Origin: Blasia pusilla | Taxonomy: Eukaryota | Direction: 5' to 3' | Assembly: GCA_050084515.1 (NCBI GenBank) | Contig: CM114271.1 | Span: 8,370,001-8,434,000 of the forward strand | Length of the DNA: 64,000 bases | Part shown: piece by piece, positions 1-64,000 of the stretch | Numbering within the stretch: position 1 is the first letter of the stretch | Layout of the letters: each line of letters begins with the position of its first letter | Notes under the pieces: model-generated | What the model was told of the DNA's origin: nothing | The model's database searches: none | What the model saw: only the letters and a program-made list of their open reading frames with translations | Position numbers and translations under genes: made by a program

Positions 1-73
1 TTTGCACCAGCACTTGGAAAGAATTTCAAGATAGCTTTTTAACAGTCTCGAAGATAAATCTCAGACAACCCAC

Positions 74-3000
74 CTCCCAAACTTGATTTGATGTGTGGAA
101 TCGGTTCACGTTCTCAGCAGAGAATACCCAAGCCACAATTGCCAAATTAGAAACAATGCGAAACCCCATGAGACGATCGATCAAAATTGCTGTCATCTGG
201 GCTGAGTTTCTCCAGAAGACGGCAACAGCTTCAATCATTGCCACCTGCCAAGTATGATTTGAAGCAGCTAGTTTACTTAACACTGTGCCATACCATTCCA
301 GTATTGTCACTGTGTGGGTGAAACTCTTTGATCCAATAAAAAGAAAGGTTTGCACAGCAATCTCAATTGCCATTTTCTGCCCATGGACCGGCAATATCTT
401 CTCCTCGATGTACACTTGAATGTCCCTTGCACTTTTCTTTGCTCGAGTCATTCCTACTAATTCAGTAGCTATAGTCATCTCTGCCTCGGATACTCCTTGT
501 GGATCGGCGTCATATTTATAGTTTGGCCCACTTTTCGGGGGCAGTAGCTCTATCAGCTTGGGACTGCTATGCAAACTCTGTTAATGACCAAGAAAGCAGA
601 CATTTCTGGATTAATACAACATACAGTATGGGCTTGAAGTTGACACATCTCACAGACTAGCGTCAGAAATTGACGAAGGGTCAGACTTCCTCGGCTGAAA
701 TGTCAAATGTAACCCCTACACAAACTTATTCCATCATCAAGCCTTACATCAGATACGACATGCTCTTGTATTGTTGCTTAAGGCAAAGAATTAATCTAGT
801 TGACTGAATCTCAACTTGCAGACAGAAGTGTGAAAACACAAATTGTTGCTAGGCAGTATGCATTAAGATGTCCTGCGTACCTCTCTAATCTTATCCCAAT
901 ATGCCAAGCGCACTTCTTTTTCAAGGACCTCTTGCGCAAAGACCCGCTGTGGTGACCATTTTGGCTGCTCCAAGACATGCGCCCATTCCTCCCACGGCCA
1001 TACAAATTGAAAGTTGGACCTGCACCAAAGGACCCATGCTTACTATGAGGGCCGCAGAATAATACTTCATGAAAATTGAATTTTTAAAAGAAGGAAGGTC
1101 TTACTATTAAGGAGTTAATATGCTCACACTGTGTGCTTAAGATATACCATTCTTAGTGAAGCCCTTAATGTCACCACCTTGATCCCACATGTTAATCAGC
1201 TCAGTGTGGAAGCAAGAAGTACATACAAATGGTGAGATAGCCACTGTACAAGTCGGGTGCGGCACTCCACATCCATATCTCCAACCTTCGCAAAAAGGAT
1301 GCGCACAGCTCCAGCTACAACAGCAGGAAAAGCCCCAGGAAGTGCCTACAAATCTCATAGAATTACACCTTCAGTTCTGGATATATTGCAATACTGGATA
1401 GTAATCAATATGTTCCTACATTTTAAGTTTTTTTTCATACACTGGACATTGGGCACTCATATTTTCTAGTGCTGAACTACAAGATCCAAACACACATGAG
1501 AAATTAGCTCATGACCTGCACGTATACAATGACAAGGGACTCACCTTACAGAGGTCCACCATTACAACGGTGTAGTAAATGAGCTTAAAAGGAGGGGCTG
1601 GAAGGAGCAGTAACTACAAACACAATACAAATACAGTCACCAAATTTAGCTTCAGTTCAATCCTGGCTTCTATGAGAGGCAGTCTGCTGAAGCTAAGAAT
1701 TCTGAAGAAGGGAAACATCCAAGAAACCATGTCTGGCATTTTAACAAGGCAGAAAAACTTGTGTCAATAACTGCAGCTGCCTTTCCAATTGTTCACATCT
1801 ATAGATAAAGTACTCCACAGAGATGATAATGCCCTTGAAACTCGATGAGTGTCAAGGATTAAGGGCAAGATCTTGAGAGTGAAATTTTAAAGAAGAGACC
1901 AGAAATACGATAGAGCCTATATTGTTCCCTCTTCAAAGAAAGATACTTGGCATAATCTGCTTTAACTGCATTAGAAGTTATCCAATGAACTCCAAGCCTT
2001 CAAAACTAACAGCAGAGCATATTTACAATCACATTCAAGCTTAATAAGTATCATGGGTGAAAGCAATTTCTTCAAATGAAAGTCACTCCACCCCTCATTA
2101 ATTAAGGTTTTGTGGCAAGCAAGGAACTGCACCTGAGTATATTTAGCCTGACATTGATTGGATGAAAGTGATTGTGATGTCAAAAGGATTTGAAAAGAAA
2201 TCACCTTTCAGGGTATGATGGGCCTTGGGCTGCAGTCTATGATGCAAAGAGAAAATGAAGAGAAAAACGTGACATCAAGAACAACTCGTGTTGGAATTTC
2301 TCCAAGTACATACCATATTTTTGCTTAAAGAGACTGTAGATCTCACCTGTGAAAAAACAGTCTCCGCCATGAGATACTCGTATCGGAATGGGACTGGAAG
2401 GCCCACCATGTACGCAGCACATTCTTTACGACTACATAATGCAACAAGCAGTGGAGAAAATATGTCAAGCCACTAGAGAAGTCGCTGTTGAGCCCAACCA
2501 GGCTGCTCAACACCCAACAGAGCATAACTCATTACCACAGAGCTTCCAAAGACTTTCAGCAGCATAATCAAAATTCTTGACTGAACATGTGGAAAAATAA
2601 TCCAAGACATGGTATGTCAGCTTACCAGCCATTTAGAAAACATAGGACATCCAATAGATACTCTTCCACAACAAAACGGTCGATTGGTGCTATTTTCTAT
2701 TACAGTCGACAAAGAATTTGTGAGTAGAATTGCACTAAGAATTGACCATTAGACAAGGCCTCTTCTAATATAAAAAGTGGACATTATTGTAGTACAAAAA
2801 CTATGACAACACCAAACCAGATTCACATATTCCACTGAAACATACATCCTGAAAGAAACCATACTACACACCTCATCAGTCTTAGCAGATGGAAATATAA
2901 TAAGTCGACCCACTCTCCGAGGGTACAACTGTTCTGCCTCTTCCCGGTATTTGCCCATCACTATATCAGACGGATTGGGTGGCAGTTTTGGTGCGTCTGG

Positions 3001-6000
3001 ACATGACAGCTGCCCAAACTCATGGCTTGGGCCTGTGACCAACCGGGATTCAAAAGCCAGATGGGGCCTTGGGACTGCAAAGGAAGACAATACAACCCTT
3101 TAAAAATTCTGCTACCATAGCTGAACATTTTGTGACAATCTTGCACCATGAATTGGGAACATTCCACTGTACCGCATAATTCACTGACAATGAACACCTA
3201 CACAAGAAAATATTATAACCTGTTTCGAACTCTTAACGTTTTGAATTATTGGTCCAACTCCAACATAAAGCCCATTTGTCATATGCATTTCAACAAAGAA
3301 TATAGGAAAATTGGCTGTAAGAAAGTATCTTACCACTCTCAATTCTCCAACTATTTTCCATAGAAGTCTGAATTCGTGACCACAGATCTTCCAAGTAATC
3401 CTGCAACGGATGTAAGGTAGCATCATTGCACAACTTGCACTGACCTTTCCACCATGATATAAGGTACACACAATCACACTAATGCCAACCAACCACCTTT
3501 TAGCGTCCACAAAAGCAGATCAAGTATAAAAGATAGGAATTTCCTGAAGCCTAGACTGCAGGGAATCCAACATATACTCTGTGAAGTGTGAATGACCAAC
3601 ACTCCAGCTCTAGATGAAATAGGGAGAACGCTTCACTTCTCTGGCTGCTGACCAACCCAAGATTCTTTGTGGATATTGTATTTCTTTTTCAATCCTTCCA
3701 AATGCTCTTGCAAATATACTAGAAACAAATGAGAACACATTTCGCAAAAAAACAGTAGTGCCAAGGGCAGAATCCTGACACAAGATTCCATGTGTTGACA
3801 CACATTGTCAGTTTGAGGAGAAAGCCTGAGTATTGCTCCACTAGAACAATACAAGGCACTACATCCTCAGAATGATAGTTTGGAATAGTCATAAATTTCA
3901 AAGATTTGATAGTCCACATACCTCTGAGTCTGCTGCCTGCTCAGTCCCCTCTTCATTATTACTAAACACAGACAGAGATGACCCTGCACACCTTTTTCGG
4001 AGAGTCAAATACGCCTCTGCACCTGCAAGAACCCGCTCCAAGTCCTCTGGTACACGCTGCAGGGGTTTTTTAACAGTCAGAGTAGATCTCCAAAGCAAGC
4101 CAAGAACTACCTATAAAACACAAAGTTATAGCATTCCATTAGCTGGAGATTGAAGATTCAGTAAGGGACTAAATATGTACTAGTTGAATCTCATGAAGAG
4201 CAGAGCGCTTCCAGTGCTTCCTCAATATTAATGTAATGACTGCATTGTTAGAACTATCCGAGAAACACCTCAGAAGTGTGGGATTTGTGCAATTCACTTC
4301 TTTACTGCTTCCAGCTAGGATTCCAAAACATGAAACAATGGGTATCTTGACCAACATGCTCAAGAAAGAAATTGTCAATGCAACTCCCTATCAGACAAAC
4401 AGGACATACACACTCAAAAACCAAGAGAGCAGGTAAACATATGAGAACTATCACTTTAAAAAAGCTCCACCTCTGCCAGCTCCAGCCCACCCCATGGAAG
4501 GGATGCCAGGATACAAAACACATAATAGTCAGCGCGAGGCTGCCAAGACGGATTGCCTCCATCTTCATCAATGGTGGTGGCTGCTGATGAGACGAGTGTC
4601 TCAAAGACCTCTATTAGGGCACCTGGAGCAATTACATTGCTGCTCATCTGATTAAACCACAAAACACCAAACCAAATCTCAGCAACGAGAACCAGTGATA
4701 AATGTCCTCGTACTTCAGGACATTAATTTAATGAGCAGCTCAGCTCATGAATTTCATGGCACAATAACAGTTTCAAGTCACCTTCCAGGATGCACGATGG
4801 CCTTTGGGATATGTGTAGCTCTCTTGCATGAGGTGTGTGATCAGAGTGCATGGAAGCAAGGTGGTTACAAGAATCTTCTGATCAACTTTTAATTTCCACC
4901 ATCAGACCCTACCTGGGGTAGCCATGGCTACAAAGACAAGCAATCCTGGCTCACATTAATTACATGGTAAGCAACACACCAAAAACATCCAACGGACTAT
5001 TTAATGTCCTAATGCATGACAATACGTACCAAAGATGTTAGGAAACGCATTAAGATTCGCATCTTGTTACAGTTGCCTGCATCAAGTGCAGCCTGCAGAG
5101 TAAACACTTAGTTCAGTTCGTGGTCGGGGGAAGCAAGGAATGAGTTGAACATCAATGATCAAACAGCTTCAACCTCAAAAGATATGCAGAACTGCTGAAT
5201 AGCCATTGAGTACGAAGCAACACAAAACAGCATGCTGCCAGAGCATTTGGTGAGGATGGAAGTGAATATAATCCAGGTTAAACTACTGTAGTTTTAATAA
5301 CAGCACAACCAAATTCTCTGGGATGGCAAGAGATCAAACAGGTCGTGTACAGAGACGAACACAAAAGGCAAATCAGAACAAACCATTGAACCAGCATTCA
5401 CAAACCAAGAATGAATCAAAACGGATAAACTGTTTCGCAACTGCTCCCCACGGGCCACGCACCCCGTGTTTGAGAGTAGACTTCAAAGTTGACCCTCACA
5501 TTGCTGTGATGCATGCATATGAAGCCTCAAAGACTCTTCAAATACAAACAACATTTCATTTCAGAGATTTGTCAAAGAACTCAACTATTAAAAACGAGCA
5601 CTCCTTTCGAAAGGAATACGAGTGAGAGCGCCAATACCTGAAGTCCATCATGTGTCTGGTTCACAACCTTCGAGACAAAATCAGTGTTTTCTAGATTTAT
5701 CAGACCAACCTGTAGCAGAAAATAACGTTCACTCAAATCACTACGACAAACAGATACCACAAAACTCCTACATATTCAAGAGGTCAAATAGACCCTGCAA
5801 AGAGACGAATACAAAAGCCTGAAAATCACAAATATCAGAAACCCTGCATGCTTTCTTCATGGTCTTTCAGCATTCAGATTCACGAATAGTGAAAAATAGC
5901 CGTACCAGGGTTCCGTACAGAGGGTCTTTGTGCGGAAGCTCCTCCACACACTGCATCAGCAACTGTTCCCCAAAAGCCAGTCCAAAGATGTCCATCCAAA

Positions 6001-7739
6001 GTCAATTACTAGGAATTCCAAAGACTCTAGCTCAGGTCTTCTACCCTCTCTTGCGCGCACAATCCTCTCAGAATCAAATCGTTTCTAGAATTCATTACCG
6101 CCAGTATCTCGTTTCCGTGCTGATGCAGATCACGTAGAAGATGTTGAAATTGGTTAATATCTAGTTTAGTCATGCTCTAAAAGTAGTTAGTCAGATACTA
6201 ACTTAGTTGGATACTATTTTAGTTAGCTAGAGATAACTTAGTGTTCCTCTATCTTTTTAGGGTAGCCTTGAATTAGGGCAATTCTCGAGTTAGGGTTAGC
6301 CACCATCTGTTATTTAGGGTATGGATCTGTTCAAGAAGATCTAAGGGCCAGAAGTGCTCACCCTGATGTATACAACGTCTCTGTTTAGAGAGCAGAAGCC
6401 AATTCTACAGCATGCACAGTTTTGGTGAGGACTCCTGAGGCTCTTGGTCCTGCTGCAGAGTGATCAGAGAATAGGAAGAGGAGATTGAGACTAATTGCTG
6501 TGCTTGCTAGAGCCTCACTGGAAGGCAGGTTGTTTTGTCTAGTATGCTGATGGAGATTGTTTGTGCTCAATGGTGAGCCATGTCTGATCTCTGAGCTGGT
6601 GACATGTGAGGACCTGTAGTGTGAGTGCAAGGTGTGGCTGAGTAGAATCCTTCTTAGTATCTCTTAGATAGTAAGAAGAGTCACATCATGGTAGGGCTCT
6701 GATTTGGCAATAGAGATAGGAACTGATTTGCTGATTGTGTACAAGCTGAAATCATGGATGGTCTAGCTGATGCTAGCTCTGACTTTGTACAAGGAGATAC
6801 TTCTGCTGGTCAATCATATTCTCAGGTTATGGGCCCACCCCAAACCTTTCTCCTTAGTGATTTCAGCAGTGTAGAGAAGTTAGATGGTGGGAACTATAGA
6901 GAATGGTCCAGAACCATGAATTCCAAAGATGTCCATCCAAAGTCAATTACTAGGAATTCCAAAGACTCTAGCTCAGGTCTTCTACCCTCTCTTGCGCGCA
7001 CAATCCTGTCAGAATCAAATCGTTTCTAGAATTCATTACCGCCAGTATCTCGTTTCCGTGCTGATGCAGATCACGTAGAAGAGAATTGAAGCAGGTCTCC
7101 TGCAAAATACTCCATGTCAGCACGAGCACCAATAATTTCACATTTCGAAGCTTTGAGCTCGATGTTCTACTAATCTGCCAGGTCCTTCAAAATTCACCTT
7201 CAAAGGACTCAAAAAAATTGAACGAACAGTGATCCAAACATTGTTCGAAACACAGCTGCCCCGTCGAAACCTAAACACTTTAAATGAATTTCTCCAGCTC
7301 CAACTTTCCACTGACGTGTTTCAGTTCAAGACACTCATGTTTCATATTAATCCAGTATCTGCGACTGACTACGCCTAATTCATTACTTCGATTAGCTTCC
7401 ACCGCCGCTTACAAATGCGAAATTATCATCCAGGGCTTAAAAAGTTTAAAAAATTACACTCCGGACTGAATCAAATCGAATCGCGCCGAAGCGCCGCACA
7501 AACAAAAACTGACAACAGTCTGAAGAAATTTCTCAAAATCCTGTAATTCACAAAGCACCACGACGACTCAAGGGCGTTGGACAGTACTTCATAAGAATGG
7601 AATGAATCACTGTAATTTGCACCTAGAAAGAGAGTGAGAAATATAGACGTACAATGTGGTCTTCGGCATCCGCATGACCACCATACTCGGCGCATCGCTC
7701 CCCGATTCTGACCAGGAGCGAATGCCAACTAGTGCTCAT
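74..7739 (-). CDS. CBP80: Nuclear cap-binding protein subunit 1 (CBP80/ABH1/NCBP1), spliced, 3' end continues beyond window start
   Basis: Exons placed by hand, all with GT..AG boundaries and consistent phase: 7739-7653 (MSTSWHSLLVRIGERCAEYGGHADAEDHI), 7099-7040, 5962-5906 (LLMQCVEELPHKDPLYGTL), 5709-5638, 5092-5030, 4647-4471 (FETLVSSAATTIDEDGGNPSWQPRAD), 4056-3922, 3400-3334, 3074-2872, 2696-2626 (PIDRFVVEEYLLDVL), 2431-2347 (RKECAAYMVGLPVPFRYEYLMAETVFSQ), 1613-1545, 1345-1227 (ALPGAFPAVVAGAVR), 1019-881 (SNFQFVWPWEEWAHVL), 577-74 (GSKSFTH). Total 1908 nt = 636 codons with no stop; peptides recognised as plant CBP80. Confidence 0.95.
5981..6141. repeat. 161-bp direct duplication, copy A (3' part of CBP80 exon 2 plus 5' part of intron 2)
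   Basis: Matches 6922-7082 except one base (cctctca vs cctgtca); contains a second copy of the exon-2 donor GTAATG at 6098. Confidence 0.97.
6142..6921 (+). mobile_element. Truncated Ty1/copia element: LTR (6142-6688), PBS-like site (from 6689) and gag N-terminus (6754-6921)
   Basis: Starts TGTTG and ends ...CATCA, immediately followed by TGGTAGGGCTC (complement of a tRNA CCA end); ORF 6754 carries the copia gag motif VEKLDGGNYREWSRTM and breaks off at duplication copy B. Confidence 0.8.
6922..7082. repeat. 161-bp direct duplication, copy B (contains the functional end of CBP80 exon 2 and its donor)
   Basis: 160/161 identity to 5981-6141 by eye; continuous with the rest of exon 2 at 7083-7099. 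Confidence 0.97.
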
Positions 7740-7864
7740 TTTCGTGTAGTGTTTTCAGCAGCGGAAGAATGCGTTCATCATGTTCCGGGTGGGCGCCCCT
7801 GAACCAAAGCGGGAAACCAGCGAGAAGCGGGATAGTAATCGAAAATGTCGAGAGCGCGAATAAT

Positions 7865-7872
7865 TAGGGTTT
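7865..7872 (-). promoter_or_regulatory. Telo-box (AAACCCTA) upstream of CBP80
   Basis: TAGGGTTT on the + strand, about 125 bp upstream of the CBP80 ATG; this motif is common in plant RNA-processing and translation gene promoters. An 8-mer can arise by chance. Confidence 0.4.
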
Positions 7873-9205
7873 TACCACATTCAGTTGGCTATTTTAGCGG
7901 TTTATCGCTACTTTGGCTACGAGGGCCACTCCAAGCGTCTATCAAAATAAATCTTGTCTCCCATCTTCCTCCTCCTTCCCCAACGTACTTACCTCTTCAT
8001 CTCATGACATCATCGCTTCTTTTTATATTTCTTCCATATATGACACTAGCATAAGCACATGCGCTAGTTTAATATAAACTAGGGCGTCCAAGGACATAAA
8101 AACTTGGAATAGCAAAAAATTATAGTCCTATTTTCCTTTCTCTTCTTCATTACATTTAATTCTCTAGATTTTGACATTCTAAGAGCATGAGCCCTTAGAG
8201 GACAAGTGTCGAGAGGAGGAGGGATTCTCTATACCCATCCTCCGCCAATAGTATAAATTATCTATACTCTTATTGGAGACATGCGTCTAAGCTCCAAACC
8301 CGAAATTGCATGACACGTCTCAAAATAGTCGGGTCAGGTTGCACCAAATGCTGACAATTCATAATTCCACTTCAAATTGAACATCTTGGGGTCATTTTAC
8401 GTAGATTTTTTTCAAGCGTTTGATAGAGGAGCATCTGTCTTAGCCGCCGTTGCCGCACTGCATTACGAAAAGTATTAGGGAAAGATTAGGGTTTCAGTGG
8501 TTTGGAGATACTTAAGTTCGAATCACTGCTACAAGTATTCTACTTTTTATATGAGGGCATGGGAAGCAGAGTAGAGTATCCTGAAGTGACTATGTGTGTG
8601 AGTAAGTGCACATTATTTTCTGTTGTTCCGTATCGTTTCAAATGCAAAATTTCATTTTCATTTCCAAATGTTTCTTTTCGAGCATTCCCACTTTCAAAAC
8701 TTTCCTTTCATTAACAAGGCATTCAAACATATTTTTCCAAATTCTCAAATATTTGCCTTCAAAAGTAGAGTTCCCATAACTATACCATCAACCATCAGTG
8801 AAGTTCTCATATACATTCTATAGTGCCAAATGTTTCCTTTCAACTCTAGAGCTACTATTACAATGTCGTCAGAGTAAATGTTCTGAACCATTGTTGAGCA
8901 ATAATCCCACCTTCTAATAGGCGCCTAGTTTCTACTTTCGTATATTGCAGAAAGTCTACACGTTATAAAAAAGGTAGAGCAAGAAGACTCATTGGCGCAT
9001 GCAGTATGCAACCCCATTACAACTTCTTTGCCGATTGTCTTCGAGCTTCCTCATTGTAGCTTCTTTTGTCATTGTCTTTCAACATCTTTGTCATTCTACT
9101 GATCCATTCCTAGAAGCCAAACATCTCCATGTTATTAACGAAACCTTTTGCAAATCTTAAAATTTTCTAACATGCGAGAAAGTAAAACATTGCTTATGGA
9201 AGCCT

Positions 9206-9340
9206 ATAGCTCCGCCGTCTCATGCCAAGAGGTTCAACAAAGAGAGAATGAGCTCTCAAGCTCTCTCTCTTGGAGGTATACCCCCTTCCCTCTCCCAAAC
9301 TCTCTCCACGGTAACCTATACTTGCACGTCACCTCCTTGG
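9206..9340. repeat. Dispersed repeat fragment (probably LTR-derived), interrupted by the copia element at 9341
   Basis: Aligns with 22731-22864 (atagctccgccg...catgccaagaggttcaacaaagagagaatgagctct...gtcacctccttgg); similarity stops exactly at the copia LTR start. Confidence 0.8.
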
Positions 9341-9652
9341 TATTGAAGATTGAGTTACAGTCAAGCTCTTGAGACACCTAAACTGCTACATTTGGTACTC
9401 ACACAAAGTAGGGGAGCTTAATCTTGGTTAGTCAGTTAAGCGCGATTATCTTAACTATGATTAGTCAATCACAGTTAGTCTAACTCGAGACTATGGTTAA
9501 GATTAGGGTTATGATCGCTTGTACACACCCTATACAATTGAGAAGGGGATCAGCCTCCACTTATTCCGTCATTGCAAATTTCGTTCTCCATGGTGGTGTG
9601 TGAGCGTGAGAGTCGTTTCCTGCCAGTTATGCTTCTTTAGCAATTTTCCACA
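9341..9652 (+). repeat. Copia 5' LTR (copy 1)
   Basis: Homologous to the LTRs at 55239-55553 and 60239-60553; starts TATTGAAG, ends TTCCACA. Confidence 0.92.
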
Positions 9653-12600
9653 CGGTATCAGAGCGATAGGAGAACATCACTTGAATTTCTGGATGTTTGA
9701 GGAGAGAAGAGAGGCAAAAGAAGGAAATTTTTCAATTTGGGAGAAGGAAATTTTATTCAAAGCTAGTGGGTGCACATTTAAGGTGGAGCTTTGACAGTGA
9801 TAACACTTTGGAGACATTTTTAAAGGCTTTCCCGGCCGATTAAGCCATTTGGCAAGAAAAATACCAAAGTTTAGTTTTACTTGCCCTGTAGAGCTCGTCA
9901 AAAGCTTTCCAACGCATCCAAAATCCCTCGATTCTGACATTGTGAACTCCTGCAATAGCAATTTCAGTGTAGGAAAGTGCAATTAGTGAAGAAAAGTTGT
10001 GCAGCTTGCTCTCTACAAGCCAATTTCGACTAATTCTTTCATACAATTAATTAATTTTGGTAAATTTCAGGTCGATTTCTGCATAGGAGTGATCGATGCT
10101 TCAATTGGAGTAGTATAGAGCATAAAATTACGTCTTTGTGAGTGAAATCGCTCGTCATGGAGTATTCCTCAACACCAGTCAAAGGCGAGAAGCTAGATAA
10201 GTAGAATTACAATGTCTAGAAGTTTCGCATGAAAAAAATTCTCATGGGTCAAGAACTATGGGAGCTTGTCACATGTGATGAGGCCAAGCTATAAGGCGAC
10301 TCAACAAACTTGAATGTTCACGCTTGGAACAAACGCGCAAGGCAAGTAATCCACTACATTTTAATAACGATCAGTTTGCCAATGATAGGTCACATCCAAG
10401 ATATTGATACTCCGGAGGAGACGTGGGATGTATTGGAAAAGTTCTTCCAGACATCTACAAAGGCCATAAAGCTTCAATTGAAACAAAAATTGAACGAATT
10501 GAGTAAAGGATCGGAGAGCATCAATGATTATATTTTGAGTATGAGACATATTGTTGATCAGATGAATAGCATTAGAGTGACAGTAGAAGATGATGATATG
10601 ATTTTTTTTCACTCTTCAAGGCCTTCCAAAGGATTACAAGTCCTTTGAGACCTCTATCTCTGTAAGAGAGAAGTATCCAACCTTTCAAGAGTTAGTTCCT
10701 CTATTGATCAGTGAAGAGATGCGCCTAGTAGGCAGCGGTAACTCGTATAGTCTACAAGAGAGTGCGCTATTTGCAAGTTATGGATCAAATAAAGACACGG
10801 GTCCTGCTAGAAACTTCTATGGTCGTGGTGGATATCAAACATATGGAGGAATAGGCACTCAATATAGCGTCACTCAATCAACTACGAACTAGTACCAGAC
10901 ACAATCATAATATGGTGATGGTGGAAACCGTAAGGTTCGAGGTCGGCAACAGAGGGTCCATAGATCTTGCAATTAATGTGTGATAAAGGATCACTATGCA
11001 AAGTTTTGCTTCAAGAAGAAGGCACGTATGAGAACAAGAGTCTTAGAACAACAAAACTATGTGGAACAACAACACCAATAGCAGTACTAAGAACAACAAC
11101 ATTCACAAACAGAGCATCTATTGGTCATAACTCATCATATGGGAGCAATGGTCAAGAAAGACTCGACAACAGATTGGTACATTGATTGTGGTGCATCAAA
11201 TCACATGACCTCACAAGCTCAATGGTTCAATAGTTTTGAGTCGGTGAAAGATCCAGCAATTGTGCTCACGGGAGATGACACTCAACATCATATCACGAAT
11301 ACCGGTAAAGTTCCAATAGCATCAGATGGTCTTTGTGGTTTTGGAAATGTTCTCTATGTTCCTACCATTGCAAGAAAATCTTATCTCTATAAGATAAATA
11401 GTAGAACATGGTTATCAAGTAAAGTTTAACGCATATGGTTTTTTCATTGAAACAATGGATCAGTAGACTACCATAGCCAAAGGAACTAGATCTAGCAGAA
11501 TGTTTAAATTAGATGTTTTTATGCTAGAGATTCAAACAATAATGTATGGTCAAACCGGCCAACAAGTCATAAATCTAAATGTGTGGCATAAAAGAATTGG
11601 ACATATGAATCTTCAAAGATTACAGAGTCTTTCATCATCTAATATAATAATATGACTCCCTAAATTAGCCAGTCTTGCTATGTTAGAGGTCTGTCCTGCT
11701 TGCCAATTTGGAAAACAAGCTAGATTTCATTTTCCAAAGCAAGGTAGAAGAGCATACAAGATTTTGGAGTTGGTCCATAATGATGTGTGGATAGCATCAC
11801 AACATAGTCTTAGTTGTTGCCAGTACTTTGTTTCATTTATTGATGACTTCTCTAGGTATATATGGGTATACTTTTTGAAAGCCAAGTTAGAGGTATTCTC
11901 AGTGTTCCAAACATTTAGAGTTCTAGTAGAGACGCAAATTGGAGAACACATTTTGAAATTACGTTGTGATGGAGGAGGAGAGCATCTTTCAACAGAGTTT
12001 GATGACTATTTACGTCATAATGATATCCAACGTCAAGTGACTTGCCGTTACACTCCACAACAAAATGGAGTGGCTGAGAGGAAGAATCGACATATTGTTG
12101 AAGCGGCACGAGCTATGCTGAATGAGAAAAACATGCCTAAGGTCTATTGGACAGAGGTTGTAGCACGTGAAGTCTTCTTAATAAACCAAACTCCAACAAC
12201 ATGATTTTATGATAAAACTCCATTCGAAGTCTTCATTGGAAGTAAATCTGATTTTTTCTTCTTGAAAGTATTTGGCTGTATTTGTTATGCTCATGTTTAT
12301 TTTAAGAGAAGTCATAAATTACATCGGAAGTCTGAGAGATGTATCTCCATTGGCTATGCTAATGGGACTAAGGGGTAGAAGTGCTACATTCCATCCTCTA
12401 GGCGGCTTACTATTAGTGGCAATGTTATCTTTGATGAGTTAAAGTCATGGTATGCTCCATCTGAGCCTATTTCACCTCTAAACTTGTATGTTGAGGGGGA
12501 GAATATGACTATAAACCAATAGACATTGTCTTCAACTTCCCCAAGTACTTGTGTAGGACTATGAGGGGTCCTAGATTCATCAGTTAAATCTGTGCGTCAA

Positions 12601-14289
12601 TGGACGGGAAGAGTATATATTTAGTCTGTTGACACTAGTGAGAGCTCGAGTCAGGTGTCAGAGGCATCTACCTTTGAACAATAACTTCGTAGATCAAGTA
12701 AAGTTACATATCTAGTTCATAGATTCATAAATGAAGATTTCCTTGCGATCCATCATGCATATATGATGACTAGCCTTCAAGAACAGGAGCCGAGTTATTT
12801 TGAAGAAGGTGCAAGTAAAGTCGAATGGATTGAGGCTATGGGGGAAGAGCTTGCTGCATTAAGACATCAACAGATATGGGAGCTGGTTGATATACCTTCC
12901 GGTAAGGAAGCTATTGGTTGCAAATGGATTTACAAAATCAAGCACAATCAAGATGGTACACTTAACAGATACAAAGCGAGAGTGGTGGCTAAGGGCTATG
13001 CACAACAATATGGCATCGATTATGAGGAAACATTTAGCCTTGTGCAAAGATGGCAACTACGAGAACAGTGGTTGCAGTTGCAGTTAGTAAGAGATGGAGA
13101 TTATATCACATGGACGTCAACAATGCCTTCTTGAATGGAGATCTATACAAGGAGGTATATATGACTCAACCACCTAGATATGAGTATCCTTAGTTTCCAT
13201 TTCGCGTATGTTGGTTGAAAAAAGCTTTATACGGGCTCAAACAAGCTCCAAGAGCTTGCTATGGCAAGATTATATACGTCTTACAAAAGTTGGGTTGTAA
13301 GATATGTGATTCTGACTCCTCGTTATATGTCTTCAAAGGACAAGATCATACGGTTCTCATTGTGTTGTATGTTGATGATCTTTTAATTACTGGGAGTATT
13401 GAAGAAATGGTACAACAAGTCAAACTTAAGTTACAAGTAGAATTTGATATGAAGGACTTCGGAGAGCTCAAGCACTTCCTCAATATTGAGTTTATCAAGG
13501 TTGGAGAGAGCATGTGGTTACTACAACAACAATATGCTTTTCATATGCTTTCAAAATATGGTATGACGACTTATAAGCCAATCTCTATACCGTTGGACCA
13601 GAGTGTGAAGCTTAAGTGGATGAAGGAGAGTTGCTTACAAATTATAATATGTATAGGCGCACGGTTGGAAGTTTGATCTATCTAACTATAACTATACCAA
13701 CTTTTAGTTATGTTGTTGGCCTAATGAGCCAATTTATGTAAGCACCTCGAAAACCTCACCTTGATGTTGTAAGGAGGATTATGTGGAATATGAAATTCTC
13801 TTTTCAATTCGGGCTTCAATTTGAACCTTCTCCGAGTTTTCAATTACAAGGATTCCTAGATGTTAATTAGACTGGAAGCGTGTATGATTGACACTTCCCT
13901 TGTGATTATTCATTTACTTCGGGCCGCGTAACTATAAGTTGGGCTTCAAAATAGCAACCTACTGTTGTTTTGTCTTCAATAGAGATCGAGTACAAAGGAG
14001 CAACCAATGCAACATGTGAGGCGGTGTGGCTTCATCGATTACTTGTTGAGATTGGTGTCAGTAACTTAGGACCTAGTGTAATATATGCAGACAATATTAG
14101 TAGCATCAAATTTGCTAATAACCCTGTGTTTCATGCTCGTACAAAGAATATTGAGATGCACTATCATTTTATCAAAGAGAAAGTGCTTGCGGGAGAAATT
14201 GATATTGTGTATATAGATACAGATCTGCAAATTGCTGACATTTTTACAAAGGTATTGTCGAGAGATAAAATTGAGATATTTAGAAATGA
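9341..14289 (+). mobile_element. Ty1/copia retrotransposon, degenerate, 3' LTR missing (copy 1)
   Basis: 5' LTR 9341-9652, PBS cGGTATCAGAGC (initiator tRNA-Met type) at 9653, gag, protease (WYIDCGASNHMT), integrase (FIDDFSR, YTPQQNGVAERKNR), RT ([17 protein letters not shown]), RNase H (NPVFHARTKNIEMHYHFIKE). Many stops and frameshifts; similarity to copy 2 ends near 14289. Confidence 0.95.
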
Positions 14290-14740
14290 AGAAGAATTTG
14301 GATGCGAGGAATTTGTGCCTTATCATGCTCACGTACGTAGACCAATTCATCCAATGCCTCACAAGTACCACAACATTGTAATGAGTACCATCATGTTTGA
14401 AGACATATTTCCAAAGTCATTGCTAGCTATTGGCAATTTTACCTTCAGCACTATGTTTGGAGAACTCAATAGTATAAAGATAAGATCTCCAAGCCTCTTC
14501 TTAGGCCTTTGGGATATAGCCCTTGCGAACTCCCAAGGGTGAAGACGATGACATGCACACATATGTCACCTAGCTCGCACAACCTGCTACTAACCTAACC
14601 AAGAATTTTAAGAAACCTCCAAGTAGATTCTAAGAAAGTCCAAGAATGGAAACTTTCCCAATCATCCTCCAATTGCATCCCCACATGGGACTCACAAGCC
14701 ACCAAAGGGGAAAGTAAGTCACCACTAGCTTCTTCACTCT

Positions 14741-14935
14741 TGTCGTGCGCATACACATTGTTACACAACATACATCATTGTCAACAAACATACACACAAA
14801 CACGCACGATCCCATGCTAACTCATGGCATCCAAACAACCAGACAAGAAATACCAAAATATCTCCAATCGCCCCCCTAGATGGTGGTTAGATCCCTTTAA
14901 CTCTCGATATCCATCTATCCCTACCTACCATGACA
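14741..14935 (-). repeat. Possible short 3' LTR of the DNMT/PHD gypsy element
   Basis: Bounded by a near-perfect inverted repeat (TGTCGTG ... CATGACA) about 110 bp downstream of the PHD stop. No partner LTR and no convincing PPT seen. Confidence 0.3.
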
Positions 14936-15048
14936 GACATCTCTCAGATGCTAAGAGCAAAAAGGTCGGGTGCTCATCTCGCCCCATCGTTAGTCGACTT
15001 CTTATCATCAATGTCACAGACACAAGTCGGAATCTAGAACTACCTACT

Positions 15049-17573
15049 CTATGTACATCTGTGACACATCCATCCTCCCTCAAGAATCCTAGTGAGAGGT
15101 GGCGTTAGACATTCCATATGCCATCCTCTCGAACATCCATTACAGACAAGCATAATAGCTGCACCACAGGCAGAACCATGCAGCATACACGGCAAGCCTG
15201 CAGGAACTATTGCTAAGCTTGGATCAACTATACCATCAATTTTTGGAAGATGACACGGTGCACAGTTACGCACATGGTCCTTCCAAACCATACCAGCGCG
15301 TCCCCCCAATAAGAGAACACCAGATGGGCAAAATCTCACGCATTCTCAAGATGGTGCACCTGCAGTCACATCCAATGTCGTAGGTGCCGCCTGCTGCAAG
15401 TAGCCATAGTCTCCCTGAGGAAACCTCCGGATAGTAGGTCAATAACCACATCCTCAAATAGTCATATATCTCAATGTATCCCGATGTTGTGCAATCACCA
15501 AGTTCTCAAACGCCATGGGCATTACTCTAAAAAAAAAACTCAATCCTCTGAGAACATGCTTGCATCCATACATCAAGGTCATCAAGGTTCAACACCTCAC
15601 CAACATCTCAACGAATGGCCGCAGGTAAATGTGGCTCTCGACCATAAAGCAGCAAGTACGGTGAGAAAGACGCTAAGGATGATGTTTGCATAATCTGTAT
15701 CCCATTGCCAACCACGGCAACTAAAGGTCCCAATTTTCTAGGTGATCTCTTTGCAAGCCATACTTGCGTAATCCTCTCGTCATCGTCTGTACAACTCTCT
15801 CCGCTAGTCCATCTGCCTCAGGATGATCTGGCGAAGTGGTGCGGTGGTCAATCAGCGCCTGATCACACAAGGCCTAAAACTCCTCGTGAAACTCTGTACC
15901 CTGGTCTGTCAACATCTCAACTGGTGTGTCGTAATGACTCAACACTCAATCTAGAAAGGCATACGCTACTCCCTCACTCATTTTGTCAAGCAATGCAACC
16001 AACTCTATCCACTTCGAGAAGTGCTCGATCATCACCAACACATAACGCCTATGGCGCTCCGTCAAAGGCAAAGATCCTGCAAAATCCAAACTCCATCTAT
16101 AACCTAAACCCATGATCGGAAGTGGATGCAACTGTGGAGTTGGAGTATTAGACGATGCTCGAACTTGATCACACACCATGCACCTAGCAACAAACTACTG
16201 AACGTAAGTCTGCATGCCTCCCCATCAATACTGTATATGGAGCAAGTTGTACGTCCGCTTCATTCCAAAATGACCCAACTCCTCGTGGGCATGACGCACT
16301 AAATGTGATCTCTGCGAAGGATGAGGCACTACACGCACTCTACCATCCTCCCAAACTCGTGACACATATGTCCCCTCCCACCGGAATTGTTTCGCTCACT
16401 GTAGGTTCCGGTCCCGGTCTCTAGCTCCCACTGTGCTCACAACCCTGCCAGTACGTAGGTACTCCAAGACCACTCCATCATCATGAATATCTCAGCCACC
16501 TATCATCTCCTCACCGACCTCTGGAACTGAGGACTCTCCATCAGACCTCGCCATCAAAGTCTCATCAATTTGGCTCTCCATAGACAACAAGCCCAAATAG
16601 GCTGACATGTGCCATCATGGCACCAACTCCTCATCACTCTGACCATGCCAACAAGCTCCACTTGCATCTCGCTAACTCGGGCATAGGTTACGGCTCAAAA
16701 CATCTCCATCATGGTTGAGCATCCTAGGTCTATGCATCACTTGGAAATCATACTCTAGCAACAAAAGAGCCCACCTTGCAAGCTTCCATATAAGCTTGTC
16801 TGACTCCATTAACCACTTAAATGGCTGATGATCAATATTGATGGTAAAGGGGTTGCCGAATAGATAACACCTAAAATGTGTGACAATCCACACCGAAGCC
16901 AAGCACTCACCCTCATACAAGCTATACTTTGTCTCTACAGCGTTGTTCGAGCGACTAGCGTAAGCCACCATAAACTATCTACCATCATTGTCATGATGGG
17001 TGAGCATGGCTCCAAGCCCCAACATGCTTCAATCGATATGCAACTCGAAAGGACGCCCCCTGATCTGTCTCCTCAATATGGGCGCGGACGTCAATGTATC
17101 CTTGAGCATCTGAAATGCTCTCTCCTGCTCATCCCCCCAATGCCACTCTCGATCTACCTTGGTCAGCAAGGTTAGCGGCTTTGCAATCGAATTGAAACCC
17201 TTGAAGTACCGTCGATAGAAGTTTGCCAATCCCATGAAGGCACGAACTCGACTCACATCTGTAGGGCGTGGAATGCGTGAAATATCCTCTACCTTCATCT
17301 GACTATACCCAAGTCCCCTTGGGTATATTGTATGACCTAGGTACTCAATCTGGTCGTAGAAGAACTTGCACTTGCCCGGATGTAGCTTCAACCCATGTAA
17401 CTACAATCGTCGAGATACCTCCTCTTGATGTTGCTCATGCTCCTCAACCGTGGCGCTAAAGACTATGATGTCATCAATATAACACGTAGCAAAATCTAGA
17501 CCCGCCAAGATCCTATCCATGACCCTAGGAAACTCATCCGGGGCGTTCTTTAACCCAAATGGTAAGAACCGCC
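15049..17573 (-). mobile_element. Ty3/gypsy pol 3' half: RT C-terminus, RNase H, integrase, C-terminal PHD finger (DNMT-gypsy copy 1, 3' half)
   Basis: RFLPFGLKNAP...CYIDDIIVF (RT); VAYASRSNN...YEGECLA...LARWALLL (RNase H); HEELGHFG...CMVC and WSLDFAG...IEHFSKW (integrase); MLVCNGCSRGWHMECLTPPLTRILEGGWMCHRC (PHD, ORF 15049-15339). Confidence 0.9.
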
Positions 17574-18845
17574 CTCACGGTTCATTAGACAAGAGAAATC
17601 GATCGTGATCCCCCGCAACTCGGTTACCTCCAAAAGGGAAAGCGAGATGAGGTGCCTTTCCAACCAATCGCATTCCCCAACGGGTTGCCGAAGGAAATCC
17701 ATGCGAGATCTCATGGATCCCGACTCCAATCACACACGTCACAACCCGCAGGGGGTACCTACTGACAACTGCGTTCAACCCAACGGACTCTGACGGGTTG
17801 CAAGTTGCAATTGGAAGATGATACCATGCGTCTGAGTCCCAAAATTTGCAACCCGTTGGACTACGACAGGTTGCAACACGATTGAATACATTCCGTCATA
17901 CAATCTCACCTACTAAACAACATCTTGTCAGTCATATTTTGTCAGGAGAATAACGGTCACTATTCACTATAAATTAAGCATTCTCAATCTCATTCCTATT
18001 CTTATTCTTATTCTTATTCTCCACTCGGTGGAATAATCTGGGAATGGATAATTATGTGAAACTCACTCGTGGCAGTCATCTAGCGACTCTTCCTCAATCA
18101 TAAATAATTCGACCGCAAGCTCGTGAGTCTTACATACCAATGGATGAAAAATTCCTCTTGGTGCAATTTCTTCTCCAAATTGGAAGAATCTTTGTTTCCA
18201 AGGATGTTAGGGTGGACGGTACGGAGGACGTTGTAGGTGAGAAAGTCTAGCCAATGATAGCAGATTGTAAAGTATGGAATCTCCTACCTCTAAAAAATGG
18301 TCAATACATGGCTTGTCTCTGAATTCCTCTATTTCCCAAGTAGACAGTCCGAAATTTCCTATATCACCGAGCTTTACGTTTGCCACTCCCAGCTCAGTAG
18401 ATCTAGCATCGACTCCAACTTCACTCGTTCGTAATAATGTTGTACTTCTTGAAGACATTCCGGATGTCATCAACCTCATTGGATCTGTCGGACATCAACC
18501 AGGCCCTCTGTCTGCCTACTCGTTCCTCTTGCGAGTATCCATAAATAGTTTGTTGTCGTCTCTGCCCTTTAAAATATTCAAGCACATTCTTGTTGAAAAA
18601 ATGCCGCCCACGTACGATGGTAATTGCATTTTTGAGTTGCCTCCACCTGCGGGTCTTGCTCAAAAGAAAGATGGAGGACGCTTGAAGGGTATGGATAGAA
18701 AGTCTAATTGTCATCGATGGTGCAGACTTCAACGGACTAGTGCTTCAATTCCAGATGGTCCTTAGATTGTTTCTCGCCGCCAATGCGTTGGAGCCTTGGA
18801 GTGTAGAAGTCTAGGCATCCCGTATCTAGAGCGTAATGGGTGAGT
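17574..18845 (+). other. Unclassified repeat-derived segment with clustered CAACCCG/CGGGTTG motifs and a Cys/Trp-motif ORF fragment (18274-18765)
   Basis: Several CAACCCG/CGGGTTG-like motifs in both orientations at about 17678-17872 and a (TATTCT)n run near 18000; ORF contains PPTYDGNCIFELPP...GMDRKSNCHRW and after a stop continues CVGALECRSLGIPYL. Looks like a DNA-transposon fragment; family not recognised. Confidence 0.35.
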
Positions 18846-18849
18846 CAAT

Positions 18850-21621
18850 ATGTTGCAAGTTGGAGTTTATGCATCACGTTTAGATGTGATGGACTTGCCC
18901 TTGGAGCTTATGCTCGGGCCGTCCACGTCAGATTCATGGCAAGCTGCGGCTGCTAGGATGGCGGAGATGCTCGCCAGACCCGCGATAGAGCGTGCCATGG
19001 CTTCTCCCGGTGTTGTGTTGCTAGATAATTAGGGAGAGGTCTTCCAGTTGGTAAGTCCAAGAGGTTGAGCTTGTAGTCTGCAGCGCGTCTTGTTGGATTC
19101 AGGAGCGCAACCTTGATGTTAGGGAAAGCGACATTTAGAGGTTTGGGCCTCATAAGGGCCGATGTGGAGAGTTATCCATTCCGGATACAGACATCCTTTG
19201 GTGGAGCGAGTACCACACAATATATCATCCAACATGAGGTCGTGGTGAGGATTCGCTCGGGACATCCTTCAGATAAGTCCGTGGTGCGAGCTAAGGCGAT
19301 AATGACCGATGTAGAGTCCTACGACGTCTTGGTTGGTGGACCAATATTGTACCTCATGGGGTTTTTCCTGGATTATTAGGAGGAGTCAGCATCCTAGAAA
19401 TGATGATGGTAGTTAGGTGATGGGCGCCTCAGGTCATTACCCGTTCGATTCACTAGTGTAGTGATCGAGCGCCGACCAAGAGAGATGGTGATCTTAGTAG
19501 CATTTAGCAATGCCATCACTTGGCACAGTGATTTGACTAAGGGACATGTCCATATAGAGGACACTCTCGTTCGTGATATTTCTATGGAGAGGAGTGTCAT
19601 GGTAGCCGCATCAATCCGTGGAGGAGAGGTGCCATGTTGGGGCTTGACTGAGGAGCTTTGATGCTTAGCCAGTGAGCATGTGCAGACCGCGTGGAGTGAG
19701 ACGTTTGCTCAAGAGTGTGATGGGTCAGATGAACCTAAGGTAGTCAAAAGTGCTACTATGACCCCTTTGGACACCGCCTCGATTGTGTGGTGCATTCCAG
19801 AGAAGGGTATTTGCATGTTGGATCTCTTTGGAGGGATCAGCACTGGCATAGTTGATGCTAGAGTGCGCGTGCAGAAGTTCCTGTATGTGAAGGTTGATTA
19901 TGTTGCAAGGCGCGCTTCACTTCACCATGTGGCGCAGTTATGCCTCCGCTTTCCCGACTTGTCTGCGTCCGCCATCCAGGGTTACTAGAGTTCCCTACTG
20001 AGGGATATTTCATTGTTGGGGGCACAGGACTTAGAGCAGGTAGGGACCATAGACTTGGTCATTGCTGGTTGGTCGTGTTAAGGCCAATCGAGTGTTGGAT
20101 GAGGTAGCGGATTAGCTGACACTCGGTCCAAGTTGTTTTGGGAGATGATGCGGATTTTGCGACCCTTGCAAGAGCATCAGTCCCGTTCTCTAGCATACAT
20201 TATGGAGAATGTGCCGATCTTGGGAGATTTGAGATCACAGGTAGTGACGAGTGCACATCAGGTGCATGCATGGAATGGCTCAGCAATGTTTTTGGATGCG
20301 GTGAATGTAGGTTCTAGAGCACACCGTTCGCATCTTTGGTGGACTAACTTGGTGCCACACGAGGTATTGCGGAGGGCATATGCGCAAGTGGAGCGCCCCT
20401 CTTAGTTGTTGGTGGATTCCATATTGGATTCGGGCCGTCGATTACAGGCAGTGAGGCACGATGATCGACCGCCGTTGATTGTGGTCAACAGGATTGGCAT
20501 GCCACAAGCAACCTTTCTCACATTGGTGAGTTTTCCCGCTTCCTATGCACTCAAGGAGGCCGGACTTGGCTTGGTTTGGGATGACCAGGTACAACGGTTG
20601 GTGGAGCCCAACGCCGATGAGCGAGAGCAAGCGATGGGATTTCCCATAGGAGTGACGGTAGTACCGTCACTATCAGAGGCATCACGACATCATGTCTAGG
20701 GTCAGGCGATGGACCTAAACTGCTTGACATGGATTTTCAGCTTAGGAGTAGATGAGCAACATTGTTTGAGGATGTGACAGATCACAGTTGTTGCGTTGGT
20801 AAGCCCTATGCCTATCGAGACAGTTGAGGCAGTGGCTGGGGGCGAGACCCGATGAGATCGACACACCAGGGGTGATCGTGAGAGACATCCTTGGACTTTT
20901 TGGGATATTTTGCAAGTACGCCGGGAGATGGTAGCCACACTGTCGAGCGTGGTTTCGGGTACTGCACATGGAGATCATATTTTGAGTTGGATGTAGGAGA
21001 GCAATCGAGTTCTGTTGTCCGAGATGGGGTTGCATTATAGCAACCACCTACACCCGGGCCGGAGAGTCCTACCGTAGTGACGATGGAGACTTGGGAGCTA
21101 GATATGGGCCCTAAGTTGACAGGAGGAGAGCGGTGCCGGATACACAAGTTCCTTAAGAGTTGTAGGAGCTGCTTTGCATTTAGTATGCATGACTTGGATA
21201 CGCTGAAGGGTCCAGGGATCCGCATTGAGTTGTTTAGTGATACGCCAATCTTCCGACAACCCTACAAGTACAGTGACATGGAAAGGGCTCTGATTCAGAG
21301 TAGGAGCCAGGACTTGGTTGGAGCAAGACTAGTTGAGATGTTGCATGGAGAGTATGTATCTGCCACTAGTATGCCCGCCAAGAAGGATGTGCATGGCAAT
21401 TGGACAGATAGGCAGATGTGTGGAGATTACCAACCTATCAATCAACAAAAGAAGTCCGATAGGTATGCCATGCCCACCCCTGACGAGATCTTTGATGTTA
21501 TTGGGCATGCAAAGGTCTTCAGTCCGTTAAAACTTCAAGCCGGATATCATCAGCTGCCTATCAGATTGGAGGACAGGCAGAAGACAACATTATGGGGCAT
21601 CAATCCTCGCGGGAAGGATTG
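18850..21621 (+). mobile_element. Ty3/gypsy pol 5' half: aspartic protease, C5-cytosine DNA methyltransferase, RT N-terminus (DNMT-gypsy copy 1, 5' half, inverted)
   Basis: VLLDSGAQP protease motif at about 19087-19113; ORF pieces 19113, 19461, 19680, 20133 and 20406 share one frame; RT at 21077-21621 (PIFRQPYKYS...MCGDYQPIN...DRYAMPTPDEIF...LQAGYHQLPI). Confidence 0.9.
19809..20750 (+). pseudogene. DNMT3-like C5-cytosine methyltransferase catalytic domain inside the retrotransposon polyprotein (stop-disrupted)
   Basis: Motifs in canonical order: I LDLFGGISTG, II LYVKVD, III DI, IV IDLVIAGWSC*GQS (copy 2 has GWPC), VI YIMENV, VIII AHRSHLWWTN, IX EREQAMGFP, X RHHV*GQAMD. Motifs VIII-X resemble DNMT3 (AHRARYFWGN, ERVFGFP, RQRLLGRSW). 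Confidence 0.9.
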
Positions 21622-22267
21622 CGGCCACGAGCGGCATGGCACGGCAATCGGCAGCGCATTGCAACTACGGGCATCACGGAAGGGTACTCGATCATCGTCG
21701 AGCGGCTACCAATCACAACGGCTACCAATCACACCATAACCGGAGTCCATCTGCCGTAATTGTTTGACGATGAAACTTCAATGACGGTGGCGGCCAAAAC
21801 AAAGTACATAGTGACTACACTAGTCTAGGAATCAACGAACGTCGTGGAAGACCCTCCACTCTGTAATGGCAGCAATGGCAACCAAAGGGTGGACAACGGC
21901 CGAATGCGGCTCTAACCAACCCTGGGCAAGAGCAACGGTCGACGGTGACTGGTGGACGGTGGACCGTTGACGATGAAGGTTGACCATTCACGGTGATAGT
22001 TGACCATTGACCAATGACGGCGACGATCGCCGCCGGCATGGCGGCTGGTTTAGGGTTTGAACAATTTAACCCTAAAAATCGCCTAGCAACGGCAGTTTTG
22101 CAAGATTGAGCATAACTTTTTCTTCACAACTCCAAACTGTGTATTGTTTGTTGCATAACTTGCACAGCTTTACGATCTACAACAAAATTAAAAAATATTT
22201 GGAATTGGACATCCCAGTAAAAACTGATGGGGATTGTCGTAAAGCCCAATGTCTCTTTCTCCTACAC

Positions 22268-22422
22268 AAAATTGGGCAGCGCTTCCGCGCTGATTTCTCC
22301 CAACCAAAATGTAAAACCTGTAAAAATACAAATCAGCAAGCTACATGGTGCTTCCAAGAGCGCCAGCATGGGGCAACCCGCCCCCATAATCAATCCCTAT
22401 CAAAAATTGGGCAGCGCTTCCG
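22268..22422. repeat. Pair of exact 20-bp direct repeats AAAATTGGGCAGCGCTTCCG
   Basis: Copies at 22268-22287 and 22403-22422 within a non-coding repeat-like segment. Confidence 0.85.
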
Positions 22423-22730
22423 TGCGCCACTCTTCCACAAAAAAAATCGGCAAAAGCAAAGAAGAATCAAAGTAGCCCTTGCTCCGGTGAGCACTCTCAT
22501 GAGCCCCTCAACGGGGAACACAGTCCCCAACCTGCAAAAATAGCGAGTGACCAGTGAGCTCCCCCATGAAGCTCTCTCACTCTCTCATTCTCTCTTTGTA
22601 AAGTAAGATCCAATCTCTCTCTCTACACCATCTCATACCATAGCTCTCAAAGGTGTGCACTCTCTCTCATGTCAAATCAAACCCACTCTCCTAATGAGAG
22701 GCTTGGGTTACACTCACAAGGCAAGGGACC

Positions 22731-22864
22731 ATAGCTCCGCCGCTTCATGCCAAGAGGTTCAACAAAGAGAGAATGAGCTCTAAAACTCTCTCTCCTTGAA
22801 GTATACCCCTCCCCTCTCCCAAGCTCTCTCCATGGTAACCTATTCTCCCAAGTCACCTCCTTGG
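22731..22864. repeat. Dispersed repeat fragment, second copy
   Basis: Homologous to 9206-9340; embedded in CT-rich LTR-like sequence. Confidence 0.8.
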
Positions 22865-23315
22865 CTTTTGATCTGATGTGGGAGGGCAAGGGCCACTTAC
22901 CAAAAATACAAAGTCGATCATATACTCAAAATGAAACTCACCTAAAATAGTAAGTTGCTCAATATGGCTCCAAATGAGCCGAAACGAAAGGAAAACCTGC
23001 TCTCTCAGGTTTCCCGGGGCCTCAGCAGGTCATCCTCAACCTAATGAGCCTGTCCTCCACTACTCACGAAGGCGTTCTACTAGATCTCACTGATCTATCT
23101 TCAAAGACGTGACATAGAAGTCCGGATGGAACGAGATTAGTTCAATTCCTTATTGTACAAGTAGGTCATGAATGGAATAGGGAGAAGTTGAGAGATAGTC
23201 CTATGAAGGTAGAGAAGGAGTTTTCGGATTTTTAGTTAGCACTCCTGTAGAGCAGGAATATGTGGGTGCAGAGAAAAGAAAGAGTCTTCCGCTAGCAGAG
23301 AGGGAATAATCATAT

Positions 23316-25032
23316 ATGTTTAGGTATGGGTTTCCTCTATATTTTTCTTCATGGTCTAATAGGTTCCAAATAACAAAAGAAGTGAATGAAAAAAAAAGAT
23401 GTTTTATGGAAAAAAAAAAAAAGGATTTGTTAAAATGTGAGGGTGTTGTATTAGATGAAGAGTTCATTAGTGGGAAGTATGAAGAAGAGGGTTTTGGAGA
23501 TAGCCTTGAAGAGGTGTTCATTCATATGAGCACCGAATCGTTGGATACGAGTATGATTACAATTCACTCGCGTGAGTTGTATGAAGAAATATCAAGGTTC
23601 ATGGAAGGAGAAAATGGATATGAATCTACAAAGAAGGAATCGGATAGGCACGAGTTTGAGGCAGACGAACATCCCATGGAGGCACAAGTGCATACTAGAT
23701 ACAAGATGATGGCCCGGAAGGTGAAGCCAATGGCTACTCAACTACTAGAGGGTTATGGGAAATAAGTAGAATGTGCATCAATGGAGCCAAGTCTACAGGA
23801 CGTCAGAAAAATAAGACATAAGTTCACAGAAGAGATGCTAGATCGTCTGCAAATTGGAGGGGTGAGTTTCTTACAGAAATTGAAAGGAAAAGCTTTCGGG
23901 AGATGTTAAGGTGACATGGTGAGGCTTTCTATTTTACTACACAAGAAATTGGTTGTGTAGACACGAGTGTGGTGGTACCGATGGTAATTTTCACCGTTCC
24001 ACATATGCCTTGGGATTTGAAACCCATACTAGTACCACGAGCTATGATTCCCAAGCTGATTGAGTTATTGAAGGAGAAGATGTAGATGGGTATCTTAGAG
24101 CCTTCTATGGGGCCTTCCTCGAGTGGATGGTTCACTGTGCCAAAGAAATGAGAAGCTCTCCGGTTCATTCAAGATAAGGAATCGGAAAATAAGGTAACCA
24201 CTCGAAATATGGGAGCGGGGCCTAGAATAGATGAAGTCGCAGAAGCTTTTGCAGCCCGTGCTATCTATTCAATAGGAGATTTGCACTCGATATATGATCA
24301 ATTCCAATCAGCTATGAAGAGTAGAGATATTATCACTATGCACACTCCACTTGGGCTTGTAAGAATGTGCACATTACCTCAAGGGGTAACAAATTTTGTC
24401 GCTCACATACAGAGTGCAATGAACAAGATCTTGAGAGAGTTCATTCTTGAGAAAATCATTCCTTTTGTAGATGATATTCCTATAAAGGGATATGCAATAG
24501 AAGATAGGATTGAGAGGGTTGTGAAAGATGGGTGTAGAAATTTTGTGTCTGATCATATTCGTGATCTGGATATGATCATAGCAAGACTAGAATAGGTCAA
24601 TCTTAATCTTTTTGGAGAAAAGTGTAACTTTGGGGTCCCTCAAATTGTGGTAGTGGGTCATCTTTGTGGAGAGTTTGGCCGAAAACCAAATCCAACAAAA
24701 GTTGATGTAATCGGGAGGATACGAGAATGCGAAAATATCAACGAAGTGAGAAGGTTTTTAGGATCTTGTGTGTTTTATCAGGTGTGGATTCCTCATTTAG
24801 GCCATATATCTGATCCTTTGTATAAGCTGTTGAGAAAGAACAAGAAGTTCACTAGGGAGAAGAAGCAAAGAGCAGCAATGATGCAGTTGAAGGAGGCATT
24901 GAAGTCGCCATTGGTTCAATGATAAATGAGCTATGAATGCGAAAGACCTATTATCATCATAGTGGATACTAGCCCTATTGCTATTGGATAGGCAGTTGGG
25001 GAGGATAACGTGGAAGGAAGGAGATTTGCGAT
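23316..25032 (+). mobile_element. Ty3/gypsy pol fragment (RT to start of RNase H) of a distinct, fungal marY1-like type
   Basis: YKMMARKVKP, VPHMPWDLKPI, WFTVPKK, EAFAARAIYSIGDLHSIYDQF, TPLGLVRMCTLPQGVTN, PFVDDIPIKG, VRRFLGSCVFYQVWIP; truncated at 25032 by an LTR remnant. Confidence 0.85.
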
Positions 25033-25595
25033 AAGTCCTTATGCTGTAGGAATGGTCCGAGCAAGGGAGTAGTACCCTCTCAAGCTTGTATACACTTTGA
25101 AGCTTTCTCATTCTTGATGGAGTAGTAGAGAACTTATTTCTTCATTCTGATGTGCAATGCATATGTCTAAGAATTTTTATTGGGTCTGCAGAGTGAAGAG
25201 TGGATCAGGAGAATACTTTCATCATTAGAATAATCAACATCAAGTTGTAAGAAATCTGTTCGATAGAGAGTAGCATGCCTAGACGGATTGAGTTCCGAAA
25301 GTAGGAGAAGCCAACTTCTTGTTGAGGTCTCTGTGAGGTTCTTTGGTGTTGAGTGAAGATCTACCTGAGCGTGAATTCAATTCCATTGGAGAGAATCTAG
25401 GAAAGAAATCTTGGTACTAATAGAGAGAAGAATACCGTGATAAGTGATTGAATCCAAATTGTACACACTTAACTACAACTATTACAAGATAAATGCCATC
25501 TTGAGCTCTCTTTTCATATAATCGTGATCCTCTCGGGGATCAAACTTATTAAATTACTGTGAAAAGATCAATTTTTATACTTCTTGTACATTACA
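25033..25595 (+). repeat. 5'-truncated 5' LTR of element A
   Basis: Collinear with 32710-33273 (aagtccttatg...ttaca). Confidence 0.92.
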
Positions 25596-28500
25596 TTTTT
25601 TAGCTACAATTTTTTGGCGCTGACACCGTGGATCACAAGACTTGCTGAAAAGGGAGAGGCTTATGGGTAACTCCAGGCTGGGGGAAGAAGCCTCGTTGCC
25701 TAGGAGACCCAACCATCTACTTCTCATCGAAGAGAATCTTCTATCTCTAGCTATCCCCCTAAGACAATGGATGGAAGAAGATAGTAATCTTTTTGCTGCA
25801 TTAGTATTAGAGAAGATAGAAAAGTCAATTAGTTTTGTCAAAGAACCCATCGCTGAATGGTGCTTCGCCCATGAACCTCAGTTGTACTTGGTGATGATCT
25901 GGTACTTCTGTTTATGGGAGGAAAACCTCACAAGTAGATTGAGGGCACATTCACACTCCCATAGGAATTAGGAAGATATAACTTTCTCTCCATGGATCAA
26001 TACCCTGTAGCAGTCTTGGATGCACAACCAAGCTCGCAAATCCCAAGAGGGACTCATCCGCTCCCGGCCATCCGCTCAAGATTAGCGCGCTGATCAACGC
26101 AATAAGCAACAAGAAGATCATCCGTCTTGGAGATTGCCGGGTGTATCTCCCAGTCTTTGTCCTCGAACGAAGCCGAAGAGCAAGAAGAGGGATAGGAGTG
26201 CGCTCCCCATCACGTCTCATGCCACTTCTTAGTCGGATGAGGAGTCAACCTGGAATCCCTTTGGGGACTCGGGGGACAAAGGGTCGGCTAGACCAATCAC
26301 ATCTGAACCTCTACCTCCTCCTTCCCAAACATCAAGTCCGAGACCTAGCAACCGAAGTTCCCCAATGGCTAATACTGGGAAGACACTGCTAAGATATCCC
26401 ATGTTTGCGGGAGGATGAAGAGATGACGTTGATAACTTTGTGCTCGAGTTTACCCATGTAGCTAAGGCTAATGGGGAAGGCTCCAAGGAAGATTTGCTAT
26501 GAGGATTCCTGGGCCTGCTAAAGAAGCGGGCAAGCCAGTGGTACGAGGGCTGGAGCGGAAGTCATTGAAACCTGGAGAGGATACTGGAGGCCTTTCTTCA
26601 TGAGTTCCGCGACCTAGAGTTCGAGGACATGCTTTTGACAAAGCTCTGTGATTTAAAACGTAAGAAGAAGGAAACTCTTAGGGAATACACCCAAAGATTC
26701 CGAAGTCTCGTAAACAAACTCATACACACAACTACCTCGCAGTTGGTAGATTGGTTTGTGTCGGGACTATCCAAGGAAATGGACCGATACTGCCATCAGG
26801 GCCAACAAGATTCCCTGGAAGCAGTCATTGCATGAGCAGAGGCATACGAAGCCTCTAAGAAGTCCCACAAAACGCGAAGATGGCATCATCAATGGCGAGG
26901 CTCTTCGCAGACTAGTTCTTCCTCCAAGGACGAAGCGTCCTCTACAGACACCGAAGCCTCTACCAACGACACCACGGTGTCCTCAAACTCCGAAGAAGAC
27001 CCAAAATCCAAACATAAGAGAAAAAGCACACGCCACCACTCTCCCAAGTGTGGATGGAAAACCAAGCCTACAAAGCATGTCCCCCACAGGTCTGTTAGTC
27101 CAGTACGAGGGACTGCAAGGAAGGCAAGCAAGTCTGCCATTGAAGAGTTAAGTAAAAAAATGGCGGAGTTGAAAGTACATTTGGCGGCCGAGAAGGACCC
27201 CAAAAGAAGACCAGGTCTGATGAGGCCCAACGTATGGTGCAGTGTTTGTGGAACCCAAGGGCATACTGCCCAAGAGTGTCACCTTTAGAGAGATCTACGT
27301 TGGAACCAGGAAGACCCAACTATGGAAGAAGGGTGGTATGAAGCCGAACAATGGGAAGGTTGTTATGCAATTCAAGCCATGCCAACCCCTAATCCCAGAC
27401 GAAGTTGATCCCAAGGTATGTGCCTCCGAAATATGGGGAGCAGAGAACCTTGAGATAGATTATGGGCTCTGCGGCCTTCACGCCATCCATAAAAAGGAAT
27501 TGTTGTTACAATTGTGGGGCAGCCGACCATTGGGCCAATAATTTCCAAAATCCCAAGAGGCCAATAGGACTCAATCCATTATGTAGGAATTGCAAGAAGG
27601 GTGGGCACATTGCAGTGGAGTGCCCGAAGCCCAATGTTCCGCGGTTGCTGGTCAAGTATGTTACCACCCCAGCAGCACAAACAGAGTCCAAGTATGAAGT
27701 AAATGTTCAACTCGTCCGAGTGGAGGAGTTAGTGTCCCCCAAGACAGGGCGAGTTACCATGAGGGAAGAGGAGTATGACAGAACGGCACCCAAAGAATCC
27801 TCAGAGTGGCCCAAGGAACTCATGAACGAAGCTCTCGCTATCACCACGAGGTCCAAAACCCAGAACGCAAGGACAACCAAGACGAGGGTAGGGGCTTCGT
27901 CTTTGCGCGAAGTCAAAGACCCCAAGAAGAAAAGCGTTGACACTTTCTGCGTCGGGAAGGCCATTCTCAAAAGAGATCTCAACCCTGCCTTTGACCAAAG
28001 TCATCCCAAGTACTTCCATCAAGATGTCGAGGACCAGGTTCATGCTCAAGTTTGCCAAGACCGAGGCCTAGAACAGGTGTCACAGCAGACACCAGAGAAC
28101 TCAAGGGAAGAAAAGGTGCCAGCACTACAAGCCACCGTGACATCCCCATTGGTTTTAGAAGCCTACGACTTACTCATGGACTTGGCATCAACGCCGGAAA
28201 ATATCACCTTGTTACATTTGTTGATGGATAACCCTGTTTACGGTAAAATTTTGCAACAATGGTAGATGAGCCGTAGGAAACCCAAGAAGTCCTCAAAGAG
28301 TCTACCAGTAGTTGATTTATACAGTAGCAGGCGTTGTCCCGGTGCGGATGAGGCAGTATTGTCTCAATCTTAAAAACTCGTTGTTGGTCAAGGACAAAAT
28401 TGACCAGCGTCTCGAAGCTGGAATAATTTACCCCATGTTAAGTAGCAAGTGGGTGTCTCCCATTGTAATTTTACCCAAGAAGCAAACCAGGAAAATCAGG

Positions 28501-31500
28501 GTGTGCCAAGATTATCGAAAGTTGAATGCGGCCACCTTAAAAGACCATCATCCCCTACCCTTCACCGACACCATTTTGGACAAAGTCACCGGCCACGAGC
28601 GTTATACATTTTTTGATGGGTACTCGGGTTATAACCAGATATCCATTAGGGAGAAAGATCTTCACCTCATGACATTCACCACGGATTGGGGCACCTTCGC
28701 ATATCGAGTAATGCCGTTTGGTTTGTGCAATGCATTGTCAACCTTCTAGCGGATGATGATCTCCATCTTCCAAGAGTATCTGCGGAAGTTCGTCAAAATT
28801 TTCCTCGACGACTTTTGTATTTTCACTACAGAAGCAGAGCATTTGCAAAAATTAGAATTAACCGTGGCTCAATGTCGCAAAGTGCATTTATCCCTCCATC
28901 TTGAAAAATCATATATTGCAATGAGACAAGGTATCTTGTTGGGACACCGAGTGTCTACCCAAGGGATTGAGGTCGATAAGGCCAAAGTAGATATTATCGT
29001 AGCATTGGAACCTCCCATGAATCTAAGAGAATTGAGAGGCTTCTTGGACCATGTCGGATACTATCGACGGTTCATTAAGGATTATGCGGTAAAAGCAAAG
29101 GCCCTAACCGCGTTTCTTAAGAAGGCCATCGAATGGGAGTGGACCCCAACCTGCCAAGCAACATTTGAAGCATTAAAACAAGCATTGTTTGCGGCTCCTG
29201 TACTTCGGTCCCCTGACTAGACATGACCCTTCCACGTGTATGTGGACACATTGTCGTTTGCCATTGGGGTGGTGCTCAACCAGCTTGATGATAAAAAACA
29301 TGATTATTCGGTTTATTACACCGGACGACAATTATCTTCAGCCAAACAGAAATATACCACTACCAAACAGGAGGCGTTGGGAATGGTCTTCTCGTGCAAG
29401 AAGTTTCGCCATTATTTATTAGGGTATGAGTTCGTCTTTCATGTGGACCATTTTTCACTCGGACCGTTAATGGTCAAGGTGGACATTTCAGGTCACATTG
29501 CGCGTTGGATCTTGTTACTTCAGGAATTTACATTTGATGTAATTACCCGTGCCAGGAAGGTCCATACCAACGCAGATTTCTTATCACGGTTGCGGATGAC
29601 AAATGCCGACCTTACACAGACCTTGGACCATACCTTCCCTGGTGAGGACATGTTCCAGATTACTGAGGACCGATTGGGCCAATCCCTCTATAAAGATATT
29701 TTGCGTTTTCTGATTACCTTACAACTTCCAGCTCCTATGATGGCGGAGGAAGGGGGAAGGGCACCGCTTTGTACCAAAGCACTTCGCGATGTAACAGGCA
29801 AGTAAAAGCAAAGAAGTGCTTCGGTCTTATGCGAAGCGCGAACGGAAGAAGAGCTTCGGTCTTATGCAAAGTGCGAAGAGGCAGACTCTAACCGTTGAGG
29901 TAGGGTACTTACACCCGCGCCGCCACAACCAAGAAAATGTTCAAGACTTCGCCCACATAAGTGCCTGCCTACTACCCGGGCGGTCATTTTCATGGATGGA
30001 GTAACCACAAAGTTGCACAACAGACCGAAGCACGGAGCACATAGGGATCAACCTACATCACTTCTTTCGGCACCCACGATGCCTCGTGAAGACTCAACGC
30101 CCATCCTTCAAAGTGCGGCCATGCCACTGATAAAGCTATCACCCGAATTAGTCGAAGCACTCAAGGAGTCATCACTCGCAACATTTTTTCAATCCAATTG
30201 GACATTGACGTTAGGCAACCTTCCAAGGGAGCTTTGCTCTTTGGCCGTAGCTGCCAAGTCTAGGAAGAAAGGGTTCTGGTATTGCGCCCAGCCATGACAG
30301 TGGACTTTGGATGATTGGAGAGCGACTTATATGCTTCCTTCCGCTCCTGAGTATGAGTATGACATAGATTTGATGGTAAAGCACGAAGATTTTTTGGCAC
30401 TCGGCTGTGTGACGTCGGACCGCTTAGGCAGAAATGGCTACAAGGCTACCTCGTTGTCCCCACCCTTGTTCGGACAATTTTGCAAGCACCTGATGACCTT
30501 GTTTTATCCTGCTCGCTCTTACTACTTGACAAATAAGCTTGTTAAGATGTGCTACGTTCTCTGGAATCAGCATCTGGACCCCGAAGCACCAAGGGTCGAC
30601 TTCGCTACATTCTTGGACGGACACGTACAAGCAATGCTCAAAGCGCTCCATCCGAGCATGAAGTCTTTCTTGTTACCTTTTTTAATCCACTTGTACATTC
30701 ATAAGCAAGAATTGACTGCCAATGAGGCACTGGATTGGACGCAAGTGACTCCAGTACGCTTACCAAAGACGGGCCAAGCTTTACCTTCAGGAAGCCGCAA
30801 AGTCACGCTGACGCGCGAAGCAGTTCAAAGGCAACATCCCCATGCTTCGGCTTCAGGAAAAGATGAAGCACAAACTGAACTGCCAAGACGAAAGCGTGGA
30901 AGGGTAAATTTAAGACGCCTTCAGATGCATACCCGACGCCCCAAGAGAATTCGGTGGAGACCCCTTGCACTAGCGACGAGCCCCCTACTCTTCGTCGCAT
31001 GACACACACAGCAACGCACCTTGTGTGGTTTCTTAATCTGGCCGTTCCCATCATGAGTTAACTACCGCAGGTACTACACCTAGACAAAAAAGTAGACGTG
31101 GACTAGTATCTACAAGCGCTCAATGATATGAACTACAGAGCATAAGCTTCGTTAGAGAATGAAGCACATCGAAGAGTGGTAGAGCAACAGCTCGAGGTTT
31201 GCAATCAAGAAGTTGAAGACACTAAAGCGACACTTCGTAAGCTCAAACCGAGTTGGTACAAGCCCAATATGAATCACGGAATGCACACCAATGGGAAAGC
31301 TTGGCAATCAATATGGAGTTTGGGGCGGATCAATTGGTATCCCAAGTCAAGGAAGCTTCGCAGTTGATTCGACAGTACCAACACCAAGTGACTCTTCTCC
31401 AGAAGGAATTCAAGAAAGCAGCGACACAGAACGCCCATATATCTAAGCTACTTCAAGATCAACAGGAAACTAACACGAACTTAGTAGCACAATGGTCACG

Positions 31501-31968
31501 AGCCAAGGGGAGGATCTCAATCTTGGAGGAGGAACAAAAGGTTCTCAACGAAGTGCAGCTAGACCTTGAGGATGTCAAGGAGATTGTCGAGAAATCAGGG
31601 AAGAAATTCGAACAACACATGAATGAAGAAATCGCCTATGTCAGCAAACACTGGAAATGCCAGTTCGATAATCAGACGAAGTCTCTCCCGGAAGTACCAC
31701 CTACCCTCACGGTCAATCTTGAAGAGCTTCCTTCGTTTACACCCTTGGATGTCTTAGTCCAGAACAAAGTGCTTGAAACTTTGTTGGTAGTTATTAAATG
31801 GCGAGAGAAAAGGAGGAATCACACGCCAAATATCATCAACAAACCTTCAACTATTCATGGCCTTTTTCCTCCTGCAACTAAGTTGATGGCTTAGAAGACA
31901 CATTTATGGATTTAGATGTTGCACCATAAGGTGTTCGCCGGGGAAGCTCATATTTGAGGGAGGGGGTA

Positions 31969-33273
31969 TGTGATACCCACCATTTTGTAATTTTGAGATT
32001 GATACCTTTTGATTCAAGGAATGAAGACTCTATGAAGTAAAGGGTGTATATACAAGCCTGTTTTAGATATTATGTTTGTGTATGGGGAGAATGAGTAATA
32101 TTGAAATGGATCACAAAGCTCCTAGGACAAGGCAGAGAGGCGGAAAATCAAGGATTTTCCTTAGAGGAGAGGGAAATGTGGTAATAAAGTCTAAAGACTC
32201 AGAGCGAAGCTTGGAAAAGACAACGAAGCATTATTAAGAACCTGTTTATGAAGTGCTTCGGTCTTGAACGAAGCATGATGAAGAATAAGAGGAAGAAGTA
32301 CTTCGCTCTTGAACAAAGCATGAAGAGCGAAGCATTGGGAACAAGAGCAAAGAATGCAGCGCTTCGTCTTCAGACGAAGAGGAAGAACTTCGTCCTCAAG
32401 GGAAGAAGAAGAGGTCCAGACTTCGCAGCGATGCGAAGCTAAGACTCGACGTGATTTCAAGGGGCACATCGTTAGAATAGTTAGGCTAGGAAGAGGCGTG
32501 ACTTTTTGGACCAGAGAAGAAGTTAGGACACTTACACCTAGCGGGTTCATAACGATCATAGGAAAAGATAAGAGAACCGTAGATCAAGGTAGTTACAAAC
32601 TCACAATAGACACCAGATTCCTAAGAGACACTTCAAATCTTTGGACCTACTACTGCCTCGAAAGATATTTAAGAAGCATGAAAGTAGCTATCATCATCAT
32701 TCTTTCACAAAGTCCTTATGTTGTAGGAATGGTCGGAGCAAGGGAGTAGTACCCTCTCAAGCTTGTATACACTTTGAAGCTTTCTCATTCTTGATGAAGT
32801 AGTAAAGAACTCATTTCTTCATTCTAATGTGCGATGCATATGTTTGAGAATTCTTATTGGGTCTGCAGAGTGAAGAGTGGATAAGCTGAACAATTTCATC
32901 ATTAGAACAATCAACATCAAGTTGTAAGAAATATGTTCGACAAAGAGTAGCATGCCTAGAGAGATTGAGTTCCGAAAGTATGAGAATCCAGCTTCTTTTT
33001 TAGGTCTTTGTGAGGTTCTTTGGTGTTGAGTGAAGATCTACCTGAGCGTGAATTCAATTCCATTGGAGAGAATCAAGGAAAGAAATATTGGTACTAATAG
33101 AGAGAAGAATACACTGATAAGTGATTAAAATCCAAATTGTACACACTTAACTACAACTATTGCAAGATAAATGCCATATTGAACTCTCTTTTCACATAAT
33201 CATGATCCTCTTGGGGATCAAACTCATTAAATTATTGTAAAAAGATCAATTCTTAAACTTCTTGTACCTTACA
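31969..33273 (+). repeat. 3' LTR of element A (1305 bp)
   Basis: TGTGA...TTACA, directly after a PPT; 3' part matches 25033-25595. Confidence 0.92.
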
Positions 33274-36058
33274 TCTGTCAAGCGAACAGAGTCTTCTATG
33301 CAAAGAAGCAAGGCTTACTTATGATAGTTGATCGGTTTAGCAAGTTAGGGAGGTTTGTGCCGACGAGAGATTCTACGACGGCCTATACGACTTCGCGATT
33401 GTTCCTGGATAGCTGGTGGCGAGCTTATGGATTGCCTAGGAGCATTGTTTCCAATTGCGATCTGAAGTTTACTAGTGCCTTTTGGAAACATCTATTTAGG
33501 AGGTTCAAGACCAAACTCAACTTTAGTATGGCCTTCCATCCTCAAACGGTTGGGCAAACGGAAAAAGTAAACTCAATCGTGAACCAATACTTAAGGAATT
33601 ACGTGAGTGTGGACCAACGAGATTGGGCAAAGTGGCTAAGTATGGTTGAGTATTGTTACAACTCCACCAAGCATTCTACAACTAAAGAATCTCCGTTTCT
33701 TCTGACTTATCAAAGAGAAAAAGGAGGGCCTGTTGACTTGCCCCTTCGAGGGGAGCTACACTGACACACACTCCTAAAGCAACGGAGGAATGTTTGTCAG
33801 TGGAAATGCAGGAACGAAAAGAGCGGGCGAGAAGAAGTCTTGCCAAGGCTCAACTAAGGTACGTGAAGCATGCTAATAAGAGTCAGCGCCAAGAGAGTTT
33901 CCAAGTTGGGGAACAAATGTGGTTGAGTCTAAGGAATCTCACTCTTTCGAAGGAATTTTCTGCAAATTTTTCAACCAAGTATGTGATCAAGGCGCAAAGC
34001 CATTTGAGGACGTGTATACATTGGAGCTACCAAACGAGTTCAAGATTCACCCATCTTTCCATGTGTCATTATTGAAGAAATGTCTTCAAGACAATGTGCG
34101 TCCGGAGCTAAGAATTGTGTTGAGGCCACAACTGGTCATCAGAAATGAGGAACCAGAGTTTGTGGTAGAGACCGTTACGCCTTCCAGATATAAAGCCACG
34201 AAGTACGAGTACTTGGTCAAGTGGAAAGGCTACCATGTGAAAGAGGCGACTTGGATTGCGGAGGAAGATCTTGAACACACGCAAGAGACATTACGATACT
34301 TCAAATGGATGCAAGATAGGTGTATACGTTAGTGCATGATGAGGCAATGGACATAACTTGTGAGCATGAACCTTGGGCTCATAACCCGCCGTAACTAGAA
34401 AAGTTTAGTTGTTGCAATAAAGAATACACGGAGTTGGAGATTCGAAGCTAGTGATTTTGATTTTGAGAATGGTAGTGCATGGCAATTAGTAGTTCTTCAT
34501 ATGCTTATGATGTAGGTCAAAGAGGAAAAACAATGAGTATTTGAGGTAAGATTTTATTTGGATAAGGCATCTAGATCAAGACCAAATGTTGAAGTACTAA
34601 CATTTGGGCCCGCCCTAACGTCGGCGGGGCAAATTTTTTCATCTTAGGGTTTATGGTGATCTCATTCATGACGCATGAGTGAACTTAGTGACGTGCCCAA
34701 GTAGAATATGAGTGACCCAAAAGAAGTACGAATTGGCTAGGTAAACAAGCGGTTGTTTACAAATAGTGAGTAAATGAAGTGTTAGGTTGCAGACTTAGTT
34801 AGCTTATTTTGATAGTTTAGATTAGTTCTGCAGAATTAATCTAGGTTGATTGAAGTGGAGAAGCTAACAAATCTAAGTGCTATAAGAAACAGCCTAAGAC
34901 TTAAGCCAAAAGAGGAATTGCGGATAAGCTACCAGAACGCGATTTAGTGTTAAGGGGGCAGCTTCCAAGAACTTAACATTAAAAAAGGTTTGCATTGATG
35001 AGGACATCAACCTTCTAAGGAGGGGTGAGCGTCGTGACCCTCGTAACCAAACGAACACCAAATATGTGCCAAGCGGAACATCGAAACTCTAGTGGACTCA
35101 TGCTACGATGATCGCGTTTTGGAAAGGCTTTTGGAAAAGTCTCTTGGAAAAGTCCAAGAGACAAAACGCGGAACAGAGTTGTGCATTTCATGAGTTTTTG
35201 GTCTCAATCAGGCAACCTAGACCAAACGTGAGCCAAGACTTGACATGAGTTTAGTCTAGGAAGGTTGGTTTCCAAAGAGGTGAGAACTAGTTTTGGAACA
35301 CGACTAGCGTTTTGGGATTTTGAATGTGTTCTGGACCATAACGTTTAGTAACAAGATGCATACGGGACACATAAGGGCGCGTTGGAAAGCTTATTCCAAG
35401 ATGCTTCCAATGTACCAAAGATCTTAGCAAACTCATAAGTACGGACTGAGATATTTGCCAAAAAAATTTGTGAGAGCAATCGGATTGAGGGCCAATCTGA
35501 GGGGCTCGACTATCTTTCCCTAAAGTTAGGGGGAGGGTGGGGATCACCAAAAGTACTAGTAAGGAGGAGTCTCTCCAAGGAGTCTTGGAACACAAACCCC
35601 ACTTTAAGCACCAAACAGCCCCTCAAGTGCACATAATGGAATGGGAGTTTGGCTTTGGAACTCGAAACCCAAACTTGATCTAAGGGAGTGGACTTCGTAA
35701 GCCACACTTGGATTCCAACCCCTGATTTATTTTCATGACTCATGGCTAGGAACTCATTAGATTTCCATTGGACATTTGGAACTTCTAGGCATTCAAATGC
35801 CGTTGGAGGTTCTTGAACTGACCAGAAATTTTGTCCCAAGTCTTCAAAGACTTGCCTGTGTTGTAAATCGCAAAACTAGGAAGGTTGATCTTGATGAGAG
35901 GCCGAGTCGAGAACTTGGCAAGTTAGAACTGCTAATTGATCTAGACCTGACTAATGTAAGTGCGTGTTTGGTGCAGATCAATGTTGAGAGCGTGTCCTAC
36001 TGAACGCACGCTTCCGCAACAACAAAGATTAATGTTCAAGGAGAGTAGGTGCACGACA
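33274..36058 (+). mobile_element. Chromovirus (Ty3/gypsy) 3' portion: integrase, chromodomain, PPT, 3' LTR (35030-36058)
   Basis: IVDRFSK...AFHPQTVGQTEKVN (integrase), IHPSFHVSLLK, EFVVET...EYLVKWKGY...TWIAEEDL (chromodomain), PPT AAGGAGGGGTGAG, LTR cGTCGTG...CACGACA homologous to 47927-48954. Confidence 0.92.
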
Positions 36059-38157
36059 ACATCCCATGATCGATCTTCTCAATATGGGTGTAGATGTCAA
36101 CCTATCCTTTAAGAAATTCAAATGCTCTCTCTTGCTCATCCCTCGAGTGCCACTTGTGATCCACCTTGGTCGGCAAGGTTAGCGGCTTCGCAATCAAACT
36201 GAAACCCTTGACATACCGTCGATAGAAGTTTGCCAATCCCATGAATGCAAGAACTCGACTCATATCTCTACGGCATGGAATACGGGAAATAGCCCCTATC
36301 TTTGTCTGTTGTACACCAAGGCCACTTGGGTATATCGTATGACCCAAGTACTCAATCTCGTCATAAAAGAACTTGCACTTGTATGGATGGAACTTCAGCC
36401 CATGTAACTGCAATCGTAAAAAAACCTCCTCCAAATGTCGCTCATGCTCCTCAATCATGGCGCTAAAGACTACCATGTCATCAATACAACACCTAGAAAT
36501 ATCCAAACCTGCCAAGATCCTATCCATGACCCTTTGCAACTCTGTTGGGGCATTCTTTAATCCAAATGGTAAGAACCACCAATGGCAAAAAGAATCCTTC
36601 CCATGAGGATCGATATCCCAAAATGTCATTTTCTACATGTCCTCCAATCTGATAGGCAGTTGATGGTATCAAGCTTGAAGATCCAACAAACTAAAGACCT
36701 TTGCATGTCCAATAACATCAAAGATTACCTCAGAAGTGGGCATGGCATACCTACAGGACTTTGTCAACCAATTAATAGGTTGGTAATCTCCACACATCCG
36801 CCTATCCGTCCAGCTGCCATGCACATCCTTCTTGGCGGGCATGACAATGGCACATGCACACTCTCCATAGAACTCTCCACTACTCTTGCTCCAACCAAGT
36901 CCTAGATCCTACTCTGAATCAGAGCCCTCTCCATATCACTATACCTGTACGGTCGTCTGAAGATTGACGTATCACTAGACAAGTCAATGCAGATCCCTAG
37001 AACCTTCAACGTACCCAAATTATGCACGTTAAATGCAAAACAACTCCTATGACTCTTAAGGAACTGATGTATCCAACGCAACTCTCCTCTTGTCAACTTA
37101 GGGCCCATATCTGGCTCCCAAGTCTCCATCGTACTATGGTAGGATTATCAGGCATGGGTATGGGTGGTTACTATGGTGCAATCCTATCTCAAACAACAGA
37201 ACTCAAGTGCTCCCTTATAGCAAACTCCAAACTCTCATCTCCTCCAAAGATCTGGCGTACCTACATTACATCCCAATAAGTCCAAGGATGTCTTTCTTGA
37301 TCATCCTTGCTATGTCGATCTCCTTGGGTCTCGCCCCCAGCCATTGCTTCAACCATTTCGGCAAGCATGGGCTTACCAATGCAACGTCTAGGACTTGTTG
37401 CAACCTCATCTGATGTTGCTGAGCTACTCCTAAGCTAATAATCCATGTAAGGCAATTTAGATCCATTGCTTGATCCAAGACATGACGTCATGATGCCTCT
37501 GATAGTGATGGTACTGTAGTCACTCATGTGGGAAGTCCCATCGCTATGCAGGGTCATCCCAAACCAAGAAAGGACCGTCCTCCTTGTATGCATAGGAAGC
37601 AGGAAAACTCACAAACATGGAAAAGGCTGCGTGTGGCATGCCAATCCTGTTGACCACAATCAACGACTGTCGATCATCATGCCTCACTGCTTGTGATCGA
37701 TGATTGGGATCCATAATAGAATCCACCTACAAATGGGAGGGGCGCTCCACTCTTACATACGCCCTCCATAACACCTTGTGTGGCACCAAGTTGGGCCACT
37801 ATAGACGCGGGCCATGTGCTCATGAACCTACACTCGCCGCATCCAAAAACACTATTGGTCTAATCCATACGCGCACCTATGTGCACTTGTCACCACCCGT
37901 GACCTCGAATTGCCCAAAAAATAGGTACATTCTCAACGAACATGAGTTATTCTCCTGCAAGTGTCGAAAGATCCTCATCATCTCCCAAAACAACTTGAAC
38001 TGAGTGTTAGCCAACTCGCTTCCGCGTCCATCACTTGACTAACATGGCCAACCAGCAATGACCAAATCAATGGTCCCTCCCCGCTCCAAGTCCTACACCC
38101 CAACAATGAAATATCCTTTCCTAGGGAACTCTGGTACCTTGTACGGCTGACGTAGGC
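36059..38157 (-). mobile_element. DNMT-gypsy copy 2: methyltransferase motifs III-X running into RT
   Basis: Collinear with 19960-21621 plus 17050-17573: IDLVIAGWPC (GWPC at 38053-38042), LFWEMMRI, QAVRHDDR...VVNRIGMP, QAMDLNCLTWI, METWEPDMGPKLT, then RT unbroken across GKDSFCHWWFLPFGLKNAP...CCIDDMVVF. Confidence 0.92.
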
Positions 38158-38159
38158 CC

Positions 38160-38873
38160 TATTGTCAACTCTGGTGCTATGTGCCCAACATGATTTTTTT
38201 TGTTCATGTTGCCACCATCTACGAGGTGATTCCAAGCACTCATTAGCCCACGAAGCATTTCCCCAATCTCCTACCCCGATGTATGGGTTTGAGTTGGATC
38301 CTAAATGGATGAAAATGTTCCTAGCATGAAGGCCAGTATGAAGAACCCCACGCTTGTGGAAAGTATCCACCGTACCAAGAAGGACAACCACAAGCTGGAC
38401 GATATTAGATTCCATCGTGAGACATCTGATCTTTTCCAACTCTCATATATTAGCCTCACCATTCTTCAAAGTATGGCATGCTCGCAACCAATTTTCAAGG
38501 TGCCCACCATTCTAATATGGATAGATGCAACGCGGTGGATCCTCCACCAACCTTCCCACCATGCGAACAAAGCCTCGATGTAAAATAGTCGCAAACATCT
38601 CATCGTGCATCATCGATTTTCTTGAAAACGATCAAGATCAATCCCTAAACAAACCTTAATGCAATAGTAAATATCTTCACTAAAGCCAAGGGTTTGGTTT
38701 ATTTTACATCGGTATATAGTTATGTGTAAACCTAATCCTACAATAGCCTCAAGATCATCTCCTACTACTACGTTCTTGTCAAAAAGCCATGTAACTCCAC
38801 ATGTAACTCCACATGGAACTAACAATGTGTGCCCTACGGAAGTACTACGTCCCTTGAAAAGAGAGTTGAGCAT
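38160..38873 (-). pseudogene. Intronless protein kinase-like fragment, degenerate
   Basis: GLGLHITIYRC (Gly-loop-like), YCIKV (conserved Lys), YPY*NGGHLENWL (hinge), HKRGVLHTGLHARNIF (catalytic loop with Asp replaced by Gly), VGDWG (DFG-like). Stops and a frameshift; truncated by DNMT-gypsy copy 2. Confidence 0.65.
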
Positions 38874-39989
38874 TTTTTAACTCTACACTAAATCTTTCAA
38901 TGAGAGTTGTCTATGCAACATTCAACTTCTCATTCTTATATGTCTTGAGATTATACACACACTCTCTCCAAGTGAACGCCTTGTTGGGCACAATATTTAC
39001 TTAACCTCTCAGCCTCTTTGGCATCCACTTCCCAGTTAAATTCTTTTGAAACTCTCGTGGACAATCTTTGCAATTCCAAGGTGTAGTCATGGAAACCATC
39101 CATACCCCTCTAAATGGAGGATCGTCTCTTCTCTAATGTAAGGTGGAAAAACCAGTCTAACCATGCCTCTCTTATGGCCATGTTGAATTCATTTGTGGAA
39201 TTTACTATTTTCCTCTTGAAAATATCATTGGACTCGATTTGGTTACCTCCCTCTCTTGATGATCCAACTCCACTTGAGATGTCACTCTAAGGAATAAGAT
39301 ACAAAGGTCTCTTACAAAAACCAACGAAAGAAATGTACAAGTTAAGATAAGGAAGTACCGAAAAGATAATGACAATAGATGCTAAAACAATGGCTCGAGC
39401 AATGTACACTCGCATGAATAATGGAATAGAGATGAGGATTTAGGTTTGGTCACTCAAAGGGAGTATATGCGTGTTTAGATAAGTTTCCTTGACCACCTTC
39501 ACATCCCGGATGTGGTAAGGGGAACCAATTAAACAAATCTAAAACTCGACTCTATGAATCCGAAATCTCAAAATCACCAAACAAATTTAGTGACTAAGGA
39601 TATTCACACACTTACAACCTCTCACTTAATATGGAATCAATTAGAGTTTGTTAAAAACACAACATGGAGCGCAAATATCCAAGTTGGTTGCAAAAAAATC
39701 CAACTACCCCCAAAAGGCACACAATGAATGCCCCAAAAATTCCTAGTAACCTTGAAAGCCCTTAGCTCTCAAGGCACTAATGAAATTTGGAGCCTAATCC
39801 AAAACATCTCTTAAAGAAAAGGAGGAAAATATGGAAAATCAAGATAATTGGGGTTAATTAGCCCCTAATCCCTTTCTTATAAGCATTTTGGGGTGCACTT
39901 GTGGACCCTTTGCTTATGGGTTTTCTCCCAAGATAGGTTTAGAAGGGAGAAGAGGATGAAGGCATGTTCGAATTTAGCCTCCATCAATC

Positions 39990-40600
39990 CCACAATGCCA
40001 TGTGTAGCCGCAGGGTTTGGGGGATGCGGGCCAAACAGGGCCAGACGTGGGTTAGGCGGGTAGGTTTGGGGTGTCCACGTGGCAGCTAATGATTCATTAC
40101 ATGGACGACGGGCTGAAGGCCAACCCTGGTCCACGAGCGGGCTTTGGCATGGTAGGATTGGGCAAGGGCGGGCTAGGGCGCAGGCTGGGTGCGGGCCCAT
40201 GAGCTCGGAGGGGCTAGGCGTAGGCTTGGCACGGGCTGGGCGTGGACTTCTAAGCGCGGGTTAGGCACAAGCTGGGGGTGGGCTTTGGCGGGCTGGGCAC
40301 AGCCTTCTAAGTGCAGGCCTTTTGCGGGGCCGACACGATCAACACGTAAAATGGGGATGGCCCAACGCGGGCCCAACTCATCCGCGACGCAGGATCGACA
40401 CTTGCTATAAATCGGGTGTTAAAAATGGGTTCCGGACGAGATGCAAATTGGCCGAGCAAGGGTGGAATGCTTGGGTGCCGGTCATGGGTATGCGGGCCCT
40501 TGTAGCCCGCACTTGGGCCCATACGTACATGTTCGTCCTTGGGATGTGCATGTCCACGGATACTAATGTTGTTCGCGTGAAACCGTGATATTGGCCCTCT
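39990..40600. repeat. GC-rich low-complexity island of GGGC/GGGCT/GGGCC motifs
   Basis: Abrupt GC increase, with many variants of gggctgggc and gcgggccc between AT-rich flanks; probably the interior of a retroelement LTR or leader. Confidence 0.5.
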
Positions 40601-40974
40601 CCTCAATTACGATGTTGTAGATCCACAAATTTTGACTAGCATGCCATATTGCGAGCGTTTAAATATAGAGCTAAACTCTACAGTTTGTCTTCCGCAGAAA
40701 GATAGAAAGTAGGACCCATCATAGCTCGGGGATGTCATAGTACATATGTCCCATCTACCACATGCGGCTAGGCCCGTATTTGACCCTCTCTATTTTCAGT
40801 CGACTAAACTAAAATATCCTTATAAAAAAATACCCTTTAATAACCTTTTGGCTACTTTTTTCTCTATTTGACCCTCTCTTTCTTTCTTAATTTTTTTAAT
40901 AATCCAAAAAACCATGTGAAGCATAAGTATTTAACATCTATTACAAAAATTACGGATTGTTACGGGTGGGCACT

Positions 40975-41520
40975 CTCCAAGTGCCCACCCAAACATTGAA
41001 TTAAAAATGGAAGACCACAAATATGATCTTGGATTTTTAGTTACATTTTGGACTCAAAAATAGCAAATCCGAGCCGTCCAAGTGTGAGATTACATTACCA
41101 GGACCAAACCTACAAAGTTTCATTCCAATCCAATGATGGAAACAAATATTCGTCATAAATGAAGGAGAATAGTGAAAGGAAGCTCAATGAATCTTCACTC
41201 CAAGCCCTCTTCTTCCACTATCTCCTTCCTTTCTTGGCCTTGATTTTTAGTCACAAGCTCAAAAATCATGAAACTTTGTGAAATGATATTCCCATGCTTT
41301 TGCAATGCAGGGAGAAAAATAGATTCTCCAAGTGCTTACCTAGAGATTGAATAAAAAATGGAAGACCAAAAATATGATCTTGGATTTGTAACTACATCAT
41401 GGAGTCAATATTAGAAAATCCAAACCAACGACGTGGGAGATTACATTCTTAAGACCAAGCTCCCCAAGTTTCACTCCAATCCAATGGTGGAAACAAATCT
41501 TGGCAGGAGATGAAGGAGAA
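40975..41520. repeat. Degenerate direct repeat, two units of about 195 bp spaced 351 bp apart
   Basis: 40975-41169 and 41326-41520 share ctccaagtgc...aaaaatggaagacca.aaatatgatcttggattt...ccaatccaatg.tggaaacaaat...atgaaggagaa. Confidence 0.8.
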
Positions 41521-42458
41521 ATGTAAAATAATCCAAGTGAGTCCCCAGAAATGATCCTAAATGTAACAACTTTCCCTTGAAATCCAGTGGAGGAGGGGAT
41601 CACCGGAAACAAGCCCACAATATACTAATATCAAAATTTTTTAGATTCTATTATTGATATTTTCTTTGGAATTGCATAGCCCCTTCCAACTTCCGACTTT
41701 ATTATCAAATATTTTTGGTGGAACTTCTTCACCCCTTGCAACTTTTTACCAAAGTTTGCACTTTTTCCCCCATTTTTGGAGGTCTTTGCTTACATCAACT
41801 TCATATTTTTTATTTCCCCCTCCCTTGTGTAAGTTCGACAAAATTCCAAAAATCTACTGTTGGCAATTAAAAATACCCTGAAGTTTGACGTACGTTACTG
41901 CCAACTTTTCCTTCACTGACGCCCCCTAGCATCACAAAAATTCCGATTGATAGACTCTCGCATTTAAACCACCATTATCAATGCTTTACTTTTGAAAACG
42001 TCACTGATTGAGATGGTTGGGATCCTCGCCCTGGGCAATTGAGAAGTCCACTATTCAAAATCCAATTGGTTCCATTCTACACACATCGTCTCCTTGCCAC
42101 CATAGACCCCACATCCAGATTGGCAAGAGAAAATATGCGATGGTGCACGGGATATCTCCGAAAACTTGCGCTTGGGCATCGATGCAACATGAGCAAGGTT
42201 TGCACCGCTCATGGATTTCCTGGAGAAGGCCCTCTCTTGGCTCACCTCATCACAAAGAGAGAGATAGCCCTTACTACTCACCCAGTTAAAAATTAAATTT
42301 GTACGAATCTCTACCCATTAATGAAACTAGCACTTGGCCTCGCAACATGGTCTAGGGGTGGCAATCTAAGAGCTCGAAGATTCCTTTCCTACAACACCAT
42401 GAGATCCAAGCAAGCGGTTTGTAACGCCGTCAAGTCCTAGCAAGATCTTGCCTCAAGC

Positions 42459-42524
42459 AACGTCGTTGCCACGGCTCCACCGGCGTTTCCACGGCTCCAA
42501 CGTCGTTGCCACGGCTCCAACGTC
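42459..42524. repeat. 20-bp minisatellite, about 3.3 units (AACGTCGTTGCCACGGCTCC)
   Basis: Units start at 42459, 42479 (variant), 42499 and 42519 (partial). Confidence 0.9.
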
Positions 42525-43384
42525 TCCTCAGGTCACACCTCCAACTTCACGCGACTCTTGGTTCACCTCCACCCGTAGTTCCAACTTCTTTGATTCTATC
42601 TTTGGCCCCAAATTAGCTATCGGAGGCACCTTAGTTATACCAAAGTTAATTGAGTGTCCATCACAGACCTGGGTGGATAGGACCAAAATAATTCACAGAA
42701 TGACAGATGTAACACACAAACATATGTGTGGATTAACGGGGTATGTGTAAAGTCCCTTCGAGTCGTCAATGAAAGCATGACATGCATTCGCTAGATAAGA
42801 TTTGAAAAAAGGGTGCAAAAATACTTCCTTTGTCCATGTTCTCTTAAATCTATATTATTATTTGAGCGCATTCTATTTGTCACGCGACACGTGGGCAACA
42901 AGAGAATGTTTCACATGTTACAAGGTAACAAGAAAAAAAATCGATTTTGTGCGCAACATCCCTTCATGGGCTATACACTAGCAAAACTTCTTCAAACACT
43001 TTTTTTATGGCATTACGAACACCTTACTAGTCTTTTTATAAAAGAATTTTTTTCTTATAGAGAATAATTTTTTTATTTTCCACGTATAGCAACCCTCCAT
43101 GTTTAAGAAATAGTAGATTTTATTTCTAACCGAATAATATTATGTGAACTCGGACGTGCACGGATAGTTGCCCGCCATATTATTTCCCATTCTCCATGGT
43201 AGAATGCATGCACTTTCCACGCATGGTGACGACGACGAGTTTCGTGGTAGATCGGTGGAATTGGCGTTTTTCGGAGGCCGAGCATACCAGGGAGCTTGAC
43301 TACGCTCTCACTTTCGCGTCCGGTCAGAGAATTGCGCATTCTCGGAGTGGGTGCGGGAATGGAGGCGTGCATGTGAGCCAGGAG

Positions 43385-43830
43385 GTGAGTAATCTTTATT
43401 CCAGGGGATGGATGTGGTCGAGGTTGGCTTTTTATAAAGATATTTGGTCTCCTTCACCTGAGCTCTATTTCAACAACCTGCAGGGCCTTCCTGTCATCTT
43501 CATGCGCGGTACTCGTTTACGGCGTCTTGTCTTCGCCTGGCTTTATATCCAGAGCGATCCGTTACTTGAGCTTATTCTGTCCTCTTTTGTCGATATGATT
43601 GGACTGATATTCTGGCTGTGAATTCCGACAACTCGACCAACGGCGGAGTCTTGCTTGCACCGCAGGTGTGCCCGGCAGGGGAAGGGTGCTGCTACGTTCG
43701 GCGGAAATATCTAAGCTTGTGTTTGCAAGATCCTTTCAGGTCTGTTTTATCATTGTTCGTCGCTGATCGATAAACCAGTGTGGATGTTGTTAACGATTTC
43801 ATTCGTGGGGATCCTGATTTGAATGCTTAG
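43385..43830 (+). other. Probable 5' UTR introns of the MTI-MTK gene (43385-43665 and 43740-43830)
   Basis: GAG|GTGAGT donor at 43385 with ...GCACCGCAG acceptor at 43665; CAG|GTCTGT at 43740 with CTGAT branch-like site and ...GCTTAG at 43830. This would place the ATG at 43823 inside an intron. Confidence 0.45.
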
Positions 43831-43906
43831 GCTGTGGCCAGTAGAATTCTGTGAGAATGTCCCTCTGAAAGTGATGAAGTCGAGATCAGGAGCACCAGAC
43901 AGTAGG

Positions 43907-46369
43907 ATGGGGAAAGTGGATTCCTTGGTGGCCATTCGCTATGTGCGGGGGAGTTTGCAGCTACTAGACCAAAGGAAGTTGCCTCATGAATCGACGTATA
44001 TGGATATTGCCGACTCTGACGCAGCTTGGCTTGCCATCAAAGATATGGTGGTGCGTGGGGCACCAGCTATCGCAGTCACGGCAGTGCTCGCACTGGCCGT
44101 AGAGTTGGTAAGTCTTCAAGGCTCCTTCCACGGAGATGGTAAAGATGCGGCTACGTTTATTGAGAAGCGCCTCAAGTTTCTGGTTTCTAGTCGTCCAACT
44201 GCCGTCAATCTTGCAGATGCCTCTCAGAAGCTACAGAAGGTGGCCTTAGAGGCTTCAGGTCTTGATGGAGCGGATGCGAAGAGCGTTTTCAAAGTATATG
44301 TGGAAGCGGCTGAAGAAATACTTGCAGCCGATGTGGTGTCAAACAAGGCCATCGGCGGGTTCGGTGCCGAGGCTATTTTGCGTGCGGTGACGGTGAAGAA
44401 AAATCTGGGAATACTTACACATTGCAATACTGGAAGTCTAGCGACAGCAGGGTATGGAACAGCTTTAGGCGTCATTAGGTCCTTGTATTCCCAGGGAAAA
44501 CTGGAAACGGCTTACTGCACAGAAACGCGCCCTTACAACCAGGGTTCACGGTTGACTGCCTACGAGCTGGTGCACGACAAGATTCCATCGGTACTTGTAG
44601 CAGACTCTGCTGCCGCATCTTTGATGGCTTCAGGGCGTGTTAATGCAGTAGTAGTCGGGGCTGATCGTATTGCGGCGAATGGTGATACTGCGAATAAGAT
44701 TGGCACATTGAGTCTCGCGCTTGCGGCGTCCCGTCTGGGAATCCCTTTTTTCGTCGCTGCTCCTATCACTTCAATTGACGCTCATATCAGTTCAGGTGAT
44801 GAGATTGTGATTGAAGAAAGAGCCAGTTCGGAACTGACTCATGCCAATGGAGGCATAGGACCTCAGATAGCTGCCCCTGGTATTGGTGTTTGGAATCCAG
44901 CTTTTGATGTTACGCCAGGTCGATATATTACTGGCATAATTACTGATAAGGGGGTTGTCTGGGTGGATAAGAAAACCAACATTCTGGATGTCGGTGGGTT
45001 TTTACGTGGAGAATATTTGTTTTCACAGACAGATCTTAATGACATTCCGGATGGTGAGGATGAGGAGATGGTCAACGGAGATAATGGTGGTGATTTCGGG
45101 ACAGCTATCGAGGGACAGACGCAAAAGTATCATACGCTCGATGAGAATGGAGCGGCTGAATATTTGGCAAAACATCCGGCACTATCCGAAAGGCTGGGTG
45201 GTTCAATGAAGGATTGGAGTATTAAAGAGGTTGGAGATGGAAACATGAATCTTGTGTATATTGTGATGGGTCCGAAAGGTTCCGTGGTGCTGAAGCAGTC
45301 TCTTCCCTACGTGCGGTGCGTGGGAGAATCGTGGATGATGACTTTAGAACGCAGCTACTTCGAATCGACGACTCTGAAGAGGCAGTATGAATTAGTCCCA
45401 GATTATGTGCCGGAGCTTTACCATTATGATCGCTCGATGGCTGTGATAGGCATGCGCTACCTGGAACCCCCTCACATCATTTTGAGGAAGGGACTGATGA
45501 AAGGGATTGTGTACCCTCGTCTTGCAGAGCATATGTCTGATTTCATGTCCAAAACTCTCTTCTATACTTCTCTTCTTGCGATCTGCACGATCAAGCACAA
45601 AGCTGAAGCTGCCCGATCTTATGCAAACGTAGAGATGTGCCGACTCACGGAACAGGTCATCTTTACTGAGCCCTATATGCTAGCGGCTAACAACCGTTGG
45701 ACTTCTCCTCAACTAGATGAGGATGCTCGAGCCATTAGGGAGGATAATGAGTTGAAAGTCGAAATTGCTGAGTTGAAAGCAAAATTCTGTGAGCGAACTC
45801 AAGCCCTTCTCCATGGCGATTTGCACACGGGTTCCTTGATGGTAACGGAATCCTCAACACAAGTGATTGATCCGGAATTTAGCTTCTACGGTCCCATGGG
45901 ATTCGACATCGGTGCATTTTTGGGAAATTTGATCCTTTCGTACTATTCCCAAGATGGTCATACTCATACTGAAGGTGATCGCGATGAGTACAAGCGATGG
46001 ATTTTACAGACCGTATCTGAAACTTGGAGCTTATTTGAAGGAAAATTCAAGTCCGAGTGGGACAGAAACTGGGACAGCACCGGAGACGCATATGTAGCGG
46101 CCGTCTACATCAGGCCAGAAGTCCGAAATCTCTCGCAAAAGAGGTACCTAGATGAACTTTTTAGCGATACTCTGGGGTTCGCTGCCGCCAAGATGATCCG
46201 AAGAATTGTTGGTATTGCTCATGTGGAAGATTTTGAGTCGATCGGAGACGAGGACAGGAGGGCATCATGTGAACGCAAAGCTCTGAACTGCGCAAAATCG
46301 TTAATGAAGCAGAGGAGACGACTTTCCAGCATTTCTCAAGTGCTTGATCTAGTCACATGCCATGAATAA
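43907..46369 (+). CDS. MTI-MTK: Bifunctional methylthioribose-1-phosphate isomerase - methylthioribose kinase fusion (methionine salvage / Yang cycle)
   Basis: Uninterrupted ORF (open from 43823; ATG 43907 best matches the plant MTI start, ATG 43874 is an alternative). N-half to about 45005: [81 protein letters not shown] (MtnA). Acidic linker. C-half from about 45128: [66 protein letters not shown] (MtnK). Confidence 0.96.
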
Positions 46370-47926
46370 GGCGAACTCAGTCCTGCGTGCTATCTCTGGT
46401 CCGGATTTGCCATCAAACCACACGACCTGCATATGATCTCCACCCTAGCACATTTCGCACGTATTTCCAGCAGCGCGATGACGTTCACTGTAAGCTTCCA
46501 TGGGGTCTACTTAGCAATTACCTTTAGCTCGTTCTGGTTGCATTGTCCCTTACATTGCTCGCTCTGCTTACATTGTCCCTCTCATACCTTGCATTTTCAG
46601 CCTCCCCGAGCTAGCTGGTGTAGATTTCATGCACATCACTGCTGGATGTTTCTATCTGCCAATCTATTCTATTGACATCCATAAAATCTAGTGGCTTGAG
46701 TCGTATTGTAGTGTGGGTGAAGAACGTAGAATGCGATTCTAGGCATATGATGGAAGAGAAAGAATCTAGTACATTGCCATCTTGTCGAGTAATGTATTAC
46801 TATCGAGGGCAACTTTAAGAAATAAATGTTTTTTAAGCACCTAAATCTAGTGAATATGGTAAAAAATATTTGGAATGTAGTTGGTCCGCCATGTAGAAAC
46901 AAACGCTATAAGTCTCATCTATGGGACGTGTAATAGGTATCGTGTCGATATTGACGGAGTTCCTGGCGAAAATACGGTACTAGAAAATTTCACTGCCACA
47001 AGTGTATCCTGAATGCCTGTTCATGGGGACTAGGTGAAGTCAGCTACCTCTTCCGCCACTGCACAAACATCCATGAGGAGTTTGCTACAGCGTAGCCTCA
47101 CGGGAGGAGTGGTTGGAAAATGGGGTGCTGATACGACGCTATCGAAAGTAGCCGAGTGCACGCTTTCCGAGGTACACGTTTTGAAGCAGGCAGAAAACAA
47201 CACGGAGTAAAGTGTAAGGTTCAATGAGTTTTAAAATAAATAAATAAACTAATTTTTGTTAGATAATATACCACTATTATGAAATTAGGTCTGAATTTGA
47301 AAGGAGGTGGTCCGTGGTGGCCGGTAGTACTTTAAAGGACGTAAAAATTGGGGTATGTTTTTGCACTCAGTTTCCCAACGATTCCAAAAATGCTACGGCC
47401 AAGATCCGGTTGTTTTCAAAATAACCGGTCAAATTTTCTTGGGCCATGTACTCTTCCATTTATTCTTCAAACATTTATTTCTTGCGCTTGCTTTCTATTT
47501 CTTTCCATCTCCTTCAAGGTTGGGTGGGAACTTGGGAGGCCGGGCAACAAAAACAAACATATACAAAAGATGCCTCCTTTCTTGTTGGCAAACAATTGTG
47601 TACATTCTAAACAAAAATTCATAGGTCATAAGGGGATCTCGGACACGAGTTGAACCTTGTTATGCCTCCCAACCAGTTGGAAACCAAGGATTTCGCCCTT
47701 CAAAAGATTTGGAGTTCTCGAGCTCCCAAATGTTATGAAGGGGTTCTAAATCTAAAAAAGAATGGAGAAATCATTTTAGGAAGACAAGTCAATAGAAGGT
47801 ATAACTGCTTCGACTTCTACTTGAGGACAAAGATAACTTTATGGATTAGCATACATGTACTAAACCTAGTAGACGTTTTACGGAGAACTATTGATTTAGG
47901 AAGGATATCCTCATAGTTAGTAGTAG

Positions 47927-50900
47927 TGTTGTGCACCAACTCCCCTCGAACGTCAATCTTTAGTGTTGCGAAAGCGAACGTTCAGTAGGACACGCTCTCA
48001 TCGCTGATCTGCACCCAAACACACTCACGTTAGTCTGACCTGGGTCAATCGGCCTTCCAACCCACCGAGTCCTCCACTCGGCACGTCATCAAGTTCAACC
48101 TTCCCTCATTCCTAGCTTCCCAACACGAGCAAGTCTTTCGAGACTTGGGATAAACTTTCTGGTTAGTCTAGGTACCTAAAACGACGTTTGCGCGCCTAGC
48201 GGTCCCAAGTGTCCTTTGGACCTCGCATGAGCTCCCAAATCGAGACAACAAATTATGAGTCGTGGGTTGGAATCCAATAGGGACCTCCAAAATCCACTTT
48301 ATTGGACTTGTGTCGGATTCCGAATCCCAACACCAAGCTCCCGATCCATTCCGTGCCCTTGAGTCACCCCGCGGTACCCCAAAGTGGGGTTTGGGTCCCA
48401 AACACCCTTGGAGATCTTCCCCCTTACTAGTACTTTTGGAGATCCCTGCCCTCCCCCTACCTTTGGGGAGTAGATATCCGGACCCCTCTTTTTGGTCGTC
48501 AACCCGACTCCCCACACAAGTTGTTTCCGGCCAATATCTGAGCCTGTGCTTGTGCGATTGATGAGATCTTTGGTGCGTTAGAACCAACTTTGCATAAGCT
48601 TTCCAACGCTATCTTACTTGTCCCAAATGAATCTTGTAACTAAACGTTATGATAAAAAATACAATCAGAAACCCCAAACGTTAGTCCCGTTCCAAATCCA
48701 GTTCTTACCTTTTGGCCACGTTTCATCCTCGACTTGACTCCTCTCGAGTCAGGGTTTGCGTTTGGTTCCAGTTTCCTTAGTCGCAACCATACACACATTA
48801 AACACTCGAAATGCTAGCCTCGCGTGTGTCTCGCACTTGTGTTTCCTAACTTGTCTCGTCTTGAGACCTCTCCAAAGCGCAAACTATCCTAGCGTGAGCC
48901 CGCTAGATGTCGGATGTTTTGCTTGGTGCTTGTTTGGTTATGAGGGTTGTGACACTCACCCCTCTTTAGAGATTGATGCCCTCATCAACGCAAACCTTCT
49001 AGTGTCAAATCTTTTGCGAAGCCAACCACTTGACATCGAATTATGTTCTGGTAGCTAACCCACAATTCCTTGTTTGGCTTAAGTATTAGGCTTTCACTTG
49101 CAACACTTAGCATCATTTAGCGTCTCCTCTTAAATAAGCCTATATCAATTTTTTGGAACTAACCTAACCTATAAAATAAGCTAAAGTAAGTTTGCTACCT
49201 AAGACTTCTCTGGCTGACATCTCGTAAACATCCCATCTGTTTACAAGATCCACAAGTCATACTACTTTTGGGTGTATTCAACTTAGTTGCGTCACTAAGT
49301 TCACTCATGCATTCACGTGTGAGATCACCCCAAGCCCCAAGACATAGTGATCTGCCCTGCCGATGTTGGGGTGAGCCCAAGTGTTAGTCACCCAACACTT
49401 GGTCTTGTTCTAGGTGCTTATTCAAATACAAGCTCTCACCTCAAATACTCCTTGTCTATCCCCTTGACTTACATCCTAAGCACATGAGGAACTACTCATT
49501 GCCATGCACTACCAACGACAAATTGCAATTAACACAAGCATCGAATCTCCAAATCCATGCATTCCTTCATTGAAACACTAGCTTGTTCTAGTTACAACAG
49601 CCTTTGGCCTAAGCATCCTATGGTTACAAGTCAAGTCCCTAGACTCCGTGTACTAACGCATGTGCTTTTCCTGCATCCGTTTGAAGTCTTGCAACACCTC
49701 TTGCGTCTATTCCAGATCTGCCTCTGTAGTCCAAGTTGCCTCTTTCACATGGTAGCCCTTCTACTTGACTTGACCAAGTAATTGTACTTATTGGCCCTAC
49801 GCCTCGAATGCAAGATGGTCTCCACCTCGAACTCTAGTTCTTCATTCACAATTACCAAATGGGGTCTCAACACCTGTCTCCGCTCGGGATGCACATTATC
49901 GCAAAGATGCAGCAAACCTTGTTTCTTCTCAAAACAAACTATGTTTGCTTGGCAGGTCACACATGTCTTCACATATTGAGCACATCCTCTTTCATGTTGG
50001 TCCAGAAGAAACTCTTAGTCAAAACAACTAGCGTGGATTTCTCCCCTTCATGTCTTGCCAAGGGTTTGTCATGACATTCTACTAACACCTTGGTCTGCAG
50101 CCTGCCTTCGCCCACATAGATCCTGTTCTACTTAAACCTTAACAAGCCATGCCTCAAACTTATGTTGGCTACCTTCTCTCCCTGCTTTAGCTTCCTTAGG
50201 TACTCGCTTGCATGGGTGTCATTCATGTATCCTTCACAAATCCTTGTCTCCAAATCTGTTTCCTTAGGGAACATTGCTCTCAAGATCTGTGTTGTCGATG
50301 GCATGTCCTCATCCCTGCGACTCAACGCATCTGGAATGATATTATCCTTCCTTGGCTTGTGGACTAGTTCCACATTCATCAATGCCAAGGTATCACTCAA
50401 TCCTGGGTCTCAAAATACTTGAGTGATACATTATTGATGAAAACTCGAAACCTATGAAGTCCCAAATAATGACGCCACTTCCTCAAGAAATGGACCACCC
50501 CGAACAACTCTTTCTCATGAGTGGGCCATATTCGTTTAGTGTTGCTAAGCTTCTTGCTCTTGTACGCTACAAGTTTCCCTTCATGTACCAACATTCTTGC
50601 AATCACAAAATCACTAGCATCAGTATGCACCTCAAATGGTTTGTCGAACTCCAGCAACTTTAGCAATGGCTCATGCGATAGGATTTCCTTGACTTGATTG
50701 AATGCCTCATTCTTTTCTTGGGTCCAGGTCCTGTTAGCAAACTTTATGGTCCAATCAATGAGAGGTCTCACTATTCCCAAAAAGTTCCTTACATAAGTCC
50801 GGTAAAATTGAAGCGCACGGATAAACCTCCTCATTCCCTTTACTGTAGAAGGCGGTTTCCACTCGGCGATCACTTTCACCTTTTCCATATCTGGACTAAC

Positions 50901-53405
50901 TCCATCACTGCTAACTTCGTGACCCAAGAACTAGATCTTGCGCAATCGGAACTCACTCTTTTCTGTATTCACATACAACTTGTTCACCCTTACCTTTGAC
51001 AACACCGCTCTCAAATATCGAGTGTGCTCCTCTAGTAACTTGGAATAGATGAGTATGTCATCAATGTAGATGATCACATACTCATCCGTCTCCTTGTGAA
51101 AAATGGAGTTCATCAATGTGGTGAACTTCAGAGGTGCATAACCTAGGTCGAAGGGCATCACTACAAACTCAAATGAGCCACATTTTGTCCTACACGCAGT
51201 CTTCTCCACATCCGCTTTGGAAATCCAAATATGGTAATATCCTGACTTCAAGTCAATTCTACTGAAGTACTTTGTCCTTGAAAATCTATCGAAGAGATCA
51301 TCAATCCTCAGAAGAGGGTAATTTTTTCTCACCGTCACTGTATTTAGCGCACGGTAATCAACACACAGTCTCATCTTCCCATCCTTCTTCTTCACAAAGA
51401 GAATAGTCGATCCATACAATGACTTGCTAGTCTTGATGTAGCCCTTCTCTAAGAGCTCACTTAACTGCTTTTTCAACTCAACAAGTTCCTCCTAATTCAA
51501 AATTTTATGGGGCCTTTGAAGGTGGTTGAGAGTCGGGGATGACCTCTATCTTATGATGGACTACTCTATGTGGTGGAACTCATTCAGAGACTCATTCGTC
51601 AAGACAACACCAAATTCCTTTACTACTCTTTGGAGAAGTTCTGGGATTCCCCTCAAAGAAGAGTCATGATCTGTGAGTCTTTCACTTGTAGCCTCCTCTA
51701 CCTATCTCATCAAGAAGAGAAATCCATCTTCCAACTCGATCAAACTCCTCCTCGTAATGGCATTCACCAACTCCTTTCTCACAAGAACCTCACCTGCAAC
51801 CATTTGCCTTTCACTAAGACACTCAACCTCAATGGTCTTCGCGTGAGCTCCACCTCATACGCATCCAAGAATGTATTACCGAAGACCCCATCAATACCAT
51901 CGATCTCGCAAAGGGTGAAATTCTCCTTCAACTCAAATACATCCACAGGTCAACTCGGAAGTCCGATGAGACTTGCCACCAGCAAAGCCTTCTCGGATGG
52001 GCTCGTCCCGCCTTAGAGATTGACAAACCCAGCTCCTTCATGATTCTCAGACTCAAGAAGGAGAGAAAAGCACCTGTATCCATGAGCAACATCACATCGC
52101 GATCAACAATCTTGGCATCTTAGGTACACCAAATTGGGCGTCCTCTTGGTGACTTGAAGGCACATCTGCAGACCTCCCGCCGACAAATTCTTAGCAGAAA
52201 ACACAATCATACTCCCATTCCTAACCTTTGTCTTGGAGCATATTTCTTCCATGTGCTCAGATTTGCCACAGTTGTAGCATATCACCTTGCCATTTTTTGA
52301 CTTTGGATGCTACGCTCCTTTTGACTTTGCGTGGAGTTCCACTCGTTTTGCTGGCGGGGTAAGACACTCTCCTTGGTCATGCTCATCCCCACTCCAGACC
52401 CTATTAGATGGTCCTTTGTTCTTCGGATTCTTTGAAAAACCTTTACGCTCATAGGGCCTTGGTATCTCGACTTCATTGTCCCCAATCCGCTCCGCCCGCT
52501 TCAAAAGTTCCGCGCACGTATTCGCTGACTCCGACATTTTGTAGAGGGCCTTCTCTGCACTCGGCTTGAGTCCACTAAAGAAGATCACCTTATTTGCAAA
52601 CTCATCCATCTGAGGCAGTGAGTTCAAATTTATACTGAACTCCCTACCATAAGCGCTTAGAGATCCACTCTGTCGTAGTCGCACAAACTCAACACCATCC
52701 CAAAACTCCTGATACTTTCGAGTGAATCGGTCACCAATCAACACCTTAAACTCCTCCTAGCTTAGAGATGAACCACTAGCCTGATGTTCTTCACAATGAG
52801 CCGTCTACCACTGAAGCGCATGATCCTTAAGGAATGTAACCACCACCGTCACCTTATCCTCTTCCGCTGCCCTTTCAAACTCAAAGTAGAGTTCTAATTC
52901 CATAAGGAACCCCTTTACTTTCCAAGACCGCCCCATTCTTATGAATGGTGTGTGAAAATTGGTCTTGCACAACTTTTTTCTGGAACTCAAAACTCGATCC
53001 GACTCACGCCTGGAAATCTGCTTGGCTTTTTTTGATCATTTGCTTGGTCATCATCTTCATCAAGTCCATCATTTGGGCATACAATGCCGGGTCACTTGAG
53101 TTTGGAGCCGATGGCCCCGCGGAAGGATAAGCATTTGGGACGCCCTCATGTCTAGGGTTGGGCATTTCGATAGTCACCGTCTTGACTTCTGGCTCTTGGT
53201 CCGGCACCAGTTTGTCTCTCGGCTTTTTTTGCTTGACTCGGCGCTTCCGTGGTTCTTCGCCCTCGGTCACCATCTTCAAGCCCGCTTCACTCAGATCTCC
53301 TCCTTGTTTCTTGCGTCCCTCCCCAAGCGTCTAGGCCTTGCCGCTGCCTTGGGTTTTTCCCAAGCGTTCGGTTACTCCCACAACCCCAAGTTCTTGCTCA
53401 CCAAG
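47927..53405 (-). mobile_element. Chromovirus (Ty3/gypsy), degenerate, 5' end interrupted by element B
   Basis: gag about 53279-52100 (FLKDHALQW, LRQSGS, CYNCGKSEHMEEIC), protease LMDTGA near 52080, RT 51476-50931 ([28 protein letters not shown]), RNase H (FEVHTDASDF), integrase zinc finger with the core deleted, chromodomain near 49830-49700, PPT, 3' LTR 48954-47927 (TGTCAC...CACAACA). Confidence 0.93.
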
Positions 53406-56400
53406 TGTAGTGCCCACCTTTTTGAAATTTTGATAAAGAAGTCCATTTTTGTATAGAATTGTAGTGAAATCTTCATTGAGTGAAGACTAAAGACTCAATA
53501 TCGGAGGTAAAGATGTATTCTTTATAGAAATCGTGTGGAAACAAGAAATGACATAACTCTGATGAAAGGACAAGAGATAGGAAGAGATTAGGGACTGTCT
53601 TGGAGGAGTGAGACTTGTGTAAAAGTAGGAAAAGAGTGGGAAAGAAGTAAGAGTAAGGGGCGTGGGTACTTCTCAGGGAAAACCGCAGTATAAATAGTAG
53701 TGAAGACTATCAATGAAGACTATAAAAGACTTCTTCTTTGCCGCAGAAGATCCAAGGGAGTCTTTGTGTGAAGACTGTGAACGAAGATCAAAGACTTAAA
53801 AATCCAAGAAGGAAGAGGAAGAGGAGAGAAAAGAGTCTTCACAAAGCAGAAAGATGTACGAAGAATAGGAATAGAAAGAGAAAGAATGTTTTGGGAAGGA
53901 AGTGGATCGAAAGGAAGTCGCGAGGAGGACTCTTCGCAGCGGCATGAGGATAAGAGTCTTCCCGAAGATAGGATAGGGAAGATTGCAAAGACTGCGAAGA
54001 TTGTAAATAGTAAACCGTCGCGGCGGTTAGAAATGAATAGGCGCAATGGTTCAGAAGGAAGCATAAATGAATCGCCAGGGCAACCAACCGACCTAAAGGA
54101 AGTGAAGGGTTGGAGGATCTAAACCTCCAGATTGACAGCTAGAAATCTAGAGTAGAATAGGAAGAGCAAGGAATTGTAAGAAACTATTTAAAGAATAGAG
54201 CAGAAGAACAAGGGGTCATTCCTTGGTATCTTGAGTTTCCCAGTACTTTTGTTGGATTTTGTGAGGAGGTCTTTAGGGGATGATCCAAGCCAAAGAGTCT
54301 TGTAACCTCGGAAGCTTCTAATAATTTCTAGTTCTTTCCACTCTTTGATGCAGTAGAAGTGTCTTCTCTCATGCTTTCTGATGTGCGGAGTTGAATGCAA
54401 ATCTTATTGGGCTGCAGTTTGGAGTACTATGGATGAGAGTTGAGTCTTTGGTTTTAGGATTCCAAAAGATAATCAAGAAGAGCATAGGAAAGTTGTTAGA
54501 CAGTGAGTAACGTGCCATGACAGATTCAATTCTTAAAGTAGGGTGAGCCGCTACCTTCTTGAGGTCTCTTTGAGATCTTTGTTGGAACTTTGTTATCCAA
54601 GATTTGCAAAAGTCTTTCTCTGCACTTGAGAAGAGTCTTGTCCAAGAGAGAAGAAAACCATTTGATCTTTTGTACTAGTGAAGTTACTATAGTTGTAGTT
54701 AGTTAAGTACTTAGTGAAGAAGTAGTTAGTCTTTATATTTCTTATAAAACCTGTCTTTACTCAAGATATAGTGATCCCTTGGGAACGAACTTAATACTTT
54801 TTGATTAAAAGAGTACCTTTTTTCCTTGAGTTGTACATTACATAAGGAAGTACGTAAGGGAATTTTGGCATCGCTGCCGGGGATCACCAGATCTCCCAAG
54901 CAAGGAGAGGTAGCCTGAGAGTGGGGTATGGGAGAAGAACAAGTCGCCGATCCCCCACTTGGCGTTGGTGTTGGACGGGTACTGTTGGCAGAGGATTGTC
55001 CCGCATAGAGGGTACCATGGAAATAGGCAGTTCATCCAAAAAGAATCTTCATTCCCATGGAGTGGAGCCTTGCGTGCTGGGTGAGGCGCTTTGCAAGGAG
55101 ATCTTTGGAAGTTTTGGATGGATTGGGAAAGAAGTCTTGAGACGCACTAGTAGAGAACTAAAAGACAAAGAAGAGAAAGAGAAGAGCGATATGCGTGTAA
55201 ACCATCAGGGAGACCTGCAAAGAATTTTTCTCCTCTTCTATTGAAGATTGAGTTACAATCAAGCTCATGAGACACCTGAACTGCTATATTTGGTACTCAC
55301 AAAAATTAGGGAAGCTTAATCTTGTTTAGTCAGTTAAGCACGATTATCTTAACTAGGATTAGTTAATCACAGTTAGTCTAACTCGAGACTATGGTTAAGA
55401 GTAGGGTTAGGGTTGCTTGTACATACCCTATATAATTGAGAAGAGGATCAGCCTCCACTCATTCTCTCATTGCAAATTTCGTTCTCCATGGTGGTGTGTA
55501 TGTGTGTGAGAGCCATTTTCCACGAGTTGTGCTTGTTTAGCAGTTTTTCCAGATGGTATCACAGCGGGAGGAGAACATCACTTGAAATTCTTGATGTTTG
55601 AAGAGAGAAGAAAGGCAAGAGAAGGCACAATTTAAGTTTGGGAGAAGGAAATTTTATTCAGAGCTCAGTGGGTGCAGATTTCAGATGGAGCTTTGACGGT
55701 GATAAAACTTTGCAGGCATTTTTTAGGGCTTTCTCGGTCGATTAAGCCGTTTGGGTCCGCTTAGGCTAGAAAAAAACAAAAGATAGTTCTAGCCACCTTA
55801 TTGAGCTCGTCAAGAGCTTTCCAACGCACCCAATATTGCTCGATTCAGACATTCTAAGCTCGTGCAGTAGCAATTTCAGTGTAGGAAAGTACAATTAGTG
55901 AAGAAAAGTTGTGCACTTTGCTCTATACAAGCCAATTTCGACTAGTTATTTCATATAGTTGATCAATTTTGGCAAATTTAAGGTCGATTTCTGTGTAGGA
56001 GTGGTCTATGCTTCAATTGGAGCAGTAGAGAGCCTGAAATTACGTTTTTGTGAATGAAGTCGTTTATCATGGAGTATTCCTCAACAACAATCACAAGCGA
56101 GAAGCTAGACAAGCAAAATTACAATGTCTGGAAGTTTTGCATGAAAAAATTTCTCATGGATCAAGAACTATGGGAGCTTGTCACAGGTAATGAGGCCAAG
56201 CCAGAAGGTGACTCAACAGACTTGAATGTTCGCGCTTGGAACAAATGCGCAAGGCAAGTAATCCACTACATTTCAATAACGATCAGTTCGCCAATGATAG
56301 GTCACATCCAAGATGTTGATATTCCGAAGGAGGCCTGGGATGCATTGGAAAAGTTGTTCCAGACATCTACAAAGGCCAGAAAGATTCAATTGAAATATCA

Positions 56401-59400
56401 ATTGAACGAAGTGAGGAAAGGATCGTAGAGCATCAATGATTATATTTTGAGTATCAGACATATTGTTCATTAGTTGAATAGGATTGGAGTCACAATAGAA
56501 GATGATGATCTGATTTTATTCACTCTTCAAGGCCTTCCAAAGGATTACAAGTCCTTTGAAACCTCTATCTCTATGAGAGAGAAGTATCAAACCTTTCAAG
56601 AGTTAGTTCCTCCGTTGATCGGTGAAGAGATGCGCCTAGTAGGCAGCGGTAGCTTGTCTAGTCTGCAAGAGAGTGCGCTATTTGCAAATTATGGATCAAA
56701 CACAGGCAGGGGTCCTGGAAGAAACTTCCATGGTCGTGGTGGATATCAAGCATATGGAGGAAGAGGCACACAATATAACGTCACTCCATCAACTACGAAC
56801 CAGTACCACACACAATCACAAGGTGGTGATGGTGGAAACCGTTGGGATCGAGATCAGCAGCAAAGGGTCCCTGGATCTTGCAATTATTGTGGGATAAAGG
56901 GTCACTATGCAAAGTTTTGCTTCAAGAAGAAGGCACATATGAGAACAGGAGCCTTATAGCAATAAAACTATGTGGAGTAACAACACCAAGAGCATTACCA
57001 AGAACAACAACATTCACAAGCGGAGCACCTTTTGGTCATGACTCATCATATGGGAGCAATGGTCAAGAAAGACTCAACAATAGATTGGTACATTGACTCT
57101 GGTGCATCAAATCATATGACCTCACAAGCAAAATAGTTCAATAGTTTGGAGCCGGTAAAAGATCTTGCAATTGTGGTGACAGAAGATGGCACTCAACATC
57201 ATATCACGCATACCGGTAAAGTTCCAATAGCATCAAATGGTATTTTTACTCTTGGAAATGTTCTCTATGTTCCTACCATTGCAAGAAATCTGATCTCTGT
57301 AGAACAGATAGTAGAACACGGTTATCAAGTGAAGTTTAACGCAAATGGTTGTTTCATTGAAACAATGGATGTCCAGACTACGATAGCCAAAGGAACTAGA
57401 TCTGGCAGAATGTTCAAATTAGATGTTTCTATGCCAAAGATTCAAACAACAATGTATGGTCAAATCGGCCAACAAGTCACAAATCTAAATATGTGGGATA
57501 AAAGAATTGGACATATGAATCTTCAAAGATTACAGAGTCTTTCATCATCTAATATGGTAATAGGACTCCCTAAATTAGCGAGTCCCGCTACGTTAGAGGT
57601 ATGTCCTTCTTGCCAATTTGGAAAATAAGCTAAATTTCCTTTTCCAAAGCAAGGTAGAAGAGCATCCAAGATATTGGAGTTGATCCATAATAATATGTGG
57701 ACAACATCACAACATAGTCTTAGTGGTTTCCAATACTTTGTTTCTTTTATTGATGACTTCTCTAGGTATATATGGGTATACTTTCTGAAAGCCAAGTCAG
57801 AGGTATTCTCAATGTTCCAAACATTCAGAGTTCTAGTAGAGAAGCAGAGTAGACAACACATTTTGAAATTGCGTTGTGATGGAGGAGGAGAATATCTTTC
57901 AACAGAGTTTGATGACTATTTACGTGAGAATGGCATCCAACGTCAAGTGACTTGCCGTTACACTCCACAACAAAATGGAATGGTTGAGAGGAAGAATCAA
58001 CATATTGCTGAAGCGGCAGGAGCTATGCTGAATGAGAGGAACATGCCTAAGGTGTATTGGGCAGAGGTTGTAGCATGTGTAGTCTTCTTAATCAACCGAA
58101 CTCCAAGAACATGAGTTCATGATAAAACTCCATTCAAAGTCTTCACAGGAAGTAAAGCTGATTTTTCCTTCTTGAAAGTATTTGGCTGTATTTGTTATGC
58201 TCATGTTCCTTCTAAGAGACGTCAGAAATTAGACCCCAAGTCTGAAAGATGCATCTTCATTGGATATGCTGATGGAACTAAGGGATATAAGTGTTACATT
58301 CCATCCTCTAGGCAACTTATTATTAGTCAGGATGTTGTCTTTGATGAGCTAAAGTCATGGTTTGCTCTATTTGAGCCTATTCCACCTCTAAACTTGCTTG
58401 TTGAGGGGGAGAATATGACTATAATCCAATAGACATTGTCTTCAACTTCCCCAAGTACTAGTGTAGGATTAGGAGAGGTCCTAGATTCATCAGTTAAATC
58501 TGTGAGTCCATGGACGGGAAGAGTACATATTCAGTATGTTGACACTAGTCAGAGCTCGAGTCAAGTGTACGAGGCATCTACCTCTGAACAACAACTTGGT
58601 AGATCAAGTAGAGTTACACATCCAGTTCATAGATTCATAAATGAAGGTTTCCTTGCGACACATCATGCATATTTGATGACTACCCTTCAAGAGCAAGAGC
58701 CGAGTTGTTTTGAAGAAGCTGTGAGTAAAGCCGAATGGATTGAAGTTATGGAGGAAGAGCTTGTTGCATTAAGACATCAACAAACATGGAAGCTGGTTGA
58801 TATACCTTCTGGTAAGGAAACTATTGGTTGCAAATGGATTTACAAAATCAAGCGCAATCACGATGGTACAATTAACAGACACAAAGCGAGATTGGTGGCT
58901 AAGGGCTATGCATAATAATATGGTATCGATTATGAGGAAACATTTAGCCCTGTTGCAAAGATGGCGACTACGAGAACAGTGGTTACAGTTGCAGTAAGTA
59001 AGAAATGGACATTACATCACATGGACATCAAGAATGCCTTCTTGAATGGAGATCTATACGAGGAGGTATATATGACTCAACCACCTGGATATAAGCATAC
59101 CAAGCTTCCATTTTGTGTATGCAGGTTGAAGAAAGCTCTATACAGGCTCAAACAAGCTCCAAGAGCTTGGTATGGGAAGATTACATACGTCCTACAAGAT
59201 TTGGGTTTTAGGTATGTGATTTTGACTCCTCGTTATATGTCTTGAGAGGACAAGATCATACAGTTCTCATTGTATTGTATGTTGACGATCTATTGATTAC
59301 TAAGAGTACTGAAGAAATGGTAGAACAAGTCAAGCTTAAGTTACAAGCAAAATTTGATATGAAGGACTTGGGAGAACTCAAGTACTTCCTTGGTATTGAG

Positions 59401-62400
59401 TTTATCAAGGTTGGAGAGAGCATGTGGTTACTACAAGGACAATATGCTCTTCATATGCTTTTAAAATATGGTATGACGGCTTGTAAGCGAATCTCTACAC
59501 CGTTGGACCAAAGCGTGAAGCTAAGAGTGGATGAAGGAGGGATGCTTGCAGATTCTAATATGTATAGCGTATGGTTGGAAGTTTGATCTATCTAACTATA
59601 ACCAGACTAGATTTGAGCTATGCTGTTGGCCTAGTGAGCCAGTTTATGCAAGCATCTCGAAAACCTCACCTTGATGCTGTGGGGAGGATTATGCGATATG
59701 TGAAATTCTCTATTCAATCCGGGCTTCAATTTGAACCTTCTGCAAGTTTTCAATTATAAGGATTTACAGATGCTGATTGGGCAGGAAGCTTGTCTGATCG
59801 ACACTCCACATCTGGTTATTCATTTACTTTGGGAAGCGCAGCTATAAGTTGGGCTTCAAAGAAGCAATCTATAGTTGTTTTATCTTCAACAGAGGCGGAG
59901 TACAGAGGAGCAACCAATGCAGCATGTGAGGCGGTGTGGCTTCATCAATTACTTGTTGAGATTGGTGTTAGCAACTTAGGACCTAGTGTAAAATATGCAG
60001 ACAATATTAGTAGCATCAAGCTTGCTAGTAACCCTGTGTTTCATGCTTGTACAAAGTATGGTGAGGTGCAATATCATTTTATTAGAGAAAAAGTGCTTGC
60101 ACGAGAAATTGATCTTGTGTATATAGATACAGATCAGAAAATTGTTGACATCTTTACAAAGGCATTGTCTAGAGATAAGTTTGAGATGTTTAGAAAGGAT
60201 TAAGACGTTAGAGATATCAATATGAGCTTGAGGGGGAGTATTGAAGATTGAGTTATAGTCAAGCTCATGAGACACCTGAACTGCTATATTTGGTACTCAC
60301 ACGAAGTAGGGAAGCTTAATCTTGGTTAGTTAGCTAAGCACGATTATCTTAATTAGGGTTAGTTAATCATAGTTAGTCTAACTCGAGACTATGATTAAGA
60401 GTAGGGTTAGGGTTTCTTGTACATACCCTATATAATTGAGAAGAGGACCAACCTCCACTCATTCTCTCATTGTAAATTTCATTCTCCATGGTGGTGTGTG
60501 TGTGTGAGAGAGCCGTTTTCCACCAGTTATGCTTGTTTAGCAGTTTTTCCACATCTCCGACCAAAGCTTCTTGGGCGAAGACAAAAAAAAGAAGAAGTCC
60601 CAACGAAGACAGACCGAGAAGAGGAGTGAGATCCATCCGGCCACAATAGCTCGGATAGAGAGAAGGATCACAATACCAAAGGGAACTTGCCTTCCCTCTC
60701 ACATGGCGGAAGTCCTATGAGTAGTGAAGACAACAAAGTACCAATGGCACACTCACAGAAGTCGCTGCTGAGGTACCCCACCTTTGCACGAAGCAAGCGA
60801 GATGATACAGATGAATTTATTCTAGAGTTTACCCACGTAGCAAAAGCGAATGGAGAAGGATCGGAGGAGGATCTTCTTAGAGTCTTTCCTGGACTCTTAA
60901 AGAAGTGTGCCAGTTAGTGTATGAGGGGATAGAAGCAAAATACCTAGAAACAATGACAGTTGCTAAAGAGTCTCTCCGCCCCCTACTATTGTAGAGGGCG
61001 GAGAGACTCATTAGCAATTGTCATTGCCTCTGCAAAAGCCTACGAGGCTTCGGAAAAATTCAAGAGGACGCAGAAGAAAAGACACCAAAGGAAGCGGACT
61101 AGCTCTTCATCCGAAGAGTCTTTGTCTTTGTCCAACTCTTCAGAGACTGTGTTGGGCAGTACTAGCAAAGATTGGGAGTCTAAGGAAGACTCCAAGGGCA
61201 AAAGCAAGAAGAAAGCAAGATGTCCAAAATGGTCTTTATCCTCAGGGAAAGGGCGTAAGGACAAGAGTGTGAGGCCGAAGAGCCGCAAATCACTGAGCCC
61301 CGTCCGCAAGACCAAGAAGGATGAGGAGAAGTCCGCCATCAGTGAATTGATGAAACAAATGGCCAAATTGAAGGTACACCTTGCGGCCCAGAAGGATCCT
61401 AGAAGAAGGTCGAGACTTTTGCGGCCTAACATATGGTGTAGTTCATGTGGAATGCAAGGGTATACAGTGCAAGAGTGCCCACTCCAACAAGATTTACCTT
61501 GGGTACAAGAAGACCCGTCTATGGAGGAGGGATGGTATGAAGCAGATTAGTGGTAGGGATGCTACACGGTCCAAGCATTTCCAAGGGCTAGTGCTCCTCG
61601 AAGCTGGATTCCCATATGTATACCGCCCAAGTATGGAGAGCAGAGGCCTCTACGACAGATTATGGGACCATAAATGTTCACCCCATCTTTCAAGAGAAAT
61701 TGTTGCTATAGTTGCGGGGCAGCCAATCAGTGGGCGAATAATTATCCAAACCCAAAGAGACCAATGGGGCTTAACCCCCTCTGTGGCAATTGCAATAAAG
61801 GAGGACACACTGCGGTGGAATGCTCAGAGCCTCAAGTTCCAAGGCTTTTGGTCAAATATGTAACTACTCCACCTGCGCCGGTAGAAGCCAAGAATGAGGT
61901 TAATGTGCAGCTAGTAAGAGTAAAAGATGTCATGTCACCAAAGGAGATCAAGAAGGTGAGCATTAAGGAAGAGGGATCTCCGATGAAGACTGATGAAGAG
62001 TCCTCAGATTGGCCTGAAGACATCCTCAATGAATCTTTGCAGTTGAGACACGGTCGAAGACCAAACAGACTGCAAGTGCGAAGACAAAAGAGTCTTCGTC
62101 TTCACAAAGTAAACCGGCTACGAAGAAGACAGCCGACATGTTTTGAGCAAGGAAGGTGATTTTGAAAGGCAACAAGGACCTGGATTTTGGTCGTAATCAT
62201 CCAAAGTATTCCCATCATGAGATGGAGGAGCAGGTCCGCAACCAAGTCCATGAAGAGCGAACAAGTGGAGCCTTACCTAAAGAGTCCTCGACCAAGCAAG
62301 AAGAACCAAGGGTGGAGACCTTGGTTGCTTCCCCTCTGGTGATGGAGGCATATGACTTGCAACCAGTTTGGCAAACATATCACCATTATAGCTACTCATG

Positions 62401-62549
62401 GATAATCCCATTTATGGGAAGATTTTGCAACAGTGGAAAGTGGGACGCAAGAAGAAGATAGGAGGAAAGAAGCTCCCAATGGTGGATCTGTTCCGCGTAG
62501 AGGTTGAAGACCTTAGAGCCTCAAAGGTGGGAAGTGGAAATTGAAGTGC
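53406..62549 (+). mobile_element. Athila-like Ty3/gypsy element B: 5' LTR, PBS and gag, interrupted by copia copy 2 and cut off by an inverted LTR
   Basis: LTR 53406-54842 (TGTAGTGCCCACC...GTACATTACA, ends similar to element A LTR), PBS TGGCATCGCTGCCGGGGA at 54866, gag 60687-62460 closely similar to element A (LLRYPTFA...FTHVAKANGEGS, LKVHLAAQKDP, FTPSFKRNCCYSCG...CGNCNKGGHTAVEC). Confidence 0.88.
55239..60553 (+). mobile_element. Full-length Ty1/copia retrotransposon (copy 2), degenerate, 5315 bp
   Basis: Two 315-bp LTRs (55239-55553, 60239-60553), PBS TGGTATCAcAGC, gag (EKLDKQNYNVW, CNYCGIKGHYAKFC), protease, integrase, RT (LYVDDLL), RNase H, PPT GAGGGGGAG, 5-bp TSD-like flanks TCTTC / TCTCC. 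Confidence 0.97.
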
Positions 62550-64000
62550 TATAATGTACAACTCTAGGAAAGAGGTACTCTTTGTATTGCAAAGTACTAA
62601 GTTCGTTCCCAAGAGACCACCGTTTCTGCATAAAGAGAGGTTTTATAAGAAATAACAAGATTAACTCCTTCTTCAATGATTTTACTGACTAACTACAATG
62701 ACACTATCTTTACAAGTACAAAAGAATAATAGGATTTTCTTCCCTCTTAGAAAAGAGTCTTCTCAATTGCACACAAAGACTCTTTCGAATTTGCAATAAC
62801 AAAGCTCCACGAAGACCTCAAAGAGACCTCAAGAATGGGGGCTCACTCTACTTAGGTTGATGGAGCCCTTATCCGTGGGGGGCCCATGGCCACGTCCATA
62901 AGGCAGGCTTCGTCCCCATTGAGCGGGATCAAGCCTGCGCAGGATCTGTATGGCGGGCTCGCACAAGGCTTGCATGGTGGCCTGGAGGCGGGTTCAAGGC
63001 CCGCAAAAGATGGGTGCAAGGCCCGCCCGCAAGGAGTATGGCAGGCTTGAGGCCCGTAACGGACGTGCATGGCGGGCCGAGGGCAAGCTCCTCCTTGCAT
63101 GAGACGTGAGCGTAGGCTTGATCCCGCTCTGAATCTGTCATAGCAGGTTACTCACTGTTTAACTGCTTTCCTACGCTCTTCTTAATTATCTTATGGATTT
63201 CCAAAACTACGAGACTCAACTCTCATTCCTACTGCAGCCCAATAGGATCCACATTCAATTCCGCACATCAGAAAGCATGAGAAAAGACTCTTCTTGTGCA
63301 TCAAAGAGTGGAAAGAACTAGAAAGTATTACAAGCTTCAAAAAGTAAAAGACTCTTAAGCTTGGATCATCCCTTGACAACCTATTCACACAATCCTCACA
63401 AGTATTGGAAATTCCAGACTCCAGGGAATTATCCCTCTTCATCTGCTCAGTCACAAGTATTTGGAAGATTCAAGACACCAGGGAATGACCCCTTCTTCTA
63501 CTAATGTGCTCTTTAAATAGTCTTTACAATTTCTGAATGATCTTCCTATTCTAATCTAGAATTCTAATTGATAATCCTTACCTACCCTATTAATATTCCC
63601 AACCCTCCATCTTCCCTAGACGGTTGGTTGCTCTGGCGATTCATTTCAGCTCCCTTTAAACTGTTGCGCTGCTCCATTTTCGGCTTTCAAAACCGCCATG
63701 ATGGTTCATTCTTCACAGTTTTTGTAGTCCTTATCTTCACTATCCTATCTTCACGCCAAGACTCTTATCCTTTTGTCATCGCAAAGAGTCATCCTTTCTA
63801 CTTTCTTTCAATCCGCTGCCTTCAAAGCATTTCCTATCTTTCTATTCCTATCCTTCATACACCTTTCCGCGTCCTGAAGACTCTTTGACCTCTTCCGCTT
63901 CTTTGAGTTCTTAGTCCTTGCTCTTGAGTCTTCGCTCTTTATTCTTCATTCTTTGTACCCAGTCTTTGCACAAAGACTACCTTCATTCTTCTTTACAAAG
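62550..64000 (-). repeat. LTR related to element B LTR, inverted, running off the window end
   Basis: Reverse complement aligns with about 53750-54842 (shared blocks such as ctaagttcgttcccaag, ggttttataagaaat, ccgcacatcagaaagcatgaga); carries a GC-rich insert at about 62856-63129. Confidence 0.88.

Follow-up and report, generated by a model that had tools for sequence, protein, structure and literature searches.

A PHD finger at the integrase end of a decayed, rearranged Gypsy-DNMT3-type retrotransposon in Blasia pusilla

Layout of the element in the window

The window, i.e., the whole stretch of 64,000 nucleotides of Blasia pusilla DNA analyzed here (contig CM114271.1, positions 8,370,001 to 8,434,000), contains an element that is almost certainly a dead, rearranged Ty3/gypsy LTR retrotransposon of the Gypsy-DNMT3 kind. 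Its features, and those of a second family copy, are as follows.

15049..15051, minus strand: TAG stop codon, the end of the pol frame directly 3' of the PHD finger (sequence and translation)
15055..15189, minus strand: PHD finger, first to last zinc ligand, with seven of eight canonical ligands, ligand 2 being His (Pfam, PDB, alignment, structure model, Foldseek)
15190..15315, minus strand: linker 3' of the SH3-like part of the integrase, with a conserved N-C-A-P-C-H motif at 15250-15264 (alignment A1)
15820..16101, minus strand: integrase catalytic core (rve), interrupted by in-frame stops (Pfam PF00665, E 3.7e-12)
16156..16320, minus strand: integrase zinc-binding domain (H2C2; Pfam PF17921, E 5.1e-13)
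16750..17139, minus strand: RNase H of the RT-RNase H type (Pfam PF17917 and PF17919, E ~1e-28)
17326..17574, minus strand: C-terminal part of the reverse transcriptase (RT), beginning at the inversion breakpoint (Pfam PF00078, E 1.7e-18; tblastn with P0017)
17574..21631, plus strand: inverted 5' segment with the upstream region, putative protease, methylase, and N-terminal part of the RT (P0017 mapping)
19090..19107, plus strand: L-L-D-S-G-A motif, putative aspartic protease (seen by eye in translations; weak)
19734..20780, plus strand: DNMT3-like C5 cytosine methylase, decayed (PDB, Pfam PF00145, alignment)
21041..21631, plus strand: N-terminal part of the RT, stopping at the other breakpoint (tblastn with P0017 residues 442-631; blastn to the second copy)
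36060..38155, minus strand: second family copy, methylase and RT contiguous, cut at ~36058, with neither integrase nor PHD

The minus-strand frame running from 17649 to 15052 encodes, in order, the C-terminal part of the RT, RNase H, the Integrase_H2C2 domain, the rve core, and the PHD finger, and then ends in TAG. It has no frameshifts and is interrupted by 18 in-frame stops (11 TGA and 7 TAG). In its read-through translation (P0001), which was scanned with Pfam, RNase H occupies residues 171-300, H2C2 residues 444-498, and rve residues 517-610, and the PF00078 match of the minus-strand RT covers profile positions 116-205 only. An initial annotation, made from the sequence, had described an integrase ending in a PHD finger at 15049-16320; this is exactly the interval from the start of the integrase zinc-binding domain to the stop codon, and the PHD motif and stop that it quoted downstream of the integrase core are present as given. 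At seven of the stops relatives clearly have W, R, or Q, and at four they have E, G, or L, the others being ambiguous; an origin of the 18 stops by transitions only (pure deamination) is unsupported. The window copy of the element is a pseudogene, inert today. RNA reads (at least 95% likeness) are sparse over parts of the element, and none covers the PHD region (15041-15763).

The intact relative P0017 encodes methylase, RT, RNase H, integrase, and PHD in a single ORF of 1516 residues. In tblastn, the plus strand of the window matches its residues 1-364 and 442-631, and the minus strand matches residues 633-1513 at 17571-15055, so that the two window halves are colinear with P0017 and abut at residues 631/633. 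Because the halves map to opposite strands and abut at this point, the 5' segment (17574-21631) is read as inverted, and the plus-strand methylase and minus-strand integrase-PHD, judged by colinearity, are one element. The earlier assignment of integrase and methylase to the same element is upheld through P0017, only if this inversion is undone. The Ty3/gypsy pol order (protease, RT, RNase H, integrase) then also appears, the protease as a by-eye motif only; Pfam gave no match on the putative protease region, nor on the N-terminal part of the RT alone. The second copy, 76-82% identical to the first by self-blast and also traced by translation and tblastn, is uninterrupted across the point where the first copy breaks. 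Three reads connect 17573 with 21621, the two lying on opposite strands, as in the uninverted form, and 209 reads diverge from the window past 17573, where a conserved 31-nt RT stretch draws reads of many families; on these reads the 17573/17574 junction may be either genomic or an effect of assembly.

The methylase of the window carries stops and has Ser in place of the Pro of the catalytic Pro-Cys motif. It matches DNMT3A (3.1e-8), DNMT3B, and DNMT3C in the PDB, with HhaI at only 0.04, and Pfam PF00145 at E 2.8e-8 (34 bits against a cut-off of 22). No LTRs of the element emerged from a repeat search and a sensitive self-blast of the window, and the gag part of P0115 has no match in the window at E 1e-4. 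The sole repeat found in the LTR search is an unrelated one of 135 nt (9206-9340 and 22731-22864).

The PHD finger and its nearest solved relatives

A Pfam search, which the initial annotation had proposed for a family consensus, was run on the window and placed PF00628 above its cut-off in the stop-free ORF 15052-15345 of the minus strand (E 2.8e-7, 30.9 bits against 24), with 27.7 bits on the read-through translation. This ORF is one of 238 that were scanned, and the match stays significant after correction for that number. The Pfam scan found no Chromo match in the tail ORF and a PHD there instead. The proposal of a PHD tail in place of a chromodomain is borne out: the domain is a genuine PHD that continues the integrase frame and takes the position held by the chromodomain in chromoviruses. 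Seven of the eight zinc ligands are present, so the full set is lacking in this copy; ligand 2 is His, as opposed to Cys in relatives, and a conserved D (93% of relatives), P (97%), and P (76%) have become N, L, and H. Because of the His at ligand 2, the window PHD is classed as a decayed member of its family, which fits the 18 stops in the frame. In alignment A1 (25 sequences), the PHD ligand columns are all invariant or at least 90% conserved, and within the linker C21 is invariant and P20 and H22 are found in at least 90% of sequences.

By sequence, the nearest solved PHD fingers are those of PHF12, KAT6A, DPF3, PHF21A, CHD4, KDM5, AIRE, ATXR5, BAZ2A/B, and UHRF1, which we take to be of the subclass that binds unmodified H3, partly from the titles of structure entries (ORC1b, BAZ2A, UHRF1) and partly as general background. 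Matches of the window PHD to PDB sequences start at 6e-11, and the family profile has CHD4 as its best match (5e-24); fingers of the ING, BPTF, or TAF3 type are absent from the best 60 sequence matches. In a structure model, the PHD part has a pLDDT of 76-84 (the first 34 residues, below 50, were left uninterpreted), and Foldseek superposes it on the DPF3, MOZ, and BHC80 fingers with an rmsd of 1.2-1.6 Å over 45-48 residues, and within the same rmsd range on ORC1b and BAZ2A entries titled as complexes with unmodified H3. Two residues ahead of the ligand His, 90% of relatives have Gly, and relatives share no conserved aromatic residue between ligands 2 and 3; such a Gly, together with the missing aromatic residue, is taken to exclude a cage for H3K4me3. 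The finger is most like PHDs that read the unmodified H3 tail (CHD4, KAT6A, DPF3, BHC80, BAZ2A), has no aromatic cage, and by this likeness is predicted to share their specificity.

The same matches bear on a different, rather improbable explanation, namely that the PHD serves as a zinc module for a non-histone partner, such as a host protein, a nucleic acid, or the integrase complex during its assembly. The closest solved fingers do include non-histone binders and parts of large complexes (PHF12 in the SIN3B complex; UHRF1, whose entries among the structural matches are also titled with PAF15 and with Stella, i.e., non-H3 partners), and the Cys/His linker motif beside the PHD is conserved and has no known role. 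However, the surface-forming pattern of the H3-tail-reading subclass is conserved throughout the family, and the best Foldseek matches are mostly histone-peptide complexes.

Distribution of PHD and methylase among relatives

The initial annotation had named, as grounds for abandoning the PHD, its absence or loss of frame in other copies or the lack of C4HC3 ligands. Under a strict pattern, 142 of the 193 relatives, which come from many sources, have a canonical C4HC3 PHD behind the integrase, and in P0017, an intact copy of the sort in which the annotation suggested verifying the frame, integrase and PHD share one ORF. A metagenome scan with the alignment as query yielded 80 loci (a scan with a single protein as query yielded zero), of which 40 have the PHD tail in frame after the integrase. 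The PHD is an ordinary C-terminal module of the integrase in the Gypsy-DNMT3-type family, a large one of the green lineage. The idea that it is foreign to the element (a chance motif, a host exon captured by the window copy alone, or a misassembly) could draw on the rearrangement in the window and on reads that leave the inversion undecided, but given its recurrence in these relatives and loci and the PF00628 match, we attach practically no credence to it.

A methylase-homologous region is present in 88 of the 193 relatives, and 78 have methylase and PHD together, i.e., 78 of the 88 methylase-bearing members; among metagenome loci that have a PHD and extend 2000 nt or more upstream of the RT, the methylase is found in 20 of 22. 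The pairing of a chromatin reader with a DNA-methylation writer, as first suggested for the window, therefore recurs in the family. The two domains are nevertheless separable, since there are members with either one alone: a PHD-less methylase subclade (P0179, P0180, P0182, P0185, P0186) is nested in the same architecture, and a PHD occurs without detectable methylase in loci L002 and L028 and in proteins P0124 and P0150. Volvocine relatives named in the family are Tetrabaena, Pleodorina, and Astrephomene, and aligned members of the volvocine clade, P0119 (Pleodorina), P0166 (Astrephomene), and P0116, have degenerate methylase motifs and have kept the PHD. An unrooted FastTree of 162 sequences groups P0016 and P0077, Klebsormidium proteins that end in a PHD, with the window element in one integrase clade; their ORFs are without methylase, and protein searches returned no Klebsormidium protein with both domains. 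A search with the methylase part of P0017 returned only six proteins. Direct repeats of ~210-310 nt occur in 6 of 18 related loci, starting 244-406 nt after the PHD.

Two pol architectures are represented. In the window type, the methylase comes after the protease and before the RT, and the pol ends with the PHD; in the chlorophyte type, the order is RT, RNase H, a methylase-like region, integrase, and PHD, and then 100-500 further residues. Dam-like motifs occur in 8 of 63 of these C-terminal tails, and PF02086 gives sub-threshold matches in the whole proteins (P0070, 0.0027; P0144, 0.0031; P0149, 0.0035; P0139, 0.37). Because the N-C-A-P-C-H linker motif and the PHD are common to both architectures in alignment A1, a single old acquisition of the PHD is favored.

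These arrangements also bear on the possibility that the PHD serves the element's own DNMT3-like methylase in the manner of an ADD domain, sensing H3K4me0 and directing or licensing methylation of the new copy or its neighborhood. Likeness to an H3K4me0-type finger matches the logic of ADD domains, the frequent co-occurrence of PHD and methylase agrees with such a role, and in the chlorophyte type the methylase is directly upstream of the integrase, so that one mature protein could hold both. In the window type, by contrast, RT, RNase H, and integrase separate methylase and PHD, and processing of the polyprotein would normally part them; furthermore, each domain occurs without the other, the PHD is kept where methylase motifs are degenerate, and the finger is a single canonical PHD rather than an ADD-type domain. 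We consider this role unlikely overall, and for the architecture of the window direct ADD-like control is less likely than target-site choice because the methylase, between protease and RT, lies far from the PHD.

Proposed role and comparison with known elements

Target-site choice, the likeliest role of the PHD, could operate as follows. In live members, the PHD would dock the integrase, as part of the pre-integration complex, on nucleosomes with an H3 tail lacking methylation at K4. Such docking would keep new copies from active promoters, comparable to the steering of chromoviruses by chromodomains through H3K9me; the methylase would have a task of its own, on the newly made DNA copy or around it. 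This docking mechanism, which is proposed from sequence likeness, we judge about evenly balanced when taken by itself, and the whole explanation, identity of the element and docking, somewhat probable.

A broader reading, which we put forward only tentatively, is that a DNMT3-like methylase and an integrase-end PHD form an old reader-writer module in a Gypsy clade extending from chlorophytes to bryophytes. In this reading there would have been one PHD acquisition in the clade, with the methylase at two pol sites, before the RT (streptophyte type) and between RNase H and integrase (chlorophyte type); in the chlorophyte type, a single mature protein may comprise methylase, integrase, and PHD along with a Dam-like C-terminal region; and the elements would both target chromatin unmethylated at H3K4 and deposit DNA methylation of their own at such sites. 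Integrases of methylase-bearing Gypsy elements do regularly carry a PHD reader, and if this PHD reads H3K4me0, the elements would join both halves of DNMT3 logic, reading unmethylated H3K4 and writing 5mC. If true, they would offer a tractable natural example of a parasite that copies the way its host targets epigenetic marks.

The novelty assumed in the initial annotation is less than it appeared: PHD-bearing and DNMT3-bearing Gypsy elements are both already in print (PMC9940879 and PMC5890265, in their accessible parts), and the window element adds another member. A literature search found no paper stating the pairing of a PHD with a DNMT3-like methylase in Gypsy elements. A review, in its accessible text, describes transposons encoding DNA methylases as absent from land plants (PMC6338049); Gypsy elements with their own DNMT3-like methylase have reached land-plant-type genomes, at least as fossils.

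A close published counterpart, as far as the accessible text describes it, is KnitGypsy-Dnmt3 of Klebsormidium nitens, subsequently termed Gypsy-DNMT3 of streptophytes (de Mendoza et al., 2018; PMC5890265); it too is of the Gypsy type, and its pol includes a DNMT3-like methylase. The term PHD does not occur in the text and three supplement files of that paper, figure 4c lying outside the search. The accessible part of the paper describes DIRS-like repeats for KnitGypsy-Dnmt3, whereas here 6 of 18 related loci have plain flanking repeats, and no DIRS-like split repeats were seen in the window or related loci.

For the PHD, the counterpart is Gypsy-7a_cRei of Chlamydomonas reinhardtii (15.4 kb), an active element with a PHD in its Gag-Pol, whose insertions are intergenic 2.6 times more often than expected according to the accessible text (PMC9940879), which also cites REM1 (Perez-Alegre et al., 2005) on the occurrence of PHD fingers among transposable elements of Chlamydomonas. 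Like the window element, it has a Gypsy polyprotein of the green lineage that includes a PHD, presumed to curb harmful insertions, but that text names no methylase in the element (PMC9940879). EpiLTRs and DAM-LTR elements, as far as their description is accessible, likewise stack methylases with a chromatin reader (bioRxiv 10.64898/2026.05.21.726589); these, however, are chromodomains and adenine methylases, and PHD is absent from the searched text, a funding line excepted.

Chromoviruses are Ty3/gypsy elements whose integrase ends in a chromodomain (Gao et al., 2008, via the accessible text of PMC6673714). A chromovirus tail of this kind lies elsewhere in the window, at 33880-34329 (Chromo, E 2.3e-11). 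The element studied here shares with them the position and the presumed logic, a histone reader that ends the integrase and biases integration; it differs in that the reader is a PHD and the mark is likely the unmodified H3 tail, rather than H3K9 methylation.

A degraded pol frame ending in a PHD finger

The window is eukaryotic and crowded with decayed retrotransposons. A minus-strand pol frame from 17649 to 15052 is unbroken by frameshift and contains 18 in-frame stops (11 TGA and 7 TAG). This frame was translated through the stops, with X at each (P0001), and scanned with Pfam.

Features of the element (minus-strand rows from Pfam on P0001)
15055-15189, minus: ligands of the PHD finger, at the extreme end of the frame
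15820-16101, minus: integrase core
16156-16320, minus: integrase zinc-binding domain
16750-17139, minus: RNase H
17326-17574, minus: reverse transcriptase (RT), C-terminal part
19734-20780, plus: DNMT3-like methylase
21041-21631, plus: RT, N-terminal part

The initial annotation had claimed a PHD finger at the integrase end, and this was borne out: the two share one frame, and the stop-free ORF 15052-15345, one of 238 ORFs in the Pfam scan, matches PHD (PF00628) at E 2.8e-7 and 30.9 bits (cut-off 24), with a single residue between the last ligand and a TAG at 15049-15051. Ligand 2 is His here, whereas relatives have Cys, and three other conserved residues are altered: D (93% of relatives), P (97%), and P (76%). 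The window copy of the element is a pseudogene. Between the SH3-like part of the integrase and the PHD lies an N-C-A-P-C-H motif (15250-15264, minus), found in both architectures described below; its Cys is invariant and its His occurs in at least 90% of sequences in an alignment of 25 family tails (A1), and it possibly forms an additional metal site. Just 3' of the stop codon, 14800-15040 is a high-copy repeat on which RNA reads fall; genomic-run read depth there is about 130 per strand class, vs. 2-6 elsewhere.

The finger had also been assigned to the same element as the methylase; this holds for the element, but in the window only by way of an apparent inversion. P0017, an intact relative with a single 1516-residue ORF (methylase, RT, RNase H, integrase, PHD), is colinear with both halves: residues 1-364 map to 19809-20891 (plus), 442-631 to 21080-21631 (plus), and 633-1513 to 17571-15055 (minus), so the halves meet at a single point in the RT. 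The window also holds a truncated second copy (copy 2; 38155-36060, minus), which is 76-82% identical and runs uninterrupted across that point, and undoing one inversion of 17574-21631 gives a single minus-strand element. The breakpoints lie within the RT (17573/17574 and about 21621-21631), the joint is short by about 12 nt relative to copy 2, and three genomic reads under the same species label link 17573 on one strand with 21621 on the other, the arrangement of the uninverted form. Relative to the element's 3' part, the inverted segment comprises the upstream region, a putative protease, the methylase, and the N-terminal part of the RT.

The window contains one integrase-PHD; copy 2 (methylase and RT) is severed at about 36058, where the 3' part of another Gypsy element abuts, and its integrase and PHD are absent from the window. 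No LTRs of the element were found in the window; a Copia element (9341-14295) adjoins its 3' end. The decayed methylase matches solved structures of DNMT3A (3.1e-8), DNMT3B, and DNMT3C, vs. only 0.04 for bacterial HhaI, and passes PF00145 (Pfam; 34 bits, cut-off 22); its catalytic Pro-Cys motif has become Ser-Cys, followed by a stop.

Elsewhere in the window, a chromovirus integrase tail (33880-34329, plus; SH3_Tf2-1 and Chromo, E 2.3e-11) shows that this genome has Gypsy elements with chromodomain tails alongside those with PHD tails. The Copia copies at 9341-14295 and 55239-60554 (plus) are 88% identical; the 316-nt LTRs of the latter are 93% alike, and the former has no 3' LTR. An unbroken 848-residue ORF (43823-46366, plus) joins methylthioribose-1-phosphate isomerase (IF-2B, E 7.6e-71) to a methylthioribose-kinase-like APH domain; it is an intron-less, host-like gene amid a nest of transposable elements, and this fused family occurs mostly in Chlorophyta (protein atlas). 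The ORF at 29-580 (minus; MIF4G_like_2, E 1.2e-27) is probably an exon of a cap-binding-complex gene.

Relatives and the position of the methylase

Two protein searches with the integrase-PHD part of P0001 as query matched 112 proteins of similar length, 75 with PF00628 (counted from precomputed annotation), and 78 longer proteins, 66 with PF00628. A strict C4HC3 pattern lies 3' of the integrase in 139 of these 190 relatives, or 142 of 193 with three added proteins; the finger is thus present after the integrase, in frame and with its ligands, in other copies. Relatives without the pattern are mainly truncated models or distant matches, together with one PHD-less subclade. Named members include liverworts (Calypogeia, Riccia, Marchantia), Sphagnum, Klebsormidium, Closterium, and chlorophytes (Chromochloris, Tetrabaena, Pleodorina, Astrephomene).

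A local search, using methylase regions from five intact members (two stretches took in some flanking linker), located a methylase-homologous region in 88 of the 193 proteins, 78 of which also carry the PHD. Two orders occur. Type A, which includes the window element and whose named members are streptophytes, runs protease, methylase, RT, RNase H, integrase, PHD, and ends within 19 residues of the finger (14 in the main clade). Type B, whose named members are chlorophytes, runs RT, RNase H, methylase, integrase, PHD, usually with 100-500 further residues. In P0117, P0152, P0123, P0139, and other chlorophyte-type proteins, the methylase follows RNase H and precedes the integrase instead of standing before the RT. 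The methylases of the two types align over their whole length with motifs in common, and their two positions imply that the methylase either moved within pol or was captured a second time. In the volvocine-clade proteins P0119 (Pleodorina), P0166 (Astrephomene), and P0116, the PHD is kept and the catalytic motifs are degenerate; having lost both the E-N-V motif and the context of the catalytic Cys, the methylase-like region has the appearance of an inactive relic.

An integrase tree (FastTree; 162 of 194 sequences, each spanning 70% or more of the integrase), unrooted because distant matches failed the coverage filter, separates type A from type B and nests a PHD-less, methylase-bearing subclade within type A. 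Chlorophyte-type tails (e.g., P0070, P0139, P0144, P0149) extend about 100-500 residues beyond the PHD. The 63 tails of at least 250 residues have a conserved block in common, and eight carry motifs like those of adenine methylases: D-P-F-x-G-x-G for the SAM site and S-P-P-F for the catalytic site. When 11 chlorophyte-type proteins were scanned whole, PF02086 matched four of them below its cut-off, three near 0.003 and the fourth at 0.37.

At the DNA level, 23 of 80 related metagenome loci carry methylase, RT, RNase H, integrase, and PHD in order. The PHD is present in 40. Among PHD-bearing loci that extend 2000 nt or more upstream of the RT, 20 of 22 have the methylase (exceptions L002 and L028). 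Most of the loci are as decayed as the window copy, with short ORFs and PHD ligands broken in 26 of 32 listed; long ORFs through the PHD persist in L003 and L042 alone. Flanking direct repeats of ∼210-310 nt, starting 244-406 nt past the PHD in 6 of 18 loci examined, indicate that members of the family are ordinary LTR elements about 9-10 kb long.

Subclass and possible role of the finger

The window PHD is nearest in sequence to PHF12 (6.2e-11) and to KAT6A, DPF3, PHF21A, CHD4, and KDM5, as well as AIRE, ATXR5, BAZ2A/B, and UHRF1. The A1 profile ranks CHD4 best (5.3e-24), then KMT2C/D, PHF12, KDM5, and DPF2/3, and, lower, ATXR5, WSTF, KAT6A/B, BAZ2, and PHF21A; no ING, BPTF, or TAF3 type finger was among the best 60 matches listed in either search. 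An AlphaFold model (mean pLDDT 63.4; 76-84 in the PHD part, <50 in the first 34 residues) superposes at 1.2-1.6 Å over 45-48 residues on DPF3, MOZ, and BHC80, and similarly on entries titled as unmodified-H3 complexes (ORC1b, BAZ2A). In 90% of the family, Gly stands two residues ahead of the ligand His, and between ligands 2 and 3 the family has no conserved aromatic, acidic residues being common there. H3K4me3 readers require an aromatic cage at these places, and most of the near matches named above are readers of an H3 tail without K4 methylation. Given these near matches, the cage rule, and the subclass preference, the best-supported reading, by likeness, is that the family PHD is an H3K4me0-type finger.

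The window copy itself performs none of the activities proposed here. For intact members, the integrase would dock via its PHD on H3K4-unmethylated nucleosomes, biasing insertion away from active promoters, as a PHD counterpart of chromodomain targeting. We commit to this proposed mechanism on the position of the PHD at the integrase end, its subclass, and a precedent in Chlamydomonas, where an active PHD-bearing Gypsy element shows a 2.6-fold excess of intergenic insertion (PMC9940879). The finger could instead steer the methylase, as the PHD-like ADD domain does in DNMT3. This is more plausible for type B, because methylase, integrase, and PHD adjoin, and weaker for type A, because three domains intervene and each module is found alone, some members having a PHD without a methylase and others the reverse.

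Three RNA runs under the same species label gave sparse reads on the element, on the integrase core (16005-16245) and on 18897-21547, and none on 15041-15763, which holds the PHD. These reads are mostly 95-99% alike and so probably derive from other copies; the first-mate strand fits sense transcripts on both halves, assuming libraries of the standard stranded type. The relative P0004 is a complete ORF in a transcriptome assembly.

Comparison with known elements

Gypsy elements with DNMT3 in pol are described from Klebsormidium nitens (PMC5890265), referred to as Gypsy-DNMT3 of streptophytes (10.64898/2026.05.21.726589), and mentioned in PMC12344493. The available text of all three, with the supplements of the first and figures aside, does not mention a PHD finger in them, and a full-text literature search found no paper stating the PHD-DNMT3 pairing. 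PHD fingers in retrotransposons, including Chlamydomonas Gypsy polyproteins, appear in PMC6673714, PMC8557442, PMC9940879, and 10.1101/2021.11.30.470311. The PHD tail in the window is thus real and well conserved, and it sits on the integrase of a Gypsy-DNMT3 copy that is dead and inverted; Gypsy elements with DNMT3 and PHD fingers in retrotransposons are each already known in print, and the more interesting lead is that elements throughout the green lineage regularly pair PHD and methylase, the latter occupying either of two places in pol.

Follow-up and report, generated by a model that had tools for sequence, protein, structure and literature searches.

Two decayed copies of a Ty3/gypsy retrotransposon family, probably old in the green lineage, with a DNMT3-like cytosine methyltransferase in Pol

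Does a DNMT3-like cytosine methyltransferase (MTase) that lies between the protease (PR) and the reverse transcriptase (RT) of a retrotransposon belong to the element, and if so, what would it do there? We considered both questions for a window of 64,000 nucleotides of Blasia pusilla DNA, which is the whole stretch analysed and to which all coordinates refer. The original prediction of a Ty3/gypsy element with such an MTase between PR and RT is supported by Pfam matches and by colinearity with P0055, an uninterrupted polyprotein of 2358 aa whose DNMT domain stands in frame between PR and RT. It is very probable that both elements in the window are decayed copies of a single Ty3/gypsy family, that the intact Pol of this family has the order gag(CCHC)-PR-DNMT3-type MTase-RT-RNase H-integrase-PHD, and that the family is old and extends across the green lineage.

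The first half of copy 1 occupies 18886-21621 of the forward strand. It begins with the last part of the gag-PR linker, followed by the active site of the protease (18886-19112, placed by motif and by residues 578-648 of the Marchantia polyprotein P0041, which correspond to 18919-19128). The protease motif LLDSGA, predicted upstream of the MTase, is present at 19090-19107 and shares its frame with 18844-19032. The remaining protease sequence and a linker leading into the MTase follow (19113-19733, by alignment to P0041), then the MTase itself, a pseudogene at 19734-20750 (Pfam read-through, P0041 alignment and family alignment). Next come an MTase-RT linker that contains a frameshift (20751-21058, alignment to family polyproteins) and the N-terminal half of RT (21059-21621, P0055 residues 1331-1512), which stops at an inversion breakpoint, 21621|21622. 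The predicted order of protease, MTase and RT therefore stands, but the single stop-broken frame in which they were said to lie does not. The frame switches near 19110, so that 18886-19112 and 19113-19733 are in different frames (421 of 1998 reads have an extra C behind 19110), and RT (21059-21610) is in another frame than the MTase. Because of these two frameshifts, the reading from PR to RT is not strictly in one frame. A single frame covers 19113-20975 and aligns with residues 644-1262 of P0041 at 48% identity; the PR-to-MTase stretch 19077-20699 has 11 in-frame stops.

The other half of copy 1, from the end of RT to a PHD finger, lies inverted at 15052-17573 on the reverse strand (Pfam; P0055 residues 1518-2345), as one frame interrupted by stops. 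Read along that strand, it contains the C-terminal half of RT (17565-17326; RVT_1, 1.1e-17), RNase H (17139-16750; RT_RNaseH, 1.3e-28), the integrase zinc finger (16320-16156; Integrase_H2C2, 4.7e-13), the integrase core (16101-15820; rve, 3.5e-12) and the PHD finger, PF00628 (15159-15055; PHD, 2.7e-6). Position 21621, at which the element had been said to end, is the exact point where family reads switch to 17573 on the opposite strand, and this joint is carried by 402 DNA reads and by 22, 21 and 17 RNA reads. Copy 1 has the appearance of a 5'-truncated insertion that was later turned by a single inversion, with breakpoints at 17573|17574, inside RT, and at 21621|21622. Except for this inversion, the pieces in the window are colinear with P0055 and show the Ty3/gypsy order PR-RT-RNase H-integrase. 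The 5' truncation lies at about 18886, upstream of which 1194 family DNA reads diverge from the window. The spacer between the two halves (17574-18885) has no match to the family polyproteins and is most likely the old 5' flanking DNA, moved along with the inversion. It is repeated in the genome, with a depth of 145 to about 1570 as compared with 1150-3700 on the element and an RNA depth of about 0-7, and its ORF at 18271-18765 matches no Pfam family. A joint of 21208 to 16926, found in RNA only, is bordered in the window by GG..AG instead of GT..AG and was not called an intron.

Copy 2 runs along the reverse strand from 38157 to 36060. Its MTase (37479-38157, family alignment) spans motifs IV (IAGWPC, then a stop) to X and corresponds to residues 313-540 of P0001; because it begins at motif IV, motifs I-III are absent. 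A linker and RT follow at 36060-37183 (RVT_1, 4.5e-22), cut off at 36059. That a second copy shares the MTase-RT junction and keeps the catalytic GWPC, as the original prediction held, was confirmed: IAGWPC is retained, and the two copies have 79.5% DNA identity over 1545 aligned bases. The RT of copy 2 is unbroken across the inversion point of copy 1, with 36109-36580 corresponding directly to 17102-17573 and 36593-36761 to 21452-21620 in inverted orientation. Copy 2 has lost both ends (the 5' one at about 38157) and contains stops and frameshifts.

Judged from their reading frames, both window copies are dead, and neither can make protein; an open reading frame able to give the enzyme was found in neither. 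No function is therefore expected at this locus. Both copies show C-to-T and G-to-A decay, as expected of methylated DNA. Alignment of the window to the family polyproteins gave no gag match, since truncation at about 18886 (copy 1) and about 38157 (copy 2) has removed it; the family itself has gag. No flanking direct repeat or LTR pair could be assigned to the window copies, both of which are truncated.

For the MTase itself, we searched Pfam with the stretch 19077-20699, stops being written as X, and obtained a match to DNA_methylase (PF00145) above the curated cut-off (E 4.4e-8, 33.4 bits, cut-off 22); the separate ORF pieces gave sub-threshold matches only (best E 0.0039). In copy 1, motifs I (LDLFGGISTG), IV (IAGWSC, then a stop), VI (ENVP), VIII (SRAHRSHLWWTN) and X (EREQAMGFP) follow one another in the canonical, non-permuted order, unlike DRM, when aligned to DNMT3A and 22 relatives, as had been predicted for these motifs. 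Motif IV is altered in this copy (SC, then a stop), and so is motif VIII (R-S-H). A profile of 23 domains compared with PDB sequences matched DNMT3A at 7.7e-25, DNMT3B at 2e-22, DRM at 1.3e-14, M.HhaI at 9e-9 and DNMT2 at 3.9e-6, and DNMT1 was absent among the 56 matches listed. With the predicted structure of the domain (pLDDT 86), all 34 Foldseek matches listed were DNMT3A/B/C (best E 4.7e-17, TM 0.82). The proposed likeness to DNMT3 thus agrees both with the profile, in which DNMT3A is ahead of DRM, and with the fold. In sequence and predicted fold the domain appears nearest to DNMT3A/B, which is a statement of similarity and not of tree placement.

The best sequence and fold matches, cellular DNMT3A/3B/3C (2qrv, 8te1, 6u8p), have motifs I, IV, VI, VIII and X in the same order, and in this comparison SRAHRxRxWWTNL corresponds to SAAHRARYFWGNL. 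Identity to these enzymes is about 20-24%. The element domain differs from them in being embedded in a retroelement polyprotein and in its longer target-recognition region (368 aa in the query, about 280 aa in the chains, TMq about 0.6); in addition, Pfam gave neither a PWWP nor an ADD domain in the element.

Whether the MTase is a trait of the family can be judged from its intact members. In P0055, Pfam gives the order PR 663-711, DNMT 953-1137 (PF00145, E 8.1e-8), RVT 1443-1596, RNase H 1660-1789, integrase 1925-2090 and PHD 2300-2344. The same order is found in frame in 14 Marchantia proteins, and the junction is common to copy 2. Rather than having termini of its own or lying out of frame, the domain is carried in frame by intact members. 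On this comparison the MTase is a family trait, as first claimed, and not a chance nesting. The order gag-PR-DNMT-RT-RH-INT-PHD recurs in relatives from Marchantia, Calypogeia, Sphagnum and green algae (chlorophytes), with gag seen in the sequences of P0041 and P0055 and in the protein name 'CCHC-type domain'. There were 103 long polyproteins at E<=1e-5 and 1153 cluster representatives at E<=1e-3; 38 relatives are of similar length and 22 are longer, 14 of the latter from Marchantia polymorpha. Among related cluster members, the only named entries were Scenedesmus 'pol'. A protein-atlas search, made without alignment, returned PF00145, commonest in Streptophyta, together with phage clusters.

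Two metagenome loci have paired LTRs, L004 (307 nt, 94.5% identity) and L025 (about 340 nt, 92%, TG..CA ends), with the DNMT some 3.9-4.0 kb inward of the LTRs in each; in L025 a TSD and a primer-binding site were not recognisable. In locus L054 the DNMT is displaced to between RNase H and integrase, still inside Pol. Stops interrupt the DNMT match in 20 of the 22 close metagenome loci examined. Within the bryophyte clade, most metagenome relatives are decayed and no fully open full-length copy was found. Outside it, P0055 (by tree) is intact, as is L054, which has a 2014-aa ORF and 41% identity to the A1 query and is not in the tree.

In a tree that covers members of this family only, the window copy falls in a bryophyte branch with 99% SH-aLRT. 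The branch has 18 rows: nine from Marchantia, two each from Sphagnum and Calypogeia, four with no species label, and the window copy. Because the Sphagnum rows are nested among liverwort rows, the tree does not simply follow the hosts. The family is probably old and widespread among green plants, with members in liverworts and mosses as well as in chlorophyte and streptophyte algae, and the window copy belongs to the bryophyte clade.

Another check on whether the domain matters to the element is its conservation. Among 239 family domains, 235 retain the catalytic Cys and 238 the Glu of ENV; for the two Arg of RxR the counts are 235 and 236. In 115 of the 239, Glu (GWECQD) takes the place of the Pro that precedes this Cys, and the bryophyte clade retains the canonical GWPCQG. 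Between diverged copies dN/dS is low, at 0.16-0.19 for locus L016 against five other diverged loci, as compared with 0.82-0.97 in a shifted-frame control; pN is 0.259 for the DNMT and 0.224 for RT-RH-INT. Between the dead window copies, dN/dS is 0.39 for the DNMT, 0.34 for RT and 0.67 for the MTase-RT linker, with 0.58-0.76 in wrong frames. The pattern shows purifying selection on the MTase domain in the family.

The family is high-copy and transcribed in Blasia. Read depth on the element is about 1150-3700 from roughly 1% of one DNA run, a figure uncalibrated against a single-copy reference, and family RNA is present in all three RNA runs. Stranded RNA cover flips with the orientation of the element, at 25-152 against 0.4-25 on the forward half and 88-248 against 1-24 on the reverse half (bins 15000-17463); the call of 'sense' relies on the usual dUTP library convention. 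Across the DNMT bins the RNA depth is 29-82. Most RNA reads (in run X14, 4169 of 4849) resemble the window at less than 90%, so they establish transcription of the family and not translation or intact ORFs. At least 99% likeness to the window was seen in 73 of 116050 aligned DNA reads. A search of sequencing runs with the exact stretch listed no RNA run, and the DNA shares were only 0.13-0.18, results on which we place no weight.

Elements of this kind have been known since 2018. The original prediction mentioned DNMT-bearing retrotransposons in dinoflagellates and a charophyte, correctly according to the text of PMC5890265, the charophyte being Klebsormidium: KnitGypsy-Dnmt3 of Klebsormidium nitens has a DNMT3 in the Pol of an LTR Gypsy element (de Mendoza 2018, Nat Commun 9:1341, PMC5890265). 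We liken our family to it by description, not by sequence comparison, and no Klebsormidium-named match is among the relatives listed. As described there, KnitGypsy-Dnmt3 is likewise an intronless, DNMT3-related, non-rearranged C5 MTase in a streptophyte Gypsy Pol with conserved key residues, and its Ka/Ks of <0.2 compares with the 0.16-0.19 found here between diverged relatives (PMC5890265). The hosts differ, being here bryophyte-grade land plants (relatives named Marchantia, Calypogeia and Sphagnum) and chlorophytes. KnitGypsy-Dnmt3 has DIRS-like repeats (Fig. 4c legend, PMC5890265), whereas L004 and L025 have plain direct LTRs; the PHD finger of our family is unmentioned in the main text on KnitGypsy-Dnmt3. 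SymbioDIRS-Dnmt3 and SymbioLINE-Dnmt of Symbiodinium are also retrotransposon-encoded DNMTs, but in a DIRS element with a tyrosine recombinase and in a LINE; their host belongs to another eukaryotic supergroup, and the paper treats them as captured independently (PMC5890265). SymbioDIRS-Dnmt3, a DNMT3-like enzyme, methylates CG de novo in yeast, the sole activity shown for retrotransposon-encoded DNMTs in the text of that paper. Chromoviruses similarly carry a histone-reader module on the integrase C-terminus, presumably for integration-site choice; theirs is a chromodomain, and our family has a PHD finger (PF00628) instead, plus the MTase.

What may be new is the presence and abundance of such elements in bryophyte-grade land plants. 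In the literature, as covered by article texts, we came across no account of retrotransposons with a DNMT in bryophytes or in other land plants. The consulted portions of PMC12344493, PMC5784723, PMC6453930, PMC10952607 and PMC11982613 contain no such description, and those of 10.1101/2021.02.12.428880, 10.1101/2021.11.30.470311 and 10.64898/2026.05.21.726589 likewise contain none on land-plant DNMT retrotransposons. One review, in the portion consulted, states that methylase-encoding transposons are absent from land plants.

What, then, would the MTase do? Our preferred reading, a tentative one to which we give a little less than an even chance, is that in intact copies it methylates the element's own cDNA. 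The enzyme would be made within Gag-Pol, might be released by the element's protease, and would travel with RT and integrase. Its de novo methylation of the element's double-stranded cDNA would precede or accompany integration, and new insertions would arrive pre-marked like host heterochromatin, either as camouflage or as self-limitation. The PHD finger of the integrase could steer integration by reading the histone H3 tail.

An active MTase could also have its main target elsewhere, in host chromatin, rival transposons or the insertion site, or could serve the host by damping the element, options raised by de Mendoza et al. in the text of PMC5890265. The DNA depth and the RNA in all three runs make a trans effect on the methylome conceivable, and the PHD finger suggests dealings with chromatin. 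However, the position in Pol beside RT, which the bryophyte and chlorophyte clades share, fits coupling to reverse transcription, and even the displaced domain of L054 remains within Pol, so that we consider a main target other than the element's cDNA unlikely. Still less probable, in our estimate, is a module that is kept without being a DNA methyltransferase in vivo, acting instead as an RNA methyltransferase, in binding nucleic acid or S-adenosylmethionine, or as a structural part of Pol. GWECQD, found in nearly half of the domains, is unusual for C5 DNA MTases, and expression of the KnitGypsy-Dnmt3 domain in yeast led to no DNA methylation; the authors' verdict on that result is inconclusive, however, because human DNMT3B failed too (PMC5890265). 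The bryophyte clade, moreover, has the canonical motif, the nearest solved relatives are the DNA enzymes DNMT3A/B and not DNMT2, and the near-complete conservation of the catalytic residues is not what a mere scaffold would lead one to expect. There is next to no chance that a host DNMT3 fragment came to lie in or beside an unrelated retrotransposon, or that the assembly is chimaeric: copy 1 is rearranged, with its inversion and foreign spacer, and few DNA reads are near-identical to the window, but the PR-DNMT-RT junctions recur in copy 2, P0055, the Marchantia proteins and the LTR-paired metagenome loci, and the contiguous form of RT is found in hundreds of DNA reads and dozens of RNA reads. 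An artefact could account for the inversion and not for the domain, for which chance nesting is refuted.

The role of retrotransposon-encoded DNMTs has been an open question since 2018, the sole enzyme shown to be active coming from a dinoflagellate, a host that is hard to manipulate. In Marchantia, knock-outs, methylomes and induced transposition are routine. If the family is abundant and transcribed in liverworts and mosses, as the reads suggest, the question becomes testable there. The PHD finger of the integrase would be a second epigenetic module in the same element. For annotation, the 14 Marchantia gene models with PF00145, and those of Calypogeia and Sphagnum, are transposon Pol fragments and not host methyltransferases. 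A wider reading, which we hold with considerable doubt, is that an ancient gypsy-DNMT3 lineage spanning the Viridiplantae survived the move to land, that it now forms a high-copy, transcribed family in bryophytes, the genetic model Marchantia polymorpha among them, and that its active enzyme pre-methylates cDNA or adds to host de novo methylation. If that were true, it would contradict the published statement that land plants are without methylase-encoding transposons, and part of bryophyte DNA methylation would be transposon-made.

The window is eukaryotic and crowded with transposon remains. In copy 1, a decayed Ty3/gypsy remnant, the protease active-site motif LLDSGA (19090-19107, plus strand) is followed by a cytosine methyltransferase (MTase) and, at 21059-21610 on the same strand, by reverse transcriptase (RT), which was placed by alignment and lies in a different frame from the MTase. 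The segment 19113-20975 (plus) aligns in a single frame to residues 644-1262 of the Marchantia polymorpha protein P0041 at 48% identity. Taken singly, the ORF fragments were not long enough for Pfam (best E 0.0039); when 19077-20699 was translated straight through, with X for each of 11 stops, DNA_methylase (PF00145) matched at E 4.4e-8 (33.4 bits; curated cut-off 22). The alignment places motifs I (LDLFGGISTG), IV (IAGWSC, then a stop), VI (ENVP), VIII (SRAHRSHLWWTN) and X (EREQAMGFP) in canonical order. The original prediction of protease, MTase and RT in that order therefore holds, as does the canonical order for these five motifs, but its single reading frame does not, because the frame shifts near 19110 and again at the MTase/RT boundary.

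The remainder of copy 1 does not lie downstream of the RT start. It is found on the minus strand at 17565-15052, in a single frame with stops, where the Pfam matches are RVT_1 (C-terminal half; 1.1e-17), RNase H (1.3e-28), the zinc-finger and core domains of integrase (4.7e-13 and 3.5e-12) and a PHD finger (2.7e-6). Residues 1331-1512 of P0055, an uninterrupted 2,358-aa polyprotein of metagenome origin, align to 21059-21610 (plus), and residues 1518-2345 to 17565-15052 (minus). The cross-strand joint 21621-17573 is crossed by 402 DNA reads and by 22, 21 and 17 RNA reads catalogued under the same species, which shows the form of normal family copies. Family DNA reads diverge from the window before 18886 (1,194 reads) and behind 17573 (1,287 reads). 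The simplest account, read from these family reads, is a 5'-truncated minus-strand insertion followed by a single inversion of 17574-21621, with one breakpoint within RT and the other in the former upstream flank, now the spacer 17574-18885. Only 73 of the 116,050 aligned DNA reads are at least 99% like the window, so the read evidence is for the family and not for the window's own junctions.

Copy 2 (38157-36060, minus strand) is 79.5% identical to copy 1 over 1,545 aligned bases. Its MTase-RT portion is real, as predicted, with IAGWPC retained and RT unbroken as far as 36060; the MTase begins at motif IV, motifs I-III being missing. Both copies are dead. Much of the window is occupied by a separate repeat family, with segments of about 4.6 kb at 9341-13956 and 55239-59866 (45.9 kb apart, 83-91% alike). 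A 300-nt direct pair at 55239-55538 and 60239-60538 (5 kb apart, 93%) looks like the LTRs of another element, and a protease-type DSGA motif lies at 57095. Unrelated gypsy RTs occur at 23852-24907 (plus), 28411-29589 (plus) and 50400-51515 (minus).

That the MTase is a family trait, as had been claimed, is borne out by related elements. Queried with the MTase segment, a word-indexed search returned 38 relatives of comparable length and a further 22 that are longer, 14 of these 22 from Marchantia polymorpha; named sources also include Calypogeia fissa, Sphagnum troendelagicum and Sphagnum fallax. These bryophyte relatives were already in public proteomes, filed as hypothetical proteins. In P0055, a CCHC knuckle precedes protease (663-711), DNA_methylase (953-1137), RVT_1 (1443-1596), RNase H (1660-1789), integrase (1925-2090) and PHD (2300-2344), the domains being assigned by Pfam. 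Its MTase as query retrieved 103 long polyproteins at E<=1e-5, the majority listing RT, RNase H, integrase and PHD, with Haematococcus lacustris, Monoraphidium neglectum and Closterium among the named sources; a Scenedesmus 'pol' is also a relative. When 1.84 billion representatives were searched exhaustively with HMMER, 1,153 matched at E<=1e-3, of which 105 reached E<=1e-30; in many, the match lies deep within a protein of 1,000-3,400 aa. One protein retrieved with the P0055 MTase, P0283 (1,974 aa), has the full eukaryotic gypsy architecture with PHD. In NCBI it is assigned to a metagenome-assembled genome of a bacterium ('Minisyncoccia bacterium'); its source is probably a misbinned algal contig.

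Among related elements in metagenome DNA, paired LTRs surround the coding region in L004 (307 nt at 94.5% identity) and in L025 (about 340 nt at 92%, TG..CA), with the MTase starting 3.9-4.0 kb inside the element, and L016 runs from gag to integrase in a single frame with only two stops. The MTase is thus an in-frame component of Pol and did not arrive afterwards as an insert with separate termini. In another metagenome element, an uninterrupted 2,014-aa ORF (L054:4314-10355) carries RT-RNase H at 4539-6092, the DNMT at 6615-7598 and integrase-PHD at 7824-9272; the module has changed place within Pol in the wider family.

We class the MTase as DNMT3-type by similarity of sequence and predicted fold, and not by tree; with the Pfam and alignment results, this agrees with the predicted gypsy element bearing a DNMT3-like domain. 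Against the PDB, P0041 alone ranks 25 DNMT3A/B/C sequences first (1.7e-8 to 2.3e-5), followed by M.HaeIII (1e-3) and a DRM (2.6e-3). A profile built from 23 MTase domains gave 56 PDB matches, including DNMT3A (7.7e-25), DNMT3B (2e-22), DNMT3C (2.6e-22), DRM (1.3e-14 and 1.3e-11; 4onj is a tobacco DRM), M.HhaI (9e-9) and DNMT2 (3.9e-6); DNMT1 was absent among the 56. The AlphaFold model of the related domain P0002 (pLDDT 86, pTM 0.86) has exclusively DNMT3A/B/C chains among its 34 listed Foldseek matches, the best listed being 8te1_B (E 4.7e-17, target-normalised TM-score 0.82).

We built a tree of 67 domains with quick IQ-TREE (LG+G4). Every named row of sufficient cover was included, together with 20 selected unnamed rows and a random 25 of those left over from the 239; 7 named rows that are only partial were added as well. 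The window copy falls in an 18-row branch (99% SH-aLRT) with nine Marchantia, two Sphagnum, two Calypogeia and four rows lacking a species name; chlorophyte rows lie on the opposite side. By this placement a bryophyte is the most likely host. The two rows from the moss Sphagnum (P0015, P0056) nest within the liverwort rows, adjoining Marchantia on short branches. Host descent does not account for this nesting, which could stem from horizontal transfer among bryophytes, from the existence of several ancient lineages or from a contaminated assembly.

Across the 239 domains covering the profile, the catalytic Cys is present in 235; ENV keeps its Glu in 238 and its Asn in 231, and motif VIII keeps its two Arg in 235 and 236. 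The catalytic Cys is preceded by Pro in 108 domains and by Glu in 115; the Glu form (GWECQD), unusual among C5 MTases, occurs mostly outside the bryophyte clade. The proposed dN/dS comparison gave 0.16-0.19 for the MTase when L016 was set against five diverged DNA copies, where dS is about 1.8 and synonymous sites are nearly saturated, versus 0.82-0.97 for a control with the same columns shifted by one base. Close copies gave 0.83-0.85, as expected for neutral decay after insertion. In one pair, pN of the MTase (0.259) was about equal to that of RT-RH-integrase (0.224), and copy 1 versus copy 2 gave dN/dS of 0.39 for the MTase and 0.34 for RT, against 0.58-0.76 in wrong frames. In this transcribed family the DNMT3-type MTase sits in frame within Pol, adjoining RT, and is both conserved and under selection. 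In two close copies (L002:117-1469 and L004:9989-11335) the MTase region is open for about 450 codons while the rest of Pol is broken, and in both of them in-frame stops lie equally far out, 12-15 nt ahead of the match and about 235 nt beyond it. The two copies may owe these stops to a shared master, or the MTase alone may be under selection.

In about 1 in 100 of one genomic run, summed depth of reads at least 80% like the window was about 1,150-3,700 over the element and 145 in the least covered spacer bin, and 99,252 of the 116,050 reads were less than 90% alike. By this depth, uncalibrated against single-copy sequence, the family is therefore high-copy and diverse. Three RNA-seq runs cover both element halves with a strong strand bias that reverses with element orientation: the first mate lies on the minus strand at 25-152 versus 0.4-25 over 18808-21700, and the bias is opposite, 88-248 versus 1-24, over 15000-17463. 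Depth in MTase bins is 29-82. By the usual library convention this RNA is the sense strand, and it originates from other copies, not from the window locus. A further joint, 21205-21208 to 16926-16929 on opposite strands, occurs in all three RNA runs (6, 12 and 2 reads), next to a neighbouring RNA-only cut (3, 11 and 3 reads), and is absent from all DNA reads. It omits about 1,060 nt of RT in element terms. In the window its ends read GG..AG and share 3 nt; an expressed variant that is spliced or carries a deletion could produce it, as could template switching.

Where reads (set X11) differ from the window, the window carries A in place of G at 237 positions and T in place of C at 261; the opposite changes occur at 117 and 116. 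At least 6 of the 11 copy 1 stops stand where relatives have Trp, Gln or Arg, and CpG observed/expected is 0.53-0.68 in the window copies with TG/CA in excess. This decay has the pattern left by deamination of methylated cytosines. The ratio is 0.61 for the whole window, 0.28 for L016:321-6809 and 0.39 for L054:4314-10355; these nearly intact elements are more CpG-depleted than the dead window copies, suggesting that the active lineages have themselves been CG-methylated over the long term.

We tentatively favour a role in which the MTase would be produced with Gag-Pol and would methylate the double-stranded cDNA of its own element, either ahead of integration or as it happens, as de Mendoza et al. 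argued for DIRS elements (PMC5890265). By analogy with chromoviruses, whose integrase carries a chromodomain, the PHD finger that integrase carries here would select chromatin. Action of the MTase in trans on host DNA, or as self-limitation, seems unlikely. That it has no action on DNA is rather improbable. The Klebsormidium domain produced no methylation in yeast, an inconclusive result because DNMT3B likewise failed (PMC5890265).

The kind is already known, and the charophyte precedent mentioned in the original prediction is KnitGypsy-Dnmt3 of Klebsormidium nitens, an LTR Gypsy element whose Pol contains an intronless domain related to DNMT3 with Ka/Ks <0.2 (PMC5890265); later papers from the same circle write 'streptophytes' where they cite that work (PMC12344493, 10.64898/2026.05.21.726589). 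The Klebsormidium element has a DIRS-like repeat structure (Fig. 4c legend, PMC5890265), whereas L004 and L025 have ordinary LTRs, and the PHD finger found here is unmentioned in the main text of that paper. The main text of freely available papers yielded no account of DNMT-bearing retrotransposons in bryophytes, and an earlier mention is possible. The present family places the kind in land plants, high-copy and transcribed, and its presence in a model plant makes its function open to experiment.
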